In this document: positions 1-60,893 of the stretch, in pieces | Numbering within the stretch: the stretch's first letter is position 1 | Layout: each line of letters opens with the position of its first letter | DNA from: a virus | Taxonomy: Duplodnaviria > Caudoviricetes | DNA length: 60,893 nt | Reading direction: 5' to 3' (one strand) | Virus record (IMG/VR): IMGVR_UViG_3300035704_000009 | Coordinates: 1 to 60,893 of that record | Notes under the pieces: generated by a model | Databases searched by the model: none | Seen by the model: the letters and a program-made list of their open reading frames with translations, nothing else | What the model was told of the DNA's origin: nothing | Made by a program: the position numbers and the translations under genes

Positions 1-170
1 TAGCGCACGGCACCGGAGGTGGCCATGCCGCCAGCACGGAGGACCGCGTCGACGATGAACTCGTTCTGGGTCATGTCCAAGATCAGGGCCGGGATGGTCA
101 GGGGGTCCTTCAGGAGCGCGTCAACGGTTACCCGGGGGCCGTCGAGGCTGGAATATGCGGGTGTGGGCAC
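1..170 (-). CDS. Major capsid protein, N-terminal part (runs off the window)
   Basis: Not in ORF track. Manual translation from GTG at 170: MPTPAYSSLDGPRVTVDALLKDPLTIPALILDMTQNEFIVDAVLRAGGMATSGAVR, resembling actinophage capsid N-termini. AAGGA RBS upstream; follows protease/scaffold and decoration genes. Confidence 0.75.
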   Translation of the reverse strand, partial: MPTPAYSSLDGPRVTVDALLKDPLTIPALILDMTQNEFIVDAVLRAGGMATSGAVR

Positions 171-197
171 GGTGCGTACACATCCTTTTTGGGTCGC

Positions 198-233
198 TCA
201 TGCACCCACGGAGGGTGTATGATGGGTACATGA
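198..233 (+). promoter_or_regulatory. Leaderless promoter with inverted-repeat operator for the arc-tnpB operon
   Basis: TATGAT at 218-223, 6 nt before ATG 230. Flanking arms TCATGCACCCA (198-208) and TGGGTACATGA (223-233) form an inverted repeat with 1 mismatch. Confidence 0.6.
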
Positions 234-373
234 CGAAGCACATCTCGCTGCGTGTGCCGGACGAGTTGCTAGCGCGGCTTCAGGCCGCTGCTGGGCGGGA
301 TCGGCGCTCGCTGAACAGCGAGGTTTTGTGGCTGCTGGAGCGCGGGCTAGATCAGGACGAGGCTGGCGAGTGA
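230..373 (+). CDS. Arc-like ribbon-helix-helix DNA-binding protein
   Basis: MTKHISLRVPDELLARLQAAAGRDRRSLNSEVLWLLERGL has the Arc signature (LRxP...RSLNSE). GTGA overlap with tnpB. Confidence 0.85.
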   Translation: MTKHISLRVPDELLARLQAAAGRDRRSLNSEVLWLLERGLDQDEAGE

Positions 374-1572
374 GCCGGTTCCGCCTCTGCCCGACGCCTG
401 CTCAGGAGGCGATCCTCCGAGAGCACTGCGCGCATGCCCGGTTCGTGTGGAACCTGTGCGTCGAGCAGCAGACGTGGTGGCGCCCGGGCAGGGGCCCCGT
501 ACCCGGCTGGGCGGAGCGAAGCCGGCAGCTCACCGAGGCGAGAGCGGCCGAGCCGTGGCTTGCTGCCGGGAGCGCCATGGTGCAGCAGCAAGCACTGCGG
601 GACTACGGCCAGAGCATGGACATGTTCTATGGCGGTTCGTGCGGCAAGCCGTCATGGAGAAAGGCCAAGCGCAACGAGGGCTTCCGTATCGTGGGCGCAC
701 GCGGAAGCGTGCGGCACTGCTGCTGGGACGTCCGCCGTCTCTCGCGCCATGTCGGCGAGGTCCGTATCCCGAAGGTCGGGTGGGTCCGGTTCCGCTGGAG
801 CCGTGCCGTTCCGGATGCGAGGTCCTACCGGATCACGATGGATCGCGCTGGCCGCTGGCATGTCGCGTTCGCTGCGATCCCAAGCCCTGTCCCGGGTCCC
901 GGAACCGGGGAAGTGGTCGGCGTAGACCGTGGCGTGACTATAAGTGCGGCATTGTCCACGGGAGAAATGCTGACCGCGCCGCGCCTGAGTCCCGCACGAC
1001 AGCGACGGCATATCCGGCTTCAGCGCAGACTGGAGCACGCGAAGCGCGGCTCCAACAGCCGAGCCAAAATCCGTCTGCGCCTCGCAAGATTGCGAACCCG
1101 CGATCGTTGCGCCCGCAGAGACTGGGCCGAGAAGACGAGCACGGACATCGCCCGGCGGTTCGACCTGATCCGGATCGAGGATCTGCATGTTGAAGACATG
1201 ACCAGGAAGTCGGCACCCAGGCCCGACCCTGTTCGGCCAGGGGCCTTTCTCTCAAATCGCGCCAGCGCCAGGGCGGGACTCAACCGTGAGATCCGCGCCA
1301 GCGGCTGGGGCTTGCTCGCGCAACGGCTGGAAGAGAAGGCACCTGGCCGAGTTGAGAAGATCAACCCCGCCTACACGTCACAGACCTGCAATGCCTGCGG
1401 ACACTGCGAACCCGGGAACCGCGAGAGCCAAGCGTTCCTGTGTAAGCACTGCGGGCACACGGATCATGCTGACGTGAATGCGGCTAAGAACATCGCGGCA
1501 GGGCATGCCGTGACTGCGCGGGGAGGCTTCCGGGTTGCCGGGCCGTTGAACCGTGAACCTCGGGCTGCCTAG
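370..1572 (+). CDS. tnpB: TnpB RNA-guided nuclease #1 (IS200/IS605 family), RuvC triad intact
   Basis: N-terminal RFRLCPT..Q..L..H..ARFVWN; RuvC-I VGVDRG, RuvC-II IRIEDL, zinc finger CNACGH/CKHCGH, RuvC-III ADVNAAKNI. Start placed at GTG 370. Confidence 0.95.
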   Translation: MSRFRLCPTPAQEAILREHCAHARFVWNLCVEQQTWWRPGRGPVPGWAERSRQLTEARAAEPWLAAGSAMVQQQALRDYGQSMDMFYGGSCGKPSWRKAKRNEGFRIVGARGSVRHCCWDVRRLSRHVGEVRIPKVGWVRFRWSRAVPDARSYRITMDRAGRWHVAFAAIPSPVPGPGTGEVVGVDRGVTISAALSTGEMLTAPRLSPARQRRHIRLQRRLEHAKRGSNSRAKIRLRLARLRTRDRCARRDWAEKTSTDIARRFDLIRIEDLHVEDMTRKSAPRPDPVRPGAFLSNRASARAGLNREIRASGWGLLAQRLEEKAPGRVEKINPAYTSQTCNACGHCEPGNRESQAFLCKHCGHTDHADVNAAKNIAAGHAVTARGGFRVAGPLNREPRAA

Positions 1573-1632
1573 CAGCCCGGAATCCTCGGTCATGGCCCGG
1601 GGAGGATGCCAAAGCTCGCTCGATGGTCCTCA
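1480..1632 (+). ncRNA. Predicted omegaRNA/reRNA of TnpB #1; guide about 1613-1632 (AGCTCGCTCGATGGTCCTCA)
   Basis: Hairpin CGGGCTGC-CTA-GCAGCCCG (1561-1579), then IS605-type right end GGAATCCTC...GAGGATGCCAA ending at 1612. 5' boundary is approximate. Confidence 0.65.
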
Positions 1633-1902
1633 GTGTTCCTTGATGGTGACGTCGTAGAACTTCGTCGGATCGAAGGGTGGGTGGCTAATTGACGTGGCCG
1701 GACTGCCGCTGAAAGTAACCCTGACCATTACGGCGACTTGGTAGTCAGAGTTCAGGGCCCCGTACAACCACGTGATGTAGCCACCATCATCAGTAGTCGG
1801 ATCGGCGAGGTTTACGAACGACAAGACATTCCCGCTGGTGCCATCCGGGGCGCTATTGATATTGATGTGGGTGGCCGCAAGCACCACATCTCCGCTGGCC
1901 AT
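1630..1902 (-). CDS. Hypothetical protein (possibly virion-associated)
   Basis: 90 aa ORF coupled (TGATG) to the decoration gene; lower GC than neighbours. Confidence 0.65.
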   Translation of the reverse strand: MASGDVVLAATHININSAPDGTSGNVLSFVNLADPTTDDGGYITWLYGALNSDYQVAVMVRVTFSGSPATSISHPPFDPTKFYDVTIKEH

Positions 1903-2369
1903 CAGCCGAAGATGCGGGCTCGGCCCACGACGTTGGTGGCGACGACCACGCCGCCGGGCTGGGTGCAGCGGCCGATGATGGTCTCCGCGAGGGTGTCGGT
2001 GCCGCTGACCCAGGGGGTGACCTTGCCGCTGGCGGCGGACTTCAGGAGCGTCCCGAAGTCGCAGTCGATGGCGTAGGTGACGTGCATGTCGGCGCCGTGG
2101 TAGACGCTGACGTAGTCGGGCAGGACGCTGATGTCCACTAGCGGCTGGCCGTAGCCGGTGGTGTCGCCGGCCTGGTTGGGGATCGGCGCGGCGTCGTTCC
2201 CGGCCACGCCGAGGACGTTGAGCGCGCCGTGGCTGCTGGAACCGGCGCCGGCGACCGAGACCGTGGTGGCCGGGCTGGCGTCCGCGACGACCAGCTGGCC
2301 GCCGAGTACCTGCGCCGAGACCTGGTAGCTATCCGGGCCGTGCTTGACGTGGGGCAGAGAGCCGGGCAT
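1902..2369 (-). CDS. Head decoration/capsid cement-like protein
   Basis: Gly/Ala/Val-rich beta protein (VLGGQLV, VLGVAGNDA, LKSAASGKV) between scaffold and capsid genes. Confidence 0.65.
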   Translation of the reverse strand: MPGSLPHVKHGPDSYQVSAQVLGGQLVVADASPATTVSVAGAGSSSHGALNVLGVAGNDAAPIPNQAGDTTGYGQPLVDISVLPDYVSVYHGADMHVTYAIDCDFGTLLKSAASGKVTPWVSGTDTLAETIIGRCTQPGGVVVATNVVGRARIFG

Positions 2370-2397
2370 CGTTCACCGTCCTGTTGCGGGTTTGGGC

Positions 2398-2428
2398 ATG
2401 AAAAAAGCCCGCCAGGCGGACGGGCAGG
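2398..2428 (-). terminator. Intrinsic terminator-like hairpin
   Basis: Minus strand GCCCGTCCGCCTGGCGGGC followed by TTTTTTCATG. Confidence 0.6.
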
Positions 2429-2449
2429 GGTTTGGGATGAGGGGCTGGG

Positions 2450-2716
2450 CTAGTTGCTGGTGCCGACCTGGCCGCCTGTTTCCTGGACGGCGGACAGAGG
2501 CAGCAGGGCGTCCGCGTTGACGGTGGTGATCGCCGTGTACAGTTCCCCGCCGTCGTCCAGGACGATGGGCTGGCCCTTGGGGAACGTGGTGTCCTGCAGC
2601 TGGGTCCAGGTCGCCGGGTCGGTGGACGCGGAGCCGTTGCCGTTCAGGGCGTCCGGGACAGCCGTGCCGGCGGGGACCGTCACGTCAGCGGCGAGGGTGT
2701 AGGCGCCGATCGCCAT
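2450..2716 (-). CDS. Hypothetical head-region protein
   Basis: 88 aa ORF in operon orientation, directly after protease/scaffold. Confidence 0.7.
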   Translation of the reverse strand: MAIGAYTLAADVTVPAGTAVPDALNGNGSASTDPATWTQLQDTTFPKGQPIVLDDGGELYTAITTVNADALLPLSAVQETGGQVGTSN

Positions 2717-2719
2717 GGG

Positions 2720-4009
2720 CTAGAGGCCGTACTTGCCGGAGTGCACGATCTCGTTGACCAGGCCCTGCCGCTCGGCCACGGCGGCGTCCTCGGCGGCCTT
2801 CTCGGCCTCGGCGCTGAAGTCCAGCGGGGTGCCGAGCTCACCGGACAGGTCCAGCATCTTGACCGTCTTGCCGACCTCGGCGAAGACCTTGCGCATGATC
2901 GCGCCGGCGTCCACGGACGAGCCGTTGGCCAGTTCCACGACGTGGCCGTTCCCGCGCAGCAGCGGGCGGGCCAGGTCGGTGATCCGCGGCGGGATGCCGA
3001 ACTCGCGGGACAGGTGGCCGCGCTCCTTCTCGAACGCCGCGTCGTCCAGTGCGGAGGTGACCCGGGCCAGTTCCAGTTCGGTCTGCTCGGCGCGGGCGTT
3101 GGCCAGGTCGATCGCGGCCTGCTGCTCCGACGAGAACGCCGCGCCGGCCGTGGCAGGCACCTTGTCCTCCGCAGCCGGCTCCCCGTCCTCGCCGCCCTCG
3201 TCCTCATCCTCGGGGCCGTCCTCGGCGGGGAGGGAGTCGATGAGGGCCTGCAGTTCCTCGTCGGACAGCTCGTCCTCCGTGGCGCCTTCGGTGCCTTCCG
3301 GCGTGGTCTCGGCGGCGGCGAGGAGCGCGGTGAACTTGTCCTCGTCCAGGTCCAGCAGCCTGCCCAGCCGGGCTTCCTGCTCAGTGGTCAGGGCCATATC
3401 GTGTTCCTCCGTTGCGGGAGTGCCGGGGTCGGCTGGTGGTGTGTCCTGCGGTTCCGTCTTGCGGTGCTTCCCGGCCGTGGGACTTTCCGGGGCGGCGTAG
3501 TCGGTGTCGGTGAGGTCCAGGACTTCCCCGTCCTCGTTGGATGCCTCCACGGCCTGCCACGGGCGCATCCCGGTGATGCGGGGGTCCAGGGTGCCGAGGA
3601 CGTGCTGGAGGGCGATCCGGAAGTTCCGGCCGTCCGCGCGGGCATAGTCCTCCACGATCCGGGCCGACACGCCGAGGTGCGGGTTGGAGCGCAGCAGCGC
3701 GTCGCCGTCCTCGGTGGCCGCGACGATCACGTCCAGGCCGTCGTCGGTCATCTCGAGCGCCGCGACCTCGCCGCGGAAGCGCTCCGGGTCGTTGGAGTGG
3801 GAGTTGTCGCCCGGCGCGATCTGGAAGGGCACCTGGTCATAGGCGCGGTCCCGGAATGCCGCGGCCAGTTCGGTGAGGTACTGGCGGTCGAACCGGATCT
3901 TGCGGCCCTTGTAGTCAATGGTGCCTACGGGCAGGAGTTGCTTGCGCCAGATGCGCCGGCCCGCAGGCTGGGCGCTGCCCTTGTCATAGGGGGTCAGGAG
4001 CGCGGTCAT
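2720..4009 (-). CDS. Mu-like prohead protease fused to scaffold
   Basis: N-domain resembles Mu gpI-type protease (GTIDYKG..F, HSNDPE, GVSARI, HVLGTLDPRITGM); acidic coiled-coil C-half with an internal Met. Confidence 0.75.
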   Translation of the reverse strand: MTALLTPYDKGSAQPAGRRIWRKQLLPVGTIDYKGRKIRFDRQYLTELAAAFRDRAYDQVPFQIAPGDNSHSNDPERFRGEVAALEMTDDGLDVIVAATEDGDALLRSNPHLGVSARIVEDYARADGRNFRIALQHVLGTLDPRITGMRPWQAVEASNEDGEVLDLTDTDYAAPESPTAGKHRKTEPQDTPPADPGTPATEEHDMALTTEQEARLGRLLDLDEDKFTALLAAAETTPEGTEGATEDELSDEELQALIDSLPAEDGPEDEDEGGEDGEPAAEDKVPATAGAAFSSEQQAAIDLANARAEQTELELARVTSALDDAAFEKERGHLSREFGIPPRITDLARPLLRGNGHVVELANGSSVDAGAIMRKVFAEVGKTVKMLDLSGELGTPLDFSAEAEKAAEDAAVAERQGLVNEIVHSGKYGL

Positions 4010-5187
4010 GCTGCCGCCTTCTGGTGCATCGCCGCAGCCCGCCTGGCCAGCGCTTCGGCCTGGGCGGGCTTCATGCCCTTGGCGATCAGCTTCTTGTAGA
4101 CGGCCTGGGCGTAGGGGGACAGGCCAGACGGACCGCCGCTGCCGGCTGGCTTCCCGCTTCCCATGGTGGTCACCCGGGGGCCGTCAGAGGATGAGGCATT
4201 CGACGTGACCGGGAGCGACCCGGCGAGGTCCACGGCCTTCCCGTCGTCGTTGCTCGCGGCCACGCCCATCTGCTGGGCGGGTACCATCGCGGTGCCGGAC
4301 TTCGAGCCAGCGGCGAGGCGGTTGTGCACGGCGATCAGCCCGGCCAGCGCACCCTGCTGCGAACCTGACGCGGGGGCCTTGACTCCCGAGGCGTGGGTGC
4401 CCTGGTAGCCGCGTCCCTTCGCGGCCAGGGTGCCGACCTTCATGCCGGTGCTCTTGTGCTGCACGGTGATGGTGCCGGGGCCGGAGCGGCTCATCTGCAC
4501 GTCGGCGGCACCGCGGACCTTCGGCATCCTGCGGGCTGCGGCCATCTCGATCACCTTCCCGTGTTCTGCGGCCAGGCGCGTGGTGGAGGCGCTCGCGAGC
4601 GATGCGCGCTGCGCCCGGGCGACCAGTGCCCGCCCGGCCGGCGTGCCGATGTCGGCTTTGGCGACGGCTGCGGCGCGGCCTTCCCGGGTGGACAGATCCG
4701 GTGCACTGGGGTGCGTGTGGTCAAGGTCGCCGCGCATCCGGTGCTGCTCGGCGTGGCCAGCCTGCAACTGGGCGATCGACGGGCTCTTGGGGCCGACCCG
4801 CCGGCCGCCAGCGGGAACCCCGCTGTGATGCTCGGTCATGTGCTGGACCAGCTGACCCTTGGTGCCCTCGAAGACCCAGCCGTGGCTGTAGCCCTTCGGG
4901 CCGGTCAGCTCGACGGCCGGGCCGTCGTTCGCTGCCTGGAATGCCCAGGTGCCCTTCACGCCCGGCGCGTTCGTGGCCTTGAGCTCCTTGGCCCGCTTGC
5001 GGATCAGCGCGGCGAGGGCCGGGCGCTTGGAGGCGGGAGCGCGGCCGACCGAGCGGATCGCGCGCTTGAGGTAGTCCACGTTGGGGATCGGGAAACTCGG
5101 CGGCGAGCCGGGCGCAGCGGGCAGCGCCTGTCCCATGGCCGCGAGCTTCCTGCGGCCTGCGGCGCGCTGCGGTGGCGGTGTCTTCAC
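4006..5187 (-). CDS. Multi-module basic head/core protein
   Basis: Start re-assigned to GTG 5187 (GGAGG RBS); modules FPIPNVDYLKRAIRSVGRA and GPKGYSHGW; ATGA-coupled to protease. Confidence 0.7.
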   Translation of the reverse strand: MKTPPPQRAAGRRKLAAMGQALPAAPGSPPSFPIPNVDYLKRAIRSVGRAPASKRPALAALIRKRAKELKATNAPGVKGTWAFQAANDGPAVELTGPKGYSHGWVFEGTKGQLVQHMTEHHSGVPAGGRRVGPKSPSIAQLQAGHAEQHRMRGDLDHTHPSAPDLSTREGRAAAVAKADIGTPAGRALVARAQRASLASASTTRLAAEHGKVIEMAAARRMPKVRGAADVQMSRSGPGTITVQHKSTGMKVGTLAAKGRGYQGTHASGVKAPASGSQQGALAGLIAVHNRLAAGSKSGTAMVPAQQMGVAASNDDGKAVDLAGSLPVTSNASSSDGPRVTTMGSGKPAGSGGPSGLSPYAQAVYKKLIAKGMKPAQAEALARRAAAMHQKAAA

Positions 5188-5220
5188 TGCCCTGCCTCCC
5201 TGAGCCCTATCATCTGGCTT

Positions 5221-5487
5221 ATGCGGGAACGTCAGCGCCTCATGGTCAGCAGGCAGCACGGAGTCACTGCGCACACCGAGATCATTGATGATGACGCCGG
5301 CTTCGCGCAGCGGGCACGTGAGCTGAAAGACTGCGTGCCACCCGGCTTTGGTCCCGTCACGGGCCGGTTCATCGCTGTCACCTGCAACGGCTGCGGCGCT
5401 TCGGAGCGCCTGGACTTTGACCAGCCACAACTGCCCGGCAACTGGATCACGCGCGATTCCGGAGAGTTCTGTCCTGCCTGCCAGTGA
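5221..5487 (+). CDS. Small antisense leaderless gene, CxxC...CPxC zinc-binding protein
   Basis: TATCAT at 5208-5213, 7 nt before ATG; motifs CNGC and CPAC. Confidence 0.6.
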   Translation: MRERQRLMVSRQHGVTAHTEIIDDDAGFAQRARELKDCVPPGFGPVTGRFIAVTCNGCGASERLDFDQPQLPGNWITRDSGEFCPACQ

Positions 5488-5497
5488 AGACCGGGGG

Positions 5498-5593
5498 TTA
5501 GGACGCCACTGCCAGCCGGTCACCCCGCGCCCAGGAGTATCCGGGCGGTGGAAGGGTCGTAGCCCGCACCTGCGGTCTGCGCTCACCCATCGC
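5498..5593 (-). pseudogene. Displaced ancestral 3' end of the 7050-8621 gene; its start supplies the TnpB #2 guide
   Basis: Translates AMGERRPQVRATTLPPPGYSWARGDRLAVAS*, homologous to the resident C-terminus AMDAPQRAAMRSVILPPPGFEWTTADRLAVAAL*. Confidence 0.85.
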
Positions 5594-5720
5594 TTGACAT
5601 CCTCGCCAACCCTAAGGACGGCGATTCCTGGTGTGCTTATGCAGCACTTTCCAGAGGTTCACGGACGCTCGGTGTCGCCCCTCCGGCATGCCCTGCCGCG
5701 ATGTTGATACTGGCGTTGAG
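5574..5720 (-). ncRNA. Predicted omegaRNA of TnpB #2; guide about 5593-5574 (GCGATGGGTGAGCGCAGACC)
   Basis: Minus-strand right end GGAATCGCCGTCCTTAGGGTTGGCGAGGATGTCAA ending at 5594; 5' boundary approximate. Confidence 0.7.
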
Positions 5721-6878
5721 ATCCGCGTTGCAGGTGAAGCCACAGTTGGTGCAGACAAACTCGGCTTGGCTCTTGCGCGAGTTCTTGTCGATCCAACCGC
5801 AGCCGCTGCAACGCAGGCTGGTGTAGGCGGCCCTGACCTTCTCCACCCGGCCCGGCGCTTTGTCCTCGGTGCGCCGGGCCAGCATTCCCCAGCCCTGCGC
5901 AAGGATGGCCCGGGTTAGCCCGGATTTCTGCGCAACGTTCTTGCCTGGCCGCTGAATGGTGCCCTTGGCGCTGGCCGTCATGTTCACGATCCGCAGATCT
6001 TCAAAGCGGATCACATCAAATCGGCGGGCCAGTCCCGTGGAAGTCTTCTCTACCCAGTCCTTGCGGATGTCAGCGCTGCGGGCATGCAGCCGGCCAAGCT
6101 TGGCGTACTCGGCGGCCTTTGCCGGGGAATCCTTCGGCGCTCGCGCCGCACGCTGCTCGGCTTTCCGCAGCGCGGCTTCCTGCTGCACCGGGAGGCCGGG
6201 GCAGTGCAGGGTCTCGCCCGTTGATAGTGCGGCAGTGATTGCTATACCCCGGTCGATGCCTACGACCTCGCCCGTGCCGGGGCCTGGGATCGGTGCCGGA
6301 ATAACAGCGAAGCCCACGTGCCAGCGCCCGGACCGGTCCAGGGTTACCCGGAAGGACTTGCACTCAGGGACGGTGCGGGACCAGCGGAACCGGACCCAGC
6401 CGACCTTGGGGATCTTCACCTGGCCCCATCGGCGGTTGAGGCGCCGGGCATCCCAACTACAGCCCCCGCCGGGACCGCGCCTGCCCGTAATCCGGAAGCC
6501 TTCGTTCCGGTACTTCTTCCGGCGGCCGGGGTAGCCGTGCGTGCCAGCCAGAAAGTACCGGAAGGACTGCTCGAAATCCCGCAACGCCTGCTGCTGGACG
6601 TTCACCGAGCCTGCGGCTAGCCACTCAAACTCGGCACGCGCTTCGGTCAGCATCCGGCACTGTTCCATGAGTCCCGGTAGCGGGACGGTCGGACGCCGTT
6701 TCTGGTGAATGCAGGTGTTCCCGTCCCGATCCGTGCGACGGGAGGCGTTGCCGTAGGTTTCCAGTCGGCCGAAGTCATGCAGACTGGCGGCTAGGTTCCA
6801 TATGTACCGCGCATGCGCACAGTGCTGCCGCAGGATTGCCTCCTGCGGCACTGTCGGATACAGCCGGTACCTGGACAT
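5637..6878 (-). CDS. tnpB: TnpB RNA-guided nuclease #2, RuvC triad intact
   Basis: RYRLYPT; VGIDRG; IRFEDL; CSGCG/CTNCG; ADLNASINI. Confidence 0.95.
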   Translation of the reverse strand: MSRYRLYPTVPQEAILRQHCAHARYIWNLAASLHDFGRLETYGNASRRTDRDGNTCIHQKRRPTVPLPGLMEQCRMLTEARAEFEWLAAGSVNVQQQALRDFEQSFRYFLAGTHGYPGRRKKYRNEGFRITGRRGPGGGCSWDARRLNRRWGQVKIPKVGWVRFRWSRTVPECKSFRVTLDRSGRWHVGFAVIPAPIPGPGTGEVVGIDRGIAITAALSTGETLHCPGLPVQQEAALRKAEQRAARAPKDSPAKAAEYAKLGRLHARSADIRKDWVEKTSTGLARRFDVIRFEDLRIVNMTASAKGTIQRPGKNVAQKSGLTRAILAQGWGMLARRTEDKAPGRVEKVRAAYTSLRCSGCGWIDKNSRKSQAEFVCTNCGFTCNADLNASINIAAGHAGGATPSVREPLESAA

Positions 6879-6909
6879 GGGACCATTCTAGCGCAATTAT
6901 GGTCCCATG
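6876..6909. promoter_or_regulatory. Divergent promoter/operator between tnpB #2 and arc
   Basis: Perfect 11-bp inverted repeat CATGGGACCAT / ATGGTCCCATG containing both start codons; minus-strand TAGAAT 6 nt before the tnpB ATG (leaderless). Confidence 0.75.
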
Positions 6910-7053
6910 AAGCACGTCAACCTGCGTGTCCCCGACGACATCCACGCCGTGCTTGTGGCTGCCGCTGAGGCCGAACGCCGCTCGCTCAACAGCATGGTCA
7001 TCATCATGATCGAAGAAGCACTCCAACGCAGAGCGGATCACGCACAGGACTAG
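6907..7053 (+). CDS. Arc-like ribbon-helix-helix protein
   Basis: Not in ORF track: MKHVNLRVPDDIHAVLVAAAEAERRSLNSMVIIMIEEALQRRADHAQD; clear paralog of 230-373. Confidence 0.85.
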   Translation: MKHVNLRVPDDIHAVLVAAAEAERRSLNSMVIIMIEEALQRRADHAQD

Positions 7054-8621
7054 AGCGCAGCCACGGCGAGACGGTCTGCGGTGGTCCATTCAAAGCCAGG
7101 CGGGGGCAGTATGACTGATCGCATCGCCGCCCGTTGTGGGGCATCCATCGCGTTCACCGCCCGTGCGGCTTCCTCTGGCGTGTCGTGGCGGGTCAGGGAG
7201 GTCCGGGCGTGGAACTGGCCCCCCTCGCGCTTGCCGGGCGGGACACGCTCGGTGAGGGCCTCAGCGAACGCCATCTCGAGGAACCGTGTGCCGTCATCGC
7301 CGCCAGCCGCGAGCTTGATCGCCGCTGCCTGCTGGTCCAGCCCGGCCGCGTGGGCTTTCAGGGTCACCACCCGGGCCCGCAGCGTCTTGCGGGTAGCGCG
7401 CATCTGGGAGATCGTGGCCGTCTTCTTCGCCGCGGTCGCCGTGGTGCTCGCCGCGGTCGTGGTGGCCGCAGTCGTGGTGGCCGTGGTGCCCGCTGCGGTG
7501 GTCGTGGTGGTAGCAGCGGCAGGAGCGGTAGCGGCAGCCTTGACCGCAGTGGACGCCTTGGCGGTCGCGGACTTCTTGTTCGCCGCCGCTGCCTTCTGTG
7601 CCGCCGCCGCCTTGACTGCCGAGTGGATCGACGCGGTGAGGCTCGCGATCCGGGCGTTGATCGCCTTCGCCTTCGCCCGGTCGCCGGCGGCCTGCTTCAG
7701 GAGCCCGGCGCGCTTCTGGAGGGCCTGCTGGCGGGTCGCGGGCTTCGGGACTGGCTTGCCGGTCATCTTCGGCGAGGTCTTGGCGGGCTGCTTGGCTTTG
7801 GCGGGCTGCTTCGCTTTGGCGGGGGTCTTGGCCTTAGCCGGGGTCTTCGCGGCGGTCTTCGGTGGCGCGGCCTTGCTGGTGGCAGCCTTGCCGGCCGGGG
7901 CTTTCGCGGCAGCCTTCTTCGGGGCCGCCTTCTTTGCCGTGCTGGCTTTCGCGGTTTTTGCCGTGCTGGCCTTCCCGGTGCTCCCCGAGGAACTGGAGCC
8001 GCTGCCCTTCTTGGCGAACTGGCCGCCCGCGGAACTCCCGGCCGCGACATGCGGGTGCAGGGAGTCGGACGCGCCGCCGGTCGGCTGCTGCTTCCCGCCG
8101 CCGCCCTTGCCGCTGCTCTTCGCCCTCGGGCCGGTCGCACCCGTGGCGATGTTCACCTGCGCGGCGGTGGCCGGCTTCGCCGTCGCGGCTGGCTTGGCGC
8201 TCCTGGTGCCGCCTCCGCCACCGGGTGCCACCAGTGCCAGCTCCAGCCAGGAGCGGGCCATGGCCTCGCCGAGGTCACTGGACAGGTCCACGCCGTCACC
8301 GCCCTGGTTTGAGTGAGCATGAGCGCGGGCCTTCGCGGCTTCCCATTCGGCGAGAGCACGGGTGGCTGCGGCCTGGACATCCGGGTGGACGCGCTTGCCG
8401 TGCCCGGCGTCACCGGCCGCCCAGCGGCGGATTATGCCTACCGCCATCTCGATGGCAGTGCTCTCGTCCTTGGCGCTGCCGCTCCGCTGGAGAGCGTGCG
8501 CGACGTTCTGTATGTAGGCGGGCAACTGGAGGCCCTTGACCCGGAACAGGCCAGGGCCGGACGGGCTGCCGAACGGGTGATGCACCGTGGAGGCGGTCGC
8601 CGTCTGCGCGGTCAGGTCCAT
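7050..8621 (-). CDS. Ala/Lys/Thr-rich putative core/internal head protein
   Basis: Start ATG 8621 (TGATG coupling); LPAYIQNVAHAL domain, GGQF motifs, PAKAK repeats, poly-Thr tract. Confidence 0.7.
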   Translation of the reverse strand: MDLTAQTATASTVHHPFGSPSGPGLFRVKGLQLPAYIQNVAHALQRSGSAKDESTAIEMAVGIIRRWAAGDAGHGKRVHPDVQAAATRALAEWEAAKARAHAHSNQGGDGVDLSSDLGEAMARSWLELALVAPGGGGGTRSAKPAATAKPATAAQVNIATGATGPRAKSSGKGGGGKQQPTGGASDSLHPHVAAGSSAGGQFAKKGSGSSSSGSTGKASTAKTAKASTAKKAAPKKAAAKAPAGKAATSKAAPPKTAAKTPAKAKTPAKAKQPAKAKQPAKTSPKMTGKPVPKPATRQQALQKRAGLLKQAAGDRAKAKAINARIASLTASIHSAVKAAAAQKAAAANKKSATAKASTAVKAAATAPAAATTTTTAAGTTATTTAATTTAASTTATAAKKTATISQMRATRKTLRARVVTLKAHAAGLDQQAAAIKLAAGGDDGTRFLEMAFAEALTERVPPGKREGGQFHARTSLTRHDTPEEAARAVNAMDAPQRAAMRSVILPPPGFEWTTADRLAVAAL

Positions 8622-9055
8622 CAGCCCGCCTGCCTGCTGTGCACCTGGTCCCACGGGCCGTTCGCCGTCTTCGCGGTGCCCACCCATGCCGTCACCGGCT
8701 GGCCGAGCGCCTGGCAGGCCAGGGCGCGGGTGTGACCGTCAACCAGGCGCAGGAGCTTCGTGCCGGGCCTGCGTACCGCGACCACGGGCTTGCGGGTGCC
8801 CGAGCGGATCCGGGCCACGAACGCGGCGATCTTCGGCTTGTCCTTCGCCGCGAGTGCCCAGTTCGGGTCGGCAGCGCTGCGGTCGATCTGGCCGAGGGGC
8901 ACCAGCACCGGGCCCGGTGTCCAGGTCAGGTCGTCCACCCAGGCAAGGGCGCCTGGCGGGTAGTCGCGGGCCAGCTGGAGCTTCACTTCCTGCGCCGTGG
9001 TCAGCTTCCCCGGCGTGGCCAGCGCGGCGTGCGGATCCGAGACGCCTGCGGCCAT
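8621..9055 (-). CDS. ParB/Sulfiredoxin-like N-terminal domain protein
   Basis: PVVAV...LVDGHTRALA motif. Confidence 0.75.
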   Translation of the reverse strand: MAAGVSDPHAALATPGKLTTAQEVKLQLARDYPPGALAWVDDLTWTPGPVLVPLGQIDRSAADPNWALAAKDKPKIAAFVARIRSGTRKPVVAVRRPGTKLLRLVDGHTRALACQALGQPVTAWVGTAKTANGPWDQVHSRQAG

Positions 9056-9084
9056 GTCACCGCCCCGGCGTAGCATGCGTGGGC

Positions 9085-9417
9085 GTGACGGAGCACACAA
9101 GCGCAAGACTCGCGCGGGCGCTGTCCGCGATCCCCGGCGTGCCCCGCGAGATGATCAGGCGGGCGGTCGACGGTCACTACGACGACTACCTGAGCGAGTT
9201 CACGTTCCCGCTGATGGCGCTGGTGCGGGACCTGTCCGCGCTCGCCGCGATACCAGCCACGCCACGGGACTCCCGGCCGCTGCTGCGTGACCTCATCCGG
9301 CAGGTCAAGGCCGGGGAGTTCCGAGGCAGCAACGAGGAGGCGCGAGCGTGGATGGCGTCACCGGAGGGGCTGGAGACGATGCGCGAGATGGCGGCGGGCG
9401 AACTGCCAGCCGGCTAG
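9085..9417 (+). CDS. Antisense leaderless hypothetical protein
   Basis: TAGCAT at 9071-9076 before GTG; coherent 110 aa helical protein (GHYDDYLSEF...WMASPEG). Confidence 0.65.
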   Translation: MTEHTSARLARALSAIPGVPREMIRRAVDGHYDDYLSEFTFPLMALVRDLSALAAIPATPRDSRPLLRDLIRQVKAGEFRGSNEEARAWMASPEGLETMREMAAGELPAG

Positions 9418-9731
9418 GACTCCTGGCGGGTCCGGTCGATGACGTCCTCCACCAGATCCAGCGCCTGGACGAGGCCGTGCAGCCGCTCATGGTCGGCGGC
9501 GATCAGCAGCTCCGACCGCTCGCGCCCCACGAGGCGGAACGGCTTGCCGTCATGCAGCCACCGGCCGCCGTCGTAGCGGCTCGCCCCGCAGGTGCAGCGC
9601 TCTGCGAACGAGCCCTCGGGCAGGTAGCCGGACATCGCGGTGCGGTGACGGCGCAGGAGGCAGCGGATCACATCACGCGGGCCGCGTGGCTGATAGGCGA
9701 AATACTCACCGTCGATGCCATCCACCAGCAC
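9414..9731 (-). CDS. Hypothetical protein
   Basis: 105 aa ORF directly after the MuF-like gene. Confidence 0.55.
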   Translation of the reverse strand: MLVDGIDGEYFAYQPRGPRDVIRCLLRRHRTAMSGYLPEGSFAERCTCGASRYDGGRWLHDGKPFRLVGRERSELLIAADHERLHGLVQALDLVEDVIDRTRQES

Positions 9732-9738
9732 AGGGTAA

Positions 9739-10383
9739 CTACGGCAGCACAGGAGCGCCAGGGTGCGGCGGGCCCGGGAAACAGCGGCAGTTGGGGTGCG
9801 TGGTGCCGGGGTAGCCGATCTTCGGCGGACGGTCCGCGTAAAAGGACTTCCCGTCCGCTGTCCGGCACTCCGGCGTACATCTCGGGTCGATCACGGCATT
9901 CCACGAGAGCAACGGCCCGTGCATGGCCGCCGCGCCGTCAACCGCTGCCGCTGCGGCCATCCTCTGCTGCCCGGCGGCCACGTGTGCATTGAACCAGCGC
10001 CGCTCATCCCCGAGTGCGTCCAGTGCCGCCTGCGTGACCGGCTGGCCCTGGGAGCGTGCCGCGACGACGGCCTGCTGCACACGCTTCGCCGCCGCCAGGA
10101 AGAAGCTCGCCCTCCTGGTGAGATTGGCCCTCACGGCCCATCGCGTGGCGGGGCCGGTCCCTTCCATCACCTCGTGCGGCCAGGAGGCTACGAGGGACGC
10201 CACGGCGGCAAGAGCGGCACCTGAGATGCCAGCGGCCTTGAACGGGGCGCGGAGGGCCGCCGTGAGAGCCTTCGCGGTGTAGTACGCGGCAAGCGCAGCG
10301 ATTATCAGCTCAATGAGCTGATAATCGGCAGGTCGTTGCTGGGGCGGAACGGCCTGCTGCTGAGGTGCCGCCTGTACTGGCAA
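9739..10383 (-). CDS. MuF-like (SPP1 gp7) minor head protein
   Basis: C-terminal WNAVIDPRCTPEC...HPNCRC; GGAGG RBS with TTG start. Confidence 0.85.
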   Translation of the reverse strand: MPVQAAPQQQAVPPQQRPADYQLIELIIAALAAYYTAKALTAALRAPFKAAGISGAALAAVASLVASWPHEVMEGTGPATRWAVRANLTRRASFFLAAAKRVQQAVVAARSQGQPVTQAALDALGDERRWFNAHVAAGQQRMAAAAAVDGAAAMHGPLLSWNAVIDPRCTPECRTADGKSFYADRPPKIGYPGTTHPNCRCFPGPPHPGAPVLP

Positions 10384-10395
10384 ACAGGCACCTCC

Positions 10396-10520
10396 GAATG
10401 AGAGCCCCGTTCAAGGTGACTCCGCCGTCTAGGGGACAGCTTCTCAGGCGGCTTCCGCTGCCTGAAGGGCCAGCCCGGCCCTGAGAATGTTGATTGCCGC
10501 GTTCACGTCGGCGTGGGCCT
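10396..10520 (-). ncRNA. Predicted omegaRNA of TnpB #3; guide about 10415-10396 (CTTGAACGGGGCTCTCATTC)
   Basis: Minus-strand right end GAAGCTGTCCCCTAGACGGCGGAGTCAC ending at 10416; 5' boundary approximate. Confidence 0.6.
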
Positions 10521-11679
10521 CGTGCCCGCACCCGAGACAGCAAAAAGCCCCCCCATCGCGATTCTCCTCGGCGATATGCCCGCACCGGGCGCACCGCTGC
10601 GAGGTGAAGGCGGGGTTCACTGCGATGATCATCCGGGCAGCTTCTTCCGCTTTCTCGGCGAGGACTCGCAGGAACACCCCCCATCCCGCGTCGAGAATCG
10701 ATCTGTTAAGCCCCGATTTGGCCGCCGCACCGTTCGGCTCCCACGAGCCGTCTTCCGCCGGACGCGGCCTCGGGCGGCGGGTCATGTTCGTGACTTGGAG
10801 TGCCTCATGCGCTACAACGTCGTTCTCGCGGACGAGGCGGAGTGCGGTCTTATGGGCGTGGTCCAAGCGCTGTCGGCGGATCTTGGTATGCAGACGGGAA
10901 ACCTTCATCGCAGCGACGCGGTGTTTGCGCGTCCGATCTTGTGCCCTGCGCTGAGGGAATCCCGCTAGGGACTGCTGTGCCGCCGCAAGTTTGTCTGCCG
11001 TTGCTGCGCCGTACCTTGGGTTGGGGACGTGCTTCCCGGTCGAGGTAGACAGGAAGTGCGTCACGCCCATATCGATGCCAACCACCGCGCCCGTGGCCGG
11101 GAGCGGCTCGGCGGGAACGTCGTCGCACGCCAGGATCACGTACCAGCGATTGCCCTCGCGCTTGGCGGTGATGGTCTTCACGCGCCCCTTCACGGTCCGG
11201 TGCTGGTGGACCCGGACGTGGCCGATGCCGAGGAAGCGGACGCGCGTCACGGTTGGGTGCGGGACAGAATCCCAGCAGGCACCGGCCTTTACAGCGGCCC
11301 ACTCCAGCGAATCGAACCGGCCTCGGCTCTTGAATCGTGGATACCCGGATCGCTCTCCGGCCTTTATGCGGCGGAAGAACGCCGCAAATGCCCAGTCAAG
11401 ACGGCGGATGGCGGCGCGCTCACAGGCGAAGGCCCATCGGCCGACACCGTTTGGGTCGGCCAGGCGGATCTCCTGAAGCTGAGCATCCTGGCTGTAGAAG
11501 GTGACCTGGCGATGGCCCATCCGCCACGCCTCCCGCCGCTCCTCAAGGGCGGCGTTGTACAACTGCCTCGTGTCCTCCAGGCACGCCTCAAGTGCAGTGA
11601 CCTGCTTAGAGGTCGGCCGCAGGAGGAACTTGTATGCTCGGAACATCTGCACCGGGTGTTGGTAGTCGGTGTGGGTCAC
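10444..11679 (-). CDS. tnpB: TnpB RNA-guided nuclease #3, RuvC triad intact (true start may be ATG 11646)
   Basis: RAYKFLLRPT..Q; LYNAALEER; YPRFKS; VGIDMG; VAHEAL; CARCGH/CLGCGH; ADVNAAINI. More distant from #1 and #2 than they are from each other. Confidence 0.95.
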   Translation of the reverse strand: MTHTDYQHPVQMFRAYKFLLRPTSKQVTALEACLEDTRQLYNAALEERREAWRMGHRQVTFYSQDAQLQEIRLADPNGVGRWAFACERAAIRRLDWAFAAFFRRIKAGERSGYPRFKSRGRFDSLEWAAVKAGACWDSVPHPTVTRVRFLGIGHVRVHQHRTVKGRVKTITAKREGNRWYVILACDDVPAEPLPATGAVVGIDMGVTHFLSTSTGKHVPNPRYGAATADKLAAAQQSLAGFPQRRAQDRTRKHRVAAMKVSRLHTKIRRQRLDHAHKTALRLVRENDVVAHEALQVTNMTRRPRPRPAEDGSWEPNGAAAKSGLNRSILDAGWGVFLRVLAEKAEEAARMIIAVNPAFTSQRCARCGHIAEENRDGGAFCCLGCGHEAHADVNAAINILRAGLALQAAEAA

Positions 11680-11780
11680 CGGCCCCGGACGTTCGCCCGT
11701 CGCGGGGCCACTTCTGGAAAAGCTTACCCGGTCAGTGCCGACAGCTGCCCGTATGACACCCCTGCATGCCCCCTGTTTTT

Positions 11781-11884
11781 CACGCCCCGTGTGAGGGCCT
11801 GGGCGGTGAAGTACGCGCCGAGGGCGGCGAGGATGGCGGCTGCCGCTGGGGCTGCTGTGGTGGTGCCTGGGTGGCAGTTGGCAT
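11781..11884 (-). pseudogene. Displaced, frameshifted ancestral 5' end of the MuF-like gene
   Basis: MPTATQAPPQQPQRQP, then shifted frame ILAALGAYFTAQALTRGV, versus resident MPVQAAPQQQ...IIAALAAYYTAKALTAAL. RBS/start contexts also match (GAGGTGACCTGATGCCA vs GAGGTGCCTGTTTGCCA). Confidence 0.85.
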
Positions 11885-11913
11885 CAGGTCACCTCGCGGC
11901 TAGCGTCAGAGCC

Positions 11914-12201
11914 ATGACCACGGCCACGCCGCTTGAAGATCCGGCTTACCAGCCCCGGTACCCACCCGCTGGCGGGCTGCCGCCGGACGTCGTGGCCAAG
12001 TGGGGCCCGCGCAGCCAGGTCCGGTGGTTCGACCGCTATCGCGGGCAACTGCGGCGCGCGCCGTCTGCCTTCTGGGACCGCTTCTACTGCACCACGACCG
12101 CGCATCGCGGGAACTGCTGCACCAGTTGCGAGAGCGACTGGCTCATGGGCTACGCGGAAGACATGGAAAGGTGCTGCTGCCGGGCCTACCCGGAGGAATA
12201 G
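11914..12201 (+). CDS. Antisense leaderless Cys-rich hypothetical protein
   Basis: TAGCGT at 11901-11906, 7 nt before ATG; C..H..CCxxC...CCC. Confidence 0.6.
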   Translation: MTTATPLEDPAYQPRYPPAGGLPPDVVAKWGPRSQVRWFDRYRGQLRRAPSAFWDRFYCTTTAHRGNCCTSCESDWLMGYAEDMERCCCRAYPEE

Positions 12202-12204
12202 CAC

Positions 12205-13737
12205 CTAGGCCTTCGGGACACCCTGGATAGGCACGCTGAACGGCTCGTTGATGTCCTCCGGCAGCGGTGCCTTCGACCCGCGCACCAGAGCCTGCTGCGC
12301 GACCTTCGCCGCCGCGTTCACCCCGCCGGCGAGGTGGCCGAGCTGCGCCGCTGCCTTCGGCGGCATCCCCGGCGGTGCCTGCGCGGTGGCCTGCGCCTCG
12401 CGGTCCTTCGCGCCCTGCTGCACGATCGCCGCCACCGCGTCGACGTCCAGGTCCAGCACCGTCGCCAGCCGTTCGGTGATCAGGTCCAGGATCGCGGGCG
12501 GCACCTGCAGGGATGGCGCGACGGCGAGGGACTGGAACAAGCCCACCAGCGACGCCTGGCTCTCATCGGTCAGGGCGCCGAACTTGAACGTGGGGAAGCT
12601 CGCGCCCGGGCCGAAGTTCAGCGTCACCAGGGGGGCGATGACGTCGTGGGTGATCGTCTCGGCGATCTCCTGGCTGATGGCCTGCCGGGACTTGAGGAAG
12701 AACGCGCTCTGGTCCTGGGACAGCGCCAGCGAGCCGCGGCCGAGAGAGGCGAGGGAGGCGAGGCCGGTGAACCCGGCCAGGACGCTCCCCGTCTGCCACG
12801 TCTCGAGGAAGCTGAGGGCGTCGGCGAACTGCCCGGCACCCTTGCCGTCGCTGGCCAGGACCTCGAAGGTCTTGGCCCCGGCCGGGTCGCGGGCGAAGCC
12901 CACCACGCCGGAGGACCGCAGCGAGGCGATGTCGTCAGCCTTCGCGTTGGCCTCGCGCTGGTCCTGGCCGTACACGATGACCTTGGGGAGGCTCTGGGAT
13001 TCCAGGAACTGATACCACAAAAAAATTAGCTTGGTCTTCGTGCGGTACGCCCAGTGGCACAGTTCCAACTCGGACGTGCCGGTCAGCGGCTGGCGGTGCT
13101 TCCCGTTGATGTGGATCAGCGAACGGATACGGCTCACATCCACGTAACCGGGCAGTTTGCTCTGCTTCTGCTGGGCGAGTTGGGCACCCCACAACCAGGT
13201 TTGCTGGCGGAACCCGGTGATCGCGCCGTTCTTCGGGTCGCGCTTCAGTTCGCAGGTCGCGGCGGGGCGGAACGCCAGCTTGTCGTAAACGATCTTGCCG
13301 TCATCCCGGATCGTGAAGACTTTTTCATGGAACGATTTGCGGTAGATCTGGGCACCCGTTACCTGGCCGACCACTTCCGACATGGGCGTCTTCATGCCGC
13401 CCGAGGTGTGCGGGTCCATCAGCACCGAGTTGCAGAACTCCGCCTCGCCCTTGTCGCCCTTCGCCGGCTCGATCGCGCGGGCCGCCTGCCGGATGGGCAG
13501 GGTCAGGACGGCTTCCAGGGCAGCGGCTTGTCCATCCCTCTCGATCATGACCTGGAAGTCCCGGGAAGTGACCTGGCCATAGTCGAACACCGAGCCATCG
13601 GTGCCGAACAGGCCGAACATGCGGTTGCCCAGAAGATCGAACTCGGACCCGATCTCCGCGCCGAGCAGTTGCTTCCGTGTCGCTGGCTTCAGGTCGGGGA
13701 AGGCGACGATCCGGGCGGTCTGCGGGTCAGGAGCCAC
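12205..13737 (-). CDS. Portal protein (Mu gp29/DUF935-like)
   Basis: 510 aa, between terminase and MuF; GSLALSQDQ...IAETITHDVIAPLVTLNFG...PTFKF pattern. Confidence 0.85.
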   Translation of the reverse strand: MAPDPQTARIVAFPDLKPATRKQLLGAEIGSEFDLLGNRMFGLFGTDGSVFDYGQVTSRDFQVMIERDGQAAALEAVLTLPIRQAARAIEPAKGDKGEAEFCNSVLMDPHTSGGMKTPMSEVVGQVTGAQIYRKSFHEKVFTIRDDGKIVYDKLAFRPAATCELKRDPKNGAITGFRQQTWLWGAQLAQQKQSKLPGYVDVSRIRSLIHINGKHRQPLTGTSELELCHWAYRTKTKLIFLWYQFLESQSLPKVIVYGQDQREANAKADDIASLRSSGVVGFARDPAGAKTFEVLASDGKGAGQFADALSFLETWQTGSVLAGFTGLASLASLGRGSLALSQDQSAFFLKSRQAISQEIAETITHDVIAPLVTLNFGPGASFPTFKFGALTDESQASLVGLFQSLAVAPSLQVPPAILDLITERLATVLDLDVDAVAAIVQQGAKDREAQATAQAPPGMPPKAAAQLGHLAGGVNAAAKVAQQALVRGSKAPLPEDINEPFSVPIQGVPKA

Positions 13738-13768
13738 TGGATGCGCTCCCTCCGGTTACGCTGCGGGA

Positions 13769-14143
13769 ATGGAGCCGCCGAGCGTTATCGACATCACCCG
13801 CCGCGAGGGCTGGTTCATCGCCTGGTGCCCGGAGTGCGGCCTGGAGCGGGAACTACCGCACGGCTGGCAGGACATCCTGCGGGCCTCGATGCCGCCCGCC
13901 GAGGCCCTGACATGGGACGGCGTGATGCGGTGCCGGGAGCATGGCCGGCAGGAGATGACGCTCACCGAGTTCGCCCTGCACCCGGAGCGCGGCGGCCTGC
14001 CGGTGATCCACCTTGTCCGCGACGATGACCGGGCCAGGACCGCATGCACTGGGGCGCCATGGCAGCCGCCGCCCCACGCCTTCCGGCCGCACCTGCCGAG
14101 GATGCAGTGCCAGGCTTGCTACCGGCTCGTCATCGGCCGCTGA
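13769..14143 (+). CDS. Antisense leaderless zinc-binding hypothetical protein
   Basis: TACGCT at 13757-13762, 6 nt before ATG; CPEC, CREH, CQAC. Confidence 0.6.
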   Translation: MEPPSVIDITRREGWFIAWCPECGLERELPHGWQDILRASMPPAEALTWDGVMRCREHGRQEMTLTEFALHPERGGLPVIHLVRDDDRARTACTGAPWQPPPHAFRPHLPRMQCQACYRLVIGR

Positions 14144-14374
14144 TCAGTTCGACACCCCGACCTTGATGCCGGGCTGCCCTCGCAAAACGTTCGCCGGCGT
14201 CGTGTTGTCCACAGAATCCGGGTCAGCGACCGCGATCTTGCCCGCAGCCAGGAGTGCGATGGTGGACGGCTTGGCCGGGTCCAGCGGCAGCACGTTCCCG
14301 GCCGGGCATGGCCACGAGGCGATCACCGAGGAGACCTCAAGGTCCACGAGCGCCGTGTAGAGGATGGTGGCCAC
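14144..14374 (-). CDS. Hypothetical virion-associated protein
   Basis: 76 aa; similar layout and ending (VGVSN) to 2450-2716 (VGTSN). Confidence 0.6.
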   Translation of the reverse strand: MATILYTALVDLEVSSVIASWPCPAGNVLPLDPAKPSTIALLAAGKIAVADPDSVDNTTPANVLRGQPGIKVGVSN

Positions 14375-14390
14375 GGCTACCTCCCGCTGC

Positions 14391-15059
14391 TCAGGCGAGC
14401 ACCATCTGGCTGAGGCGGCGGGCTGCTTGCTCGGCGTAGCGTTCGTCGATCTCGATGCCGATCGCGCGGCGGCCGAGGTTGCGCGCGGCGACGAGAGTGC
14501 TGCCTGAGCCGGCGAACGGGTCCGCGATCACCCCTGGCGGGCAGGCCGCGATCAGAGTCTCCATCACGTCGACGGGCTTCGCGTGCGGGTGGCCGTGGCG
14601 GATCGCTAGACCGTAGGTGCTCGCCACGCCCCGGGCTCCGGTCGTCAGGATGCTCGACTGGCCCCCGATACCGCTGCCCCATGGGCCGACGAGGTAGACC
14701 GCTTCCGCGTCCCGGCGGAAACCACCTGTTGCCCCCCTGACTCCCGCGCCCTGCGGCTTGGCGTACACCATGACCTGCTTGGTCCCAGCGGGCGGCGCCA
14801 GCATCAGGTCACCGAAGACGACAGCGCACCCACCGCCCCAGAGCGTCAGGGCCTCGTCACGAGTAGTGGTGCCTTCGTCGCCTGCGATGCCACCAATGGC
14901 ATTGTTCGGGCAGCGGTAGAGCTTGCCGGTATCCCCCTGCTTCCAGTTCCGCCCGTACGGCGGGTCGGTCACGAGCACGTCAGCGGCCAGCCACTCGGCA
15001 ACTTCCCGGCAGTCGCCGTGATACAGCGTCACGAGGTCGTCGGACCAGTACGGCTCCAA
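14391..15059 (-). CDS. Amino-DNA methyltransferase (N6A/N4C, beta class)
   Basis: LYHGDC, TDPPY, HPHAKP, DPFAGSGST, GIEIDERY; TTG start after GGAGG. Confidence 0.9.
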   Translation of the reverse strand: MEPYWSDDLVTLYHGDCREVAEWLAADVLVTDPPYGRNWKQGDTGKLYRCPNNAIGGIAGDEGTTTRDEALTLWGGGCAVVFGDLMLAPPAGTKQVMVYAKPQGAGVRGATGGFRRDAEAVYLVGPWGSGIGGQSSILTTGARGVASTYGLAIRHGHPHAKPVDVMETLIAACPPGVIADPFAGSGSTLVAARNLGRRAIGIEIDERYAEQAARRLSQMVLA

Positions 15060-15067
15060 CGGGCCTC

Positions 15068-15412
15068 CTAGCCGCTCACCAGCCCGGCACCATGCCCGTT
15101 GCCCGCGCTGGCCGGAACTTCCAGCAGCTTCTTCCGTGCCGCGGCCAGCTCGTCCAGGCACATGCCCACCGCGGCGGACAGGGTCGCGTCGTCGGGCCAG
15201 GCGTCGGGGATGAGCTGGGCGTGGGCCATGCGGGGCGGGACGAGGACCGGGGAACGGCAGGAGATGATCACCATGTAGCCGGCGGTGAAGCCCTGCGGGC
15301 CGGGAACGAGTGAGGGGCCCACGTCGTAGCCGTAGTCCTCGGCGGGGCAGCGCTCGGCCAGCGCGCGGGCGACGGCGGCGCGGAGCTTGTCCCGGCGGTC
15401 GGTCGCGGTCAT
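15068..15412 (-). CDS. Hypothetical protein
   Basis: 114 aa ORF with GGAGG RBS. Confidence 0.65.
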   Translation of the reverse strand: MTATDRRDKLRAAVARALAERCPAEDYGYDVGPSLVPGPQGFTAGYMVIISCRSPVLVPPRMAHAQLIPDAWPDDATLSAAVGMCLDELAAARKKLLEVPASAGNGHGAGLVSG

Positions 15413-15429
15413 GGCACCTCCCGTAGCGC

Positions 15430-15470
15430 TTGACAGGGTGGTATTGCCACCGCTAGAGTGGTACTACCAC
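15430..15470 (+). promoter_or_regulatory. Sigma70-type promoter with two palindromic operators
   Basis: TTGACA-18 nt-TAGAGT; operators GGTGGTATTGCCACC and GTGGTACTACCAC. Confidence 0.75.
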
Positions 15471-15488
15471 CTAGAGAGAGAGCACGGG

Positions 15489-15689
15489 ATGACCAGGCAG
15501 CAGATCCTCGCCCAGCTAAAAGACCGCCACCAGATCGACCCGTGCATGGGTTCCCGCTGGCTGGAGACCAGCGACATCGAGGAAGCCGTGGACGTCGCGT
15601 GCATCCGTGGTCATGCGTACCTGAATGACGAAGTCATCACCTGGAGCAACGGTGCTGGCTATGGCTTCACCAAAGACGGTCATGCCTAG
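15489..15689 (+). CDS. Small hypothetical protein
   Basis: ATG 15489 after GAGAG; first gene of the antisense cassette. Confidence 0.6.
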   Translation: MTRQQILAQLKDRHQIDPCMGSRWLETSDIEEAVDVACIRGHAYLNDEVITWSNGAGYGFTKDGHA

Positions 15690-15873
15690 CCAGCACAAGC
15701 ACCCGCCGATCGCCTTCCGTCCACCGGAGGGCGATCGTGCGCTGCTGCTCAGGCACGCAGCCGAGACGGGCAAGCCGGTCAACCGCATCCTCGCCGAGGC
15801 GCTGTCGGCATACCTGAAGGCCGCAGGGCTTGACGCTCAGCCCAGCCCGCCAGTTCCGCACCGGGGGCAGTAG
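15682..15873 (+). CDS. Ribbon-helix-helix DNA-binding protein
   Basis: HPPIAFRPPEGDRALLLRHAAETGKPVNRILAEALSAYL. Confidence 0.75.
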   Translation: MPSQHKHPPIAFRPPEGDRALLLRHAAETGKPVNRILAEALSAYLKAAGLDAQPSPPVPHRGQ

Positions 15874-16094
15874 GAGCCGTTCTTCTGCCGCACGCCCTTC
15901 GGGTGCGGGCACGGAGGGCGCACGTGCCGTCCGGGTGGCTCCGTCGCGGCCTCGATGACTGGCTCGGTCACCGGGGACAGCCGCAGGCCGATCGCGCCCA
16001 GGATCCACGCTGAGCGGGATTCCTCGCCGCGCACCTCGTCGATGGCCGCGAGCACTGGTTCCGGGACGCTGAGCCGTACTACAGGTGAGGCCAT
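15837..16094 (-). CDS. RHH protein with C-terminal Cys/His motif
   Basis: VVRLSVPEPVLAAIDEVRGEESRSAWI; CPHP...CPRC. Confidence 0.7.
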   Translation of the reverse strand: MASPVVRLSVPEPVLAAIDEVRGEESRSAWILGAIGLRLSPVTEPVIEAATEPPGRHVRPPCPHPKGVRQKNGSYCPRCGTGGLG

Positions 16095-16201
16095 GGTGCT
16101 CAGCCTCCGTTTAGGCCGCAGTGCCGTGGCCTGCACGGTCCTTGATCACAGTTGCCAGGCCCCACCGGCCGGCAAGCACGAGCACCGCTAGCCGCCTCCG
16201 G

Positions 16202-17743
16202 TTAGCGCCACGCCCGGACGTTCGGGCGCTCCGGCCTGCCGTCGTCGTCTTGCGGTGCCCACGAGTCCAGGCTGTCCCAGCCGCCGTCGCGGTCACGGCC
16301 GCCGAGGCGGGCACGGAGCTTCGCTGCCGGGTCCTGCCCCATCTGCTCCAGTTCGGCAGCGGCGGCCCAGCGGCGAGGGCCGGGCGGCTGGCGGCTGGCG
16401 GACAGGTCGAAGTCGTGCTCCAGGAACGGCGTGCAGGCCCACACGAGGGAGTCGAGGCGGTCGGGTGACCGCTCACCGGCCGCGCCCGTGAAGGTGACCG
16501 CCTGGTCCTCAAGCTCGACGTGCGGGCCGCGGGCGTGCCGCACGATGCCCCGCTCATACAGCGCAGCGACCGGCTCGGCGCGGGTCCGCTTGGCCTGGCT
16601 GGCGTGCACCACCATGTACGGGACGGAGACGCTCATGTCCCGCATCACCTGGCGCAGCGTGGCCTCCAGGTAGGCGCCGCCGTGGTTCTTCTCCAGCACC
16701 ACCGTGCCGTGCCAGTTGTCAGCCGCGGAAACTACGCGCTTGAGGAACGGCACCGCGCCGATCCGGCCGCCCCACGACTCGGGGACGTGCAGTCGGCGGT
16801 CCATGCCCATGCCGCACACCGTGTAGGCGCACTCGTCGGACTCCTCGGAGCCGTCCGAGGGGTCAGCGCCGACGTAGACCTGCGACAGCCGGGCATCCGG
16901 GCCGCCGGGGATGTCGTCTTCCTGGATGGACTCCAGCAGATCCCGGGTCCAGAGGGCGTTCTCGACGTCATCGAGGAGCTCGCCCTCAAGCTCCTGCCGC
17001 TCCAGCCGGGTGCCCGTGGCGCGGGCCACGACGGACTGGACGAAGGCCGGCGCGAGGTTGGCGATGTTGTCGATCGTGCGGAGCCGGGTGACGACGGTCC
17101 CCGAGCCCTCATCGCGGATGAGGCGCCGGATCAGTTTCGCGGCGGGGCGGGAGATCTTCGGGGTGGCCGTGGCAACGATCCGCGCGGCACCGTGGCGGAC
17201 GGCGTAGGCGATCGACTCATCCCAGGCCACCTGCCACCGCTGCCACAGGCCCAGCTCATCCGCCCACAGGCCGCGCAGGTTGTGGCCCTGGACGCGCAGC
17301 GCGCCATCGTCGGCGGAGTCGACGCGGATCACGTGCCCGTTGCGCAGCCTGATCTCGCCGTACGAGCGGTGCGCGTACTCCACCACGCTGCTGGTGTGGT
17401 TCTTGACCTCGGCCTCGCTGGTGCCGAGGGCCTGCAGGATGCCCGCTTCGCCGGCGACACAGACCGTCCAGGCATCCCGGTAGGTCGGCGCGCAGATACC
17501 CCACTCGCCGGGCTCCGGGTCGCTCAGAATCCAGTCAGCGAGGGTGCTGGAGCCCGCCTTTGTCTTGCCGCTCCCCCTGCCCCCCCTGACGAGCCACGTT
17601 CTCCAGGTCCCCGGGGGGGGCAGCTGGTCGGGGCGCGCGGTGCGCCGCCAGGCCAGCCGCGGGTCACGGGGCGCCGCTTCAAGCCGGTCGGCCAGCCGGC
17701 CGAGCAGCGGGTCAGACGGCGCGCAGGTGGCGGGTGAAGGCAT
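16202..17743 (-). CDS. terL: Terminase large subunit
   Basis: Walker A GGRGSGKT, Walker B LWADE, ATATP, nuclease VGADPS...SPDRLDSLVW. Confidence 0.95.
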   Translation of the reverse strand: MPSPATCAPSDPLLGRLADRLEAAPRDPRLAWRRTARPDQLPPPGTWRTWLVRGGRGSGKTKAGSSTLADWILSDPEPGEWGICAPTYRDAWTVCVAGEAGILQALGTSEAEVKNHTSSVVEYAHRSYGEIRLRNGHVIRVDSADDGALRVQGHNLRGLWADELGLWQRWQVAWDESIAYAVRHGAARIVATATPKISRPAAKLIRRLIRDEGSGTVVTRLRTIDNIANLAPAFVQSVVARATGTRLERQELEGELLDDVENALWTRDLLESIQEDDIPGGPDARLSQVYVGADPSDGSEESDECAYTVCGMGMDRRLHVPESWGGRIGAVPFLKRVVSAADNWHGTVVLEKNHGGAYLEATLRQVMRDMSVSVPYMVVHASQAKRTRAEPVAALYERGIVRHARGPHVELEDQAVTFTGAAGERSPDRLDSLVWACTPFLEHDFDLSASRQPPGPRRWAAAAELEQMGQDPAAKLRARLGGRDRDGGWDSLDSWAPQDDDGRPERPNVRAWR

Positions 17744-18305
17744 GTGCGGCCCTGTCCTGCTCCTCCAGGCCGAGCCCGGTGTCTGCCAGCGCGGCCCGCA
17801 GCGCCTTCTCCATGAGCTCCAGTTGCGCCTCGGAGACCCTGGCCATCCGCTCGCCGATGTTCAGCCGGGCCATCACCGCGAGGACACTCACGGTGTCGCG
17901 GAGGGCCTGCTGGTAGGCGGACAGTTCGGCGCGGACCTGCTCTGTGCCTTCCGCGGACAGGGTACGGATCTGGGTCAGGCGCTCCACATGCTCGCGGAGG
18001 GCGTCCTTGACGGCGACCAGTTCACCCGCGACCGCGGCGAGCTGGGCCAGCGGGTCGGCGACGGGCTCGAAGCCGAGCCGCATCACCTCGTCGCGGGCCT
18101 GCTCCTTGGCGGCGGCGGTCCGGCCGTTGCGCGTGCTGCCGGCATGGTTGGAGCAGTTGCCTGTGCCCAGGTGGTCGGTGCCCTTGCCGGCGGTGTTCCC
18201 GCACCGGCCGCCGTCTCGGTTCGTGCCGCCGCACTTCGGGCGCATTCCATGGCCTACGGCGGTGAGGCGGGGGTTCATGGCCTGCCCGTTGATCTCAGGC
18301 AGCAC
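17712..18305 (-). CDS. Terminase small subunit-like protein
   Basis: CGG...C...GTDHLGTGNCSNHAGST zinc motif plus helical C-half; directly upstream of terL; start uncertain. Confidence 0.7.
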   Translation of the reverse strand: MLPEINGQAMNPRLTAVGHGMRPKCGGTNRDGGRCGNTAGKGTDHLGTGNCSNHAGSTRNGRTAAAKEQARDEVMRLGFEPVADPLAQLAAVAGELVAVKDALREHVERLTQIRTLSAEGTEQVRAELSAYQQALRDTVSVLAVMARLNIGERMARVSEAQLELMEKALRAALADTGLGLEEQDRAAHAFTRHLRAV

Positions 18306-18782
18306 TCAGGCCGAGGGTGCGGGCGGGGACGTCAGGGCGGTCACGCTGGACACGGACGAGTCGAGCGACGACGCGGTGTCCTGCGCCGCACTCACGGCCG
18401 CGTTCAGCGCGGTGGTGTCCACGCCGGCGGGCAGCGCGGCGAGGGCAGCCTGGATGGCGGGGACGTCCACGTTGACGAGCTGGGCCACGTTCGTGGCCAC
18501 GTCGCCGGTCAGGGCGGTCAGGGCAGCGGTCGCGGCGTCGATGTCGGACTGTGAGCTCATGATTTTCTCCTGGTTGGCGAGGATCCTGGCGAGGGCCGTG
18601 ATGATCTGCTGCCCGATGTCAGGCAGCGCAGGCGGGCATCTGGAGAGCCGCTCGCAGAAGATGTCCGCAGCGTGCAGGACCATCTCCCCGTCGCAGTCCT
18701 CCCGCACGGCGTACAGCTGCACGGCCAGGGCGAGGGCCTGGGGATAGGCGGCCGGGAGCGGTGCAGCGTCAGCCACGGTCAC
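18306..18782 (-). CDS. Hypothetical protein
   Basis: 158 aa, Ala-rich coiled C-half. Confidence 0.6.
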   Translation of the reverse strand: MTVADAAPLPAAYPQALALAVQLYAVREDCDGEMVLHAADIFCERLSRCPPALPDIGQQIITALARILANQEKIMSSQSDIDAATAALTALTGDVATNVAQLVNVDVPAIQAALAALPAGVDTTALNAAVSAAQDTASSLDSSVSSVTALTSPPAPSA

Positions 18783-18798
18783 GCTCCCGCCCGGGGGG

Positions 18799-18966
18799 TC
18801 AGGCTGCGGCTTCGAGTTCCGGTTCCGGCTCCTCAGGCTCGCCGGGCTCGTCCGCGCGGGGCTCTTCGAGGTGCTTCTGGGCGCGGGCCTGGACGATGAC
18901 CACGATCACGGCGAAGGCGATCCAGGCGGCGGCGATGGCGATGTAGACGAGCGCGTGCGAGGGCAT
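18799..18966 (-). CDS. Small membrane protein
   Basis: Manual translation: MPSHALVYIAIAAAWIAFAVIVVIVQ plus acidic tail. Confidence 0.55.
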   Translation of the reverse strand: MPSHALVYIAIAAAWIAFAVIVVIVQARAQKHLEEPRADEPGEPEEPEPELEAAA

Positions 18967-19037
18967 GGCGGGGAGACCTGACGTGCGGCTGACCAGGGAG
19001 GGAGCGCCGGAATGGCGGCATTCCCACCCTATCGTGC

Positions 19038-19244
19038 TCAGGCTGCCTCGCTGCGGCGCAGGGCCGCCTCAACCGTGGCGATCTCGTTGAAGTCGTACGC
19101 CGGCCAGCGGCCGAGGTTCCCGAGCGGCTCAAGACCGTAGCGGTGAATCCAGGAACGCACCGTGACGGGGTTGACGGCCAGCATCCTGGCCGCCTGGGTG
19201 GGCGTCACCAGGTCCCCGGGCTCAAGGGTGCGCCTGGGGGCCAT
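19038..19244 (-). CDS. MerR/excisionase-like HTH protein
   Basis: LVTPTQAARMLAVNPVTVRSWIHRY. Confidence 0.8.
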   Translation of the reverse strand: MAPRRTLEPGDLVTPTQAARMLAVNPVTVRSWIHRYGLEPLGNLGRWPAYDFNEIATVEAALRRSEAA

Positions 19245-19259
19245 GATCCACCCCCGGGG

Positions 19260-19292
19260 CATGAAAAAACCCACCGGGAGCCGGGAGGGCTG
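19260..19292 (-). terminator. Intrinsic terminator-like hairpin
   Basis: CCCTCCCGGCTCCCGGTGGG followed by TTTTTTCATGCCC; same tail as the 2398 hairpin. Confidence 0.55.
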
Positions 19293-19359
19293 CCAGCGGG
19301 CATGCGTATCTAGGGCCGTAGCGTTGCATATCAGGTTTACCCCGGTCAAGCCGGGCCTG

Positions 19360-20262
19360 TCAGGACGCCTTGCCGAGGCTCTCGAGCTGCACCTGGTAGG
19401 CGCGGCCCATGAGCAGCTCGTACCTGGGGCCGCTGTAGACGTTCGGGCAGTTCGTGCACTTCACGACCGGGTCCCAGCCGCCGTCGCGGGCCTCGTACTG
19501 GACCAGGGTCTTCGCCTTGCAGTCATCGCAGGGAACCTCGGTGATGCGGCGGCGCTGGCGGGAGATGCCGAGCATGCCGCGGGCCCGGCCGTTCAGCGCG
19601 AGGAACTCCAGCGCCGCGGCGGTGCCGTCCAGGGTGACGTTCTCCCACGCATCGCCGGAGGTGTCGTAGCGGATCAGGTTCGAGCCGGTCTCGTCGCCGT
19701 GCTCCTCGATGACCTGGTCTACCCGCCTGCGGGTGGCCGGGCGGACCAGGTCGCAGGGACCGAGGTTCAGCAGCGCCTCGAAGTTGATGTCCAGCGTCTT
19801 GCAGGCCGCGGCGAGCTGCACAGAATCCCGGCGCCTGCCGTCCGGGTAGTCCGATGACCGGGCCGCGGTCCGGACGACCTCTTCCCAGGAGCACGCTATG
19901 AGGAGGATCTCCCGCATGAACTCCTGGACGTCCGCGGCGAGGGGCATCGGCGGCTCGCGGGAACCGGACACGCGCTCCCCGGCCTGCTCGGTGCGGGCCA
20001 GCAGGGTGCGCACCTCGATGTAAGTCCGGGGCAGATCGGTGATAGCGCGGCGGATGTAGCGGGAGTCGGTCTCGCAGAACGTCCGCGGGCCGCATCTGGC
20101 GTTGCCCTGATAGTCGCGCTCTTCGCAGCGGATCCCGCGGGCGCAGGGATCCCCGGCCCCGTCCGTGACTGCGGCCTGGTCCTGGTGCTCGCCGCGGAAA
20201 CTGAACTGCCAGCCTTTGCGTCCCACCGGCCACCTCCGCTCCCTGGTGCGGACGGTGCCCAT
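19360..20262 (-). CDS. Zinc-binding hypothetical protein (possible late regulator)
   Basis: N-terminal Cys cluster and C-terminal CDDC...CTNC; lies just before the late operon; start uncertain. Confidence 0.6.
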   Translation of the reverse strand: MGTVRTRERRWPVGRKGWQFSFRGEHQDQAAVTDGAGDPCARGIRCEERDYQGNARCGPRTFCETDSRYIRRAITDLPRTYIEVRTLLARTEQAGERVSGSREPPMPLAADVQEFMREILLIACSWEEVVRTAARSSDYPDGRRRDSVQLAAACKTLDINFEALLNLGPCDLVRPATRRRVDQVIEEHGDETGSNLIRYDTSGDAWENVTLDGTAAALEFLALNGRARGMLGISRQRRRITEVPCDDCKAKTLVQYEARDGGWDPVVKCTNCPNVYSGPRYELLMGRAYQVQLESLGKAS

Positions 20263-20299
20263 TGTGGCACCAGGAGACGGGTGGTTCAGGACGGGGCGC

Positions 20300-20743
20300 T
20301 CACCGCAGGAGGTTCCTGGCGAAGTTCCCGAGGATCTGGGCCTCTGACGGCCCGTCGACCGTCTCCCGCTCGGGGCCTCCGATGGCCACGACGCCCTCAC
20401 CGACTGAGATGGTGGCTACGCACTCCCCCGACTCGTACTCGCCGCCGCAGTGCACCTTGAGCAGCATCGACGGGGCGATGTGGACGAGCTTGCGCAGTTC
20501 GTCCGCCACGTCCTGCACGGAGTAGTCCCGCTCGGCGAGGTTGCCGCAGCGGCTCACCTGCTCCGCCGGCCAGTCACCAAGGCCGCACAGGCTGGGGCTG
20601 TCCAGGCTGAACGACAGCGGGCCGAAGTGATCCAGGGCCGCGTCGCCCGGCTCATAGGTGTAGCCGAGCCATGCACGGAGCGCCGCCGCGCCGGCTGCGC
20701 TCATCGTGCCGGTCACGTTCACGGTGCGCCAGTTGCCCATCAC
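20300..20743 (-). CDS. Hypothetical protein
   Basis: 147 aa, coupled to the upstream gene. Confidence 0.7.
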   Translation of the reverse strand: MMGNWRTVNVTGTMSAAGAAALRAWLGYTYEPGDAALDHFGPLSFSLDSPSLCGLGDWPAEQVSRCGNLAERDYSVQDVADELRKLVHIAPSMLLKVHCGGEYESGECVATISVGEGVVAIGGPERETVDGPSEAQILGNFARNLLR

Positions 20744-21747
20744 GTCACATCCCCATCGGTGCGCTCGCCGCCCGCCGGTTCTTTCTTCGCGGCTTTGGCG
20801 AGCCGGGCGACATAGCGACCGTAGCTGTCGCTCTTGCCGGCCAGGACACCCGCCTCGGAAGCACTGTGGCCCCCGGCGATGAGCGCGAGGATCCGGGCGT
20901 CGGTCGGGCTCTTGCCCTCCTCGATGAGCGCCAGGAGCGTCGCCTCAGCGTCCACGTCGAGCACATCTTCCGGGGCGGAACTTCCGGCGGAACCGGGGGC
21001 CGGTTCCGGTGCGGTTCCGGCCGGCTGGTTCCGGGCGGAAGTAGTGGCCGGCTTCCGGGCGGAAGTACGGCGCCGCTTCCGGGCGGAAGTAGCCTTCTCG
21101 CGGAGCGCTTCCGCGGTCGCATTCGCGGCGGTCAGTTCCGTGCTCAGGCGGGCCAGTTCCGCCTCCATCGCGGCCCGCATCTCATCTGCTTCCGCGTGTG
21201 CCTGCTCCGCCACGCGGGCCTCTGCCGCGGCGACCGCTTCCGCCATCTCCCCTGCGGCGTCGCGGGCTTCCTCCGCGCGCTCGGCCGCGCGGCGGCGCTC
21301 CCGCTCGGTGAGGATGATCCACAAGCCGGTGAGCGCCGCGGCGTCGAGCACGATGCCGAACAGCCACGCCATGCCCAGGCCGAGCCACCCGGCGGGGTAG
21401 GACGGCCGGAGGACGTTGGCGACGGCGCTGGCGGACAGGAGCATCGCGCCGCCCATGATCGCGAAGGTGACCCTGCGGAACACCTTCCCGCCGTCGAACC
21501 GGGCCCCGGCTTCGGAGATGAACATGGCGGCGAGGACCGGCGCGAATCCTCTCAGGCCGGCGATCAGCCAGAACATCGGCGACGCGGCGTGGGTGGCGTC
21601 CCAGAAGTTCAGGGTGATGGACGTGCCGCCCATGGTGATGAGCACGGCCCAGGCCGGGACCTTGGCGCTGGACTTGCCCGGTGCGGTCTTGCGGTGATCA
21701 GCCATGGGGGTCATCTTCGGGGTATCCCTCTCTGGAATCGGGCTCAT
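20740..21747 (-). CDS. Spread (Spd/DUF2637)-like membrane protein: 4 TM helices, coiled coil, C-terminal HTH
   Basis: Four hydrophobic segments, coiled coil, HTH-like SASEAGVLAGKSDSYGR; downstream of traB. Confidence 0.6.
   Translation of the reverse strand: MSPIPERDTPKMTPMADHRKTAPGKSSAKVPAWAVLITMGGTSITLNFWDATHAASPMFWLIAGLRGFAPVLAAMFISEAGARFDGGKVFRRVTFAIMGGAMLLSASAVANVLRPSYPAGWLGLGMAWLFGIVLDAAALTGLWIILTERERRRAAERAEEARDAAGEMAEAVAAAEARVAEQAHAEADEMRAAMEAELARLSTELTAANATAEALREKATSARKRRRTSARKPATTSARNQPAGTAPEPAPGSAGSSAPEDVLDVDAEATLLALIEEGKSPTDARILALIAGGHSASEAGVLAGKSDSYGRYVARLAKAAKKEPAGGERTDGDVT
20968..21091. repeat. Palindromic TTCCG-n(1-3)-CGGAA repeats, three at a 24-bp period
   Basis: TTCCGGGCGGAAGTA at 21029, 21053, 21077; variants at 20968 and 20982. 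Confidence 0.7.
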
Positions 21748-21793
21748 CGGCTCATGGCGTGACGGGAGTCAGCGGGAGTGGCTGGTGTGCCGG

Positions 21794-21916
21794 TCATCGC
21801 CCGCGCCAGAAACAGAACGCGGCGGCGGCGAGGGCCACGCCGGTGACCAGGCCGGGCGGGACATTGAACACCAGGGCGGCGAGGACCAGCACGCCGACCG
21901 CAGCGGCGAATCTCAT
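21794..21916 (-). CDS. Small hydrophobic protein (Spd-like)
   Basis: Manual translation: MRFAAAVGVLVLAALVFNVPPGLVTGVALAAAAFCFWRGR. Confidence 0.5.
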   Translation of the reverse strand: MRFAAAVGVLVLAALVFNVPPGLVTGVALAAAAFCFWRGR

Positions 21917-21947
21917 CAGCCTGTCCCCCACTCTCCGTCACCGTTTG

Positions 21948-22064
21948 CTGTTCGTTGATCTTGTTCGCGGGGTGTTCGCGGGTGTTCAGCGAACACGTCT
22001 CCCTCGCGCGCGCCTACGCGCGTAGGGGCGGGGGCGGGTGGCCGCGCCGACTGTTCGCGAACAG
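21948..22064. repeat. clt-like TraB recognition repeats (TGTTCGC)
   Basis: TGTTC(G/A) at 21949, 21962, 21973, 21983; inverted copy at 21989; palindrome CTGTTCGCGAACAG at 22051-22064; non-coding, immediately downstream of traB. Confidence 0.65.
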
Positions 22065-22079
22065 TGTCACGCATAGTGA

Positions 22080-24212
22080 TCAAACCCCGGCCATCTGGCG
22101 GGCCTCGGCGGCAAGATCATCACCGTCGCGGCGGATCTTCTCCATAGCCGCCCACACATCGGCGGTGGCCGAGTACAGCCCATCCCCCGCCTTGATCACT
22201 GCACTGGCGGCGATCAGGGCGTTGAGCTGCTGGTGGATGAAGGTCCGGCCCATCCCCGAGGCCTTGAGCTGAGCGGGCGTGATCCCCGAAGGCGCGCCCG
22301 GCGCACCCTGGAGCAGGGCGGCGAAGCGGCGCCGGCCATGGTCCCGCTTGCTCCCGAGGTCGATCGGCGCACCGCGGTCAGTGGCAGCATGGCGGGCGCG
22401 CAGGATATCGGCATCGCTGACGTCCGGGTCCTCGTCCACCTCGGCGTTGATGCGCTCTGCCTCGGGGTGCTCGGGCCTGAAGTTGATCTTGTTCGCGGGC
22501 ATCGCGTCATCCTCCGGGGGAGCGGGGTTGTCCGGCCCGGACGCCTGCGGAGCGTCACGGCGGAACTCGGCCGGGAGGCGCGACCAGCGTTCGTCGTAGA
22601 CCTGCTGCCACGTGGGGGCGCCGGGCTCACTGCTGACGGGCTGGGCGCCGCAGTACAGCCGCAGCGGCCGGTCGTGCAGGCCAGTGAGCTCCGCGTTGCG
22701 GATCGCGGTCGGCCGGCACAGCGAGTGCGGGAAGTGCGGGGCGCGAATCTGCTCCAGCGAGGTTTTCGCGTCCGCGCGGAAGTAGAACGTGCCCTTCTGG
22801 GTCAGCTTCGTGGTGTCGACGCTGTCGCGGGCGTCCTCGCCCAGCGCAAAGGTGCCATGGTCGCGGTGCTCGGTCTGGAAACACATCCGCCCGTTCAGGT
22901 TGGAGCGGGTCTGCTCGGTACGCACCGTCGTGTCCAGTGCCCCGTACTGGCTCATCACGACCGGGTAGATCTCCAGGCCCTGCCCGGCTCCAGAGATGGC
23001 GGCAAGGTCAGCCGCGCACTTGGCGTCGCCGCGCTGCTCGGAAGTGACCAGGAAGGCTTCGTCAATGAACACGAACAGGGTGGGCACCTCGTCGGTCGGG
23101 TCGAGCTGCTCCTCGCCGTTGTAGGCGTACATGCCGCGGGCGGCTGTCTCGGCGGTCATGCAGCCCAGGACAAGCCGGGCTTCCTGGATCGTGGTGGCTA
23201 CCCAGTCGATGGCCGGCAGCCATGGCCGGGACGCCCGGCCGCCCTTGGGGTCGATCAGCAGCGCGCGGGCGTTCCGGCACCGGGTGATCTTGGCGAGCAT
23301 CACCGATTCCTCGTTGGACTTCCCAGCCCGGCTACGGCCGATGACGAACCAGCCTTTCCGCAGGCTGGTGCGCTTCCAGCCGCCGGTCTCGCGCATGCCG
23401 AGCGGCGCAGGATCGCGGATGTCGCCGGAGGCCATCGAGTCGTCCCATTCGATGGCCTCGCGGAGCGGGTCCTCGCGCTTGAGGTGGATCCACACCTGGG
23501 ACGGGTTGATTTTGTTGATCTCGGAGCGGGTCATGCCGTGGTGGACGTAGCCGCCGAGCGCGGATTCCAGCAGCGGGAGCAGGGCCTTGATGGTGCCGTG
23601 GGTCTGCTTGCCGCCCCACAACTGCACCAGCCAGGATTCCAGCCCGTCATGGTCGTGCACATCGACGATCCCTGAGCCGCCCGCGCTCCACCCGGGGGCG
23701 TTCATCTGCCACCACATGTTCAGGTCCTGCACGCGGCGCTCGTGCCGCCTGCGGGCTTTCCGGTCCCGGGGGCGCTTGTGCCACCAGAACAGGCCACCCC
23801 ATGCCGCGCACAGCGCCGCGAGCATCAGTTCCAGCCACGTCTGGCCTGGGCCGAACATCGCCGCGAGGAATAGCCAGAGCGTGGAGCCGCCCGCAGTGCT
23901 GCGGGCGTAGGCAACCTCGGAGGTCCACCGCCAGTCCTTGATCCGCGGTTCAGGTGACCATTTCGACGGGGCCGTGAACCAGGTAGTCACGGAGATCGCC
24001 GCACCGGCAACGCCTGCCTCGAACCCGGCGTGCTCCGCAGCCAGGACCGCGCCGGCGACCAGCATGCCGGCCGGGACGACGAGGGGGATGGTGACATGCC
24101 GGTTGCGGGCGGCGAACCGCCACATCCGCAGCTGCGTACGGACCAGTTCCGCCTCGGTCTCATACGGGACCAGGGGCGGGGCCGGCGGAGGGCCCGGGGA
24201 TTGTGCTGGCAT
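22080..24212 (-). CDS. traB: TraB-like FtsK/SpoIIIE conjugative DNA translocase
   Basis: N-terminal TM helices, Walker A GRSRAGKS, IDPKGG, Walker B FVFIDEA, RSNLNGRMCF, C-terminal wHTH. Confidence 0.8.
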   Translation of the reverse strand: MPAQSPGPPPAPPLVPYETEAELVRTQLRMWRFAARNRHVTIPLVVPAGMLVAGAVLAAEHAGFEAGVAGAAISVTTWFTAPSKWSPEPRIKDWRWTSEVAYARSTAGGSTLWLFLAAMFGPGQTWLELMLAALCAAWGGLFWWHKRPRDRKARRRHERRVQDLNMWWQMNAPGWSAGGSGIVDVHDHDGLESWLVQLWGGKQTHGTIKALLPLLESALGGYVHHGMTRSEINKINPSQVWIHLKREDPLREAIEWDDSMASGDIRDPAPLGMRETGGWKRTSLRKGWFVIGRSRAGKSNEESVMLAKITRCRNARALLIDPKGGRASRPWLPAIDWVATTIQEARLVLGCMTAETAARGMYAYNGEEQLDPTDEVPTLFVFIDEAFLVTSEQRGDAKCAADLAAISGAGQGLEIYPVVMSQYGALDTTVRTEQTRSNLNGRMCFQTEHRDHGTFALGEDARDSVDTTKLTQKGTFYFRADAKTSLEQIRAPHFPHSLCRPTAIRNAELTGLHDRPLRLYCGAQPVSSEPGAPTWQQVYDERWSRLPAEFRRDAPQASGPDNPAPPEDDAMPANKINFRPEHPEAERINAEVDEDPDVSDADILRARHAATDRGAPIDLGSKRDHGRRRFAALLQGAPGAPSGITPAQLKASGMGRTFIHQQLNALIAASAVIKAGDGLYSATADVWAAMEKIRRDGDDLAAEARQMAGV

Positions 24213-24814
24213 CAGTTCCCGCCGTTCAGCTGGCTGCTGTGCGGCGCGCGGCGCGGGGAGTCAGCCAGTTCGCCCACGGTCGCGCCGATCAGCGACAGGA
24301 GCAGGGCGTCCGCCTCGGCGAGGCGCATCCCCGCGGAACTGCACTGGGAGCCGCCGCTCATGAATGGCTCAAAGATCTCCGGGCCGTAGTCCTTGTCCGG
24401 CTCCCCGAGCCGCTGGCCGAGACGCCGCAGGGCACTGCCCATGCCGGTAGTGGCCTGCGAAAGCGTGGCGGCCACGCGGCGGACGGCCTTGATGTCGCCA
24501 TGCGACGCCTCGGCCACCAGGGCGTCGATCGCGTACAGCAGGTCGCTCTGCGCACCACCCGCTGACGGTGTCCCGGCGGGAGCGCCGGTCTCGGGAGGAG
24601 GCAGCGTGGCCGGGGGCGGCGGGAGCGGCGCAGGGGGCGCGGCTGCTGCCGCGGCGGCCCCGGGGTCATCGGCGGGTGCTGTGGCCAGGCGGTCGCGGAC
24701 GCGATCCCACCACTGGAGCAGCGGCTCGAGGAAGGCAGCACCCTTCCCGCGGTACTGCCACCAGAGGAAGACCCCGGCGGCCAGGACGATGAGGATGACG
24801 AGGAACCAGCCCAT
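24212..24814 (-). CDS. Membrane-anchored protein coupled to traB (TraA-like position)
   Basis: N-terminal TM, Pro-rich linker, helical domain. Confidence 0.55.
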   Translation of the reverse strand: MGWFLVILIVLAAGVFLWWQYRGKGAAFLEPLLQWWDRVRDRLATAPADDPGAAAAAAAPPAPLPPPPATLPPPETGAPAGTPSAGGAQSDLLYAIDALVAEASHGDIKAVRRVAATLSQATTGMGSALRRLGQRLGEPDKDYGPEIFEPFMSGGSQCSSAGMRLAEADALLLSLIGATVGELADSPRRAPHSSQLNGGN

Positions 24815-24829
24815 GATTCAGTGCTCCCT

Positions 24830-24982
24830 TTAGTGTCCGACAGAGTGAACGGCGGTGACCAGCCACGACGGCAGCGGGAGGATCAGCGCGCCCGCCAGGG
24901 CCGGCGCGAAGCCGAGCCACGTCCAGCGGACGAGCACGACCCCCGCGCCGATGAGCGCGAGCGCCAGGACGGTGGCGGCCAT
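24830..24982 (-). CDS. Small membrane protein
   Basis: Manual translation, 50 aa hydrophobic: MAATVLALALIGAGVVLVRWTWLGFAPALAG... Confidence 0.5.
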   Translation of the reverse strand: MAATVLALALIGAGVVLVRWTWLGFAPALAGALILPLPSWLVTAVHSVGH

Positions 24983-25483
24983 TCAGTACCAGCCCAGTTT
25001 CAGTTCGTGAGCCCACGCCTGGCAGGGCGTGTGCGTGTGGTAGGGGGTGTCCGCGATGTATCCCAGGCCCCAACTGATCTGGGCGCGGGCGTCCGACTCC
25101 GGCGGGTTGGCCGGGCCGGCCGGGTACTGGTTCGTGGGGCCGTGACCGAGGGCCTGCGCGATTCCGTAGGCACCGGACTTCGGGTTCTCGGCCTTGCGTG
25201 ACCAGCCGGACTCGCGGGTCCATAGCCAGTCCAGGCAGTTCCACTGGGAGCCCGTCCAGCCCGACTGAGCAGCCATCTGCTTGCCCAGGGCGGCGTACCC
25301 GGTCGCGGGCGTGGCTGCGGCGGCAGGCGGGGCGTGGTGGTGGTGATGATGCGTGGCCTGCCCGAGGCCGGACGCCATGCCGGACGCCACGAGCACGGCG
25401 GCACCGATGGCGACCGGGCGGGGCACCGTACCGCGGGATGGCCGGTACCAGCTCCGGTAGCGGGCGCTGTAGCGGTAGGTCAT
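24983..25483 (-). CDS. Secreted lytic transglycosylase-like protein
   Basis: Signal/TM segment; WNCLDWLWTRESGW, SGAYGIAQAL, QISWGLGYI, final GWY. Confidence 0.85.
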   Translation of the reverse strand: MTYRYSARYRSWYRPSRGTVPRPVAIGAAVLVASGMASGLGQATHHHHHHAPPAAAATPATGYAALGKQMAAQSGWTGSQWNCLDWLWTRESGWSRKAENPKSGAYGIAQALGHGPTNQYPAGPANPPESDARAQISWGLGYIADTPYHTHTPCQAWAHELKLGWY

Positions 25484-25950
25484 GGTGTCACCGCCGCCTG
25501 CGTGCGGCGCGTGCGCGGGTGCAGGATGACCGTGACCATCAGCATCCCGCCGCAGAGCATCGCCACGTCAGCCAGGTTGAAAGCGAGGGGCAGGTGCGCC
25601 GGCCAGATCCAGTCCACGACGTAGCCGAAGAGGCGGCTCTCACCCTCGTTGCCGATGGCAGCGCCGGCCAGCAGCCCGAGAGCCACCGCCCGCCGCGCTC
25701 CCGGCTGGCGCCGGGTGAGGAACGCCAGGACTGCGATCTGCACGGCGGCACCGACTGCGAACACGTCCGGGGCGATCGTCCCCGCGCCCAGGCCGCCAAT
25801 GACGCCGTTGTTGTGCACCACCTGCAGCGCCCACCCGCCGGGCAGGAAGACGGGCCCCCGCCAGGCGGACAGCGCCACGGCGATGAGCTGGGTGAACGCG
25901 TTGACGGCAGCCACGAGCGCGGCGACGGTGAACAGCAGTCGGTACCTCAT
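25480..25950 (-). CDS. lspA: Signal peptidase II (lipoprotein signal peptidase)-like
   Basis: NNGVIGG, GAAIGN, YVVDWI, FNLADV (both catalytic Asp present); four TM segments. Confidence 0.8.
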   Translation of the reverse strand: MRYRLLFTVAALVAAVNAFTQLIAVALSAWRGPVFLPGGWALQVVHNNGVIGGLGAGTIAPDVFAVGAAVQIAVLAFLTRRQPGARRAVALGLLAGAAIGNEGESRLFGYVVDWIWPAHLPLAFNLADVAMLCGGMLMVTVILHPRTRRTQAAVTP

Positions 25951-26240
25951 TGCGCGTACCACTCGCCGGTCTTGGGGTCTGGGGGGTGACCCATCCCCTT
26001 CTGTGTCCAGAGCGTGCGCTTGTGCCACTTCGTCGCGAGACGGCCAACCTTCATGCCGGCGAAACCTCCCGGCATCCCAGGCGCGGTGAAGTCCGCGCCG
26101 GTCGCATACAACTCGTCGCGGAACTCCACGGCCTGCCGCTTCAGCCTGAGGCCGTAGGCGATGACCGGGATGCCCGAGGATGCCTGCACCACCTTCCAGC
26201 CGGTGCGGACCTTGCGGATCTCCAGCGGGTGAGCCGCCAT
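25947..26240 (-). CDS. Hypothetical protein
   Basis: 97 aa, coupled on both sides. Confidence 0.6.
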   Translation of the reverse strand: MAAHPLEIRKVRTGWKVVQASSGIPVIAYGLRLKRQAVEFRDELYATGADFTAPGMPGGFAGMKVGRLATKWHKRTLWTQKGMGHPPDPKTGEWYAQ

Positions 26241-26428
26241 CAGCGGGTCACCCCCACCAGCGCGGCGGTGAGGATGGACAGGACGCCCAGGGTGAAGGGG
26301 ATGCCGCTGCCGGTCGCAGCGCCGAGCATGATCAGCAGGGCACCGATGGCGACCAGGGAAGGTACCGGGCTCAGCCTGCGGCGCTTCCGCTGAGGCTGGC
26401 TGGCGCGGGGGGCGGTCCGGGTGGCCAT
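26240..26428 (-). CDS. Small 2-TM membrane protein
   Basis: Basic N-terminus, then two hydrophobic helices. Confidence 0.55.
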   Translation of the reverse strand: MATRTAPRASQPQRKRRRLSPVPSLVAIGALLIMLGAATGSGIPFTLGVLSILTAALVGVTR

Positions 26429-26550
26429 CAGCCTGTCACCCCCGCGAACACGGCCAAACTGGCGGCGAGCATGATCAGCACCAGCACTGCGCCAACGATC
26501 ACCTGTCCGTTGCCACGGTCGGGATTCCAGGTCAGCAACAGGACGAGCAT
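26428..26550 (-). CDS. Small membrane protein
   Basis: Manual translation: MLVLLLTWNPDRGNGQVIVGAVLVLIMLAASLAVFAGVTG. Confidence 0.45.
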   Translation of the reverse strand: MLVLLLTWNPDRGNGQVIVGAVLVLIMLAASLAVFAGVTG

Positions 26551-26553
26551 GGG

Positions 26554-27111
26554 TCACGCACCTCCTGGGCGGGCGTAGCCGAGCGGGTCTGTGTCCCCGG
26601 GGGCGGACGCCGGGGTGCCGTACTGGGAGATCCGGATGGCGAAGCCCGTCGCGTAGGCCTCGATCATCGTGTGGCGGCCGATCACCAGCCCGACATGGCC
26701 AGGCGAGGTCGTCGTGCCGTCCGATCCGGCGAAGAACACGAGGTCGCCGGGCTCCTGCTGGCCGGAGGGGATGTGCGGCAGGCCAGTCCACTGCTCCTCC
26801 GAGGTACGCAGGCCGGGCGGGAGACCATAGGCCTCGTACGGCAAGCCGGAGCAGTCGTAACAGGACGGCCCGGTGCCGCCCCAGCAGTACGGGAGCCCGA
26901 GCCGGTGCCGCTCATACCTGATCGCCTGCGCCGCCGCTGCCGACCGCGCCGGGGACCCGTGGTGATGATGGGTCCCGGCGCGGGCGGTCACGGCGTGGCT
27001 GGCCCCCGCGAGCGCAGCAGCCACGCCGACAGCCACTACCGCCTTACCGAGCGGCATGGAGCCGCGCCGGTAACGCCGCAGGTAACGGCGGGGAGGGCGG
27101 TACGCGGGCAT
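26554..27111 (-). CDS. Secreted NlpC/P60 cell-wall peptidase
   Basis: LGLPYCWGGTGPSCYDCSGL, PGDLVFF, GHVGL. Confidence 0.92.
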   Translation of the reverse strand: MPAYRPPRRYLRRYRRGSMPLGKAVVAVGVAAALAGASHAVTARAGTHHHHGSPARSAAAAQAIRYERHRLGLPYCWGGTGPSCYDCSGLPYEAYGLPPGLRTSEEQWTGLPHIPSGQQEPGDLVFFAGSDGTTTSPGHVGLVIGRHTMIEAYATGFAIRISQYGTPASAPGDTDPLGYARPGGA

Positions 27112-27117
27112 GGGGGC

Positions 27118-27357
27118 TTACCTTCCGTTGGTGCGGGTGGCGTAGCCGAACCCGCCAGACTTCTGGTCCTGCTGCTTCCTGCTGCGCGTAATGGCGCACA
27201 GGATCAGGCAGGCGATGATGGCGGACACGATGACGAGTCCGGTCGTGGTCTCCTTGGCCGTCTGGGTTGCGTTCGCGAAGGCCTTCGACTCCATGTACGC
27301 GCCGAGCGCAAAGGCCGCGCCGAACGCCGGGAGCATCCTGAAGATGGTTCTCACCAT
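27118..27357 (-). CDS. Small 2-TM membrane protein
   Basis: MVRTIFRMLPAFGAAFALG...LVIVSAIIACLILCAI. Confidence 0.55.
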   Translation of the reverse strand: MVRTIFRMLPAFGAAFALGAYMESKAFANATQTAKETTTGLVIVSAIIACLILCAITRSRKQQDQKSGGFGYATRTNGR

Positions 27358-27364
27358 GGGGTTT

Positions 27365-27622
27365 TCACCTCCCCTCGTCTTCGTCGGGAGCGGGGCCCAC
27401 AGTCCAGGCGGCGCCTGAGTCGGGCACATCGTCGGTGTACTCGTCCAGGTCAGGACGGGCCGGGGGAAGTGCTGGCTGGGCGTCGGTGATGCAGACCGCG
27501 TGGATGACCTCAGCGGGCGGTACGGGACGGCGGGCGAGGCGGGCCAGGTACAGCACGCCGAGGACCACGGCCCAGACGCCCAAGCCGAGGCCGAGCACGA
27601 CCGGCCAGGGGAGACCCTTCAC
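27365..27622 (-). CDS. Membrane-anchored hypothetical protein
   Basis: GTGA-coupled; WPVVLGLGLGVWAVVLGVLYL. Confidence 0.5.
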   Translation of the reverse strand: MKGLPWPVVLGLGLGVWAVVLGVLYLARLARRPVPPAEVIHAVCITDAQPALPPARPDLDEYTDDVPDSGAAWTVGPAPDEDEGR

Positions 27623-27852
27623 GCTGCTGCCCTCCGTGCCCACCTGCGGGCCGCGGCGGCCTTCCGCGAGGCCTGTGAAGGCCGGACGACCGCCGAGCTG
27701 AGGTGAAGCCAGCCACGGCAGCGGTAGACGTACATCCGGGTGGACGGGTAGAGCAGGCGACCTGCGGTCTTCGCACCGCGCCGGGAGCGGTAGCGCCACT
27801 TGCCGCAGTCCGGGCAGCGGCCATGCTGGAGATGCGCCACGGGGCTCATCAC
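27619..27852 (-). CDS. Small basic Cys/His protein
   Basis: CPDCGK.RYRSR..A...YRC...HL. Confidence 0.55.
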   Translation of the reverse strand: MMSPVAHLQHGRCPDCGKWRYRSRRGAKTAGRLLYPSTRMYVYRCRGWLHLSSAVVRPSQASRKAAAARRWARRAAA

Positions 27853-28196
27853 ACGGCCTCGCGCTTCATCCGGCGCCGCTCGCGCTCCGACAATCCACCC
27901 CAGATGCCGAAGGCTTCGCTGTGCTCAAGCGCGTACTCCAGGCATTCCACGCGGACCTCACAGCCCCGGCAGACCTTCTTGGCCTCCCGGGTGGAGCCAC
28001 CCTTCTCCGGGAAGAAGGCCTCCGGATCGGTCTCTGCACAGAGCGCCTTGTCCTGCCAGCCCGGATCCTCGGCGTCGTCTGCGCCGATCCCGAACCCAAC
28101 GGGGGCCAGCGGGACAATGACGTCGGTGACGACGCTTAGCAGGGGACCGGCCGCGCCGTCGCTCCACTGGAGACCGGGACGGATGCGGGCGGTCAC
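27849..28196 (-). CDS. whiB: WhiB-family Fe-S transcription factor
   Basis: WQDKALCAETDPEAFFPEKGGSTREAKKVCRGCEVRVECLEYAL...GIWGGLSERERR, very close to canonical WhiB/WhmD. Confidence 0.95.
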   Translation of the reverse strand: MTARIRPGLQWSDGAAGPLLSVVTDVIVPLAPVGFGIGADDAEDPGWQDKALCAETDPEAFFPEKGGSTREAKKVCRGCEVRVECLEYALEHSEAFGIWGGLSERERRRMKREAV

Positions 28197-28876
28197 AGCA
28201 ACCCCTTCCGGCGGAGGAACATCAGGGCGCCGAGCACGACGGCGGCGATGATGGCGTCCGGGACGTACTTGCGGGCCTTCGCGGGGATCAGCTGCCCCTT
28301 CGGGTGCTTGCCCGCACTGGCTGCCGGGTGGGCGGACTTCGCGGGACTGGCCTGCTTCACGCCCGGGGTCACGCAGGCGGCGTGCCGGGCCGGGCTGCCG
28401 ACCTTGGCGACGGTGAACTCCAGGTAGGTGAACGCCTCGGCGCCGAAGTTGGCCTTGCCCGCGGTGCCGCTCCCGGCAGGGGCCGCGCCGATCCAGGCCA
28501 CGTAGCGGCCTGGGGCAGCCGCGGAGGGCACGGCCAGCGAGGCGGGGACGGGCGCCGTGGCGCCGGGACCGAGAGGCACCGAGGACTGGCTGAGCACCAG
28601 CCACTTGCGCGGGTAGGTGAACGTCACCCACGACGGCGGGACCGGCCTGCCGGGCATCGTGCCGTGGCCTGCGGGCTTCTGGATGTGCAGGGCGATGCTC
28701 TCGCCGCCGCTGCCGGTGTCCTGCACGGTGACCGGCGGGAGGGCGCGGGCAGCCCCCGGGTGGATCGTCGTGGCGAGGCACACCGGGCCCGGCTGTATGC
28801 CGGTACCGGTACTGGCCGGGCTGCCCGCGAGGGCGAGCATTGCCGGGACGGACGCGAGCGCCTGGAGGCCGGTCAT
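28193..28876 (-). CDS. Surface-exposed beta-rich protein with C-terminal TM anchor
   Basis: Signal-like N-terminus; C-terminal AIIAAVVLGALMFLRRK. Confidence 0.6.
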   Translation of the reverse strand: MTGLQALASVPAMLALAGSPASTGTGIQPGPVCLATTIHPGAARALPPVTVQDTGSGGESIALHIQKPAGHGTMPGRPVPPSWVTFTYPRKWLVLSQSSVPLGPGATAPVPASLAVPSAAAPGRYVAWIGAAPAGSGTAGKANFGAEAFTYLEFTVAKVGSPARHAACVTPGVKQASPAKSAHPAASAGKHPKGQLIPAKARKYVPDAIIAAVVLGALMFLRRKGLL

Positions 28877-29152
28877 GACGCATCACCTGCGGGGATGGGG
28901 ACGCAGCGGGGCGCCCTGGCATAGGAAGGCACCCGGTTGGGTGCACGCCCCGCTGCGCCGTTCGTGGGGGTCATCAGGCGGCGTCCTGGAGGGCGCGACG
29001 AGGACGCGCGAGCCCAGTTGCCGCACGCCTCGCCGCGCCGCTTATGGGGGCAGCAGGACGAGGATGGAGGGCCTCGTACAGCGCTACCCAGGCGTCATGC
29101 TCGGTGTCCCGGCCGGCCTCAACCCAGGCGGTCACGGGATCGGTGGTGGCCA

Positions 29153-29396
29153 TCACACGCCACCGCCGGCTTTCAGGGACCGGAACGCCTCGCGCTCGGC
29201 CGGGGTCCACAGCCGGGCGGCGAGGGCCTCGCAGGCGATCTCGTCGGAGCGGCGGACTGCGGCGGTGATGATCGCATCCGGACGCGGAGCGAGGTGGCCG
29301 GTGACCATCTCGCGGCGCAGGCTGGCCATGAAGACGTCAAAGCGGGAGCGGCGTGGGTGGCGGAGACGGGTGGCGATGTAGGGCAGGATGCTCATG
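29153..29396 (-). CDS. Hypothetical protein
   Basis: MSILPYIATRL...; operon orientation. Confidence 0.45.
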
Positions 29397-29490
29397 GCGA
29401 TTCCGGGCCTTCGTGAGAGGTTCGGGGCTGCTGGAGCCCCCGCGTAGCCGCTCGAACGGCTGCCGGGGGCGTAATTCGTTACGGGGGTCA

Positions 29491-29700
29491 TCAGGCCACC
29501 GCCTCGGCCAGTTCGGCCCTGAGGGCCAGGACGTCGGCCTCGCGGTAGCGGCCATGGCCGCCAGCAGTGCGCTGGACCGGCTTGAGCACGCCTGCCTTGC
29601 GGTAGTTCCAGAGCGTGGTCGCGCAGATCCCGAGAAGCGCCTGGACCTCGATGGGCCGCAGGAGCTTCTCACCGAGAGCGAGCCCTGAAAGTTTCGGCAT
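29491..29700 (-). CDS. BldC-like MerR-family HTH protein
   Basis: EKLLRPIEV...AGVL...RTAGGHGRYREADVLAL mirrors the BldC/Xis pattern. Confidence 0.8.
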   Translation of the reverse strand: MPKLSGLALGEKLLRPIEVQALLGICATTLWNYRKAGVLKPVQRTAGGHGRYREADVLALRAELAEAVA

Positions 29701-29852
29701 GTCCGTCCGTATCGCAGCGGTTGATCGTTTTGAACGTCTGAAGACACTGTTCCACTCTCTAGTCAGACTGTCAAGAAGGGAAGGCGAGGGCGTGTGCTGT
29801 ACCGTGTCTGCTGAGTGTGCAGTGATGCGCAGAGTGCCGGAGGGACGTGGAT

Positions 29853-30257
29853 GTGAGCAGGCAGGGCGTGCCGATATACCGGCGCACCGCAGACGAGATC
29901 CTCGCCATGATCGCGTCTGGCAAGCTCGGGCAGGAGTTCACTGTCCCCGAGGCGGCGAAGCTCGCCGGGGTGAAGGACTGGGCCGCGCGGAAGGCTGCGG
30001 AGCACCTCGCGGAGCGGGGGCTCATCGAGCCCTATCAGGGGTCCGGGTACCGCTCGCTGGTCACGCCCGAGGAAGCGGCGGCCAGCAGCGTGGACGACCG
30101 GCCCATGCGGGAGCAGGTCACCGAGCTCCAGAAGGAACTGGCCGAACTGCGCCAGAGGACCGGGCGCATCGAGGCCCGCCTGGCAACCCTCGCCGGGCAG
30201 TCGCGCGGAGGCAAGCGTGAGCAGGCAAACACGGCAGCCAGCGATGGCCGGCGGTAG
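29853..30257 (+). CDS. GntR-like winged-helix regulator with coiled coil
   Basis: PIYRRTADEILAMIASG...ARKAAEHLAERGLIEPYQGSG; divergent from the BldC-like gene. Confidence 0.75.
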   Translation: MSRQGVPIYRRTADEILAMIASGKLGQEFTVPEAAKLAGVKDWAARKAAEHLAERGLIEPYQGSGYRSLVTPEEAAASSVDDRPMREQVTELQKELAELRQRTGRIEARLATLAGQSRGGKREQANTAASDGRR

Positions 30258-31020
30258 CGCCGAGGTCGTCAGCATCGGGATCGGCGGCAACCGCCGGCCC
30301 GACTACTCCCGCATCGCCTGCGGCCAGGTGGCCGCAGCACGCCATCAGCTCGGCCTGGACCGTGAGGACTTCGCCCGGTACATCAGGGAAGTGACCGGCT
30401 GGGATGTGCTGCCGGAAGGCATCGAGGCGTGGGAAGACAACGTGACGCCCCCCGGTGACGTGGTGCTCGCCTGCTCGGACGCCGTGGCGGGGATGCTCCC
30501 CCTCGCGCCGCCGCTGCTGGCCGCGGTGCCGCCCGCCTTCCCCGCTGAGGCACTCTCCGGGCCCTGGGTGACCAGTTACGGGTTCATGCACGCCGGGCGA
30601 CCGCACTACCACGCGGACGTTGCCTGGATCAGCGCCGAGTCCGAGAGCCGGGTCCGGGCCGTGAACCATCCGCCCGAGCCCCGCAGCCAGGGCCGCGGGC
30701 GGCCATTCCGCAACGAGATCGAGGCCCGGCTCGCCGGCCGCCATCTCGTCGGCGAGTGGGCGAACACGTCTGACACCCGCTACTGCGGGAGCCTGCAGCT
30801 GGCCGTCCTTCCCGGCGAGATGGTCATGGAGGGCCACTACACCGGGGTCGGCTCAGACATCGAGGTCTCGCAGGGCATCTGGAAGTGGGTCCGGCTCGAG
30901 CCGGACCCCGGCCTTAAGGGGATCATCCTGCGGGAGCCGGCCGGACTGCATGACCTTGTGATGTCACATTCGCAACCTGACGTGCCCCTGACCCTGGCCG
31001 ACGTGAGAGAGGACGCCTGA
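30244..31020 (+). CDS. XRE-like HTH protein with C-terminal beta-rich domain
   Basis: ARHQLGLDREDFA...IEAWED; C-domain of beta strands. Confidence 0.65.
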   Translation: MAGGSAEVVSIGIGGNRRPDYSRIACGQVAAARHQLGLDREDFARYIREVTGWDVLPEGIEAWEDNVTPPGDVVLACSDAVAGMLPLAPPLLAAVPPAFPAEALSGPWVTSYGFMHAGRPHYHADVAWISAESESRVRAVNHPPEPRSQGRGRPFRNEIEARLAGRHLVGEWANTSDTRYCGSLQLAVLPGEMVMEGHYTGVGSDIEVSQGIWKWVRLEPDPGLKGIILREPAGLHDLVMSHSQPDVPLTLADVREDA

Positions 31021-31022
31021 CG

Positions 31023-31436
31023 GTGCCGACCAAGGATGAAGCCCGCGAAGTCCTGGACACCTACATCCGGGCGTGGGAGACGCAGGACCCCAGCCTGATA
31101 GTGACGATCTTCACCGAGGGCGCCACCTACGCCGAGCGGGTGATGGGGGATCCGATCCCGGACCGCGAGGCGATCCGCGCCTACTGGGAGACCAAGGTCG
31201 TCCAGGATCAGGCGAACATCCAGGTCGAACTGCTGAACGTCTACCTGGATGGCGAGACGGTGATCGCCGAGTGGCTCGCGGAATTTGACGACATGGCCCA
31301 GGGCGTGCGCAAGCGCATGCAGGAGATCGCGGTGCTTGAGTTCGAGGGCGGCCTGATCGCGAGCCTGCGGGAGTACTGGGCGTCCGAGCAGGTCGGGCAC
31401 CTGGCCCCGGCCCTGGGCAACGGGAACGCGCGCTAG
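31023..31436 (+). CDS. SnoaL/NTF2-like protein
   Basis: YIRAWETQD...IFTEGATY...REAIRAYW...GLIASLREYW. Confidence 0.85.
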   Translation: MPTKDEAREVLDTYIRAWETQDPSLIVTIFTEGATYAERVMGDPIPDREAIRAYWETKVVQDQANIQVELLNVYLDGETVIAEWLAEFDDMAQGVRKRMQEIAVLEFEGGLIASLREYWASEQVGHLAPALGNGNAR

Positions 31437-31507
31437 CGCCCCGGGTAGGCATCCTCTCCCCGCCGCGCCCCTATGCAGCGCCGCCTTCATGACGGAGAGT
31501 GGCGGGC

Positions 31508-31873
31508 ATGGCAAACGTGTGGCTGAAAGCACTGGACGGGCAGGTCATCCGCGCCGAGCGGATCACTGCGCTGACCGCGGCGAGGGTGCCGCGCCAGGGC
31601 TGGACCGTGATCGCGGAACTGGGCCGCGGGCGGCCGGTGCACCTGGCGGCGCTGGGGCTGGGCGGCCGGGCGAGAGGTGGCGCGCACCGGCTCTGCAATG
31701 AGCTGCCGCAGGCGATCACCGCAGCGGACAAGGGCGTCACTGTGGCGTTCGTCCGGGCCGGCTACCCGAAGGGCGGAGGACAGTGGTCGACTCTGGCCGC
31801 CCCGCTCGCGGCGGTGCGGAAGATCCCTGTGACGCCACCGGGGGAGCCCCGGCAGCGACGGGGCACTGGCTGA
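31508..31873 (+). CDS. Hypothetical protein
   Basis: MANVWLKALDGQVIRAERITAL. Confidence 0.6.
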   Translation: MANVWLKALDGQVIRAERITALTAARVPRQGWTVIAELGRGRPVHLAALGLGGRARGGAHRLCNELPQAITAADKGVTVAFVRAGYPKGGGQWSTLAAPLAAVRKIPVTPPGEPRQRRGTG

Positions 31874-31882
31874 GCGCGTGGC

Positions 31883-32131
31883 CTACTCCCGCTGAGGCCT
31901 GTCCTCGGGATACGTGGGAAAGACGCCCAGCCCCCTCACCGAGCGCGTCAGCCCCTCTTCCCGCAGGACATCCATGGCCTTTTGAGCGGTGTTGGCCGCG
32001 ACCTGGTATTCGGCTCGCAGCGCCCGCTTGCTGGGCAGGGGCTGCGTGGGCGGGATCTCGCCGGAGAGGATTTTCTCCCGCAGGATCCCGGCCAGCTGGA
32101 CATACAGCGGGACATCACTTCGCTCAACCAT
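31883..32131 (-). CDS. GntR-family repressor (wHTH only; KorSA/TraR-like)
   Basis: PLYVQLAGILREKILSGE...LPS...AQKAMDVLREEGL...GLGVF. Confidence 0.9.
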   Translation of the reverse strand: MVERSDVPLYVQLAGILREKILSGEIPPTQPLPSKRALRAEYQVAANTAQKAMDVLREEGLTRSVRGLGVFPTYPEDRPQRE

Positions 32132-32301
32132 GGCGGCACCGCAGGCGTGCCGGTGAGGATGCCAGATCGCTGGGCTCGATCTTCATCATGGCCGCAAACT
32201 GTAGGGCTACTCCGGGGCATCGCCTACTTACCCCTCGTCACTCTGGGTTAACCCGGGACAACCTACTGGCGTCCGCGATATGCGGGGTTTACCCTGCTGG
32301 A

Positions 32302-32679
32302 GTGGATGCAGCCATGGGGAGGCGCCCGTCCCCGCGCGATAGCCGGGAACAGGCGGGCAGTGAGACGGCAGGCGCGGATTACGATGTGGCGGCGGCCCGG
32401 CCCGCTGCGGCTGCATCCGGGAGCGGCCGGGCCGTCCCGGACCCCCTCGCTGATGCGCTGGAACTGGACGAGGCGGTCACGAGGGACTGGATGGACACCG
32501 CCCGGGACATCTCCATCGACTTCCCCGGCTGGGACATCGGCCATGACCTGCAGGGCTACGTGGCGGGCCGGCGTGATGAGCGGACCGGGGACTGGGACAT
32601 CGCCCGCGCGGCCAGCCCGGACGGGCTGCGGGCCATCCTCGGCGCGAAGCGGCTCCCGCCCGGGGACGGTGCGCGGTGA
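32302..32679 (+). CDS. Hypothetical protein
   Basis: TACCCT 6 nt before GTG; C-terminal FPGWDI...AASPDGLRAIL. Confidence 0.5.
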   Translation: MDAAMGRRPSPRDSREQAGSETAGADYDVAAARPAAAASGSGRAVPDPLADALELDEAVTRDWMDTARDISIDFPGWDIGHDLQGYVAGRRDERTGDWDIARAASPDGLRAILGAKRLPPGDGAR

Positions 32680-32981
32680 GCGAGGCCTTCACGGCCCGCT
32701 GGGAGCGGGGGAGCACGGCGCTGGCCGTGTCCTGCCCGCACGGGCGGGCCTGGGCCTATCCCGTCGTCCCGGTCGGCGATAAGCCCCTGCCGCACTTCCT
32801 CTGGGATACCCCCTGGATGGTGTGCCCCGGCGGCGGGTGGAGCAGTGACGACGACATCACCTGGACGGCCGCGGTGGTCCCCGTGTCCAGCGCCGCGGCG
32901 GCGGAACTGTTCGCCCCGGACAGTGCGCTCTTACCTCCGGGCCAGCCGACAGTGGCCCGCGCGGGAACGTATCCGGGCTGA
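32676..32981 (+). CDS. Hypothetical protein
   Basis: GTGA-coupled 101 aa ORF. Confidence 0.5.
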   Translation: MSEAFTARWERGSTALAVSCPHGRAWAYPVVPVGDKPLPHFLWDTPWMVCPGGGWSSDDDITWTAAVVPVSSAAAAELFAPDSALLPPGQPTVARAGTYPG

Positions 32982-33306
32982 GAAGCTCCTAAGATCATCG
33001 CCGCCAGGGCAGCACCGGCGGGCAGAGACGTCACGGCGGGGGCGGCAAGCGGACCCCTGGGCTATGGGATAACGCGAGCCGCTCCCCGCCGTGGCATTTT
33101 TCCAGACCTGTAACTTTCCCGGCACGCGGAGTAAACCTTTCGCTAAAATCAGGCGTCTTATCCTGTAACCCAGCCCAGGGGAAACAGGGGCCACGCGGCC
33201 GTCACCGCGCCACTCACGGCGCATGGCGTGCACGGGGCCCCGCAGTATTGCGGTATGAGAGCGATCACGCGCGCCCGGGCAGTCGGCCGCGCCCTGGGGA
33301 GGAACT

Positions 33307-33651
33307 GTGCGGAACAGGCTGCGGGCCGCGGGGACAGGGATCGCCGCAGGCGGGGCGTGGGCGCTGGCGTGGCTCGTACCGGGGGTGCGGGCGGAGATCC
33401 TGGCGTCCTTCGCGGCGCTGACGCTCACCCTGGCCGCGCTGGGGCTCCTGGTGCTGCCGTCGAGGTTTTCGTGCTTCATGGCCGGGCTGAGGGGCGCGGA
33501 GATCCTCTCGGGGCGCGCCGAGGACAGCGCCGGGCCGGGCGGGGACGGCCCGATCCTGACGATGCTCCGGGACGCCACCCGCGGCCGGTTAGAGCGCTAC
33601 GCAGACGCCGAGCACGAGGACCCCGAGGCACACGCCGCCGGGCTGGCCTGA
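33307..33651 (+). CDS. Membrane protein
   Basis: Two TM segments; GGAGG RBS. Confidence 0.55.
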   Translation: MRNRLRAAGTGIAAGGAWALAWLVPGVRAEILASFAALTLTLAALGLLVLPSRFSCFMAGLRGAEILSGRAEDSAGPGGDGPILTMLRDATRGRLERYADAEHEDPEAHAAGLA

Positions 33652-34557
33652 GGCCGGCGGGGACGCGCTGACCGACACCAGCGGCGAGGACAGGACGCTC
33701 TTCACGGGCGAGGTCACCGGGGCCAGCACCGAGGGGACCAGCCCGGGCGGGGGCGGGGACGGGGACGGGGTATCAGCCGGCAGCGGGGAGGGCGACGGCT
33801 CATCGGACTGGGTACCCTCGCGGTCCCGGCGGCGGCGCACAGCGGCCGGGGGCTGGTGGAAGCGGCGGGCGTGGCGGTGGTGGCGCACCGCGGCGGCGGG
33901 CGGGCCGTGCGTCCCGGACGGGGCGGGGGACGTGGCGGGCATGAGCACGAACGCCGCTCCGGCGACCACGGCGGTTAACGACGCGCCGGCGAGGGCGGCA
34001 TGCCCGGCGTGGGCGCGGGAGATCCCGAGCGCCCGGCGGGCGAACCTCACCACCCCGGCCGCTACCGCTACCACGGTGGCGGGGCGCAGGCGGGAGGCAC
34101 GGTGGGCCATCCGCAGCGTCCGGCGGCGGTGACCGGGCGGCAGGGCAGCGGACAGGATCAGGTCCCGGCCGTCGCTGTCGTCCGGCACCGACAGGGCGAG
34201 CAGGCCGGCCGGGAGGGCGCGGGCGAACACGCGCACCGCCCCCGGTGTCCCCGCGGCGGCACGGCGCGCTGGCCCCGGGTCAGCCGGTGCCGACGCCGTG
34301 GTGATGGCGTCCCACACCTCGCCCGGGGAGCCTCCCGGGCCGACGACGGCGATCACGCCGCGCCCCAGCCGGACCACCTGGCCGTCCCCGGGGGCGTTGG
34401 CCAGGGCGTGCACCAGGACCGGCGGCACTCCCGCCACGGTGACCACGGGTGCCTGTCCCTGCGCCTCGGCGAGCTGGGCCTCAAGCTCGGTGATCCGCCG
34501 GCGCGCCTCCTCGAGCGCGCGGGCAAGGCTGCCTGGCTGCTGCGCGGCGTCGCGCAT
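33589..34557 (-). CDS. Membrane protein with Pro-rich extracellular tail
   Basis: Coiled N-terminus, TM segment, PS-rich region; downstream of the repressor. Confidence 0.55.
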   Translation of the reverse strand: MRDAAQQPGSLARALEEARRRITELEAQLAEAQGQAPVVTVAGVPPVLVHALANAPGDGQVVRLGRGVIAVVGPGGSPGEVWDAITTASAPADPGPARRAAAGTPGAVRVFARALPAGLLALSVPDDSDGRDLILSAALPPGHRRRTLRMAHRASRLRPATVVAVAAGVVRFARRALGISRAHAGHAALAGASLTAVVAGAAFVLMPATSPAPSGTHGPPAAAVRHHRHARRFHQPPAAVRRRRDREGTQSDEPSPSPLPADTPSPSPPPPGLVPSVLAPVTSPVKSVLSSPLVSVSASPPASGQPGGVCLGVLVLGVCVAL

Positions 34558-34595
34558 TGCCCCTCCCTTTGGTGAGTCCCTGCCGCCTTCAGATC

Positions 34596-35201
34596 TCAGG
34601 CCTTACGCGCCTGCCCCCAGTTGCTTTCATCTCCGGGATTGCTGCGGGCCGCGGGTGGCAGCGGGCCGCGGGCGTCCAGGTCCCCGGCGTCGAGCAGGCC
34701 GAGCTGCTCGTAGACCTCGCGGGCGTTCACGCCGAGCTCGGCGGCGATGACGCGGGCCTCGCGGGCCGTGATGTCGGCCGGGGCCTTCATGCGTGAGTCA
34801 CGGTGCCAGCCAAGGTGACGGAACAGTGCCTCCGCGTCATCCAGGGGCCTGCCCTGGGCGCGCATCCGGGCGGCGACCCACACCATGACGTCGGTCATCG
34901 GCCTCGGTGCCGGTGCGGGCTCGGGCCGCCCGTCCGCGGGCATCAGCTCGCCGCCGTCAAGGAAGGCCTCGATGGAGCCGGGCTCCAGCCCGTAGATCAC
35001 CTCGGCGAGGGTCAGCGTCTCGTCCGCGTACAGGCCGGGCCGCTCGCCGTGCTCGAGCCGGGAGAGGGTCTTGGCGGACAGTTTCCCGCCGCGGTCGCGG
35101 GCGAACGTGCCGCGCTGGCGGAACCCGTAGCCCAGCTGCCCGCGCCTTTTGCGCAGCGCGGCGCCGAGCCGTTCCCAGGCTTCTGGCGGGTATTTGCCCA
35201 T
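34596..35201 (-). CDS. Immunity repressor (XRE HTH)
   Basis: WERLGAALRKRRGQLG...LSAKTLSRLEHGER; divergent from the Cro-like gene. Confidence 0.8.
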   Translation of the reverse strand: MGKYPPEAWERLGAALRKRRGQLGYGFRQRGTFARDRGGKLSAKTLSRLEHGERPGLYADETLTLAEVIYGLEPGSIEAFLDGGELMPADGRPEPAPAPRPMTDVMVWVAARMRAQGRPLDDAEALFRHLGWHRDSRMKAPADITAREARVIAAELGVNAREVYEQLGLLDAGDLDARGPLPPAARSNPGDESNWGQARKA

Positions 35202-35437
35202 GACTGTCCCGTCTGTGGCGCTCCGGTACTCATGCTGACGGACATAACGAGCCCCGTCAACCCTGACGGCCCATGAGCGTACAGGCAGTGTCTTCGCCGG
35301 GCCGGTCATGTCCGGCAGTGGCCGCCGGCATGTCTCCCGATAGCCGTAAGACCCCCGTGTCCCGTCCCGGAGAACTCGTGTCCCTTAGTGGCCGGCAAGA
35401 GCTTGCTATGCCCGGAGATAGCCGGTAGCGTGGCGGC

Positions 35438-35758
35438 ATGAACGAGACACCAGCGGACACCGCGAGACCCGTTCGCAAGGGTGGCCGGCCCCGCAGCCCC
35501 ATCATCCAGAACGGTGACGCGATCCGCAGTCTCCGCGAGAAGGACGGCTCGACGCAGGGCGAGTTCGCCGCGGCGGTCGGCATCAGCCAGGCCGCGCTGT
35601 CGAACATCGAGAACGAGAAGAAGGCCGCTGGGCGGCTCACGCTCAACCAGATCGCCCGGGCGCTGTGCGTGCCCACGCGGGCTGTCATGGCCTGCCCGCC
35701 AGTACGTGAGGCAGAGCCAGCCGAGGCGGAAGACAGCCCGCACGAGGTAGCCGCCTAG
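35438..35758 (+). CDS. Cro-like XRE HTH protein
   Basis: NGDAIRSLREKDGSTQGEFAAAVGISQAALSNIENE; leaderless (TAGCGT 6 nt upstream). Confidence 0.9.
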   Translation: MNETPADTARPVRKGGRPRSPIIQNGDAIRSLREKDGSTQGEFAAAVGISQAALSNIENEKKAAGRLTLNQIARALCVPTRAVMACPPVREAEPAEAEDSPHEVAA

Positions 35759-35802
35759 GAAAACACCAAGCCCCCCTGCGCCGAGCAAGCAGAGGGGGGC
35801 CG

Positions 35803-36222
35803 GTGGAGGCAAAGCACCTTCACCGCCCAGCATACAGAAAGCAGGCAAAGTCCTTGAGTATCACCGCACTCACGGCGCGCCCGGCCCCGACCGTGACGCC
35901 CGATCCGGCCACCGGGACCGCAGTGCAGCGGGCCGCCCTGGCTCAGGGCCTGGTCGACCTGGCCGCGCTGATCACCGCGCACCCGGACGCCCCGATCGTC
36001 AGCTTCGGCGGCGTGCACACCGACTTCACCTACTGGCCGCAGGGGACCGCTGACTACAAGCGCGCCGAGGTGGACCGCGTTGCCGCGATCCTCGGCCAGT
36101 CCGCGCACTACGAGGCCTACGGGGCGCTGTACGTGACCGAGCGGAACTTCGGGCTCGTGTCCTACCGGGCCGTCGCCCTCCTGCGGGAGAACAAGCCAGA
36201 CGCCGGAAGGACCGCGGCATGA
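35803..36222 (+). CDS. Hypothetical protein
   Basis: Early-operon ORF; start uncertain. Confidence 0.6.
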   Translation: MEAKHLHRPAYRKQAKSLSITALTARPAPTVTPDPATGTAVQRAALAQGLVDLAALITAHPDAPIVSFGGVHTDFTYWPQGTADYKRAEVDRVAAILGQSAHYEAYGALYVTERNFGLVSYRAVALLRENKPDAGRTAA

Positions 36223-36518
36223 TGACGATCTTCACCGACACCATGGACTCCGACCCGGAGCGCTACGAGTGGCTGTTCGGGAAGGCACCCTGCCCGTACC
36301 CCCTGCCGAGTGCGGAAGCGGCGCAGGAGGCCGCAGAGGCGGAAAGCGGCAGCGAGGACGAGCGCGCCCCCGCTGAGGCGCAGGACGCCGCACCGGAGGC
36401 CGAGCCCGGGGACAGCGCACCGGCTGAGACCGGGGACGCGGAGCCGCACGAGCCCGAGCACGCTGCCGAGGTTCCCGCCGCCGTACTGGCTGAGCACCCG
36501 CTGGACGGTGCCCGGTGA
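36219..36518 (+). CDS. Acidic hypothetical protein
   Basis: Coupled ORF. Confidence 0.5.
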   Translation: MMTIFTDTMDSDPERYEWLFGKAPCPYPLPSAEAAQEAAEAESGSEDERAPAEAQDAAPEAEPGDSAPAETGDAEPHEPEHAAEVPAAVLAEHPLDGAR

Positions 36519-36808
36519 GCCTTGAGGAAGCGCCCTATTACTGGGTTGAGTGCGACGGCTGCGGCGACCGCTGCGAGTACGGCGACTTCTCTGCCTACGC
36601 CGACTCCGGCATGGCGATCGACGGGGCACTGGAAGCCGACTGGACCACGGACGGCACGAAGCACCACTGCCCCAGTTGCCCGACGCTCACCACGTGCGAC
36701 AACTGCAGCAAGCCCGCAGGCGATGACGCTGCCGACCGGGACGGCCTCTGTGCCGCCTGCCATGCGGACGCCGAGGCGGACGCATGGAACCCGGCGGTGA
36801 TCCCGTGA
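36515..36808 (+). CDS. Zinc-finger protein
   Basis: CDGC, CPSC, CDNC, CAAC. Confidence 0.65.
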   Translation: MSLEEAPYYWVECDGCGDRCEYGDFSAYADSGMAIDGALEADWTTDGTKHHCPSCPTLTTCDNCSKPAGDDAADRDGLCAACHADAEADAWNPAVIP

Positions 36809-37028
36809 CCGACCTCGGGCAGCACGCGAGCATCGCCCGGCGGATGTCCCTGCACCGCAGGGTGGCCCGCAAGATCCTCCCGCTGCCTGTCCGGCTCGCG
36901 TTCGTACGGGCCGCTGACGCACGGCAGCCGCCGGGCGGCAGGCACCACAAGGGCCAGCCGGCCATCACCGCATCACAGACCAACGGGACGGCCGCGGGGG
37001 CCGTGCAGAAGACGGGGGAGTTCTAGAG

Positions 37029-38189
37029 ATGACGGCACAGCGCACCGAGGACGAGTACGGCAGCCGATGGTATGAGTACCCGCCGACCGGCGAGCTGCTC
37101 GACTCGGTCACGACCGTGATCAGCGGGACGGACTCCAAGCCGTGGATCGCCTCCTGGCATGGCCGCACGTCGATGGCCTGGGCGGTGGACCACCTGGAAG
37201 CCGTCGCGCGGGCCAAGGTCCTCAAGGGCCGCCAGGCCGCGATCGACCTGGGGAAGGACGAGGCCGAGCACCTCCGCGACATCAAGCGGGACGCCGGGAC
37301 CTACGTCCACGACGTGCAGGAAAAGCTGATCCTGTGGGCCGCCTCACCAGGGCGCACCGGGGCCGACATCACGCTGCCGGTCCTCCCTGATCATCTGCTG
37401 GACGCCCTGTATGACGGTGAGCCGCTCACCGAGGTCGTGGACTTCATGGTGGACGGGTTCATCCGGTTCGTCTCCGACTTCAATCCGCAGTTCGTGGCGA
37501 CCGAGATGAGGGTGTTCAACCAGCCGCTCGGCTATGGCGGCACCCTGGACATGATCATCACCCTGGACGGGTACGCGATCAGCTTTGGCACGAGCCCGCG
37601 CGGCGACGATGAGATCGTTGCCAGTCCTGGCGCCGGCCTGGTTCCCTGCATCGACACGAAGACCGGCAGGAATCCCGAGGGCACCTGGAAAGAGCAGATG
37701 GCGGCCTACCGCCGAGCCCGCGAATGCCTGCTGCCGCTCGGTGAGATCTGCCCCATGCCGGCCACCGACTGCGCCATGGTCCTGCACCTGCGGCCGGAAT
37801 ACCCGGACGGCTACCTGCTGATGCTGGTCTCCGCGGCCGAGGACGAGGCGGCGTGGGCCCGGTTCGAGCGCGCGGTCAGCATCTACCGCGAGCGGCAGGC
37901 CGTGAAGGGCAAGCCCGGGACGTCCATCCGGCCGCTGAGGGCGGACGGCACGATGCCGGGCCCGCGGCTGTGCGACCTGGCCGCCGAAGGCTACGGCCAC
38001 GCCCTGGCCCCGCTGCGTAAGGCACTGGGTGCCGCGACCGAGCTGGAAGACCTGGCCCGCTTCACCGAGGCAGAGATCCGCAGGGTCAAGGGGGTTGGCC
38101 CGAAGCTCATCGTCACCATCCGGCAGATGCTCGCCGACCACGGCCTGTGCCTCGCGGGCGAGCAGGCTCTGGCCGGGAAGGCGGCCTGA
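37029..38189 (+). CDS. PD-(D/E)XK exonuclease (RecE/Cas4-like) with C-terminal HhH domain
   Basis: SVTTVI, GTYVH, ATE, YGGTLD, IDTKTG, QMAAY; VKGVGPK. Confidence 0.85.
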   Translation: MTAQRTEDEYGSRWYEYPPTGELLDSVTTVISGTDSKPWIASWHGRTSMAWAVDHLEAVARAKVLKGRQAAIDLGKDEAEHLRDIKRDAGTYVHDVQEKLILWAASPGRTGADITLPVLPDHLLDALYDGEPLTEVVDFMVDGFIRFVSDFNPQFVATEMRVFNQPLGYGGTLDMIITLDGYAISFGTSPRGDDEIVASPGAGLVPCIDTKTGRNPEGTWKEQMAAYRRARECLLPLGEICPMPATDCAMVLHLRPEYPDGYLLMLVSAAEDEAAWARFERAVSIYRERQAVKGKPGTSIRPLRADGTMPGPRLCDLAAEGYGHALAPLRKALGAATELEDLARFTEAEIRRVKGVGPKLIVTIRQMLADHGLCLAGEQALAGKAA

Positions 38190-38190
38190 C

Positions 38191-39309
38191 ATGGCCATCC
38201 TGGATATCCAGCGCCGTGGCCAGCAGATCGGCCGCATCCGCATAGGCCAGCAGGTCGCCACGGGCAGCGGCAAGATGCGCCCGGCCCGGCTCGACACCTT
38301 CCGCTTCACCACGGGCAGCAGGGTCAGCGCCGACGCCATCGCCGAGCTTTACGGCGGGACCGTCCGGGACTGGGAAGGCCAGTTCGAGGTCATCACGAAG
38401 CAGAACGCCATCGGCGTGACCGTCCCGCCGCGGGACCAGGTCGTCTCCCAGTGGTACGAGATGTGGAACAAGGGCGGCTGCCTGCGGCGCTGCGACTCGC
38501 AGACCGAGACGATCAGCAACGGCCCGTGCCAGTGCCCCCACGCCGAGGACCCCTCCGACGCCGGGGCGGTGGCGAACGCGGCGGCGAAGCGTGCCGCGAT
38601 GGCGAAGAGCAACCCGCCGCAGGCGTGCAAGCTGGTCACCCGCATCTCCGTCATGATCCCCGACCTGCCCGGCCTGGGCGTGTTCCGGCTGGACTCCGGC
38701 TCCTATTACGCCGCCGTGGAGATCGGGGACTCCGCCGCCCTCATGCAGATGGCGCGCGACAAGGGCATCTTCCTGCCGGCCATGCTGCGGATCGAGCAGC
38801 GCAAGCGTGTCGCGGGCGGCACAACCACGCCCTACCCGGTGCCGGTGCTTGAGGTGCTGGCCACGTTCCGGGACATCGCCACCGGCGCGATCGAGGCGGC
38901 CGGGATCGCGGCGCAGCTTCCCCCGGCTCCCGGGGAGCGGCGCGCGATCACCAGCGGCCAGCCCGCGCCAGCGCACGCAGCGCAAGTGCCAAGCGACCCC
39001 GGGCGGGATGGCGAACTGGACCTGCTCGCCCAGCAGATAGCTGACCTGGTGCCGCTCGCCACCGAGCGCGAGGACGTGACCAAGCTCGCGGAGCGGGCCA
39101 AGGCGGCGGGCGTATTCCAGCGGCCGGTGTGCACCGACAAGCGGCTGGACGTGTGGGAGGACCTGCATAACTTCCTTGACGCCCGGTGGCGGAAACTGCC
39201 AAGGCACGGACGCGGGCCCGCAGCGGGCCCGGCGCCAGTGGCCGCCGACCAGGACCCGGGGCCAGATGAGGGCGAGTGGCTGGGGGTGCCTGATGACCCG
39301 GCCGTATGA
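38191..39309 (+). CDS. Recombination protein (actinophage Gp3/RDF-like family)
   Basis: IGRIRIG...RPARLDTFRFTT, RRCD, CKLVTRISVMIPDLPGLGVFRLDSGSYYAA; follows the exonuclease. Confidence 0.7.
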   Translation: MAILDIQRRGQQIGRIRIGQQVATGSGKMRPARLDTFRFTTGSRVSADAIAELYGGTVRDWEGQFEVITKQNAIGVTVPPRDQVVSQWYEMWNKGGCLRRCDSQTETISNGPCQCPHAEDPSDAGAVANAAAKRAAMAKSNPPQACKLVTRISVMIPDLPGLGVFRLDSGSYYAAVEIGDSAALMQMARDKGIFLPAMLRIEQRKRVAGGTTTPYPVPVLEVLATFRDIATGAIEAAGIAAQLPPAPGERRAITSGQPAPAHAAQVPSDPGRDGELDLLAQQIADLVPLATEREDVTKLAERAKAAGVFQRPVCTDKRLDVWEDLHNFLDARWRKLPRHGRGPAAGPAPVAADQDPGPDEGEWLGVPDDPAV

Positions 39310-39688
39310 GCCCGCCACGCCGGTCAGCGCCGAGCAGGCCCTGGACGAGTTCAAGGCCGGCCTGGACCGCGCCGAGCAGGCACTGACGAAGGCCCGCAAT
39401 GACGAGCTTGAGGCCGAGAACGCCCGCGACCGGGCCAAGGCCGCAGCGCTGCTGTCCGATCACTGCCCGAGGACCGGGGTGTTCGCCGGGGTCCGGGTGA
39501 CCGTGGCCGAGCGTGACGCCTGGGTGGCCCGGGAGATCGAGCCTCTTGAGCTGGAGTTCCGGGCGGCCCGCGAGGTGCGCCGGGCGGCGTCGCTGCGGTT
39601 CGACAAGATCCGCAAGCAGGGCTCGTTTCAGCAGTCCATCAACACCAACGCCCGCGAGTCCTACCGCGGTTACGGGGGCCGGTCATGA
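39293..39688 (+). CDS. Coiled-coil hypothetical protein
   Basis: TVAERDAWV helical protein. Confidence 0.65.
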   Translation: MTRPYEPATPVSAEQALDEFKAGLDRAEQALTKARNDELEAENARDRAKAAALLSDHCPRTGVFAGVRVTVAERDAWVAREIEPLELEFRAAREVRRAASLRFDKIRKQGSFQQSINTNARESYRGYGGRS

Positions 39689-40068
39689 AGCGCAGCACTC
39701 CGCTCGGCCGGAGCAAGCCGCTGGCGCGCCGTACGTCGCTGACAGCCAGGACCCCGCTGAAGGCCAAGAGTGCGCCGATGCGGAGGACGCCGATGCCGCA
39801 GGTGAGCAGGAAGCGGGCCAGGGAGATCCGCGAGCGCCGAGCGATGCTCCAGGCGAAGTATCCCGGCATCACCTTGTGCGAGGTGCCGTTCTGCAACTGG
39901 GTCGCCGATGACGCGCACGAGCCGCTGACCCGCGCCCGCGGCGGGTCGATCACCGACTCCTCGAACGTGAAGGCCGTTTGCCGGCCGCACCACGACGAGA
40001 TCACGTTCGAGGAGCCCGAGTGGGCTTACGAACTGGGTTTCCTTCGGCACTCCTGGGAGGCGGCGTGA
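39685..40068 (+). CDS. HNH endonuclease
   Basis: CEVPFC...DAHEPLTRARGGS...NVKAVCRPHHD. Confidence 0.8.
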   Translation: MKRSTPLGRSKPLARRTSLTARTPLKAKSAPMRRTPMPQVSRKRAREIRERRAMLQAKYPGITLCEVPFCNWVADDAHEPLTRARGGSITDSSNVKAVCRPHHDEITFEEPEWAYELGFLRHSWEAA

Positions 40069-42328
40069 TGGACACCGGATGGCGCTGCGAGGCCGGGTGG
40101 CGTGGCTGCCCGCATGGCTGCGCCGACACAGCCCAGGGAAGATACCGGCGCACCTGCACGCACGGCCACACCTACGAGGGCTACTTGTGCGCGGAGCACG
40201 CGAAGCCGCCGGCTAGCGCCTGGTGCCGCTCCTGCCATGACGAAGGACACCGCTGCGAGCTTGACCTGACCCGCATCAGTGCCGCGCCGGGCACCCCGGC
40301 CACGGTAGGTGCAGCGTGAACACCTTCTGGGGTGCCATCGCCAGCGGCGCACTGCGGGGCGCGGAGCCGGAGCGCAAGCGCTGGAAGATCACCATGCGCG
40401 ATGACAACGCCGAGCATCAGATCCGCATCAGGCTCGTCACGGGCGGCCCGGAGATCGCCGTGTCCTGCGTATGCCGCGACCGCGCCGGCGAAGGCCCGCT
40501 CGCCGCCCGGACCCGCTGGGAACCGGACGAGCCCATTGCGCTCTGGCGCGAGCACATGGCCGCCGCAAGTGCCGCATGAAGCCCCGCCAGCCCGTCAGCC
40601 CCCGCCGCGCTGCTGCCGTCACGGCCGCCGACTTCACCGCCTGCGCCATCACCGCCCTGGCGCTGGCCGGTACCCGTCCCGCGCTCGCGTTCGGTGCCTG
40701 CCTCGCGCTCAACGCGGGTGCCGCCGTGGCCCTGCCAGCCCCCGGGGTGACCTGGGCGGCGCGGCTGGCCGGCCGGATGACCCCCCGCCGGGTGAAGCGG
40801 CTGCTGCGCGTCCCGGTGGCGATCCTGCGCACTATCGCTGACCTGCTGCGCATGGCCGCCTGGGATGTGCCCGGCGCGGCCCGCCTCCGGGGCAGGCGGC
40901 AGCACCGTCACTGCCGTCTGAGCGATACCGAGATCGCCGTGTTCTGGCGCGATGAGGCGCGGAGGGCCCGGCCATGAACCGCCGCGCCGTCGCTGCTGCT
41001 GTCGTCGCGGCTGCCACTGCGGGAGCTACCGCCGCATGGCTGCAGGCAGCCGAGCGGAACAGCCGCCGGCTGCTGGGGATGCCCGCGCATCACCCGGAGC
41101 ATGTGGCCCGGCCGTACCTGCACGGGCGATGGAACGTGCTGCAGGTGCGGCTGTGGCCGGGCCAGGAGTACGTGGACGTCATCGAGGAAGAGCGGCGCGG
41201 GCGGGGTGGATACCAGTGATCGCCCTTGCCGTCCTCGCCGCCGCAGGACAGGCCATCCACGAGGCCCTGATGCTGGCCGCCTTCGCCGCTGGTGCCCTGG
41301 TGCTGCTGGCCGTGGTCCTCGCCGTGGCGGCCATCGCGGGCAGGCGGGACCGGAAGCCGCGCCGGCTGGACGAGGCCCTGCACGGCCCTCCCAGCTTCGA
41401 GGAGCAGGCCCTCCTGGACGCCATCAAACGGGGGGACATTCGGGGCCCCGACGAGACAGGGAGCGATGAGTGAACACCGGAGAGACGGTACTGACGATCA
41501 CCGAGGCGGGAGCGTTCGCTTTCGCCGCGCTGGCCATCATGCGGGAGGCGGTGAAGCGGCCCTGGGTGCGGTTCAGCGTCTCGTGGAGCTTCGCCATCCT
41601 GCCCGCTGACAAGCGTGACCCGGCACCAAGGAAGGGACGCCCTGAGACACCTGCCGTGGCTGCTGGTGCAAACCCGGCAGTCACGGCGGGCCAGGACCCG
41701 GCACAGACGATCAGGACGGCGGCGGCGTGAGCGACGTCCCCGGACTCGTGATCGTGCGTGAGGACGGCCCGCGGGAGTCCCTGGCCGTCCTGCACGCCCC
41801 CTCGGGTGTCGCCGTCATCTGCGACCTGGCCGGGCCGGCGACCGCGCAACTGGCCGCCGAGGACCTCGGCGGGATCGAGGGCCTGGACTGGACGATGAGC
41901 GCCGCAGAGGTCGCGGACACCGCCGACTTGCTGCTGCACGTGGGGACCGCCGTGGACGCCATAGCGCGCAAACACGCCGGCACCACCCTGGGCTCCCAGG
42001 CGGTGTACGCCGCGTGACCTCATCCCCCGATCGTGCTGCCGCCCGGCCACCCGGTGAGCCCCCGCCCCGGGTGAGCGTGGCAGCACAGCCGGCCGTGCCC
42101 GCTCCTCCCCCCCATGCGGGCACGGCCGGCACCCCTGGCTCACTTCCGGTGCGGCCACCGCGCTGCGCAGGTACGGCTACGGGGACGCCGGACGGCATCT
42201 GCGGGCACGGCGAGGCTTCCCACGACATCCGCGCCAGGGACGGAGCCCGGACGGTCTGCTCGGTGCTCCTGGGGCCGCGCGGGAAGCGGTGCGGGTGCAA
42301 GGCGTACGTGGCGGGTGAGGGCGGATGA
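40068..42328 (+). other. Run of small coupled hypothetical ORFs (40068-40319, 40316-40579, 40576-40977, 40974-41219, 41216-41473, 41470-41730, 41727-42017, 42014-42328)
   Basis: Consecutive ATGA/GTGA overlaps. Confidence 0.55.
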
Positions 42329-43968
42329 GCCTGCGCACCGGGAGTCTCTGCTCCGGCTACGACGGCCTCTGGCTGGCCATCGAGTCGGTGCTCGGCGGTG
42401 AGCTCGCCTGGGTCGCCGACAATGACCCGGGAGCGGCGGCGATCCTCGCCCACCACTTCCCCGCAGTGAAGAACCTCGGGGACATCACGCTCACCGACTG
42501 GGCCGGCGTGGAGCCGGTCGACGTCCTGTGTGCAGGCTTCCCGTGCCAGGACGTTTCGGCGGCCGGTAAGCGTGCCGGACTCAAGGCAGGCAGCCGGTCC
42601 GGCGTGTGGCTGGAGATCGGGACTGCCATCGCGGCCCTCCGCCCCTCGCTGGTCGTGATCGAGAACGTCCGCGGGCTCCTGACAGCGCGCGGCGACGACC
42701 CCACTGCCGAGCACCTGGCCGCCGAGGCAACCCGGGACGCGGCCGTCCGCTTGCTGGCATGGCTGGAAACAGAGCACAACCTGGCGATCATCAAGGGGGA
42801 CAGCCGCCGTGCGAGACAGTGCATCACGCGAACCATCCGCGTCATGGGACTCCGGAAGCGGGCAGTGGCTCGATGCCAGTGGCACGAGCGGCGACTTGTT
42901 CGGGCTATCGGTACCGTTCTCGGGTCGCTGGCCGGCCTCGGGTATGACGCGCAATGGGTTCTTGTATCCGCGAGCGATGCCGGGGCACCACACCGCCGCG
43001 AGCGCGTCTTCATCCTCGCCTGGCCTGCTGCCGACGCCGCGAACGGCGGACGGGATGCACTCCACGATGGAGGCCAACCGGTGGCGGATGGCCCGCCACC
43101 GGGAGTCCGGGGCCAGGGCATGGCGGGGGACGATCGAGGAAGCCGTGTCCCTGCTGCCAACGCCGGCGGCCACGGACGGGAAGGGGGCGAGCCGGCCGGA
43201 TGGGCGGGTGAGACCGGACGGCCGGGTACGGAAACCGGGCGACTCGGATCTGCCGGAAGTAGTCCAGTTGCTCAAGACACCGACTGCACAACTGGCAGTG
43301 AATGGCGGGAGCCAGCACCCGGACAAGCGCCGGGACGGCGGCCACGGGCCGACACTGGCCGATCAGGTGGAGCACCAGCTCCTGCCGACGCCGAACGCGA
43401 CGGACAGCCAGGGAGGGCCCCGGGCGGTGCCCGAGAGGCGCACCAGCCGCGGGAAGGATCACGGCCCGCGGCTGAGGGATGTGGCACCGACGCTCCTGCC
43501 AACCCCAGCAGCGAGGGACGGAAAGGGCCGGGACATGCCGGGCCGGGACGGGGGGCGGTCGCTGCCAGACCTGCTCCTGGCGACGCCGAGGGCGTCGGAC
43601 GGTGGCTGGGGGGGCGACGAGAACGGGAAGGGTGCGAGAGCGAGCAGCTCCGGGTGGGGACTGCGGAACGAGACCCGGGCGATAGCCAGCCAGTCACCTG
43701 GGGAGCCTACGAGCCCGCCATCCGCCGCTGGGAAGCAATCCTCGGCCGCCCAGCACCCCGGCCAACTGAGCCTGGACGGACTGGAGAGCGACTGAGCCCT
43801 CGGTTCGTCGAGTGGCTCATGGGCCTGCCTGACGGGTGGGTCACGGACGTCCCCGGGCTGACCCGCAACGCCCAACTCAAAGCCCTGGGGAACGGCGTGG
43901 TGCCACAGCAGGCCGCGATGACCCTGCGGCTCCTCCTCGGTGCGGTTGAAGCGGGAGCGGCTGCATGA
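42325..43968 (+). CDS. DNA (cytosine-5) methyltransferase
   Basis: SLCSGYDG, AGFPCQ, IENVRG, PHRRERVF, LGNGVVPQQA. Confidence 0.9.
   Translation: MSLRTGSLCSGYDGLWLAIESVLGGELAWVADNDPGAAAILAHHFPAVKNLGDITLTDWAGVEPVDVLCAGFPCQDVSAAGKRAGLKAGSRSGVWLEIGTAIAALRPSLVVIENVRGLLTARGDDPTAEHLAAEATRDAAVRLLAWLETEHNLAIIKGDSRRARQCITRTIRVMGLRKRAVARCQWHERRLVRAIGTVLGSLAGLGYDAQWVLVSASDAGAPHRRERVFILAWPAADAANGGRDALHDGGQPVADGPPPGVRGQGMAGDDRGSRVPAANAGGHGREGGEPAGWAGETGRPGTETGRLGSAGSSPVAQDTDCTTGSEWREPAPGQAPGRRPRADTGRSGGAPAPADAERDGQPGRAPGGAREAHQPREGSRPAAEGCGTDAPANPSSEGRKGPGHAGPGRGAVAARPAPGDAEGVGRWLGGRREREGCESEQLRVGTAERDPGDSQPVTWGAYEPAIRRWEAILGRPAPRPTEPGRTGERLSPRFVEWLMGLPDGWVTDVPGLTRNAQLKALGNGVVPQQAAMTLRLLLGAVEAGAAA
42809..43795 (+). 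CDS. Overlapping alternative-frame ORF with six LLxTP repeats
   Basis: 328 aa stop-free frame nested in the methyltransferase, with repeats LL(P/K/A)TP...DG. Confidence 0.55.
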   Translation: MRDSASREPSASWDSGSGQWLDASGTSGDLFGLSVPFSGRWPASGMTRNGFLYPRAMPGHHTAASASSSSPGLLPTPRTADGMHSTMEANRWRMARHRESGARAWRGTIEEAVSLLPTPAATDGKGASRPDGRVRPDGRVRKPGDSDLPEVVQLLKTPTAQLAVNGGSQHPDKRRDGGHGPTLADQVEHQLLPTPNATDSQGGPRAVPERRTSRGKDHGPRLRDVAPTLLPTPAARDGKGRDMPGRDGGRSLPDLLLATPRASDGGWGGDENGKGARASSSGWGLRNETRAIASQSPGEPTSPPSAAGKQSSAAQHPGQLSLDGLESD

Positions 43969-43973
43969 GCGCG

Positions 43974-44243
43974 TCAGCCCGCAGTCTCCCGCTCCCGCTT
44001 CTCGCGGATGGCCTCGATGATGACCGCCGACCGGGGGCGGCCCTGCCGGTCGATCCATGCCAGCAGTTCGGGCGGGATGCGCACCGGCACGGGGGCGTCC
44101 TTGTGGTAGTCGGGGCGGCCGGGACGGCTCCCAGTGGCCTGCTCAGCCGTGGCCTGATCAGTCGCCTCCGTGGCGGACAGGCCGCGCATGATCAGCGTGT
44201 TAATGCGCCGGTTCAGTTCGGGCGATTCAGTGCGGCCGGTCAC
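43974..44243 (-). CDS. RHH-domain protein
   Basis: PVPVRIPPELLAWIDRQGRPRSAVIIEAIRE. Confidence 0.7.
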   Translation of the reverse strand: MTGRTESPELNRRINTLIMRGLSATEATDQATAEQATGSRPGRPDYHKDAPVPVRIPPELLAWIDRQGRPRSAVIIEAIREKRERETAG

Positions 44244-44246
44244 GGC

Positions 44247-44453
44247 TCAGGCTGCCTGAAGGTGCCGGCGGATGGCGATGCCCGTGGGGCTGGCGGCCAC
44301 CATGGCGGACTGGGTGAGCCAGCCCTTGGCTGCCAGTTCCCGGGTCTGCGCCCGGTGCTTGCGCGAGCGGCAGAACCAGACCTCGTCGCTGGTGCCGCGC
44401 CGGTAGCAGACTTCGGTACCGGGCTGGCCGCATTCGCAGGTCTTCGTCTTCAT
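44247..44453 (-). CDS. Small hypothetical protein
   Basis: MKTKTCECG...; GGGAG RBS. Confidence 0.55.
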   Translation of the reverse strand: MKTKTCECGQPGTEVCYRRGTSDEVWFCRSRKHRAQTRELAAKGWLTQSAMVAASPTGIAIRRHLQAA

Positions 44454-44472
44454 CTCGCTGCTCCCTCGCTGT

Positions 44473-44513
44473 CTGGTAATACCAGCATAGCGGCTGGTAT
44501 TACCAGCCGTCAA
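44473..44513 (-). promoter_or_regulatory. Promoter with two palindromic operators
   Basis: TTGACG-18 nt-TATGCT on the minus strand; operators CTGGTAATACCAG and CTGGTATTACCAG. Confidence 0.75.
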
Positions 44514-44621
44514 GAGGGAGGCGATGGCCGCATGAGCCCTGTGACCGCTGCCCTGGTTCTTCCCGCCCTGGTCCCCGCCTCCTGGGCCAGGGCGGGAACT
44601 GGCGTCTGCGTGACGGAAGGG

Positions 44622-44924
44622 TCAGGAACGCTCCGCGCGCTTCTCCTGCGCCTCGAGGTAGCGCTTCGTGGGAAGGATCTCGCCGCGGCGGATCTTCTCG
44701 TCCTCGACGTAGCGCCGGATCGTCTCGCGGGTGTATCCCGTGGCCTCCACCAGGTCCCGCTGCCGGACGCCGGCCTTATTCGCCTCATACAGCGCCTCGG
44801 CAACCTTCAGCAGGCGTTCCGGCTGCGCGTTGACGTCCGCCACTGCTTCCAGGAGTTCCGTCATGGCCTTATCCCTGTCCTCCACGCGCTCATGCTGCCA
44901 CGCGAATGTGGCCACTGCCACCAT
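44622..44924 (-). CDS. HTH DNA-binding protein (start uncertain)
   Basis: AGVRQRDLVEATGYTRETIRRY. Confidence 0.75.
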   Translation of the reverse strand: MVAVATFAWQHERVEDRDKAMTELLEAVADVNAQPERLLKVAEALYEANKAGVRQRDLVEATGYTRETIRRYVEDEKIRRGEILPTKRYLEAQEKRAERS

Positions 44925-45027
44925 ACACCACTAGCCTACTTGAGTTGGCCTTCTTTACAGTGCCAACTCTATGTGGCATAGTCGGGCAGGCACCACGAAC
45001 CCCACTGACAGCGAAAGGGCACCTCTG

Positions 45028-45594
45028 GTGGCCAAGCTCATCAAGCCCATACCGACCTGGTATGACGGCGTGCTGCACAGGTCTGGCCTTGAGGCCAGGT
45101 ACGCGGTGCTCTTCAAGGAACTCGGCATCAAGGCGGACTGGGAGCCGCAGGGCTTTGATGCTGACGGCACCTGGTACCGGCCCGACTTCCTCGCCTTCCC
45201 CGCCCTGGGGATGCTCTGGGCCGAGGTAAAGCCGGAGTGGGACAACGACCCTGAGGGCGTGGCCCGCTGGCGCACGTTTTCCCTTTGGCGCCCGATGCCC
45301 TCCCGCTCGGCACTCCTGGTTGGGGTGCCAGCGATCGGCAACAGGCCGCTAGTACTGGGCGGCGACCCGGAAGACGAGAACCCCTCGGCCGGCGTCTGGG
45401 AAGACGACACCCACGAGTGGCGCCCCTGCCCGTCCGGCCACCACTTCGACCTCGCGTGGCCCGGCCGCTTCCGGTCCAGGTTCGCGGAGGACGACTGCCC
45501 GTACACCGACCAGGAGGGCCACGGCCAGGACAGGCTTGAGCGCGCCATAGCGGCTTCCCGCTCGGAGCGCTTCAGTAAGAGCAAGGCGGCGTAG
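45028..45594 (+). CDS. PD-(D/E)XK family nuclease
   Basis: RSGLEARYAVLF...EPQGF...YRPDF...WAEVK. Confidence 0.75.
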   Translation: MAKLIKPIPTWYDGVLHRSGLEARYAVLFKELGIKADWEPQGFDADGTWYRPDFLAFPALGMLWAEVKPEWDNDPEGVARWRTFSLWRPMPSRSALLVGVPAIGNRPLVLGGDPEDENPSAGVWEDDTHEWRPCPSGHHFDLAWPGRFRSRFAEDDCPYTDQEGHGQDRLERAIAASRSERFSKSKAA

Positions 45595-46500
45595 GTGCCA
45601 GCGGGGGAGATCTACGTGCCGATTCCGGTGAACTTTGCCGATGAACCGGCCGTTGCTGCCCTGCGCCGGTATGGCCGTGACGCCCGCGGGCTGCGCGACC
45701 TCTACGTCCAGATGCACTGCTACTGCAAGCGCACCCTCTCGGACGGCTTCGTTCCCGCCGAGCAGATCGGGCTGCTGGTCTATCCCGACCCGCCGAAGTC
45801 GGGTGAGCGTGACGTGAAGCGCCTGATTGAGGCGCACCTGGTCACGGTTGCGGTCGGCGGGTACTTCGTTCCGGCCTACCTTGAGCGCAACCCGACCCGC
45901 GCCAAGGTGGAGAAGACGTCAGCGGACAAGGCCAGAGGCGTGCTGAGCGGGAACCACCAGCGCTGGCATGTGGAGCGGAACGAGTCGGATCCAGGCTGCC
46001 CGCTCTGCCAGGAGGCGAGTCAGAACAACGGTCAGTACGAGGGTCAGATAACTGATGACCGCATGACACCCGCACTGCTCAGTGCGGGTGTCAATGCGGA
46101 CGGCGCACCTGACTCCACAAGACAAGACAAGACAAGACAACATACTGGTAACCCCCCCGCGGCACGCCGCGGACGAGGGCGAGATCCCGACCCCGACGAC
46201 GATCCCGACTTCACGGCGTTCTGGGCCGTCTACCCGCGCAAACGCGACAAGAAGCCGGCCTTCAAGGCGTGGCGGCAGGCCCTGAACCGCAAGGCGGACC
46301 CGAAGGACATCATCGCCGGGGCCGAGGTCTACGCCGCCGAATGCGTCGCGACGTCACGTCTCCCGAGGCACACCAAACTCCCGGCCACGTGGCTCAACGC
46401 CGACTGCTGGACCAACGACGACGAATCCGAGCAGGAGCGCGAACGCCAGCACGCCGGGCGCTTCGAGTATCCCGATTCGCCGTACGACAGGGGGAACTGA
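45595..46500 (+). CDS. Phage replication initiator/replisome organiser-like protein
   Basis: N-terminal wHTH (SDGFVP); C-terminal FTAFWAVYPRKRDK..A..AW...PATWLN. Confidence 0.75.
   Translation: MPAGEIYVPIPVNFADEPAVAALRRYGRDARGLRDLYVQMHCYCKRTLSDGFVPAEQIGLLVYPDPPKSGERDVKRLIEAHLVTVAVGGYFVPAYLERNPTRAKVEKTSADKARGVLSGNHQRWHVERNESDPGCPLCQEASQNNGQYEGQITDDRMTPALLSAGVNADGAPDSTRQDKTRQHTGNPPAARRGRGRDPDPDDDPDFTAFWAVYPRKRDKKPAFKAWRQALNRKADPKDIIAGAEVYAAECVATSRLPRHTKLPATWLNADCWTNDDESEQERERQHAGRFEYPDSPYDRGN
46117..46140 (+). repeat. (ACAAG)n tandem repeat, candidate replication origin element
   Basis: ACAAG x4 plus ACAA in the inter-domain linker of the initiator gene. Confidence 0.6.
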
Positions 46501-46502
46501 TC

Positions 46503-48113
46503 ATGGACGTTCTGCGGGAAATCCTGCTCCCGAAGCTCGAGGCCGTGAAGTACTCGGGCGGCTCGTGGATGGCGCGCTGCCCGGCCGCGGGTCACGACGA
46601 CGCGAAGGCGAGCTTGCACATCTCGCGCGGGAACAAGCACCCCGTCGTCCTGCAATGCCACGCAGGCTGCACTCCCGAGAGTGTCCTCGCGGGCGTCGGG
46701 CTTACGTGGAAGACACTCTGCGTGGAGGACGGCGAGCGTCCGGTCCGCGGCGAGTGGACGCCGGCAGGCGAAGCCGTGGCGGTCTACGACTACACCGACG
46801 AGGCCGGAACCCTGCTGTTCCAGGTGCTCCGCACGGCGGACAAGCAGTTCCGCCAGCGCACCCCGGACTCCTCACGCAAGAGCGGGTGGCTCTGGAACCT
46901 TGAAGGCGTCCGCCGTGTCCTGTACCGGCTGCCCAAGGTCATCGAGGCGGTCAAGGACGGCTACCCGATCTACGTCTGCGAAGGCGAGAAGGACGTCCAG
47001 GCGATCGAGGGAGCCGGCGGGGTCGCCACGTGCAACTCCGGGGGCGCCGGGAAGTGGCGGCCGGAGTACTCCGAGTTCCTGCGGGACGCCATCATCATCA
47101 TCGTGGCCGACCGGGACAAGCCCGGCCAGGCGCACGCCCGGCAGGTCGCTGCGGCGCTTGACGGCTCGGCCCGTGCGGTTGAGATCGTTGAGGCCGCCGG
47201 CGAGGGCCAGGATGCGCGCGAGCTCAAGGATGCCGCCGACCACTTCGCGGCCGGGCACACGCTCGCGGACTTCGTGACCACGTGGCAGTCCGCCGAGCCG
47301 GCGCCTGCTGACCTTGCACCGGACCTGCACGAGTTCCTGGCCGGTACGGACGCCCCCTACGAATGGGTCATCGAGGGAATCCTTGAGCGCGGCGACCGGC
47401 TCATCTGGACCGGCGAGGAGGGCCTCGGCAAGACCACGGCCGGTCGCATGCTCGCCGTCGCCGCGGCGTGCGGAGTCCACCCGTTCCACAACGGGCTCGC
47501 GGAACCGCAGCGCGTGCTCTGGGTCGACTGCGAGAACTCGGCCCGGCAGGGACGGCGCCACTTCCGCAAGCTGGAGCGCATCTCGGTCGCGAAAGGGCGG
47601 CGTGTCCCCGATGGCGGGATGCGGCTGATCCACCGGCCCGAAGGCGTCGACCTCACCCGGGACGAGGACGCGTCCTGGTTCCTTGAGCGCGTCCATGCCC
47701 ACCGCCCCGACCTGCTCTACGTCGGCCCGCTGTACCGGCTGCATGCCGCGGACATCAACGACGAGACGGCGGCCCGGCAGGTGACCGCAGTGCTGGACAT
47801 GGCCCGCGTGAAGGCGGACTGCGCACTCATCATCGAAGGCCACTCGCCTCACGGCAACGGTGAGACCCGGCCAATCCGGCCGATCGGCTCGAGCCTGTTC
47901 CGCCGCTGGCCCGAGTTCGGGTACGGCATCTCGCCGGCGATGGACGGCGACCCGTGCAAAGAGGTGCGCGTCCGGTCCTGGCGCGGCGCCCGTGATGAGC
48001 GCCACTGGCCCAAGTTCCTCATGTGGGGCACCAAGCCCGACGACTGGCCATGGGTTGACCCGGATCACAAGGCTTCCCATGGCTTCCCCTACTCCGTTCC
48101 CGATGCGTCCTAG
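46503..48113 (+). CDS. Primase-helicase (Zn finger, TOPRIM, RecA-like AAA)
   Basis: CP..H.D...C, CEGEKD, ADRDKPG, Walker A GEEGLGKT. Confidence 0.9.
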
Positions 48114-48124
48114 GAGACAGGCAG

Positions 48125-48565
48125 ATGGCAGGCGACACCCTCATAACGATCATCGGGAACCTGACGGCAGACCCGGAGATGCGCTACACCCCGCAGGGCC
48201 TTCCCGTGGCCAGGTTCACGGTGGCGTCCACCCCGCGGATATTCGACAAGCAGGCGAACGAATGGAAGGACGGCGACAGCCTCTTCCTGTCCTGCAACGC
48301 CTGGCGCCAGCTGGCCGAGAACGCCGCAGAGTCCCTCCAGCGGGGCACGCGCGTCATCGTGACCGGCCGGCTGAAGCAGCGGTCATACGAGACCCGCGAA
48401 GGCGAGAAGCGCACCGTCTACGAGATCGAGGTGGACGAGGTGGGCCCGTCGCTGCGGAACGCCACGGCCAAGGTGATCAAGGCCGGGCGCACCAAGCCCG
48501 CAGAGGCCCCGGCTGGCGACGACCCGTGGGCGAAGGAGACGGGCGATGACAAGCCGCCGTTCTAG
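48125..48565 (+). CDS. ssb: Single-stranded DNA-binding protein
   Basis: [15 protein letters not shown]...[12 protein letters not shown]...DKPPF. Confidence 0.97.
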
Positions 48566-48882
48566 CGTCACGCCGGCCAGGGCGTGCCCTGACTGCGGCG
48601 AATACCTGCCGCACGCCTGCGCCGGCATCGTGCAACTCCCGCAGCGCCTGCCGCCCGTCTCGCGCCGCCGCGCCCTCCTGAACAAGGCCATCCTCCGGGC
48701 AGCCGTGACCACGAGAAGGCAGCGTGCAGCATGACCGCCCCCAAGCGCGACCGCCTCGAGCGCTACGCAGAGTTCCGCACCCACGGCGAGGACCAGCAGT
48801 GCGCAGCCCTCCGTGTCCGGGTAAGCCGCAGGACTGCCCGCCGCTACGAGGCCGATCTCAGGACGCTACGGACAGGACGATC

Positions 48883-49563
48883 ATGACCGCGACCACGGAC
48901 GCCCCCGCCTACCCCTGCACGTGCCGGCCGGGCTGCCCCGAGACGATGGCCACGCCCGCGGGATATGCACGAGGCTGGGCGGACGCCTGCTACCGCCGCT
49001 GGCAGCGCGCGGGAAAGCCGGACTGCGGCCCCCCGGCGCCGAGGGCGGTCACCGGCCACGCCCGGATCACGAAGGCGGAAGCCGCGAAGCGCATGGAGCG
49101 GTTCAGCGCCCTGCGTGCCCGGGGCCTCACCGTCGCCGTGATCGCCGCGAAGATGGGCGTGAGCCTCACGGCCGCCGAGCACTACGCGGTGATCTTCAGG
49201 CAGCAGCTGAGGGACGAGCTCGCGGAGACTCCCATCGACTGGCCCGTGCCCGCCTCCCCGGTGCCGGGAGTTTCGCACTGGTCCGGCGCAGCGGCGTGCC
49301 GGGGTCACCAGGACCTGTTCTACGCCCCTGACGGGACGGAGGGCGAGCGGGCGAGAGAGGTCCGGGAGGCGAAGGCGAAGAGCCTGTGTGCCGCCTGCCC
49401 GGTGCGGAGGCCGTGCGGGGATGAGGCAGCGAAGGGCCCCGGCCGGTGGGGGACGTGGGCCGGGATGTCCGAGGAAGACCGGGAGCGCGACAGGAAGCAG
49501 CGGGCGAACGCATCCCGCCGCTCCGCCGCCCGCCGTGAGCACGACAGCGAGGTTGCGGCTTGA
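48883..49563 (+). CDS. HTH + WhiB-domain protein
   Basis: GLTVAVIAAKMGVS HTH; W..AAC...DLFY...AKSLCAACPVRRPC...GTWAG. Confidence 0.8.
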   Translation: MTATTDAPAYPCTCRPGCPETMATPAGYARGWADACYRRWQRAGKPDCGPPAPRAVTGHARITKAEAAKRMERFSALRARGLTVAVIAAKMGVSLTAAEHYAVIFRQQLRDELAETPIDWPVPASPVPGVSHWSGAAACRGHQDLFYAPDGTEGERAREVREAKAKSLCAACPVRRPCGDEAAKGPGRWGTWAGMSEEDRERDRKQRANASRRSAARREHDSEVAA

Positions 49564-51736
49564 GCGCCGCCGGAAACGAGAGGAACGAAACGATGGCCGA
49601 CCTGATCACAGTCCGCAGGGACCACCTGGAAACCATGCTGGCCTACCTGGCCTCAGGACCCTGGACGCCCTCAGACAAGCCAGAGGTATCTGAGGCGTGG
49701 AAAGGGCTCACCGAGGCGAAGGACGCGAGCCAGGACGCGGAGTCCGCCGCGGACCCGGGCCTGCCGCCCGGTGAGTTCGCCACCGTCCACGTGATGGGAC
49801 ATGACCAGGTGACCGGATGGGTCAGCGACGGCACCAGGGCCGGGGTCCCCGTCATGGTCGTCCGCGACTGGGACGGCCAGGTCCTGCGGGAGATCCCGGG
49901 GCATGCGCTGTACCAGTTCGTCCCGCTGCCCACCCCGCTGCGGCGGCCGGAGCCGCTGCCGTTCCCTGACGCCACCATGGCACTCCCGGTCGCTGAGGCC
50001 TACGAGGACGGGGATCCCTGGCAGCCCGCCACCGATGCCGAGGCGGACGCGTTCGCTGGCCGCACCGACCCGGACATGCCCTTCTGATGGCCGCCACCAC
50101 CCGCCAGGGCTACGCGCTGGCCCACCCGCTCAACGAGGCGCTCGTCCGCGCTGGCGCGCTTGAGCCCTACCAGGCTGCCCGCAAGCACGCGACCGGCCTG
50201 CTGATCATGACAATCCTGGCGGTGGACCGTTGACAGCGCATAAACGCCGGGCTGCCCGTGTGGCACGTCTCGGTCAGCGCCTGGTCGAGGCGCGAGGTGA
50301 AGTCCTCCCAGCCCGTCATCTGCGAGCGGGAAGCCGTGAAGCTCCTGCGCGGAGTCGGCGGGGACCGGGAGTGGTGGTGGTTCAACCCGGAGACGCTGAT
50401 CGGCCACCTGAGGGTGTCGGTCACCGGGGCCGAGCACGAGGCGATGCCGGAAGGGGCAGCAGTCGATGACGCAGGGGAGACCGGGCCGGAGCGGCCACGG
50501 ACACGCTAGCGGGAGGACCGACCATGCCTGATGCAGCCAGGGCCCAGGAGATCCGGGCCGAGCTTGAGAAGTTGGCCCCCTACCCAGCCAACGGCGACGT
50601 GACCGCGCGGGGGCTGGCTCGCTGGATGGCGATGGAGTCCCAGTTGGCGTGGGCGCGCATGACCGGTATGGACCATCCGATCACCATGACGGACGTCGCG
50701 ATCCTTCAGGGCAACTTCGCCGCCGCCCATGCCTTGCTGGCGCTCGCCACCGCGGAGCCGGCGGACGCGGATGCGGTCGCCGGCGAGATCCGCGAGGCGT
50801 TCGACCCTCCCGGCATCGGTGAGTGGCTGTATGAGCACCTGGGCGACGACGCGGAGCAGATCGCTGCTCTCGCTGAGGAACTGGCCAAGGCCACGGTGGC
50901 CGACGCCAGAGTGGTCGTCAGCCAGGCAGACCTGCGGGTGCTCATGCGGCTCGCGGAGGGCTACGCGAGCCGGGACCCCCTGCGCCTGCCGCCGAACGAT
51001 TCCTGCCGTGAGGCGCTGGACCGGCTCGCTGCGGCGGTGAAGCCATGACCGGCACCGGGAACGAAGACCCGGCCGTTGCCTGGGAAGCATGGCTGAACGA
51101 GCCCATCCCCCGGTGGACCTGCACGCGCGGCGAGCTGATCGAGGCGCTCACCCACCTGAGGGCGGAGTTCCCGTGGCCGCCGCCGATCCAGCGGGACGGG
51201 ACACTCGCCATCAACGCCGAGACGATGGCCGACTCCATCCTGGCGGGACTGACGCCTGCTGCTGATGGCGTCACGGTCAGCATGCCGGACCTCGTGGCCG
51301 TCCTCGCCGAGGCGGAGGGCTTCATTGGCGGCAAGGACAATGCGGCGTTCACCCGGCTCGCCGAGGCGGCAGGTGTCTCATGACCGGGACCGGGCCCGAG
51401 ACCGGGAGCGCCCCGCCTCCCCTCCCGCCGCTGCCGCAGTACACCTGCGGATCGTGCCACCAGGAGTTCGGCTCGAACTGCGACCCCGACGACATCATGT
51501 GCGCCTGGTGTGAGGCGCAGCGCTGCCCTCACTGCCACGCATGGTTCGGCGGCGAGGAGGGAGTCGTTTCCCCGGACCCCGGTCGGGTCACGGTCACCCG
51601 GGACCAGCTCGCGGACGCACTCACCCGCCTGGACGTCAGCGTGCTTACTAGTGGCCCGGCGGCAGGCATGATCAACGCCGACTCCATGGCGGGCGCGATC
51701 CTGGAAGCGCTCGCTGCTGCGGAGGTGACCGGGTGA
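49560..51736 (+). other. Small hypothetical ORFs (49560-50087, about 50258-50509, 50524-51048, 51045-51383, 51380-51736)
   Basis: Coupled plus-strand ORFs sharing short modules. Confidence 0.55.
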
Positions 51737-52119
51737 GCTACGACGGAATCCGTTTCGTGCTCGCTCCTGCAGCCAGCTACATCGTGCGCGAGGTGGATGC
51801 TCACCTGGACGCGAACACCAGCCAGCCGTACAGGGACCAGCCGCTGGCCGGCCACTGGGCCCGGGTCACGAAGGTCTGCGAAGAGGCCGGCGAGGTCTGG
51901 CGCGCCCTGAGCAAGTTGACCGGCGAGAACCCGCGCAAGGGCGTCTGCGGCACCGAGGATGAGTTGCTCGGCGAGCTGGCCGACACGGCGATGGCAGCGA
52001 TCTGCGGCATCCAGCACCTGACGAAGGACACCGAGCGCACGCAGGCGGTGCTAGCCGAAGCGGTGAACAAGGCGGCTGAGCGTGTGCGCAAGCATGCAGG
52101 GACGGGTGATCCCGGGTGA
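51733..52119 (+). CDS. MazG-like nucleotide pyrophosphohydrolase
   Basis: KVCEEAGEV...GENPRK...ELLGELAD. Confidence 0.85.
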   Translation: MSYDGIRFVLAPAASYIVREVDAHLDANTSQPYRDQPLAGHWARVTKVCEEAGEVWRALSKLTGENPRKGVCGTEDELLGELADTAMAAICGIQHLTKDTERTQAVLAEAVNKAAERVRKHAGTGDPG

Positions 52120-54538
52120 GCGTCCCCAGCGATGCGGTGCTGCTCGGCCGGGCCTACGACGAGGTGCAGCGCCTCCGCGCAGAGCTTGAGGAAGCCAGAC
52201 GCGAGGCCCTGCTCTCCCTCGCTGCCGGGATTGAGGCCCTGAACGACTGGCCGAAGCTCGAAAGCATCACCGAGGAGACGCACCAGTACGCCAGGGGCGT
52301 CATCAAGGGCATCGCCGAGATGGCTCGCAGGCAGGCACAGCAGGGCCAGGGCAGCCCGTCAGGCTCTCCCGGGATACCTGGGGAGACCCCGGGACCTCAG
52401 GGGCTTAGCGTTGACCTGAGGGCCGCAGGCGAGATCCCGGCCGAAGTGGTCGCCGCCGCACTGCGGGCCGACCACGAGGAGGGCGTCCGGGACGGCAGGA
52501 GCTACCACCAGGTAGCGGAGCACCAGGTGCGCCGCCTCATCGCTGGCGCTGTCGCGGCCGAGCGGGAGCGCATCTACGCCCACCTCGGCAACGACCACTA
52601 CGTGACCTTCACCGAGGACGGCTGGACCACCGAGCACTCTGCGGAGTGCCGCCTGTCCGGCCAGATGGGCGACTGTGACTGGCTCGCGGCGGTCAGGGTG
52701 ATCGCGGCCTGGTTCGACCCGGGCATGCTCGGCCGCTGGCGCATCACGGGGATCAGCGAGGGCCTGCCGGACCTGGAGCGGGCAGAGCCGGAGGCAGACG
52801 ATGGCTGACAACACGCTCGGCCAGGTGGGATTCGAGGCCTTCCTCAAGGCCATCGACCACAGGTGTGACGCCGCCGCATCGTGGCGGCTCGCCCCGCCAG
52901 AGTTCCGCGCCGCCTGGGAGGCCGCAGCCGGCGGTGCCGCTGAAACCGAGCGGGAGCGCATCACGGCACTCCTGCGGCGCGCTGCCGCTGGCCGCCGCGA
53001 GTACGCCGGGCATGAGGACGACGGCAGCGAGGCCCGGGCGATCCTGCTCAAGAGCGCCGAGCACTACGAGTCGGCGGCGTGGCTGCTGGAGGACCCGCGC
53101 AACATGCTGGACGTCATGCCCTCGTGGATGTGGACGGACGAGGAGCATGCGTTGCTGAGGGAGCGGCCGTGAGCGCGTTCTGGGCCGTCCGGGCGCATCC
53201 CCCGGCCGCTCCTGCCCCGCCGCCAGAGGCCGGGCCACCCCCGGAGCCCTGCGACTGCGTGGTCATCCTGACCTTCCCGGTAGACCGCAGGCAGCTCGCC
53301 AGCGCGACCCTGATGACCGCGGCCGAGGCGGAAACGGAGGCGGACATGTGGCGGAAGCTAAGGCCGGAGCCGCTGCGCCCCGGGCCGTCCGGTGCCGAGG
53401 TGTTCAGGCTGGTGAGGGTGACATGACCGCCCCGGCTGCCGATCCCCTGACCGCCCCCTGCTCGTGGTGCGGGGCGAAGGTCGGCGAGCGCTGCGGGACG
53501 CTCAGCGACTGGGCCCGCAAGCCGCACGCCGTCCGGGCGAAACTGGCGCTGGCTCTCGCCGCCCACGCCGACCCCGCCCTCGATGCGTTCTTCGCCCGGC
53601 GCGGGCAGTGCGCGTTGTGCGCCGAGCCGGGACTTGACCAGCGGCACCGGGTGGTCGATGCCATTGCCGGGATGCTGGAAGCCGGGGAGGATGCCGCCGA
53701 CGTCGCCAGTGAGTACGGACTGAGCCTGGATGCCGTGTACGCCGTCTCGGCCTGGGCGGCACGGTGGCCGGGAGCGTGGTCCTGATGGACGAGCGCGAGT
53801 TCACCGAGCGGACCCGCAGGCGCCTGCGGGGGCCGAACGCGGACAAGGCCGCCGCCGCGATCACCGACGACGCCCGCGAATGGGTGGCGGCCACAGTGGA
53901 GGAAGTCTGTCATCCCGCCTACCCGCCACGGCTGGCGAGAGCCCTGCGGCCCCGTACGCCGTCCTGGGCGGATGAGCCGGATGCCGAGGTCACGGAAATG
54001 CCCGGGGGTGAGCGGTGAGCAGCATCCTCCAGTTCGTGTGCCTCTTCGGATCGCTCCCGTTCAGCACGCTCGGCACGATAAGCATGCTCCAGAGGTGGTT
54101 CTTCCGCGGCGGCCCCGAAGCGGAGCACCGGGCTGACGGCCTGTTTGCCATTGCCGACCTGCTGCTGGCGGCGGCCTTCGCGCTGATGCGGCTCTGGCCC
54201 CTCGCCGCATTCTTCGCCCTGCTGGGCATCGTGCTCGCGGTGAACTGGTGGCGGAAGCGCAAGCGCCGCAAGCGGAGCCCGAAGGCTATGGGAGCCAAGA
54301 GCCGCGCTCTCCTCGCTGCGCTTGTCCGCAAGGCCAGGGAAGCCGCACGTCCCCGCCCCGTGCTCCGTCCGCTGCCGGGAGGTGCCCAGTGAGCGGGCAG
54401 GAGGCCTGGGGCTACCCGCTGGCCGGGCTGCCGCAGGAATCCCGCCGGGGAGTGCGGCCGGTGGTGCTCGCGGCGGCGGCAGGGCTTGTGGCCGGACTGG
54501 TGCTGCTGCGGTGGTCAAGATCAAAGGCTCGGCGATGA
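52116..54538 (+). other. Small hypothetical ORFs (52116-52808, 52801-53172, 53170-53426, 53423-53785, 53785-54018, 54015-54392 membrane, 54389-54538)
   Basis: Coupled ORFs; 53423-53785 has CSWC and a DUF433-like HTH end. Confidence 0.55.
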
Positions 54539-54543
54539 GGGGG

Positions 54544-54741
54544 TCAGCCCTGGATCTCGCGGCCGTGAGCGCGGGCCCATCGCTCGACATCGGCGCGCCA
54601 CCAGACCTTGCCCATGGCCAACTGGTCAAACGGCTTGGGGAAGTCATCTCGCGAGATGAGCTGCTGGACCCGCTGACGGCTGACGCCGAGCATCTGGCCG
54701 ATCTCAGCCGACCCCACGAGTTCACCCACGGCGAGAAGCAT
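54544..54741 (-). CDS. AlpA/excisionase-like HTH regulator
   Basis: LVGSAEIGQMLGVSRQRVQQL...DFPKP...VWWRADVERW; leaderless TAGCAT. Confidence 0.85.
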   Translation of the reverse strand: MLLAVGELVGSAEIGQMLGVSRQRVQQLISRDDFPKPFDQLAMGKVWWRADVERWARAHGREIQG

Positions 54742-54780
54742 AGTCAGCATGCTACTGGTCACTTGACTAGTGGGCAAGGA

Positions 54781-55353
54781 ATGCGCAAGGGTAGTCGTGT
54801 GACTAGTCCAGCAAAACCCGTCGGTCCTGGCCACAACGGGCCCGGGAAGATTTGCCATCACCGTGCGGTCTACGGGATGCCTTGCGAGGAGTACGAGGCG
54901 CTGCGTGCCCGCGCTGCCGGCCACTGTGAGCTTTGCAAGATCCCTGAGGCGCTGACGCGGCGCGGCTTCCTGGTGATCGACCACTTCCACGGCATCAAGG
55001 GCACCTCGTTCATCCGGGGCCTGCTTTGCGACTGGTGCAATCAGAGCGTCATGCAGTGCCTCGATGGGCTCAAGCCGTGGGGCGCGAACCGGGAATGGGA
55101 GGCTGCGGCGCGCGAGTACGAGCGCCACCCGTGGCATCAGCCATCCGAGTCGGCTCTCCGCCAGTTGGCGGCCAGAACCGAGATGCTGCCTGTCCGAGCT
55201 CAGCGTCGGCGGGACATAAGCCGGGCTACGGTAGTCACCCTCCCGTCCCGGCGCGGCCTCGACGCGATGGCGGCCCGCCTGCGGGAATACCTGCCCGCAG
55301 ATGAGCTGGCCGCGCTCGGCGCGCTGCTACTGGATGGCAAGGCAGACCAATGA
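54781..55353 (+). CDS. Endonuclease VII-like (His-Me) nuclease
   Basis: YGM..EEYEAL...CELC...LVIDHFH...IRGLLCDWCN. Confidence 0.85.
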   Translation: MRKGSRVTSPAKPVGPGHNGPGKICHHRAVYGMPCEEYEALRARAAGHCELCKIPEALTRRGFLVIDHFHGIKGTSFIRGLLCDWCNQSVMQCLDGLKPWGANREWEAAAREYERHPWHQPSESALRQLAARTEMLPVRAQRRRDISRATVVTLPSRRGLDAMAARLREYLPADELAALGALLLDGKADQ

Positions 55354-55373
55354 AACGATGCCCTCCTAGTCTC

Positions 55374-55408
55374 TTGACTAGAGCTAGTCACCTGACTAGT
55401 GTGAACCT
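55374..55408 (+). promoter_or_regulatory. Leaderless promoter with CTAGTCA-nn-TGACTAG operator
   Basis: TTGACT-17 nt-TAGTGT, ATG at 55409; operator near-duplicated at 54755-54772. Confidence 0.7.
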
Positions 55409-58400
55409 ATGAGCAACACCGACATCCTCAACACCGAGACGACCTGCTGGGCCGACCCGCTGACCCGGGCCGAGCGCCGCGTCCTGCGCGAGAAGCTGGC
55501 CCGGTCATGCAAGCGTTTCTACGACGCCGCAACCACGACGCGCGGTCAGCGGCGGCTCACGACCCGCGAGGTTATCCACTCGGCGCTGCTCGCTTCCGCC
55601 GAGATGTCCGACCTGCACCTGGACGTGACCGAGCGGGCAGAGGTGCCGGCACGATGAGCCAGCCAGCGCGGATGCCGAAGGGCGTCATGGACTACCTGGA
55701 GAACGGCACCACGCCTGCCGAGCAGGTAGTGGCCGAGGCTGAGTCCGCCCTCGGTGACCCGCGCAGTTATGAGCGCGCCGTCGCATGGCAGGCCGAGCGT
55801 CCCCGCGCCGTCCACCAGACCGGCCGCCCCATCATGACCATGCTCGCGGACGCGCTCAGCAGCGACGACGAGCCGGAGGCCTGAGCAATGCCCAGCAGCA
55901 TTGGCCAGACGCCGTTCGTCCTCGCCGAGATTGCCGACCCCGCCGCGACCGGCGCGAGCGTCCGATACTCACAGGGCTGGAACTGCTCAGGCACCGACGA
56001 TCACGAGGTCATGCAGGTTGTCCGTCACCCTGACGGTGCCGAGCATCGCTACGTCATCATGCGGGGGCTCTCCTCGGCCAAGGCTGCGGCCATCGTGATG
56101 ATCCTGAACGCCCCGGAGGCCTGAGCGATGCCCCGTGCAGACGTCATCAACCTGCTGGCCCAGTATCACGAGTGCCCGGCAGGTGCCATGACCGCCATCT
56201 GGGACCAGACACTCGCCGCGTTCAGGCAGGCGATGGCCGAGTTCGGGATCGGCGAGCACCCCGGCGGCTGCTGCCCTGACCCTGCCTGCCAGTGCTGCTC
56301 GCTGGAGCCGCTGATTAGCGCGCGGGCCTTTGAACTGCTCGGCATCGAGGAGGGCTGACCGATGACGCCGACCTACCGCTTCCGTGGCGTGAACCCCAAG
56401 GGCGTGTCCAGCTTCGGCCGGTTCGTGACCAGCGACCTGCCCGCGCACACCGAGATGCGGTTCCGGCAGGGCTGGCGCTCGCTGCTGATCTGCTCAGGCG
56501 ATGGCCCGGTCCCGCCCGCACCTGACGACGGGCACAAGGTGGCCGGGATCGAGCGGCACCCGGAGACGGGCAAGCGCACCTGGTGGGCCGAGAGCATCCC
56601 GGGCACCATGACCTGCGACCGCCACGGCGAGGTCCCTTACGAGCACGCCTGCCGACGTCCCGGCGAGTCCCCCATGGAGTTCACCGGCCGCGTGCTGGGC
56701 GAGAGGCAGTGCGGGTGATGGCCATGGCCGCGAACGACATCCTCCTCGCCGCCACGCCTGAGGCCCAGGACCCTGCCGCCGAAGTCCGCGAGCGCACTGA
56801 GCAGATCCGCGCCATCCTTTCCGGCCAGGAGGTCGACGTGCCCCTGGTCCTGACAGCCGGGGTGCCGGTCGTGCTGGACGGGGCGGACCCGGATGCGGAC
56901 CTTGCCTATGCGGCCGAGCGTGCCGACTACGACCCGGGGGAGCGCTGAGGGATGACTGACATCAAGGTAGGCGACGAGGTCCGGGTGCTGCCGACTCGCC
57001 ACACCCTCCGCAGGCAGCCGCAGTGGAGACTCTCGGCCGAGGGCTATCGCGGGACAGTGATCAGGACCGGCAAGAAGTACGCCACCGCCACCTACGAGTA
57101 CATCTGGACGGTTGACGGCACGGAGACGCGCCGCACAGGCGAGATCGTGTTCGACATGGAGAGCGGCTGCCAGCGCGGGAGCAATGAGTTCTACGTGCGG
57201 ACGCCGGAGCAACTCGCCCGCACTGAACGTCTGAAGACCGCCCTGTTCCACCTCGAAAACGTGGGCGTTGAGGTGAGTTCCGCTGCCCGGCTCTTGCTCA
57301 CCGTTGAGCAGATCGAGGCGCTGGCCGAGGTAGCCAAGACCTTCACCGAGCAGGAGGGCTGATCATGGACGCCTTTGAAATCGACACCGAGTACGACCAG
57401 GACCACTCCGACGACGGGGTGAGCCGCTACGGCTCCTACGTCCGGGACCGGATGAGCGCCTTCGCCGAGGCCTGGGATGGCACCTGGGACGACGGCACGG
57501 TGCCGTTCGCCTGCACGGCGTGGCGCACCGCAACCGGCCCCGTGATGGCCCCGGGCTACGTCCGCCGCCATCCCCGCATCCTCTCGGCGCAGATCGTCCG
57601 GAACGAGTGGGACGGATCACTGGCCGCCGACGTCAGCCTGATCACCGGCTGGCCTTCGGCGCTCCTGAAGCTCACGGCGTGGTACGACTGGCCGTCCGAA
57701 CACAGCTTCCTCAGCGACCGCGAGGTGTTCACCGAGCCCAGCGGCGAGGACGTGATCAGGCACCAGTTCCTGCTGCCCAGCGCGCGGCTGTGCTTCTCCA
57801 TGCCGGTCGCCCAGGCCGCCTTGCCGCTTCCTGCCGAGTCCTGGGCCAGGGGCCATGTCGTCGAGGAGGCCGCCCGGCAGGCCGTGGCCATCCTCGTCCG
57901 TGGCCTGAACGCCATCACCGGCCCGGTGCTCAGGCGTATCGAGGAAGGCTGACATGCCTGCCCCGGCCCGCTCCCCGGATGCCCGGACTGCCGCCGCCGC
58001 GATCCCCGAGGCGGTCCGCGTCCTCGCCGCTCTCACGGACGGCGACCCGGGGGACGTACTCGGCGACCCGGCTGCGGCTGGCGCGGTGATCGCGGACCTG
58101 CACCTGGCCGCCCAGCGGACACAGCACGTCCTGGACCAGATCGCCCGGAAGCTCACCGCCGGCTACGAGGCGGCCCGGGACGGGAAGGCAGGCGATGGCT
58201 CCGGCCCGGCCCGGTACGCCCTGGACCAGGCCACCTCGGGGCTGTGGGACGCCGCCGCCGACGCAGCCCAGATCATGACCCACCTGGCGCGTGCGGCTGC
58301 CGCGGTCAGGGACATGGACTCACCGCGCCGCGATGAGAAGGAAGATGACCGATGACCGCCACCACCGAGACCGCCGCCGCCACCCGCACCTGCCCGCCGA

Positions 58401-60357
58401 GCGCCATAGCCGATCAGATCATCCGCTGGGACGAGGTGCGCGAAGGGGACGCCGTGCTCCACAGCGGCCACCTTTCGCCGGTCGAGCAGTGGCACCTGCA
58501 TGTGAACCGGCCCGATCTCTACGTGACCGTCAGGATCGAGGGCCTGTGGTCCACCGTCCAGCGGGACTGGCTCACCGCCGTCCGCCGCTACAGCGAGAGC
58601 AGCGACGATGACGCTCTCGTTCTCGCCGCCCTGGACGAGGCTGCGGAGGACCGGACCGAGCGTGCCTCCCGCTGGTGCACGGACTGCACCGAGACAGGGG
58701 AGGGGCCTTGCGCTTGCCAGCGTGACCACCTGGACCGGGCCAGCCAGTACCGGGAACTGCGGGACAGGCTGGAGGCTGGCCGTGGCTGAGTCGATCGTGG
58801 TCACGCGCACCGGCCGCGCGCTCACTGAGGACCAGGAGCGCCGGCTGGCTATCGCGGCCTTCTATGGCGTCACCGCCAGCGTGGAGCGGTCGCTGCCGTC
58901 GCTGGAGCGGCGCGGGCTGGCCGAGCGGTACTGGCACAAGACATCGGGCCGCCGCTGGCGCTCGTGGCGCGTCACAGCCGCCGGACGGGCCACCGCCCTC
59001 CGTTTGCGCTATGACCGGGCGGGCCGGTACCCGGTCTACTGCGCACTGTGCGGCGAGGGGCTTGACCGCTGGTATTTCGGCGGCCGTGCGCCGATGTGCC
59101 CCGCTTGTCACGGCAAGCGCGGGCCAGTGCTCCACCCCGCACGTTGGGAGATGGACCCAGCGCGAGTCCGGCCGGCTGCCTATGCGGTCTGGGTGGAGTG
59201 GGCAGGTGATCCCCGGTGACCACCGACCCCCAGCCTCCGGCCGACGAGGTAACCCTGCGCCTCCAGCACCTCCGCGCGATGCTCGGCGACCTGGACGGGT
59301 ACATCCAGCGCCGCGCCGAGGACCTGGCTGTGCCGATAGTCCGGGACGCCGAGGCACGGGCCCGGCTGGCGGTCACCGACGCGGCGGGGGAGACCCAGCG
59401 GCTGCGGGACCTCGTGGAGGAACTGCGGAAGCGCATCGCGGTCGCGGACCGGCAGCGGGACGAGATGAACGCGGCCCGCCGCATCCTCGCCGCCGCCCTG
59501 GGGGAGCCAGCGGGCGCGCTGCCACTGTCCTACTTTGCCGATCGCGTCACCGGGGCCCTGACCGTCCACCAGTGCCCCGCCATCGGCATCATGACCCTCC
59601 CCTGCTGTGGCAGGGATGCGGGCGAGATACGGGAGCCCATCCGGGTGTCCACCGACCCGGGGAAGGTCACCTGTGAGGGCAAGAGCAGCAGCGAGGAGAG
59701 CAGTGATGGCACAGACGAGAGCTGAGCACCTGAAGTGGGCCAAGGACCGCGCCCTTGAGTACGCCGACCAGGGCGACGTGGCCCAGGCGATGGCCTCGCT
59801 GGGTTCCGACCTGAACAAGCATCCGGAGACCAAGGATCACAGCGGCATGGAACTGATGATGCTGCTCGCCATGTCCGGCCGCCTGGATGCGCCGGGTGAG
59901 CTGCGGAAGTTCATTGAGGGGTTCCAGTGATGAGCGAGGCCACCCCAGATCAGGTGACCGCCCAGTGATCACGCAGCGCCTGATCCTCGACGGCGGGTAC
60001 CCGGACGGCACCTGGACCTGTCCCGGCTGCCGTTCACCGCTCACCGAGGGCCTGATCCAGCACCCGGACGACTGCCAGGAACTGCGACGCGGGAACGCGC
60101 CCGGCCCGCTGCCATCGGTGGCTCAGGCTGAATCGTGGATGCTGAATCGCGGCTGGGAGCCTGACCGGCCTGGGCTGCACGGAAGGCTCTGGCGGCCACC
60201 CGGCCGGCCAGAGGATGCCGTGGCTGTCCTGTTCACCGGCGATGGCGTCGAATTCCCCGGCTCGCTGGAACGCATCACCAAGAGGTCCGGCCTTCCGTTC
60301 GGTGAGGTGCTGGCCGGGATGCGGGCTACCGGGGTGGGGGAGAGCAGCGATGGCTGA
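55409..60357 (+). other. Array of small hypothetical early ORFs (55409-55657, 55654-55884, 55888-56124, 56128-56358, 56362-56718, 56718-56948, 56952-57362, 57365-57952, 57954-58355, 58352-58789, 58782-59219, 59216-59725, 59706-59930, 59930-60357)
   Basis: Tightly packed ORFs with GGAGG RBSs or overlaps; no recognisable motifs. Confidence 0.55.
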
Positions 60358-60877
60358 GCACTGGCCGGTCCTGACTGTTCGCCAGCCCTGGTGCTGGGCC
60401 ATCGTGCACGGCGGCAAGCCGGTCGAGAACCGCTCCTGGGCGGTGCGGTACAGAGGGCCGGTCTGGCTGCACGCCGGAGCGCGGTCGCGGTGGGACCCGG
60501 CCGGCGGCCAGAGCCCGCTGATGCGCCAGCAGTGGAAGCGGTGGCTGCGGGCCAGCGTGCCGGACTGGCCCGGCCTCCCGGCCTCCGATGTCACCCTTGG
60601 CCGCAGGACCACCCTGATGCCGTTCGGTGCCGTGGTGGCCCTGGCGCACGTCGCTGGCTGCCACCCGTCAGAGCGCTGCCAGCAGCCCCCCGCGCACCGG
60701 TTCGCGCTGCCTACGTTCTGCTCACCGTGGGCCATCGCCGGCCAGTGCCACGTCGTGCTGAGGGGTATCTGCCCGCTCCCTGAGGCCGTCCCCTGCAAGG
60801 GCGCGCTCGGCCTCTGGCGTCTCCCTGACGAGGTGGAGAAGGCCGTACGGGAGCAACTGGAGGACAGCCGTGCCTGA
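60350..60877 (+). CDS. ASCH-domain protein
   Basis: LTVRQPWCWAIVHGGKPVENRSW...YRGPVWLHAG...KGALGLW. Confidence 0.85.
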   Translation: MAEHWPVLTVRQPWCWAIVHGGKPVENRSWAVRYRGPVWLHAGARSRWDPAGGQSPLMRQQWKRWLRASVPDWPGLPASDVTLGRRTTLMPFGAVVALAHVAGCHPSERCQQPPAHRFALPTFCSPWAIAGQCHVVLRGICPLPEAVPCKGALGLWRLPDEVEKAVREQLEDSRA

Positions 60878-60893
60878 CAAGCTCCCGCACGGT

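Follow-up and report, generated by a model that had tools for sequence, protein, structure and literature searches.

Three TnpB cassettes with guide stretches derived from neighboring head genes in an actinobacterial phage: candidate RNA-guided homing cassettes

Within 12 kb of a phage head-gene cluster we find three diverged tnpB genes, each closed by an IS605-type right end and followed by a guide stretch that derives from the adjoining head gene. We regard it as about an even call that TnpB1-3 act against related phages as RNA-guided equivalents of the free-standing homing endonucleases of phages; programmable homing, as proposed in a first-pass annotation of this DNA, is partly supported. 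The window, that is, the whole stretch of DNA analyzed, is an IMG/VR record of 60.9 kb, a metagenome assembly about 55% complete with a GC content of about 70%. The source is a soil-type, actinobacterial phage with a genome of about 110 kb.

TnpB and Arc genes

370 to 1572, plus strand: tnpB1, about 400 aa, antisense to the head genes
5637 to 6878, minus strand: tnpB2, 413 aa
10444 to 11679, minus strand: tnpB3, GTG start at 11679 (homologues suggest ATG at 11646 instead)
230 to 373, plus strand: arc1, 47-aa Arc-type ribbon-helix-helix protein (Pfam Arc PF03869, 26.8 bits, cut-off 20.4)
6907 to 7053, plus strand: arc2, 48-aa Arc-type protein (Pfam Arc, 27.5 bits), divergent from tnpB2
12205 to 13737, minus strand: portal gene (Pfam Portal_Mu, 93.6 bits), upstream border of the module

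The tnpB genes lie inside the head-gene cluster and were recognized by PF07282, PF01385 and PF12323, found in three of the ten ORFs tested, and by a search of the record against itself, in which four matched places amount to the three genes, two of these places being pieces of tnpB2. Identity to TnpB1 is 55% for TnpB2 and 37% for TnpB3. In the alignment D203, E292 and D391 (TnpB3 numbering) are invariant across TnpB1-3, and all three ORFs (about 400 codons) are intact and keep their zinc-finger cysteines. The TnpB3 triad aligns with positions 193, 280 and 363 of PDB chain 8h1j_A, of which the latter two are what we take to be E278 and D361 of ISDra2 TnpB, and position 193 corresponds to D191 of that protein. 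D191A is reported as a catalytic mutant of ISDra2 TnpB in the part of the study consulted (Karvelis 2021).

An Arc-type gene adjoins the tnpB gene in cassettes 1 and 2. The arc1 stop overlaps the tnpB1 start (GTGA), and the stops of arc2 and orf545 overlap at CTAG, while the 28-nt gap between the arc2 and tnpB2 starts consists of an 8+8 inverted repeat with TAGAAT inside.

Right ends and left ends

The right end of the TnpB3 family was placed at ...GGAGTCAC in a 62-row alignment and that of the TnpB1/2 family at ...GAGGAYGTCAA in a 27-row alignment, with divergence after each. Covariance model R1 was built from 23 bacterial right ends, and R2 from 33 right ends (32 bacterial genomes and the viral contig L028). 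R1 matches the window at two places and nowhere else, and each of the three right-end scaffolds scores as a full-length member of its family.

1534 to 1612, plus strand: cassette 1 right end and predicted 3' omegaRNA scaffold (R1, 43.8 bits, E 2e-11, full model), ending ...GAGGATGCCAA
5594 to 5681, minus strand: cassette 2 right end and predicted 3' omegaRNA scaffold (R1, 34.9 bits, E 1e-8), ending ...GAGGATGTCAA
10416 to 10511, minus strand: cassette 3 right end and predicted 3' omegaRNA scaffold (R2, 60.2 bits, E 1e-16), ending ...GGAGTCAC
11680 to 11785, minus strand: cassette 3 leader, resembling the interior of the family left end but without the left-end hairpin and TAM-side end

Since the models end the scaffolds at 1612, 5594 and 10416, the guides fall at 1613-1633 (plus), 5593-5573 (minus) and 10415-10395 (minus). 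The first-pass annotation had named three diverged tnpB genes with D-E-D triads in 12 kb, IS605-type right ends with these guide stretches, and no tnpA in the window, and all of this is confirmed: the Y1 transposase (PF01797) was found nowhere in the window, the record being about 55% complete and a tnpA possible in the remaining half. Neither a serine recombinase (PF00239) nor the left-end hairpin core was found in the window. The cassette 3 leader, compared by alignment with the copies in L031 and Microtetraspora, contains no match to the left-end core, and the left junction of this cassette sits in GGGG microhomology.

Guides and their source genes

1 to 170, minus strand: major capsid gene, 5' portion, GTG start at 170, truncated by the record's left end
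135 to 152, minus strand: resident capsid codons SSLDGP, homologous to guide 1, TCCAGCCTCGACGGCCCC (10/18, seed 0)
1613 to 1633, plus strand: guide 1, AGCTCGCTCGATGGTCCTCAG (SSLDGPQ), capsid sense, on the strand opposite the resident capsid gene
1634 to 1901, no strand: orphan spacer, GC 0.56, holding an ORF at 1630-1902 (minus)

The N-terminus of the resident capsid protein shares 79-95% identity with those of the 303-304 aa proteins of relatives; the homologue in L027 scores 27.4 bits with Pfam Phage_capsid_4 (cut-off 27). In the capsid genes of L022/L151 and L154 guide 1 matches the homologous codons at 16/18 with an exact 14-nt seed; in L027 and the resident gene the match is 9-10/18. Judged by these codons, guide 1 clearly separates two natural capsid codon classes. 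The spacer is missing in relatives between orf155 and the capsid gene, which are adjacent in all four relatives covering both (L010, L013, L022, L027). We found no homologue of the spacer ORF, including by tblastn against the relatives, and nothing convincing as a capsid remnant beyond the guide.

7050 to 8687, minus strand: orf545, a head-module protein with homologues in relatives
5498 to 5593, minus strand: detached B-type copy of the orf545 C-terminus, 31 codons, AMGERRPQVRATTLPPPGYSWARGDRLAVAS and stop

Family searches assigned orf545, the "core protein" of the first-pass annotation, to no family. Guide 2 is the first 21 nt of the detached copy, which aligns with the orf545 C-terminus over 31 residues. 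The homologous site in the resident A-type C-terminus (7131-7151) matches at 13/21 with a seed of 7, and the four relatives match worse, at 9-10/21; guide 2 matches its own remnant only.

9739 to 10383, minus strand: resident MuF-like gene (Pfam Phage_Mu_F, 35 bits), TTG start with its own GGAGGTG ribosome-binding site
10395 to 10415, minus strand: guide 3, CTTGAACGGGGCTCTCATTCG, antisense of (M)RAPFK of MuF
10237 to 10254, plus strand: resident MuF site matching guide 3, CTTGAACGGGGCGCGGAG (12-nt seed, 14/18)
11786 to 11884, minus strand: dead B-type MuF N-terminus, frameshifted, with its own ribosome-binding site and ATG

Guide 3 finds an identical 12-nt seed in relatives (15/18) and in the resident MuF gene; self-immunity in this case would have to come from distal mismatches or from a TAM difference that is unproven. 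The dead MuF N-terminus stops at ...ACACGGG, 2-3 nt short of the stretch copied by guide 3. We note that the peptides SSLDGP, AMGERR and MRAPFK, which the guides had been said to encode, are all present, the last in antisense and not as sense MuF. The claim that the resident genes differ from the guides likewise holds for guides 1 and 2 and fails for guide 3, and the dead remnants described at two cassettes are there. Guides 1 and 3 do not begin long remnants; each stands alone as a piece of about 18-21 nt, in inverted orientation to the resident gene and in rearranged surroundings that retain only this guide-length piece of the old flank beside the right end.

Targets, flanks and relatives

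As a chance control, the 21-nt guide was compared with its own flanks at 92 bacterial loci of both families. A shared 6-residue peptide occurred in 1/92 and an exact DNA match of at least 12 nt in 2/92, and 5-residue matches were common (24/92). In the window guide 1 shows a 6-residue match and guide 3 a 12-nt DNA match, each in the adjacent gene. The distance from each target to the gene end facing its cassette is 20-150 nt.

The constant 5' TAM that had been expected was not found. The five bases preceding the targets read CATAT for guide 1; for guide 2, TCAAC in three relatives and, in L022 and the resident, TGAAC; and for guide 3, GCAGC or GCGGC. Compared with the left-end flanks of the families, TCAY(C) and CCATCA(G), guide 2 alone comes within one base of its family's motif.

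The relatives compared are distant (portal 51-78% amino-acid identity), and because the collections searched hold no close ones the target test in relatives is weak and of low power. Near-perfect targets had been predicted there, and guide 1 matches two capsid alleles at 16/18; guide 2 pairs less well with relatives than with the resident allele, and guide 3 gains one position over the resident with an equal seed. In part this is the outcome that the first-pass annotation had named as speaking against its reading, relatives fitting the guides no better than the resident gene. IMG/VR yielded no perfect target: one scan gave seven matches (two of them capsids, at 16/18), one gave none and one gave six (none in MuF). 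Metagenome scans were of no use, one returning nothing and another five distant relatives. Across 37 loci of relatives neither TnpB nor Arc was found, nor was any TnpB in the five whole records, two of which are 100% complete.

The genes flanking each cassette keep the order seen in relatives. The GC profile lies at 0.60-0.66 over the cassettes and over the A-type gene ends next to them, as compared to 0.70-0.75 for the phage, which fits a co-acquired tract. One relative, L175, carries an insert with LAGLIDADG inside its portal gene; the head module does get invaded by homing elements.

Discussion

A match to the anatomy of free-standing homing cassettes is supported, since the nuclease gene is missing in the relatives examined, adjoins the conserved source gene of its guide and has its target near the facing gene end. 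We propose that three IS200/IS605-family derivatives were independently acquired between essential head genes, cassettes 1 and 2 as arc, tnpB and omegaRNA and cassette 3 as tnpB and omegaRNA; with transposase and left end lost, peel-and-paste transposition would no longer occur. The guide borne by each omegaRNA, about 16-21 nt long, would be a copy from the B-type allele of the adjacent head gene, the resident gene end being a diverged A-type allele. In a cell shared with a related phage or prophage bearing the B-type allele, TnpB-omegaRNA would cut that essential gene, and either the rival genome would be lost or the break would be repaired from the cassette-bearing genome, with cassette and resistant gene end copied along. 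In effect this would be intronless homing or marker exclusion in RNA-guided form, and Arc might keep expression low. Expression, omegaRNA ends, TAM, cleavage, repair and biased inheritance are here what we infer from the DNA.

Several observations argue for homing. The ORFs are intact, with D-E-D and zinc-finger cysteines, and the scaffolds full-length; the guides derive from adjacent genes, which is rare in controls, and guide 2 starts a 31-codon remnant; guide 1 separates capsid codon classes, relatives lack the cassettes, and the tract is low in GC. Guides 1 and 3 have been kept, despite rearranged surroundings, at the length of a TnpB guide or cut distance, reported as about 16 nt and 15-21 bp, respectively (Karvelis 2021, in the part consulted). 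There is also the LAGLIDADG insert of L175, and a plasmid precedent for TnpB-driven spread without TnpA (Mears et al. 2025 preprint, as far as drawn on here), the same kind of spread in phages having been proposed in theory in section 6.1 of a review (PMC13565253). The TAM mismatch, the guide 3 seed in the resident gene, the poorer fit of guide 2 to relatives and the lack of a perfect target weaken the reading.

Alternatively, the cassettes might be inert footprints of old IS605-family insertions in head genes of an ancestor or donor phage whose viability was rescued by recombination, the intact ends having come from other phages, the left ends and tnpA having been lost and the cassettes now being idle. 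We consider this unlikely, though it is the main rival. Cassette 2, for instance, looks like a plain insertion, with a long co-linear remnant after its right end and a TCAAC before its target in three relatives that is one base off TCAYC, whereas cassettes 1 and 3 keep only an inverted guide-length piece of flank, which simple insertion does not predict. The missing left ends, the want of a fitting TAM for guides 1 and 3 and of perfect targets, the frameshifted MuF remnant and the GGGG microhomology, typical of illegitimate joining, would all suit idle cassettes, but decay would then be expected first in the ORFs and scaffolds, and 3/3 ORFs are intact with catalytic residues and 3/3 scaffolds full-length. 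Moreover, the pattern occurs three times in 12 kb and in none of the five records of relatives.

Domestication for a role other than homing seems improbable to us, whether as TldR-like RNA-guided binding and regulation of the phage's own head genes or as a takeover or anti-defence weapon against host or resident-prophage DNA. Nuclease-dead TnpB relatives that repress transcription do exist (Moon et al. 2026 preprint, section 5), guide 3 pairs with the resident MuF gene over its seed, and Arc repressors stand beside two cassettes. Yet D-E-D is intact in TnpB1-3, unlike in the dead repressors, guides 1 and 2 mismatch the resident genes (seeds 0 and 7 nt), and no guide match better than chance occurs elsewhere in the 60.9 kb window; resident-prophage targeting is a special case of homing and not its rival. 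Chance resemblance in GC-rich DNA, or misassembly of the cassettes into a phage contig, is very improbable: the record is a metagenome assembly and 5-residue matches are common in controls, but 6-residue and at least 12-nt matches are rare and here fall on homologous codons of the adjacent gene, a 14-nt stretch of guide 1 is identical to a relative's capsid gene at exactly the same codons, the cassette 2 remnant aligns over 31 residues, the MuF remnant stops within 2-3 nt of the source of guide 3, and the genes on either side of each cassette keep the relatives' order.

Comparison with known systems

TldR is a nuclease-dead TnpB-like repressor that has lost RuvC residues and targets promoters. 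Like homing TnpBs as proposed here, it is TnpB-derived, transposition-independent and carried on mobile DNA, with a guide fixed on one gene; TnpB1-3, in contrast, keep D-E-D, and their targets would be coding sequences of other alleles.

A 2023 preprint by Meers et al. reportedly describes restorative homing at the donor joint by IS200/IS605 TnpB-omegaRNA. Such homing is also the subject, for the ISDra2 type, of the part of an earlier study drawn on here (Karvelis 2021). The phage cassettes share with this type the protein family, the D-E-D triad, a right-end omegaRNA overlapping the 3' end of the gene, a guide taken from the DNA past the right end, and proposed spread via repair from the element-bearing copy. 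They differ in lacking TnpA and left end in the window, in their unconfirmed TAM, in a target that would be another allele of a neighboring essential gene and not simply an empty insertion site, in the intact diverged gene end on the cassette's other side, and in the detached inverted guide, about 19 nt long, of two cassettes, which canonical insertion could not produce.

For IS elements on multicopy plasmids, TnpB has also been described as acting as a gene drive (Mears et al. 2025 preprint), and "transposon non-restorative homing" is treated in section 6.1 of the review (PMC13565253). In the portions consulted, the plasmid drive is likewise TnpB-dependent and TnpA-independent, an element-free homologous molecule being cut and the element-bearing copy gaining, and it concerns complete IS elements at neutral sites in plasmids, with phages figuring only as a theoretical possibility; the phage cassettes sit in structural genes, with replacement gene ends. 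For Arc, the sections consulted of a further preprint describe Arc-family RHH repressors of IS605-family elements, encoded beside tnpB (Moon et al. 2026). The arc2 gene, divergent from tnpB2 over a short palindromic promoter-like gap, resembles this arrangement, whereas the phage arc genes have no adjoining tnpA and arc1 is co-directional, overlapping the tnpB1 start.

The free-standing homing endonucleases Seg and Mob of T-even phages carry out intronless homing and localized marker exclusion (PMC13565253, in the part consulted). There, too, a nuclease gene missing in relatives lies between conserved genes with its target in a nearby conserved gene, substitutions distinguish self from non-self, and the outcome is co-conversion of flanking markers or death of the competitor. 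In the phage cassettes recognition would fall to an RNA guide and a TAM and not to the protein, TnpB is a nuclease of the RuvC type and not of the GIY-YIG or HNH type, and remnants of the replaced gene ends are kept beside the cassette.

Genomic setting of the cassettes

The record, classed as linear and about 55% complete, has a GC content near 0.70, and the searches placed its nearest relatives among viral contigs that reach 104-110 kb and include two rated complete. Its TnpB genes have their closest homologues in genomes of Streptomyces, Streptosporangiaceae, Nonomuraea and Microtetraspora, for which reason the host is probably a high-GC actinobacterium. A megablast of positions 1-12300 against 50,697 phage records returned zero matches, and an Rfam scan of 1-14000 returned zero families. 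The head module genes and the nucleases of the three cassettes are laid out as follows; each cassette comprises a tnpB gene with its right end and guide, and arc1 and arc2 accompany the first and second.

Head module genes and cassette nucleases
12205-13737 (-), portal gene (Portal_Mu)
10444-11679 (-), tnpB3 of cassette 3
9739-10383 (-), MuF-like gene (MuF)
7050-8687 (-), orf545, the core protein of the first-pass annotation
5637-6878 (-), tnpB2 of cassette 2
between orf545 and orf155 (-), two unnamed genes
1902-2369 (-), orf155, the neighbour of the capsid gene in relatives
370-1572 (+), tnpB1 of cassette 1
start at 170 (-), capsid gene, continuing beyond the record

Neither TnpB nor Arc was found in 23 + 14 loci of related viral and metagenomic contigs, and no TnpB domain in five whole records of relatives (two complete). 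In the 4 loci that extend across both genes, orf155 lies directly beside the capsid gene; portal, MuF and orf545 keep the order seen here wherever the relatives' sequence covers them, and gene order is conserved on both sides of the cassettes. Given relatives that are cassette-free and conserved in gene order, we regard the three cassettes as insertions peculiar to this phage. A nuclease gene that lies between conserved genes and is absent from related phages is one mark of a free-standing phage homing endonuclease, and the cassettes bear it.

Other irregularities occur in and around the module. L171, a 99-kb relative, has about 4.4 kb of extra DNA (12834-17200) between MuF and its orf545 homologue, so these intergenic positions also vary elsewhere in the clade. 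The portal ORF of another relative (L175:8471-10873, 801 aa) holds an insert of about 300 residues with LAGLIDADG_3, which splits the Portal_Mu match and ends ...THN|C; it has the look of an intein carrying a homing endonuclease, and classical homing elements would thus also use this head module. In the window itself, a Cys-rich ORF of 96 codons at 11914-12204(+) runs opposite to the head genes in the interval that separates the portal gene from a dead MuF start, with neither a Pfam family nor a counterpart in the relatives' loci.

TnpB proteins and Arc genes

The three tnpB genes are the only ones in the record. All three proteins score above the Pfam cut-offs for HTH_OrfB_IS605, OrfB_IS605 and Cas12f1-like_TNB, and match PHROG 506 with E values of 2e-81 to 3e-65; the best PDB match is ISDra2 TnpB (E 7e-33). 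Identity is 55% between TnpB1 and TnpB2 and 37% between TnpB1 and TnpB3, and a MAFFT alignment gave 38% between TnpB3 and TnpB1 and 31% between TnpB3 and TnpB2; on this divergence we take the genes to be separate acquisitions rather than recent copies. The RuvC residues D203, E292 and D391 and the zinc-finger cysteines are invariant across the alignment of the three, and the TnpB3 triad falls, in alignment, on the catalytic residues of the ISDra2 TnpB structure (8h1j_A). Because D-E-D is intact in all three, we do not class them as nuclease-dead repressors of the TldR type. TnpB2 has an insertion of about 26 residues in its N-terminal region (AASLHDFGRLETYGNASRRTDRDGNT, 6700-6780(-)), absent from TnpB1 and TnpB3.

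The short genes arc1 and arc2 (47-48 codons) match Pfam Arc PF03869 at 26.8 and 27.5 bits, above the cut-off of 20.4. The first lies upstream of tnpB1 and overlaps its start; the second points away from tnpB2, with a 28-nt palindromic gap between them that contains a promoter-like TAGAAT, and a promoter-like hexamer pair lies at 6872-6900 in this gap. Judged from fold signature and position beside tnpB, both fit the Arc (RHH) regulators of IS605 elements, proteins for which a recent preprint (Moon et al. 2026) reports repression of the element's promoter. Between the tnpB2 and arc2 start codons (6879-6906), an 8+8 inverted repeat (GGGACCAT...ATGGTCCC) flanks TAGAAT; it could act as Arc operator and as a promoter for both genes, whose transcripts would be nearly leaderless.

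Right ends, left ends and transposase

The right ends were located by comparison with relatives of the nucleases: 80 genomic loci of TnpB3 relatives (52-62% identity) and 26 loci of TnpB1/2 relatives (50-65% identity), the latter from 13 of 401 actinobacterial genomes searched. In a 62-row alignment of the TnpB3 family, conservation extends up to ...GGAGTCAC and then stops abruptly in all rows except L042 and L107; in the TnpB1/2 family it extends up to ...GAGGAYGTCAA (27 rows). Covariance models built without the window's sequences gave full-model matches at 1534-1612(+) and 5594-5681(-) for TnpB1/2 (model R1) and at 10416-10511(-) for TnpB3 (model R2). They end at 1612, 5594 and 10416, which agrees to the base with the boundaries drawn in the first-pass annotation. 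The predicted omegaRNA scaffolds overlap the tnpB 3' ends and are followed by the guide.

That annotation had also reported no tnpA, and indeed neither the Y1 transposase PF01797 nor the serine recombinase PF00239 has a match in this 60.9-kb record; as the record is about 55% complete, the absence of tnpA holds for the window only. The left-end cores of both families were likewise not found within 3 mismatches. The orf545 stop codon lies immediately beside arc2, and 27 nt separate the arc1 start from DNA homologous to what precedes the capsid gene in the relative L022; the leader of cassette 3 lacks the hairpin present in L031 and Microtetraspora copies. With no left end on any cassette, we read them as not being mobilisable IS elements as they stand.

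Guides and their source genes

In ISDra2 the omegaRNA 3' end carries about 16 nt of flanking DNA as guide (Karvelis 2021), and by this rule we assigned the DNA directly past each right end as guide.

Guides assigned to the three cassettes
1613-1633 (+), guide 1, AGCTCGCTCGATGGTCCTCAG
5593-5573 (-), guide 2, GCGATGGGTGAGCGCAGACCG
10415-10395 (-), guide 3, CTTGAACGGGGCTCTCATTCG

Each guide had been proposed to copy a neighbouring head gene whose resident version differs in DNA, and for the capsid gene and orf545 this stands. Guide 1 reads in frame as SSLDGP(Q). The resident capsid gene, 1.4 kb off on the opposite strand, encodes SSLDGPR at residues 7-13 in quite different codons, so that guide and gene share 10/18 bases with no seed (exact match run) at all. 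Guide 2 is the start of a 31-codon stretch, open to its own stop codon, that aligns with the C-terminus of orf545 and its homologues (AM..R....LPPPG[FY].W...DRL). The intact orf545 end, 1.5 kb upstream, is a different version with 61/91 bases identical to this remnant; the guide itself matches the resident site at 13/21 with a seed of 7 nt. Guide 3 is the reverse complement of ATGAGAGCCCCGTTCAAG, i.e. (M)RAPFK. MuF starts 12 nt past it and has LRAPFK at residues 42-47. Here the peptide match is confirmed and the difference from the resident gene is not clear: 14/18, with a seed of 12 nt. A homing endonuclease's site in a nearby gene, with the resident differing, is thus indicated by guide sequence for capsid and orf545, and not clearly for MuF.

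Remnants of a gene end had been described beside two cassettes, and both are present: the orf545 C-terminus beside cassette 2 and, upstream of cassette 3, a further MuF start, preceded by a ribosome-binding site of its own, frameshifted and ending ...ACACGGG. In relatives, this dead MuF end corresponds to a point 2-3 nt ahead of the stretch copied by guide 3. Among 92 bacterial loci of both families, taken as a control, a 6-residue match between guide and flank occurred in 1/92 and an exact DNA match of at least 12 nt in 2/92.

We refer to the resident gene ends as A type and to the alleles kept in guides or remnants as B type. The cassettes with their adjoining gene ends (7000-7200, 10200-10400) have a GC content of 0.60-0.66 against 0.70-0.75 elsewhere, which fits cassette and gene end having arrived together. 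A-type and B-type pieces are about equally distant from the relatives; the possibility that B-type remnants are clearly closer was dropped, the difference being small (65/90 vs 62/96; 45/55 vs 40/53).

Several further candidates near the guides did not hold up. A tblastn with four capsids for a longer capsid remnant after guide 1 gave only SSLDGP and non-colinear scraps. An inverted repeat, I16 (88-113 / 1709-1734, 77%), was judged to be chance, its spacing not fitting the capsid. The space between guide 1 and orf155, only 45-110 nt in relatives, is occupied by 1630-1902(-), of GC 0.56; its 90-codon ORF, orf90, was rejected as a real gene, having zero homologues among 5.8 billion proteins. Near guide 2, the ORF at 4006-5586(-) is over-extended at its 5' end, with relatives aligning only from about residue 128; the extension (5586-5200) overlaps the orf545 remnant in another frame, and the roughly 300 nt from the remnant's stop to the true start are of low GC (0.635-0.65).

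Targets in relatives

The first-pass annotation had expected the guides to match relatives' alleles better than the resident one, beside a constant 5' TAM. The first expectation was borne out for guide 1: capsids of L022/L151 and L154 have AGCTCGCTCGATGGCCCG at exactly the guide 1 codons, giving a 14-nt seed and 16/18, and that of L027 is of resident type. Guide 2 matched four relatives no better than the resident, and guide 3 showed the same 12-nt seed in relatives and resident alike. A search of IMG/VR for near-exact targets gave no perfect match and nothing beyond the two capsid alleles of guide 1, and a metagenome scan added 5 distant relatives (51-76% portal identity). Better matches in relatives were that annotation's own criterion, and by it the outcome counts partly against the idea; the relatives are distant (portal 51-78% identity), which makes the search a weak test.

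No constant TAM was seen. Left-end flanks are TCAY(C) in the TnpB1/2 family and CCATCA(G) in the TnpB3 family, motifs of relatives that may not be the TAMs of TnpB1-3. The bases 5' of the targets are CATAT for guide 1 in the capsid gene. At the orf545 site of guide 2, three relatives read TCAAC, against TGAAC in the resident and L022; at the MuF site of guide 3, four relatives read GCAGC and the resident GCGGC. Resident and relatives thus differ in the predicted direction at two sites, and there is a clean TAM at none.

Cassette layout and possible rearrangement

The canonical insertion geometry, with a long co-linear flank past the right end, is found at cassette 2 only. Cassettes 1 and 3 retain no more than about 18-21 nt of gene-derived DNA, in inverted orientation to the resident gene, and the similarity goes no further. 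For cassette 3, the layout could result if a canonical antisense insertion had undergone inversion of the cassette together with about 19 nt of its flank; of the two breakpoints, one would lie at the TnpB cut distance (15-21 bp; Karvelis 2021) and the other at a GGGG microhomology inside the left-end hairpin.

We further speculate, as a rather improbable extension, that TnpB guides can be re-set without transposition, a one-spacer, CRISPR-like OMEGA state that would furnish the phage with three programmable weapons against relatives' essential head genes. The idea comes from the pieces kept by cassettes 1 and 3, which are of guide length and cut distance, inverted, and have a genomic counterpart without a family-type TAM. 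For instance, a break at the TnpB cut site might free a unit of right end plus protospacer-length tail that is rejoined elsewhere; alternatively, selection might trim the flank down to the guide.

Mechanism and alternatives

We consider it the most likely reading, held with middling confidence, that the cassettes do with an RNA guide what free-standing homing endonucleases do in phages. The target of the TnpB-omegaRNA complex would be the B-type allele of an essential head gene, carried by a co-infecting relative or by a resident prophage. Once cut, the competitor would either be lost or have its break mended from the genome that bears the cassette, and repair would transfer the cassette together with the mismatched gene end. 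The B-type remnant next to the right end of cassette 2 would serve as guide and homology arm at once. TnpB-dependent, TnpA-independent spread of this kind has been shown for plasmids in a preprint (Mears et al. 2025), and section 6.1 of a review suggests it in principle for phages (PMC13565253). The same review gives as the hallmark of intronless homing that self and non-self are told apart by substitutions in a neighbouring conserved gene. Selection on the guides is suggested by three features: the ORFs are intact, so are the scaffolds, and pieces of guide length have outlasted rearrangements.

The main alternative, which we view as possible and clearly less probable, sees in the cassettes no more than a dead trace of earlier insertions, after which recombination rescued the phage. 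A regulatory or host-directed role seems distinctly unlikely, the intact D-E-D triads speaking against its TldR-type form. That chance or misassembly produced the arrangement is hardly credible.

Comparison with known systems

Comparable viral TnpB loci were sought and two, L028 and L029, were rejected because their settings are not comparable. L029, a 90-kb viral contig, serves as a contrast: it holds a complete Arc-TnpB element of the TnpB1 family (3998-5238) after DnaB helicase and C5-methylase genes, an ordinary IS-type phage insertion that, unlike the cassettes, has its left end, including the hairpin. INPHARED contains 145 phage records with TnpB homologues, all below 60% identity; one mycobacteriophage locus among them was set aside, being located among early genes. 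No description of such an arrangement was found in the literature searched (supplementary files aside), and the nearest published statement is one theoretical sentence in a 2026 review (PMC13565253, section 6.1).

The components, namely TnpB, omegaRNA, Arc and phage homing, are known. What appears to be new is their combination: transposase-less cassettes beside essential phage genes, guides against alternative alleles with resistant gene ends alongside, and, apparently, two guides that canonical transposition cannot have set. If active, the cassettes would amount to a programmable gene drive, or exclusion system, that operates naturally between phages; they would also stand between selfish OMEGA elements and guide-bearing systems of defence or offence, and would supply compact high-GC TnpB-omegaRNA pairs with known natural targets. 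Known transposon TnpB protects or drives its own transposon by cutting the empty site, and known protein-only homing endonucleases drive phage genes by cutting a neighbouring gene in relatives. This locus would join both ideas, in that a transposase-free RNA-guided nuclease lies beside essential genes with its guide directed against a rival allele and the resistant allele alongside.

Follow-up and report, generated by a model that had tools for sequence, protein, structure and literature searches.

TnpB-only copies are common in the IS200/IS605 family, and omega-RNAs of the IS605 type take their guide directly after the right end of the element. The concept of TnpB homing has been outlined in several accounts (PMC8612924; PMC10690162; 10.1101/2023.03.14.532601), and Table 1 of a review places co-infecting phages among the homing targets (PMC13565253). 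In the literature considered here, TnpB elements stay harmless in two ways, by an intergenic position or by IStron splicing from the transcript. IStrons, which join a group I intron to an IS605/IS607 TnpB, are described as rendering in-gene insertion harmless (PMC4227781; PMC10690162). Prophage e14 is described as supplying the working 3′ end of E. coli icd, with the pseudogene icdC at its far side (PMC13626634). Free-standing homing endonucleases of T-even phages, in the outline given by the same review, cut the allele of a relative, while differences in the neighbouring gene protect the carrier and the flanks are co-converted (PMC13565253). Arc proteins are reported to repress IS605 promoters (bioRxiv 10.64898/2026.09.24.754181).

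A window of 60,893 nt (positions 1–60,893 of IMG/VR record IMGVR_UViG_3300035704_000009, a metagenome-derived viral contig estimated to be 55% complete) was analysed for a TnpB cassette that lies within the end of gene A, a gene of the phage head region. When the sequence was re-read, every feature reported in the first-pass annotation was found in place. The order on the minus strand is gene A, arc, tnpB, omega-RNA scaffold and an orphan gene-A tail, arc itself being on the plus strand. Gene A (8687–7050, minus strand) is intact, and its longest ORF encodes 545 aa; the first-pass annotation had put its start at 8621. TGAAC (7152–7156, minus strand), the five bases preceding the insertion point, falls in codons V-N of AVNAM, was located as claimed and is the presumed TAM. 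The inserted block (7151 to 5594) then supplies a substitute gene end, arc, tnpB and the omega-RNA scaffold. The substitute, or resident, tail (7050–7151, minus strand) comprises 33 codons and a stop and reads AMDAPQRAAMRSVILPPPGFEWTTADRLAVAAL. Its stop codon overlaps that of arc in CTAG. The arc-like ribbon-helix-helix gene (6907–7053, plus strand, 48 aa; PF03869, 2.9e-6) diverges from tnpB (5637–6878, minus strand, 413 aa; PF07282 4.1e-15, PF01385 5e-12, PF12323 6.4e-7), and a 28-bp inverted repeat, GGGACCAT...ATGGTCCC, lies between them (6879–6906). The scaffold with the right end (5594–5745, minus strand, 5′ limit approximate) ends in GAGGATGTCAA at 5594. At the first base past the mapped right end begins the orphan, or displaced, gene-A tail (5498–5593, minus strand), with 31 codons and a stop, reading AMGERRPQVRATTLPPPGYSWARGDRLAVAS; the presumed guide, GCGATGGGTGAGCGCAGACC (5574–5593, minus strand; a length of 16–20 nt is assumed), is directly 3′ of the right end.

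Gene A had no match in Pfam or PHROG. Its neighbourhood is a head-morphogenesis region, with the portal gene at 12205–13737 and a MuF-like gene at 9739–10383, and its C-terminal module is typical of its family, 18 proteins as well as loci that share the end ...RHDTPE..AVNAM..LPPPGFxW..DRL... TnpB aligned with PDB TnpB chains at 1.5e-25 to 7e-20, and VGIDRGI, RFEDL and NADLNA, which we take to be the catalytic Asp-Glu-Asp triad of RuvC, aligned to the RuvC motifs. A CxxC...CxxC zinc motif is present, the 413-aa frame is fully open, and the OrfB_IS605, zinc-ribbon and HTH domains were all matched, placing the protein in the IS200/IS605 family. A genome scan returned 80 relatives at 50–58% identity and none nearer, and a metagenome scan at least two loci; matches among isolated phages were at most 38% identical.

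The right end could be fixed to the base, since two copies of a related element diverge exactly after TCAA; its terminal motif recurs in many relatives. In a 31-sequence alignment, one scaffold helix kept 5/6 pairs with three compensatory changes, and the terminal hairpin kept 6/7 (one G-U). Of the 19 pairs in the RNAalifold consensus of these 31 sequences, 11 show compensatory changes; the consensus pairs are preserved in the window. The single-sequence fold gave z = -1.1. Deletion of the right-end hairpin had been considered and was rejected by this alignment. In the window, the pattern GGGTTGG...GAGGATGTCAA falls on the 3′ hairpin arm, and in relatives it falls on another segment. Rfam, run over the whole window at the gathering threshold, matched 0 families, neither an omega-RNA family nor a group I intron ribozyme. 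The divergent arc-tnpB pair was also present at three related loci (L022, L023 and L024), and the intergenic sequence is similar to the control region of the pair in L022 and L024. A promoter scan gave one promoter-like match (6872–6900, plus strand). The inverted repeat is likely the promoter/operator and arc a putative repressor, in line with the reported Arc repressors of IS605 elements, where a small ribbon-helix-helix gene beside tnpB is accompanied by an inverted repeat in the promoter region (10.64898/2026.09.24.754181).

The cassette was then compared with the systems above. Like IS200/IS605 elements of the ISDra2 homing type and the IS1341-like TnpB-only type, it has a TnpB with RuvC fold and zinc ribbon, a putative omega-RNA scaffold that overlaps tnpB at its 3′ end, a hairpin right end ending in TCAA and, presumably, a flank-derived guide. 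Unlike them, it has neither a left end nor, in the record, TnpA, and it lies within coding sequence and carries its own replacement for the gene end that it displaces. It resembles IStrons in that an in-gene insertion is made harmless, but no ribozyme was matched, and the gene is mended at the DNA level by a spare end and not by RNA splicing. As in e14/icd, the element supplies the working end of the gene and the displaced end is at the far side; e14, however, relies on an integrase acting site-specifically on att sites of a bacterial chromosome, whereas here the record yielded no integrase, the element resides in a phage, and its displaced end sits where an RNA guide is templated. As in intronless homing of T-even phages, a nuclease gene lies between phage genes and the carrier would be protected by neighbouring sequence differences, but recognition is predicted to be by an RNA guide, and the protecting differences are in a duplicated end carried by the element. 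No published description of such an arrangement was found in the literature searched, which is not proof of novelty. It would represent a third route to harmlessness, in which the element mends the gene at the DNA level with a diverged copy of its end and the displaced original serves as guide template.

Homology of the orphan to the end of gene A, which the first-pass annotation had proposed, was borne out by tblastx between the 300 nt that follow tnpB and the 1.5 kb upstream (E 5.3e-8; 27 aa, 52% identity) and by a BLOSUM62 score of 82 (shuffles, mean 38.5 and maximum 46; z = 12). This pair was the sole significant flanking duplicate among 85 right-end junctions tested, the other 84 being negative. 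Both copies begin with GCGATGG, as previously noted; these first 7 nt are identical, the sequences differ thereafter, and 12/20 positions agree over the guide. Compared codon by codon, the tails showed pS 0.81 and pN 0.25, with different codons at 9/13 conserved residues, indicating that they are alleles from separate lineages. By these substitutions, the tails diverged under coding selection. In the orphan, the QRA motif of the family is missing (RRPQ, net -3 nt), a local decay of a conserved motif. The resident tail is indeed rich in the rare codons that had been listed (relative frequencies in a reference of 9 genes and 4372 codons: CCA 0.066, CAA 0.074, CGA 0.042, TCA 0.042, ATA 0.017, TTT 0.036). 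Among windows of 33 codons, its codon usage ranks at the 1.3rd percentile, that of the 33 codons preceding the junction is typical (49th percentile), and GC3 is 0.64 in the tail versus 0.86 upstream (Fisher p 1.5e-4). The codon usage of the orphan, a point absent from the first-pass annotation, is likewise atypical (1.5th percentile), so that composition alone does not tell which tail is native.

The first-pass annotation had set beforehand an empty-site check, in which uninterrupted alleles should resemble the orphan and not the resident end. It was run at the protein level with P0011, a metagenomic sequence known as protein alone from a 2.5-kb contig. P0011 is identical to gene A at 47/47 residues up to ...AVNAM and continues into an uninterrupted orphan-type tail, to which the orphan is 24/29 identical (one gap) and the resident tail 18/29; the identity to gene A breaks exactly at the junction (Fisher p 6e-6). 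P0011 extends 36 residues beyond the orphan stop and has an extra internal module. Within the tail core of 22 residues, 10/11 family members were nearer to the orphan than to the resident tail, with one tie. Three uninterrupted alleles (L026, L027, L092) read GTGAAC GCC/GCG ATG GA..., and nucleotide identity to L026 was 67% for the orphan and 57% for the resident tail. The check was passed at this level: P0011, the family comparison and the mapped right end support insertion inside the gene with a substitute C-terminus. Counted by eye, L026 matches the guide at 14/20 positions and L027 at about 10/20, making them poor targets; guide positions 13–20 of the orphan show decay relative to P0011. 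Patterns of the P0011-type allele gave 0 matches in IMG/VR, and those of VNAMGER-coding alleles 8, all of them (8/8) chance. The right end followed by GCNATGG, which would mark a second carrier, gave 34 matches there, with the orphan tail in 0/34. A tblastn search with the gene-A module gave no match among isolated phages, nor did a near search of the phage collection.

On balance, we consider it probable that a TnpB cassette sits inside the gene end, that its own diverged end completes the protein and that the displaced end is the guide template. With similar, somewhat better than even confidence, the cassette is taken as an IS200/IS605-type TnpB-omega-RNA module plus an arc repressor gene, which has lost its left end and whose transposase is absent in the record. 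By the logic of the family, the first 16–20 nt of the displaced original end, directly after the scaffold, would be transcribed as guide. Guide-loaded TnpB would then cut alleles without the cassette in co-infecting relatives (...TGAAC|GCGATGGGTGAG...), with TGAAC + GCGATGGGTGAGCGC... as the predicted cleavage target, and recombinational repair off the cassette-bearing genome would copy the entire block into the cut allele. Because the substitute end diverges from the guide starting at position 8, the carrier should be spared and the two copies should seldom recombine. Guide use, cleavage, homing and immunity of the resident copy are what we infer from the arrangement of the locus. A single origin of the block is most likely, through illegitimate joining of the gene end of a second allele to arc, with deletion of the left end. 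Should it be active, the element could enter essential genes of phages while being self-immune and hard to delete. It would offer a concrete natural system for RNA-guided homing among co-infecting phages, a handle on the co-evolution of guides and self-immunity, and a natural parallel to the recoded repair templates of genome engineering. As a practical warning, orphan gene fragments beside phage tnpB can mark insertion sites and guides.

No left end was recognised: comparison with the left ends of six related elements showed no similarity, and 6850–7500 contains no perfect hairpin whose stem reaches 7. The record had no PF01797 match for a Y1 transposase TnpA at its estimated 55% completeness, and no PF00239 or PF00589 match for a serine recombinase or tyrosine integrase; the att-like core shared by both gene-A copies is 7 nt only. 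Among the 20 pairs of relatives listed, the shared sequence began at TCAC in three, TCAT in four and CCAC in one (8/20), with one mixed and 11 without a clear start. The implied TAM of the cassette, GAAC, differs from TCAC/TCAT of its relatives at 2/4 positions; a different TAM may be compatible with their identity of only 50–58%. The restriction to one clear instance, the IMG/VR scans that yielded neither a second carrier nor a corresponding DNA allele, this mismatch of the implied TAM, the weak guide matches of L026 and L027, the atypical codon usage of the orphan, the differences of P0011 in length and internal module, and the metagenomic origin of the contig stand against the main explanation.

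It is also conceivable, if rather unlikely, that the locus is an inert recombination scar, in which a TnpB insertion was rescued by illegitimate crossover with an intact allele and the cassette is a passenger without cutting or homing; the orphan would then adjoin the scaffold through that history alone. The missing left end, the non-canonical join with overlapping CTAG stops, the record without transposase, the failure to find a second carrier in IMG/VR and the decay of the orphan at guide positions 13–20 relative to P0011 all fit such a history, as does cassette #3 of the same phage, whose flanking duplicate, similar but located on the opposite side, fits recombination rescue. On the other hand, the catalytic and zinc motifs of TnpB are intact in an open 413-aa frame, scaffold helices were kept through compensatory changes and the arc-tnpB control region is conserved. 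Moreover, the sharp P0011 break at the junction together with divergence from guide position 8 is what selection against self-cutting predicts.

P0011 also bears on the origin of the tails. The atypical codon usage of the orphan (1.5th percentile) would suit a native resident tail and an orphan that a donor phage contributed together with the cassette, but this is very improbable because P0011, identical upstream, has the orphan-type tail, the resident tail is the outlier in 10/11 family comparisons, and a compositional break coincides with its start. Had the gene end been tandemly duplicated in place and the copies then drifted apart, two direct copies would lie on one strand, as seen here; saturated synonymous sites (pS 0.81) with pN 0.25 point instead to divergence mostly under coding selection in both copies, and P0011 matches one copy only, which makes duplication extremely unlikely. 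Given a metagenome-derived contig estimated to be 55% complete, an assembly chimera of two strain variants was also considered. It appears highly unlikely, since the three tnpB genes are only 33–52% identical and so contain no long repeats that could cause a false join, the right end meets the orphan at the exact canonical boundary, and the left join has no repeat that could explain a mis-join.

Beyond this locus, the cassette favoured here as a self-mending, guide-bearing insertion could, quite tentatively, belong to an unrecognised class of transposase-independent, RNA-guided phage gene-drive cassettes with a recoded spare copy of the displaced segment. If so, such elements would home into essential structural genes without cost, be protected from their own nuclease and have recombination loss blocked, as a natural counterpart of recoded homology donors in genome editing. 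The three tnpB cassettes, the flanking duplicate of cassette #3 and the left-end-less cassette of L021 would then be related cases. The right end of cassette #3 was not located using the single relative found. L021, the closest TnpB relative (63% identity), is without a left end, and the 16 residues after its right end resemble the tail of its upstream gene (7/16 identical, the same 51 nt to the stop, by hand count). In the unbiased BLOSUM62 test L021 gave z = 0.7, and a homologue in the L023 record does not extend over the tail; the L021 resemblance is no more than suggestive. In the window itself, the three tnpB cassettes lie within 12 kb of the head module.

The window record is classed as linear, with 60,893 bp, an estimated completeness of 55% and a G+C content of ~70%. 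On the minus strand, the first 14 kb form a head-morphogenesis region with a portal gene (12205-13737, minus-strand reading; phrog_113, 1e-28) and a MuF/minor-head-like gene (9739-10383, minus-strand reading); further genes in the first 14 kb gave no family matches. Three tnpB genes are present in the record, all within this stretch and none elsewhere, belonging to cassette #1 (328-1572, plus strand), cassette #2 (5637-6878, minus strand; PF07282, PF01385, PF12323) and cassette #3 (10444-11679, minus strand), with pairwise identities of 33-52%. Cassette #2 (block 7151-5594, minus strand) lies in gene A (8687-7050, minus strand), which encodes 545 aa ending ...AVNAMDAPQRAAMRSVILPPPGFEWTTADRLAVAAL. 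The working end of this gene, the resident tail (7151-7050), has the peptide SVILPPPGFEWTTADR. The stops of gene A (TAG) and of the plus-strand Arc-like RHH gene (6907-7053; PF03869, 2.9e-6) share the palindrome CTAG, and a 28-bp inverted repeat (6879-6906) lies between arc and tnpB. The right end (...GGAATCGCCGTCCTTAGGGTTGGCGAGGATGTCAA, minus strand) has its last base at 5594, 43 bases past the tnpB stop, and is directly followed by the orphan tail (5593-5498, minus strand; DNA GCGATGGGTGAGCGCAGACC...), which reads AMGERRPQVRATTLPPPGYSWARGDRLAVAS up to a stop. Facing the orphan in convergent orientation is a small plus-strand ORF (5242-5487) that ends in a CxxC...CxxC pattern (...CNGCGASERLDFDQPQLPGNWITRDSGEFCPACQ); the two stops lie ~10 nt apart. 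Gene B, the next window gene after gene A, occupies about 5187-4006 and starts near 5187.

The first-pass annotation had proposed that the sequence past the right end is a homologue of the gene-A tail, and this was confirmed by two tests. Comparison of the resident and orphan tail regions by tblastx gave E 5.3e-8. In the second test, the 105 nt past the right end were scored with BLOSUM62 against the sequence on the left side of tnpB, and shuffled sequences served as controls; the window scored 82 (null mean 38.5, null maximum 46, z=12), and none of the other 84 viral and bacterial junctions rose above z=2.4 in the same test. The two tails share 15 identical residues over 25 alignable codons; setting Met and Trp aside leaves 13 of these, 9 of which are encoded by different codons in the two copies. 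The Nei-Gojobori proportions between the tails were pS 0.81 and pN 0.25. Saturated synonymous sites alongside a conserved protein indicate that each tail evolved as a functional gene end in its own lineage. Duplication in place followed by drift was excluded by this pattern. An assembly artefact is an improbable source of the arrangement; no repeat accounts for a false join.

Under the reading that cassette #2 displaced the original end of gene A, cassette-free alleles had been expected to resemble the orphan, and this held at the protein level when P0011, family and composition comparisons were taken together. P0011, a metagenomic relative of gene A without the interruption (244 aa, encoded on a 2.5-kb contig), was identical to gene A at 29 of 32 residues in MRATRKTLRARV... 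and at 47 of 47 from RFLEMAF to AVNAM. Past AVNAM it reads GEAQRAQVRATTLPPPGFEWARGDRLAVA, and this continuation matched the orphan at 24/29 residues with one gap, versus only 18/29 for the resident tail; the identity drop at the junction gave a Fisher p of 6e-6. P0011, available as protein sequence only, has 36 residues beyond the orphan stop position and an extra internal module. The C-terminal module family comprised 10 proteins from a near-length search, 8 from a shorter-length search, and loci L026, L027 and L092, in which the gene is uninterrupted and the site reads GTGAAC GCC/GCG ATG GA.... Over a 22-residue core, 10 of 11 family members were nearer to the orphan than to the resident tail, and one was equidistant. 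L026, which is 78-80% identical upstream and the nearest relative for which there is DNA, was 67% identical to the orphan and 57% to the resident tail over 23 codons, a small difference. Codon usage was compared with 4075 reference windows from 9 genes. The 33 codons before the junction were typical (49th percentile), the resident tail was atypical (1.3rd percentile, GC3 0.64, Fisher p 1.5e-4), and composition alone would not settle which tail is native because the orphan was likewise atypical (1.5th percentile, p 0.019). The QRA motif occurs in every family member; the orphan has RRPQ instead and is a net 3 nt shorter, which would fit decay after displacement.

The right boundary was placed with the help of a related element found at two different places (L022 and L024; 99.5% identical over 1515 nt). 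Their sequences separate directly past ...GAGGATGTCAA, and this terminal motif, with a G+C hairpin before it, closes many actinomycete and viral relatives. Because of this divergence point and the terminal motif in relatives, 5594 is the final right-end base and the orphan starts at the first flanking base. The left end of relatives begins directly after TCAC, TCAT or CCAC and contains a hairpin. Among the 20 pairs listed, 8 had a clean left boundary (TCAC 3, TCAT 4, CCAC 1), 1 was mixed and 11 had no clear boundary; the left ends of two further loci, L023 and L025, were read singly, not as pairs. The window has nothing like the relatives' left-end sequence, and 6850-7500 contains no perfect hairpin whose stem reaches 7 or more. 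Cassette #2 has no space for a left end, since the gene A and arc stops overlap. Neither a Y1 transposase nor a serine recombinase or tyrosine integrase was found in the record (55% complete by estimate). The implied TAM, GAAC, differs at 2 of 4 positions from the TCAC/TCAT of relatives that are only 50-58% identical.

The TnpB of cassette #2 aligns to solved TnpB structures (1.5e-25 to 7e-20) and retains VGIDRGI, RFEDL and NADLNA, which we take to be the RuvC triad motifs, as well as two CxxC pairs. An RNAalifold consensus of 31 right-end regions contained 19 pairs, 11 with compensatory changes. The window scaffold retains 6 of 7 pairs in the terminal hairpin and, through three double changes, 5 of 6 in another helix. 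No Rfam family matched in the window, and the single-sequence fold of the scaffold was unremarkable (z = -1.1). Any activity of cassette #2 is putative. The arc-tnpB intergenic repeat is similar to that of L022/L024, and the Arc proteins found in IS605 elements reportedly repress the promoter of the element (10.64898/2026.09.24.754181).

The scaffold RNA of IS605-family elements is reported to extend into the flank (PMC8612924, PMC10690162, 10.1101/2023.03.14.532601, PMC13565253). By such family rules, the opening 16-20 nt of the orphan would be the guide, and the target would be the guide sequence beside the TAM, i.e., the cassette-free gene with ...TGAAC followed by GCGATGGGTGAG.... The expected cassette-free allele would read ...GTGAAC GCGATGGG... 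and run on into an orphan-type end. If a co-infecting relative were cut, the carrier would serve as repair template and the heterologous block 7151-5594 would be copied in. Resident tail and guide agree at 12 of 20 positions and first differ at position 8. Guide-target matching has a seed requirement, and the resident mismatches should stop self-cutting of the carrier; with tails so diverged, recombination between them should be rare too. The sharpness of the boundary agrees with flanks being homogenised with each recipient, while selection against self-cutting would keep the start of the spare tail different. We infer that the block could have originated in one illegitimate join of a second allele's end to arc, removing the left end. 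Pattern scans of IMG/VR revealed no second carrier or perfectly matching target DNA; by hand count, the guide matched L026 at 14/20 positions and L027 at ~10/20. The structural claims of the first-pass annotation were supported, and its TAM, guide use, immunity and homing are putative.

In its proposed working, cassette #2 is like an IS605-type TnpB homing element, but it departs from that family in left end, transposase and TAM. It also differs from an IStron, and is not one, because it has no ribozyme. Prophage e14 in icd provides a working gene end, and the icdC pseudogene remains at its opposite side (PMC13626634). The gene-mending layout is the same; however, cassette #2 has no integrase, and its displaced end doubles as a putative guide template. 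Its proposed self-protection by sequence differences also resembles T-even intronless homing (PMC13565253). In the literature searched, no TnpB cassette carrying a replacement gene end was described.

On each side of the tnpB gene of cassette #3 lies a diverged copy of the MuF-like gene's upstream region together with its first ~40 codons (11913-11791 and 10408-10262, minus strand; tblastx E 2.9e-4). CTCAC closes both copies; the left one is 22 nt shorter, out of frame and preceded by GGTCAT. Such a layout is compatible with a canonical TCAC insertion that was later rescued, or with a block that brings a spare copy. Inside the MuF-like gene, at its coding start, is a perfect 27-nt palindrome (GATTATCAGCTCATTGAGCTGATAATC, 10300-10326), which the left duplicate does not have and which is A+T-rich in a 70% G+C genome. 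A Cys-rich small plus-strand ORF (~11915-12201), different from that at 5242-5487, adjoins cassette #3. In cassette #1 (191-1612), an Arc-like gene (from 230) and tnpB (to 1572) are co-directional. Its right end, GGGGAGGATGCCAA, has its last base at 1612, its left side begins after ...GCTCAT, a TCAT-type site at ~201, and its flank includes the region in which a convergent minus-strand gene stops.

At 63% identity, the closest TnpB relative is that of locus L021 (IMGVR_UViG_3300025949_000001; 2940-2990, 4184-4236), where no left end is present. The membrane-protein gene upstream of it has the end ...ATYLTRTTSTLLADGGGR, which overlaps the tnpB start (GTGA), and past the right end lies YLTATTNTIVPSGATP, a short stretch resembling that gene's tail with an equal 51 nt to the stop. 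The likeness was non-significant in an unbiased test (z=0.7), and L021 may be a second spare-tail cassette. Gene A homologues are also targets of other selfish elements: that of Ga0066790_10082279 (509-900) breaks after ...RVPPGRREGGQ and is followed by an HNH endonuclease gene, and that of L014 (4318-6510) contains an intein-like insert bearing Hint and endonuclease motifs. L009 (5734-7944) has the gene A N-terminal domain and the whole of gene B fused in one open frame of ~640 aa. The family consists of shuffled modules with ANDGxAVELA-like linkers between them. Finally, ~25 low-G+C viral contigs in IMG/VR (within L028-L091) carry a related right end and a nearly identical flank (TTnTTCCTCTGTGAATAGTGAAATCTGTTTT...), which points to one conserved insertion site common to many phages.

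Follow-up and report, generated by a model that had tools for sequence, protein, structure and literature searches.

The portal–MuF region of this phage raises the question of how a TnpB cassette (cassette #3) came to lie at the start of a head gene, next to a fragment of that same gene and with a guide that matches the gene in inverted orientation. In the window (the whole 60,893-nt stretch of DNA that was analyzed), the Mu-type portal gene (12205..13737, minus strand; Pfam Portal_Mu, E 1.9e-26) is the upstream neighbor of MuF. The resident MuF product was recognized as a Phage Mu F/SPP1 gp7 minor head protein (Pfam Phage_Mu_F, E 2.7e-8, score 35 vs a cut-off of 29.6); 85 MuF homologs were found, and a position after the portal gene fits this family. 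An earlier note on this DNA had proposed a comparison of MuF loci in relatives, and this was informative: all nine relatives spanning portal to MuF show the order portal, variable spacer, MuF, with no tnpB in between, which amounts to a presence/absence polymorphism. The INPHARED match list for the window contained only six distant Streptomyces phages, with 68-70% identity across 4-7% of the query. A scan for consensus promoters and terminators found none, and no Rfam family matched within positions 1-16000, the omegaRNA region included.

The gene tnpB #3 (10444..11679, minus strand) encodes 411 aa from a GTG, the conserved MFRAYKF starting at 11646. Three Pfam domains, HTH_OrfB_IS605, OrfB_IS605 and Cas12f1-like_TNB, were detected (E 5.8e-9, 7.7e-19 and 3.7e-20, respectively), all with scores above the curated cut-offs, and the protein aligns over its full length to the ISDra2 TnpB structures 8bf8 and 8h1j (E ~1e-32). 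The RuvC residues D203, E292 and D391 are all present; E292 (in AHEAL) and D391 (in HADVN) align with an E and a D of ISDra2 that are further RuvC catalytic residues. D203 aligns with ISDra2 D191, whose role in RuvC catalysis is described in PMC8612924. The loss of RuvC residues typical of TldR proteins is thus not seen in TnpB #3, which keeps all three. By its domains, RuvC triad and omegaRNA, TnpB #3 is predicted to be an IS200/IS605 OrfB-type RNA-guided nuclease.

The 3' part of the omegaRNA scaffold was modelled at 10416..10516 (minus strand), overlapping the 3' end of tnpB and ending in GGAGTCAC at 10423-10416. A covariance model (R1), built from 30 relatives with the window left out, matched 10516..10416(-) with 74.2 bits (E 3.8e-19) over model positions 1-115 of 115, and in the 31-sequence alignment 11 of the 28 predicted pairs had compensatory changes. 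Across 50 homologous tnpB loci aligned at their 3' ends, conservation ended exactly after GGAGTCAC and the flanks diverged directly beyond. As R1 places the scaffold end at 10416, guide nt 1 is 10415, and the first 18 nt of the guide occupy 10398..10415 (minus strand), with nt 1-12 at 10415-10404 and nt 13-18 reading TCTCAT. No exact match to this 18-mer was found in viral contigs, and no combination of TAM plus guide was found in the window at up to three mismatches. The possibility that the guide flank represents the start of a divergent small gene, similar to the plus-strand ORF 11914-12201, was rejected, no such ORF having been found in relatives. An 8-nt direct repeat (GGCTCTCA) that links the guide to MuF codons 38-41 was also dropped, with a chance expectation of about 20% by our own estimate.

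Upstream of tnpB, a retained inner left end or 5' UTR (11680..11745, minus strand) was delimited by alignments with four relatives (L064, L065, L067 and L068); it contains a promoter-like TGTCGG..TAAGCT and, directly upstream of tnpB, a conserved hairpin (GGCCCCG..CGGGGCC). It is followed outward by a left-junction stretch of 35 nt of unassigned origin (11746..11780, minus strand), which has neither a CCATC TAM nor a left-end hairpin. Similarity to the upstream regions of the nearest relatives starts only at ~11743-11735, a short GGGGCGTGAA-like microhomology to their left ends is possible at this junction, and no CCATC occurs between 11680 and 11831. The relatives have CCATC followed by a left-end hairpin, the arrangement of a mobilizable IS200/IS605 left end, and cassette #3 has no such end; the missing left end argues that this was not a transposase insertion. 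A family TnpA query gave only chance tblastn matches in the window (E >=1.5); as the record is estimated to be 55% complete, a tnpA copy may lie elsewhere in the genome. The cassette is also a singleton: TnpB #3 had no relatives in viral contigs, 54 loci in genome contigs (up to 62% identity) and 40 loci in metagenome contigs (up to 69% identity), none of these genome and metagenome loci adjoining a portal or MuF gene, and the closest TnpB among 5.8 billion proteins was 74% identical. With the best protein at this level and the guide 18-mer absent from viral contigs, there is no sign of spread.

The fragment on the far side of the cassette is an old MuF 5' end (11781..11884, minus strand), with an ATG at 11884 and its own RBS, GAGGTG, at ~11895-11890; a divergent small ORF lies nearby on the plus strand (11914-12201). 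The fragment had been described as frameshifted, and this is borne out: after 13 codons the MuF-like reading continues in another frame (AAAAILAALGAYFTAQALTRGV), with an internal frameshift or deletion near 11846. The MuF-like frame reads ..AAILAALGAYFTAQALTRGV, and the ATG frame stops at a TGA (11782-11780). The last homologous codon is GTG (11783-11781), aligned to L44 of the resident MuF and of all relatives; the remnant ends one codon before the RAPFK motif, and the GTG pairs with guide nt 16-18, as had been proposed. Its best homologs among 84 were P0005 (82%), P0014 (77%) and P0012 (73%), and its GC3 is 20/22. In a search for DNA of the remnant's lineage, P0005 gave 62% at best in viral contigs and was found in none of 3 and then none of 401 genomes from the family of G001.

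The resident MuF has a different beginning. Its new RBS, GGAGGTG (10389..10395, minus strand), lies 5 nt before a TTG start, and its RBS spacing and following codons match the RBS and start of the remnant. Codons 1-45, the putative rescue 5' end (10249..10383, minus strand), derive from another lineage: GC3 is low (30/45; background 0.886, P=8.5e-5), residues 1-45 are only 47% identical to P0005, and the best match is P0031 at 60%. These foreign codons include a 14+14-nt perfect palindrome (10299-10327), the core of which had no exact match in viral contigs, and P0007, representing the lineage of the new 5' end, had no closer relative there. The rest of the gene, codons 46-214 (9739..10248, minus strand), carries the Phage_Mu_F match. 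Within it, residues 50-135 are closest to P0005 (91%), and residues 150-214 belong to yet another, third lineage (91% to P0003), so that the resident MuF is, as judged from its homologs, a three-part mosaic. The remnant and residues 50-135 have their top four homologs, out of 84, in common, and residues 1-45 differ. As the lineage switch falls between residue 44 and residue 59, both junctions map to one site; since residues 50-135 share the homologs of the remnant and residues 1-45 are foreign, the cassette, the RBS and about 45 new codons entered one gene at one point. This agrees, in both homologs and GC3, with the proposal of the earlier note that a cassette with a fresh RBS and MuF start had entered an existing MuF gene, and a single-point insertion with a rescue segment is a solid reading of the locus.

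As for the guide, an exact reverse complement of MuF codons 46-49 (10237-10248) makes up its nt 1-12, as had been noticed, and CTTGAACGGGGC occurs in the window only at 10404-10415(-) and 10237-10248(+), even with one mismatch allowed. A repeat search of the window extended this to a perfect 13-bp inverted repeat (10236-10248 / 10404-10416). Beyond nt 12, nt 13-18 read ATG AGA as the reverse complement, compared with CTC CGC in the resident codons 44-45, again in line with the earlier description. Of 60882 window positions, 48 have an exact 12-nt partner in inverted orientation no more than 200 nt away, and a seed-anchored guide match of at least 10 nt to the own locus was seen in none of 48 family loci. 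In the six relatives having the MuF motif, no upstream inverted partner exceeds 8 nt, and the 13-nt match is present at the DNA level in four of six relatives; no DNA in the MuF 5' region is more conserved than the stretch that forms the repeat partner. About 250,000 windows were scanned, and at that number a coincidence of ~1e-4 to 1e-5 is not impossible. The verifiable guide match is limited to 12 nt, and we know of no process that sets an inverted copy of a target directly after a right end. An antisense insertion followed by inversion was considered and rejected; it reproduces the guide, but requires the same missing TAM as well as a dead intermediate.

The would-be TnpB site lies at 10232..10248 (plus strand), with GCGGC at the TAM position (10232-10236) and then the 12-nt seed match (10237-10248). 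The TAM CCATC is present in 17 of 19 tnpA-tnpB relatives and in at least 6 of 13 further aligned relatives, and all MuF alleles read GCNGC-like at the corresponding position. It had been suggested that the resident copy is protected by an altered TAM; with the CCATC of relatives as the TAM this does not hold, because the K-D-G needed to encode CCATC is found in none of the 54 MuF alleles with the motif. The ancestral MuF allele therefore most likely lacked a CCATC TAM too, and naive alleles with a cleavable target (TAM plus match) were not found when the CCATC of the relatives is taken as the TAM. Double-stranded cleavage by ISDra2 TnpB required TAM and target (PMC8612924), and a strict TAM requirement of TnpB is described by Meers et al. 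(PMC10055086). On single-stranded DNA that matches the guide, ISDra2 TnpB cuts even where a TAM is absent (PMC8612924). The cut distance of about 15-21 nt quoted in the earlier note corresponds to the ISDra2 values given there, with the non-target strand cut 15 bp and the target strand 20-21 bp from the TAM, leaving 5' overhangs. The end of the remnant coincides with guide position 16, where a filled-in cut of the ISDra2 type, as so described, would leave it.

These observations may be combined as follows. A tnpA-less TnpB-omegaRNA cassette entered a single P0005-like MuF between codon 44 (..ALTRGV) and RAPFK, arriving with a compositionally foreign RBS and a gene start of about 45 codons from a different MuF lineage; the old 5' part persists upstream as a decaying remnant, and the new 5' part is fused in frame, so that MuF is still intact. 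The TnpB RNP, or a recent ancestor in a co-infecting phage, may have paired with the MuF coding strand and broken the DNA. Fill-in of the TAM-distal end as far as guide position 16 would account for where the remnant stops. This DNA end would then have been joined to a point within the donor's left end, through end-joining or microhomology, and the other end would have recombined by homology in the conserved RAPFKAAGISG stretch, so that tnpB, omegaRNA, guide, RBS and the replacement MuF start were copied in. Two features would now shield the resident site from its own nuclease, namely the mismatched guide nt 13-18 (2/6 match) and the lack of a family TAM. Capture of the cassette at its own double-strand break, as put forward in the earlier note, is favored by the remnant ending at the cut position and by the intact RuvC residues, whereas the absent TAM and the inverted guide speak against it. 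A break made by TnpB is plausible and, with cassette insertion, the best explanation of the locus, at a probability we would place slightly short of even.

A substantial but minority share of the probability goes to recombination without TnpB cleavage, in which two phages co-infected, one with an IS upstream of MuF, and an illegitimate crossover in the left end was accompanied by a homologous one where MuF is most conserved. Such a recombinant would have survived by keeping MuF intact, the 12-nt match would be chance or a by-product of the join (e.g., a templated patch), and the break may stem from a quasi-palindrome of the old allele, ACGGGGC-N6-GCCCCGT. The missing left end and the junction without TAM would follow naturally, junction microhomology is possible, and the three-part MuF mosaic suggests that recombination in MuF is frequent; that every MuF allele is TAM-less, that the cassette is a singleton and that many windows were scanned point in the same direction. 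However, crossovers of this kind give no reason why two independent events should fall at one recipient point, at most 15 codons apart. An adjoining seed-anchored 12-nt match is also rare (48/60882 and 0/48), and its partner is the most conserved MuF 5' DNA, as expected of a nuclease target.

The inverted repeat might also act in RNA, or through binding alone. In a tnpB-MuF read-through transcript, the guide end would pair with MuF codons 46-49, closing a structured domain in which the MuF RBS is hidden, or TnpB-omegaRNA would serve as a regulator on MuF DNA or mRNA. The earlier note had left room for the omegaRNA ending before 10415, in which case the repeat would be an mRNA structure only; R1 puts the scaffold end at 10416, but the fold of a read-through RNA pairs the repeat too, and the mRNA-structure alternative keeps a small probability. 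The 206-nt RNA 10430-10225(-) is predicted to fold to -104 kcal/mol (z = -6.5, equaled by none of 200 shuffles), and its best predicted structure has two elements inside the 13-bp helix, a hairpin that sequesters the RBS and the 14-bp palindrome. Most of this low energy comes from local hairpins, however, and the helix has no counterpart in the six relatives. Moreover, the catalytic residues of TnpB #3 are kept, unlike in known nuclease-dead TnpB repressors, and the remnant ending beside the repeat would be left unexplained. We consider such a role quite improbable.

Returning to insertion at a TnpB-made break, the two other cassettes of the window offer a comparison. Cassette 2 has a mirror-image layout, a gene end plus rescue copy, with a canonical guide, so that the gene-end and rescue layout is found twice in one phage (cassettes 2 and 3). 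The inverted-guide arrangement was not seen in cassettes 1 and 2, where the only matches, of 10-12 nt, were scattered and tens of kb distant, and no flank duplication was seen at cassette 1. A broader idea would treat such loci as natural RNA-guided cleave-and-rescue homing cassettes, i.e., TnpB and omegaRNA in an essential head gene together with a diverged replacement of the gene end. The guide of cassette 3, uncoupled from the transposon flank, would be an inverted copy of the most conserved MuF motif; it would cut the MuF of competitors on the opposite strand, perhaps as single-stranded DNA with no need for a TAM, and the cassette would then be copied in with its rescue segment, leaving the gene start of the competitor as a remnant. 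We regard this idea as rather unlikely. Homing would place the same cassette in several genomes, and the best matches were 74% for the protein and 69% in contigs.

The known role of TnpB is to prevent loss of the transposon that encodes it, through cleavage of the empty site, and in IS200/IS605 elements such as ISDra2 and the GstIS elements the nuclease cuts TAM plus flank, after which homologous repair restores the transposon. Cassette #3 shares with them the TnpB family with its RuvC triad, an omegaRNA over the tnpB 3' end and right end, and a guide directly after the conserved scaffold end. Unlike them, it has no tnpA, recognizable left end or TAM, its guide is not a continuation of the interrupted target but begins with a 12-nt inverted copy beside the insertion point, and a replacement gene start travels with it. 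Synthetic cleave-and-rescue or home-and-rescue drives, engineered with Cas9 in animals, pair a nuclease against an essential gene with a recoded, uncuttable copy of it; the logic is alike, and in cassette #3 the layout is a natural one whose function may only be surmised. In T-even intronless homing (SegF, SegG and MobE, described in PMC13565253), a nuclease gene likewise lies beside an essential, conserved gene, which would be cut in phages without the nuclease, the own copy is protected by sequence differences, and flanking segments are co-converted. Unlike in these systems, recognition by cassette #3 would be by an RNA guide rather than a protein, a diverged duplicate of the gene end remains at the locus, and cutting and spread are putative. 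TldR nuclease-dead repressors, with guides at non-adjacent promoters (PMC10705468), are also TnpB relatives in phages or prophages with guides matching something other than the plain flank, whereas TnpB #3 keeps D203/E292/D391 and its match lies in a coding region, not a promoter. The copying of TnpB into co-infecting phages has, according to a review (PMC13565253), been raised only in theory, and a literature search found no paper on TnpB cassettes splitting phage structural genes with a rescue copy.

If the break was indeed made by TnpB, this locus would provide the first trace of TnpB cleavage left naturally in a viral genome, a three-part scar composed of a remnant that stops where the cut is expected, the cassette, and a rescue copy of the displaced gene end. 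A guide that may be aimed beyond the plain flank would also represent a step from transposon nucleases towards programmable systems. Even without a TnpB-made break, the layout shows a selfish cassette residing inside an essential gene without killing the phage.

The 60,893-base record has a G+C content of 70% and an estimated completeness of 55%, and the named genomes closest to it, those of Streptomyces phages, show 68-70% identity over only 4-7% of a 5.6-kb query. Three tnpB genes with a mutual identity of only ~33% are present in the window (tnpB #1, 328-1572, plus strand; tnpB #2, 5637-6878, minus strand; tnpB #3, 11679-10444, minus strand), and no tnpA was found in it. The third, which carries three TnpB domains in Pfam, belongs to a minus-strand series comprising the portal gene (13737-12205, Pfam Portal_Mu), a short 5' fragment resembling the minor head protein gene MuF (the remnant, starting at 11884), tnpB #3, a short spacer, and an intact resident MuF gene (10383-9739, Pfam Phage_Mu_F). 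A tnpB gene between portal and MuF was detected in none of the nine relatives spanning both genes. The portal-MuF spacer is different in each relative; here the stretch from portal to remnant holds a cysteine-rich 95-aa ORF on the opposite strand (11914-12201, plus strand), for which neither a Pfam match nor a homolog among the fetched relatives was found. In L113, a viral contig related to the window, the portal match falls into two parts (2288-2983 and 4001-4861) that lie ~1 kb apart, with residues 230 and 221 at the break, which suggests that an intron, an intein or a mobile gene has inserted into that portal gene.

The first 13 codons from the ATG at 11884 read MPTATQAPPQQPQ, and the MuF-like reading of the remnant goes on in another frame as AAAAILAALGAYFTAQALTRGV. 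DNA alignment revealed homology to relatives from the ribosome-binding site (RBS) through the GTG codon at 11783-11781 and none past it. Among the 84 MuF homologs that the protein search yielded, the remnant peptide was closest to P0005 (82%), P0014 (77%) and P0012 (73%), and residues 50-135 of resident MuF were closest to P0005 (91%), P0012 (85%), and P0014 and P0015 (both 84%); for resident residues 1-45 the best homolog was P0031 (60%), with P0005 reaching only 47%. In the MuF alignment, lineage-specific residues change over between positions 44 (TAAL) and 59 (AALA), a stretch identical across all lineages. The GC3 of the new 5' end is 30/45, compared to 20/22 in the remnant and 1461/1649 in four structural genes (measured against these four genes, the new 5' end has a binomial P of 8.5e-5). 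Judging from the common best homologs and GC3, the remnant and the body of resident MuF are thus two halves of one former gene, and the insert between them consists of the cassette, the guide, an RBS and 45 foreign codons. The suggestion of the earlier note that the cassette entered at one break, bringing along a fresh RBS and a fresh start for MuF, is well supported. MuF contains a second mosaic junction: its C-terminal third (residues 150-214; 9739-9935) is 91% identical to P0003 and only 49% to P0005, the best homolog of the middle. In addition, the new 5' end contains a perfect palindrome of 14+14 nt with a 1-nt centre (10299-10327; codons ~19-28, DYQLIELII), which is A+T-rich for this genome, is absent at that place in relatives, and has no exact copy in viral contigs.

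The guide boundary was defined using 54 genome and 40 metagenome loci whose TnpB is at most 69% identical to TnpB #3. In an alignment of 50 family 3' ends and the window, conservation reaches an invariant GGAGTCAC and then ends, the flanks beyond it being unrelated among family loci. The consensus structure of a 31-sequence alignment has 28 pairs, 11 of them with compensatory changes, and a covariance model built on 30 relatives, with the window left out, matches 10516..10416 (minus strand) over its full length (74.2 bits, E = 3.8e-19). Therefore, the scaffold ends at 10416 and the guide starts at 10415, as the earlier note had proposed. No Rfam family matches this omegaRNA scaffold. The family model gave a weak match to the cassette 1 omegaRNA (1464-1612, plus strand; 17.7 bits, E = 0.006) that ends at 1612; the bases past that point lead, in antisense orientation, into a convergent gene at its stop codon. 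Just upstream of tnpB #3, a hairpin (11680-11712; GGCCCCG..CGGGGCC) retains its pairing despite sequence changes in the relatives compared (L064-L069, L077, L080 and L010) and is preceded by a conserved TGTCAG..TA-rich element; the two may represent a promoter with a 5'-UTR structure of the TnpB #3 family. Small ORFs, ribbon-helix-helix-like as read from their peptides alone, adjoin tnpB #1 (~230-330, plus strand, same direction) and tnpB #2 (~6893-7052, plus strand, divergent, its stop overlapping that of gene 7050-8687 within CTAG), and similar ORFs lie upstream of tnpB in relatives L014, L017, L020, L027 and L070-L073.

Guide nt 1-12 have a single other match in the window, even with one mismatch allowed, at 10237-10248 (plus strand); together with the last scaffold base they form a perfect 13-bp inverted repeat, the partner of which is MuF codons 46-49 (A-P-F-K). 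Of the 60,882 window positions, only 48 have 12 nt repeated exactly in inverted orientation no more than 200 nt away. None of 48 distinct family loci contains, anywhere in its own fetched sequence, a guide match of at least 10 nt anchored at the seed, and in none of six related phages carrying the motif does an inverted partner upstream exceed 8 nt, so the match is a feature of neither the TnpB family nor the MuF locus. Nothing comparable was found at cassettes 1 and 2. In all 54 motif-bearing MuF homologs, exactly one residue stands between APFK and the leucine codon that is V in the remnant; this fixed spacing therefore pairs the remnant GTG with guide nt 16-18, confirming the remnant end claimed earlier, and two of these three positions match.

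At the left junction, CCATC precedes the left end in 17 of 19 tnpA-tnpB relatives, and among 13 further aligned loci it stands at the onset of upstream similarity in L010, L067, L068, L069, L073, L077 and L080. The similarity of the window to its nearest relatives starts only at ~11743-11735, at the promoter-like element and conserved hairpin, and the 35 nt adjoining the remnant have no counterpart in relatives. The only nearby CCATC (11836-11832) sits within MuF-homologous sequence. Lacking a transposon left end, cassette 3 was therefore not brought in by TnpA transposition, nor is it mobilisable as it stands. The remnant end shows a short, weak similarity to the left ends of L068 and L010, which may mark microhomology.

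Whether TnpB #3 made the break itself, as the earlier note inferred, is close to an even question: the geometry fits closely, the family TAM conflicts, and the claim is unproven. The alignment of TnpB #3 with ISDra2 TnpB is full-length, and the D191-aligned residue and the two other acidic residues are retained. Passages of the ISDra2 study (PMC8612924) place the cuts 15 bp (non-target strand) and 20-21 bp (target strand) from the TAM, with 5' overhangs. The MuF coding strand would be the target strand of TnpB #3, and fill-in of the TAM-distal end would extend it to guide position 16, which is the final base of the GTG codon and precisely the remnant end. However, the TAM position at the MuF site reads GCGGC, the same passages require both TAM and target for double-strand cleavage, and Meers et al. 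(PMC10055086) describe TnpB as strict on its TAM. The residues after the motif in MuF alleles are AA (50), TA, AI, RA or RI; none of the 54 alleles has K-D-G, which the complement of CCATC would require, so the old allele very probably also lacked the family TAM. A TAM of its own, differing from CCATC, is possible for TnpB #3, as is TAM-independent cutting of single-stranded DNA, which has been described for ISDra2 TnpB (PMC8612924).

Recombination without TnpB could also have made the MuF layout, a reading that we consider possible but rather doubtful; the two junctions coincide in the old gene, as from a single break, which is not expected of two independent crossovers. When a read-through RNA is folded to minimum energy, the inverted repeat pairs into a helix (z = -6.5), so that an RNA-level role is conceivable, yet such a role, or one in binding, seems unlikely. 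Two further points speak against a break made by TnpB #3: we know of no mechanism that writes an inverted copy of a target directly after a right end, and cassette 3 is a singleton, with no further copy in any collection searched.

Similarly, the 545-aa gene upstream of tnpB #2 (7050-8687) has its final 31-33 codons in two diverged copies, one on either side of that tnpB (6878-5637). One copy (7151-7050, minus strand; AMDAPQ..LAVAAL*) is in frame, ends this gene and has a low GC3 (21/33). The other (5593-5498, minus strand; AMGERR..LAVAS*) is an orphan that lies downstream and begins at the same point as guide 2; the two agree in no more than their first 7 nt and diverge thereafter. Cassette 2 mirrors cassette 3, except that its guide is canonical and reads into the old gene end. 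With this second example, a cassette that sits within an essential gene along with a rescue copy is a recurring design in this phage and not a one-off accident. The observation of the earlier note is confirmed, and the split MuF chimera, the missing left end and this second case extend it. The logic of cassette 3 is close to that of intronless homing, and the case represents a variant of TnpB/omegaRNA biology.
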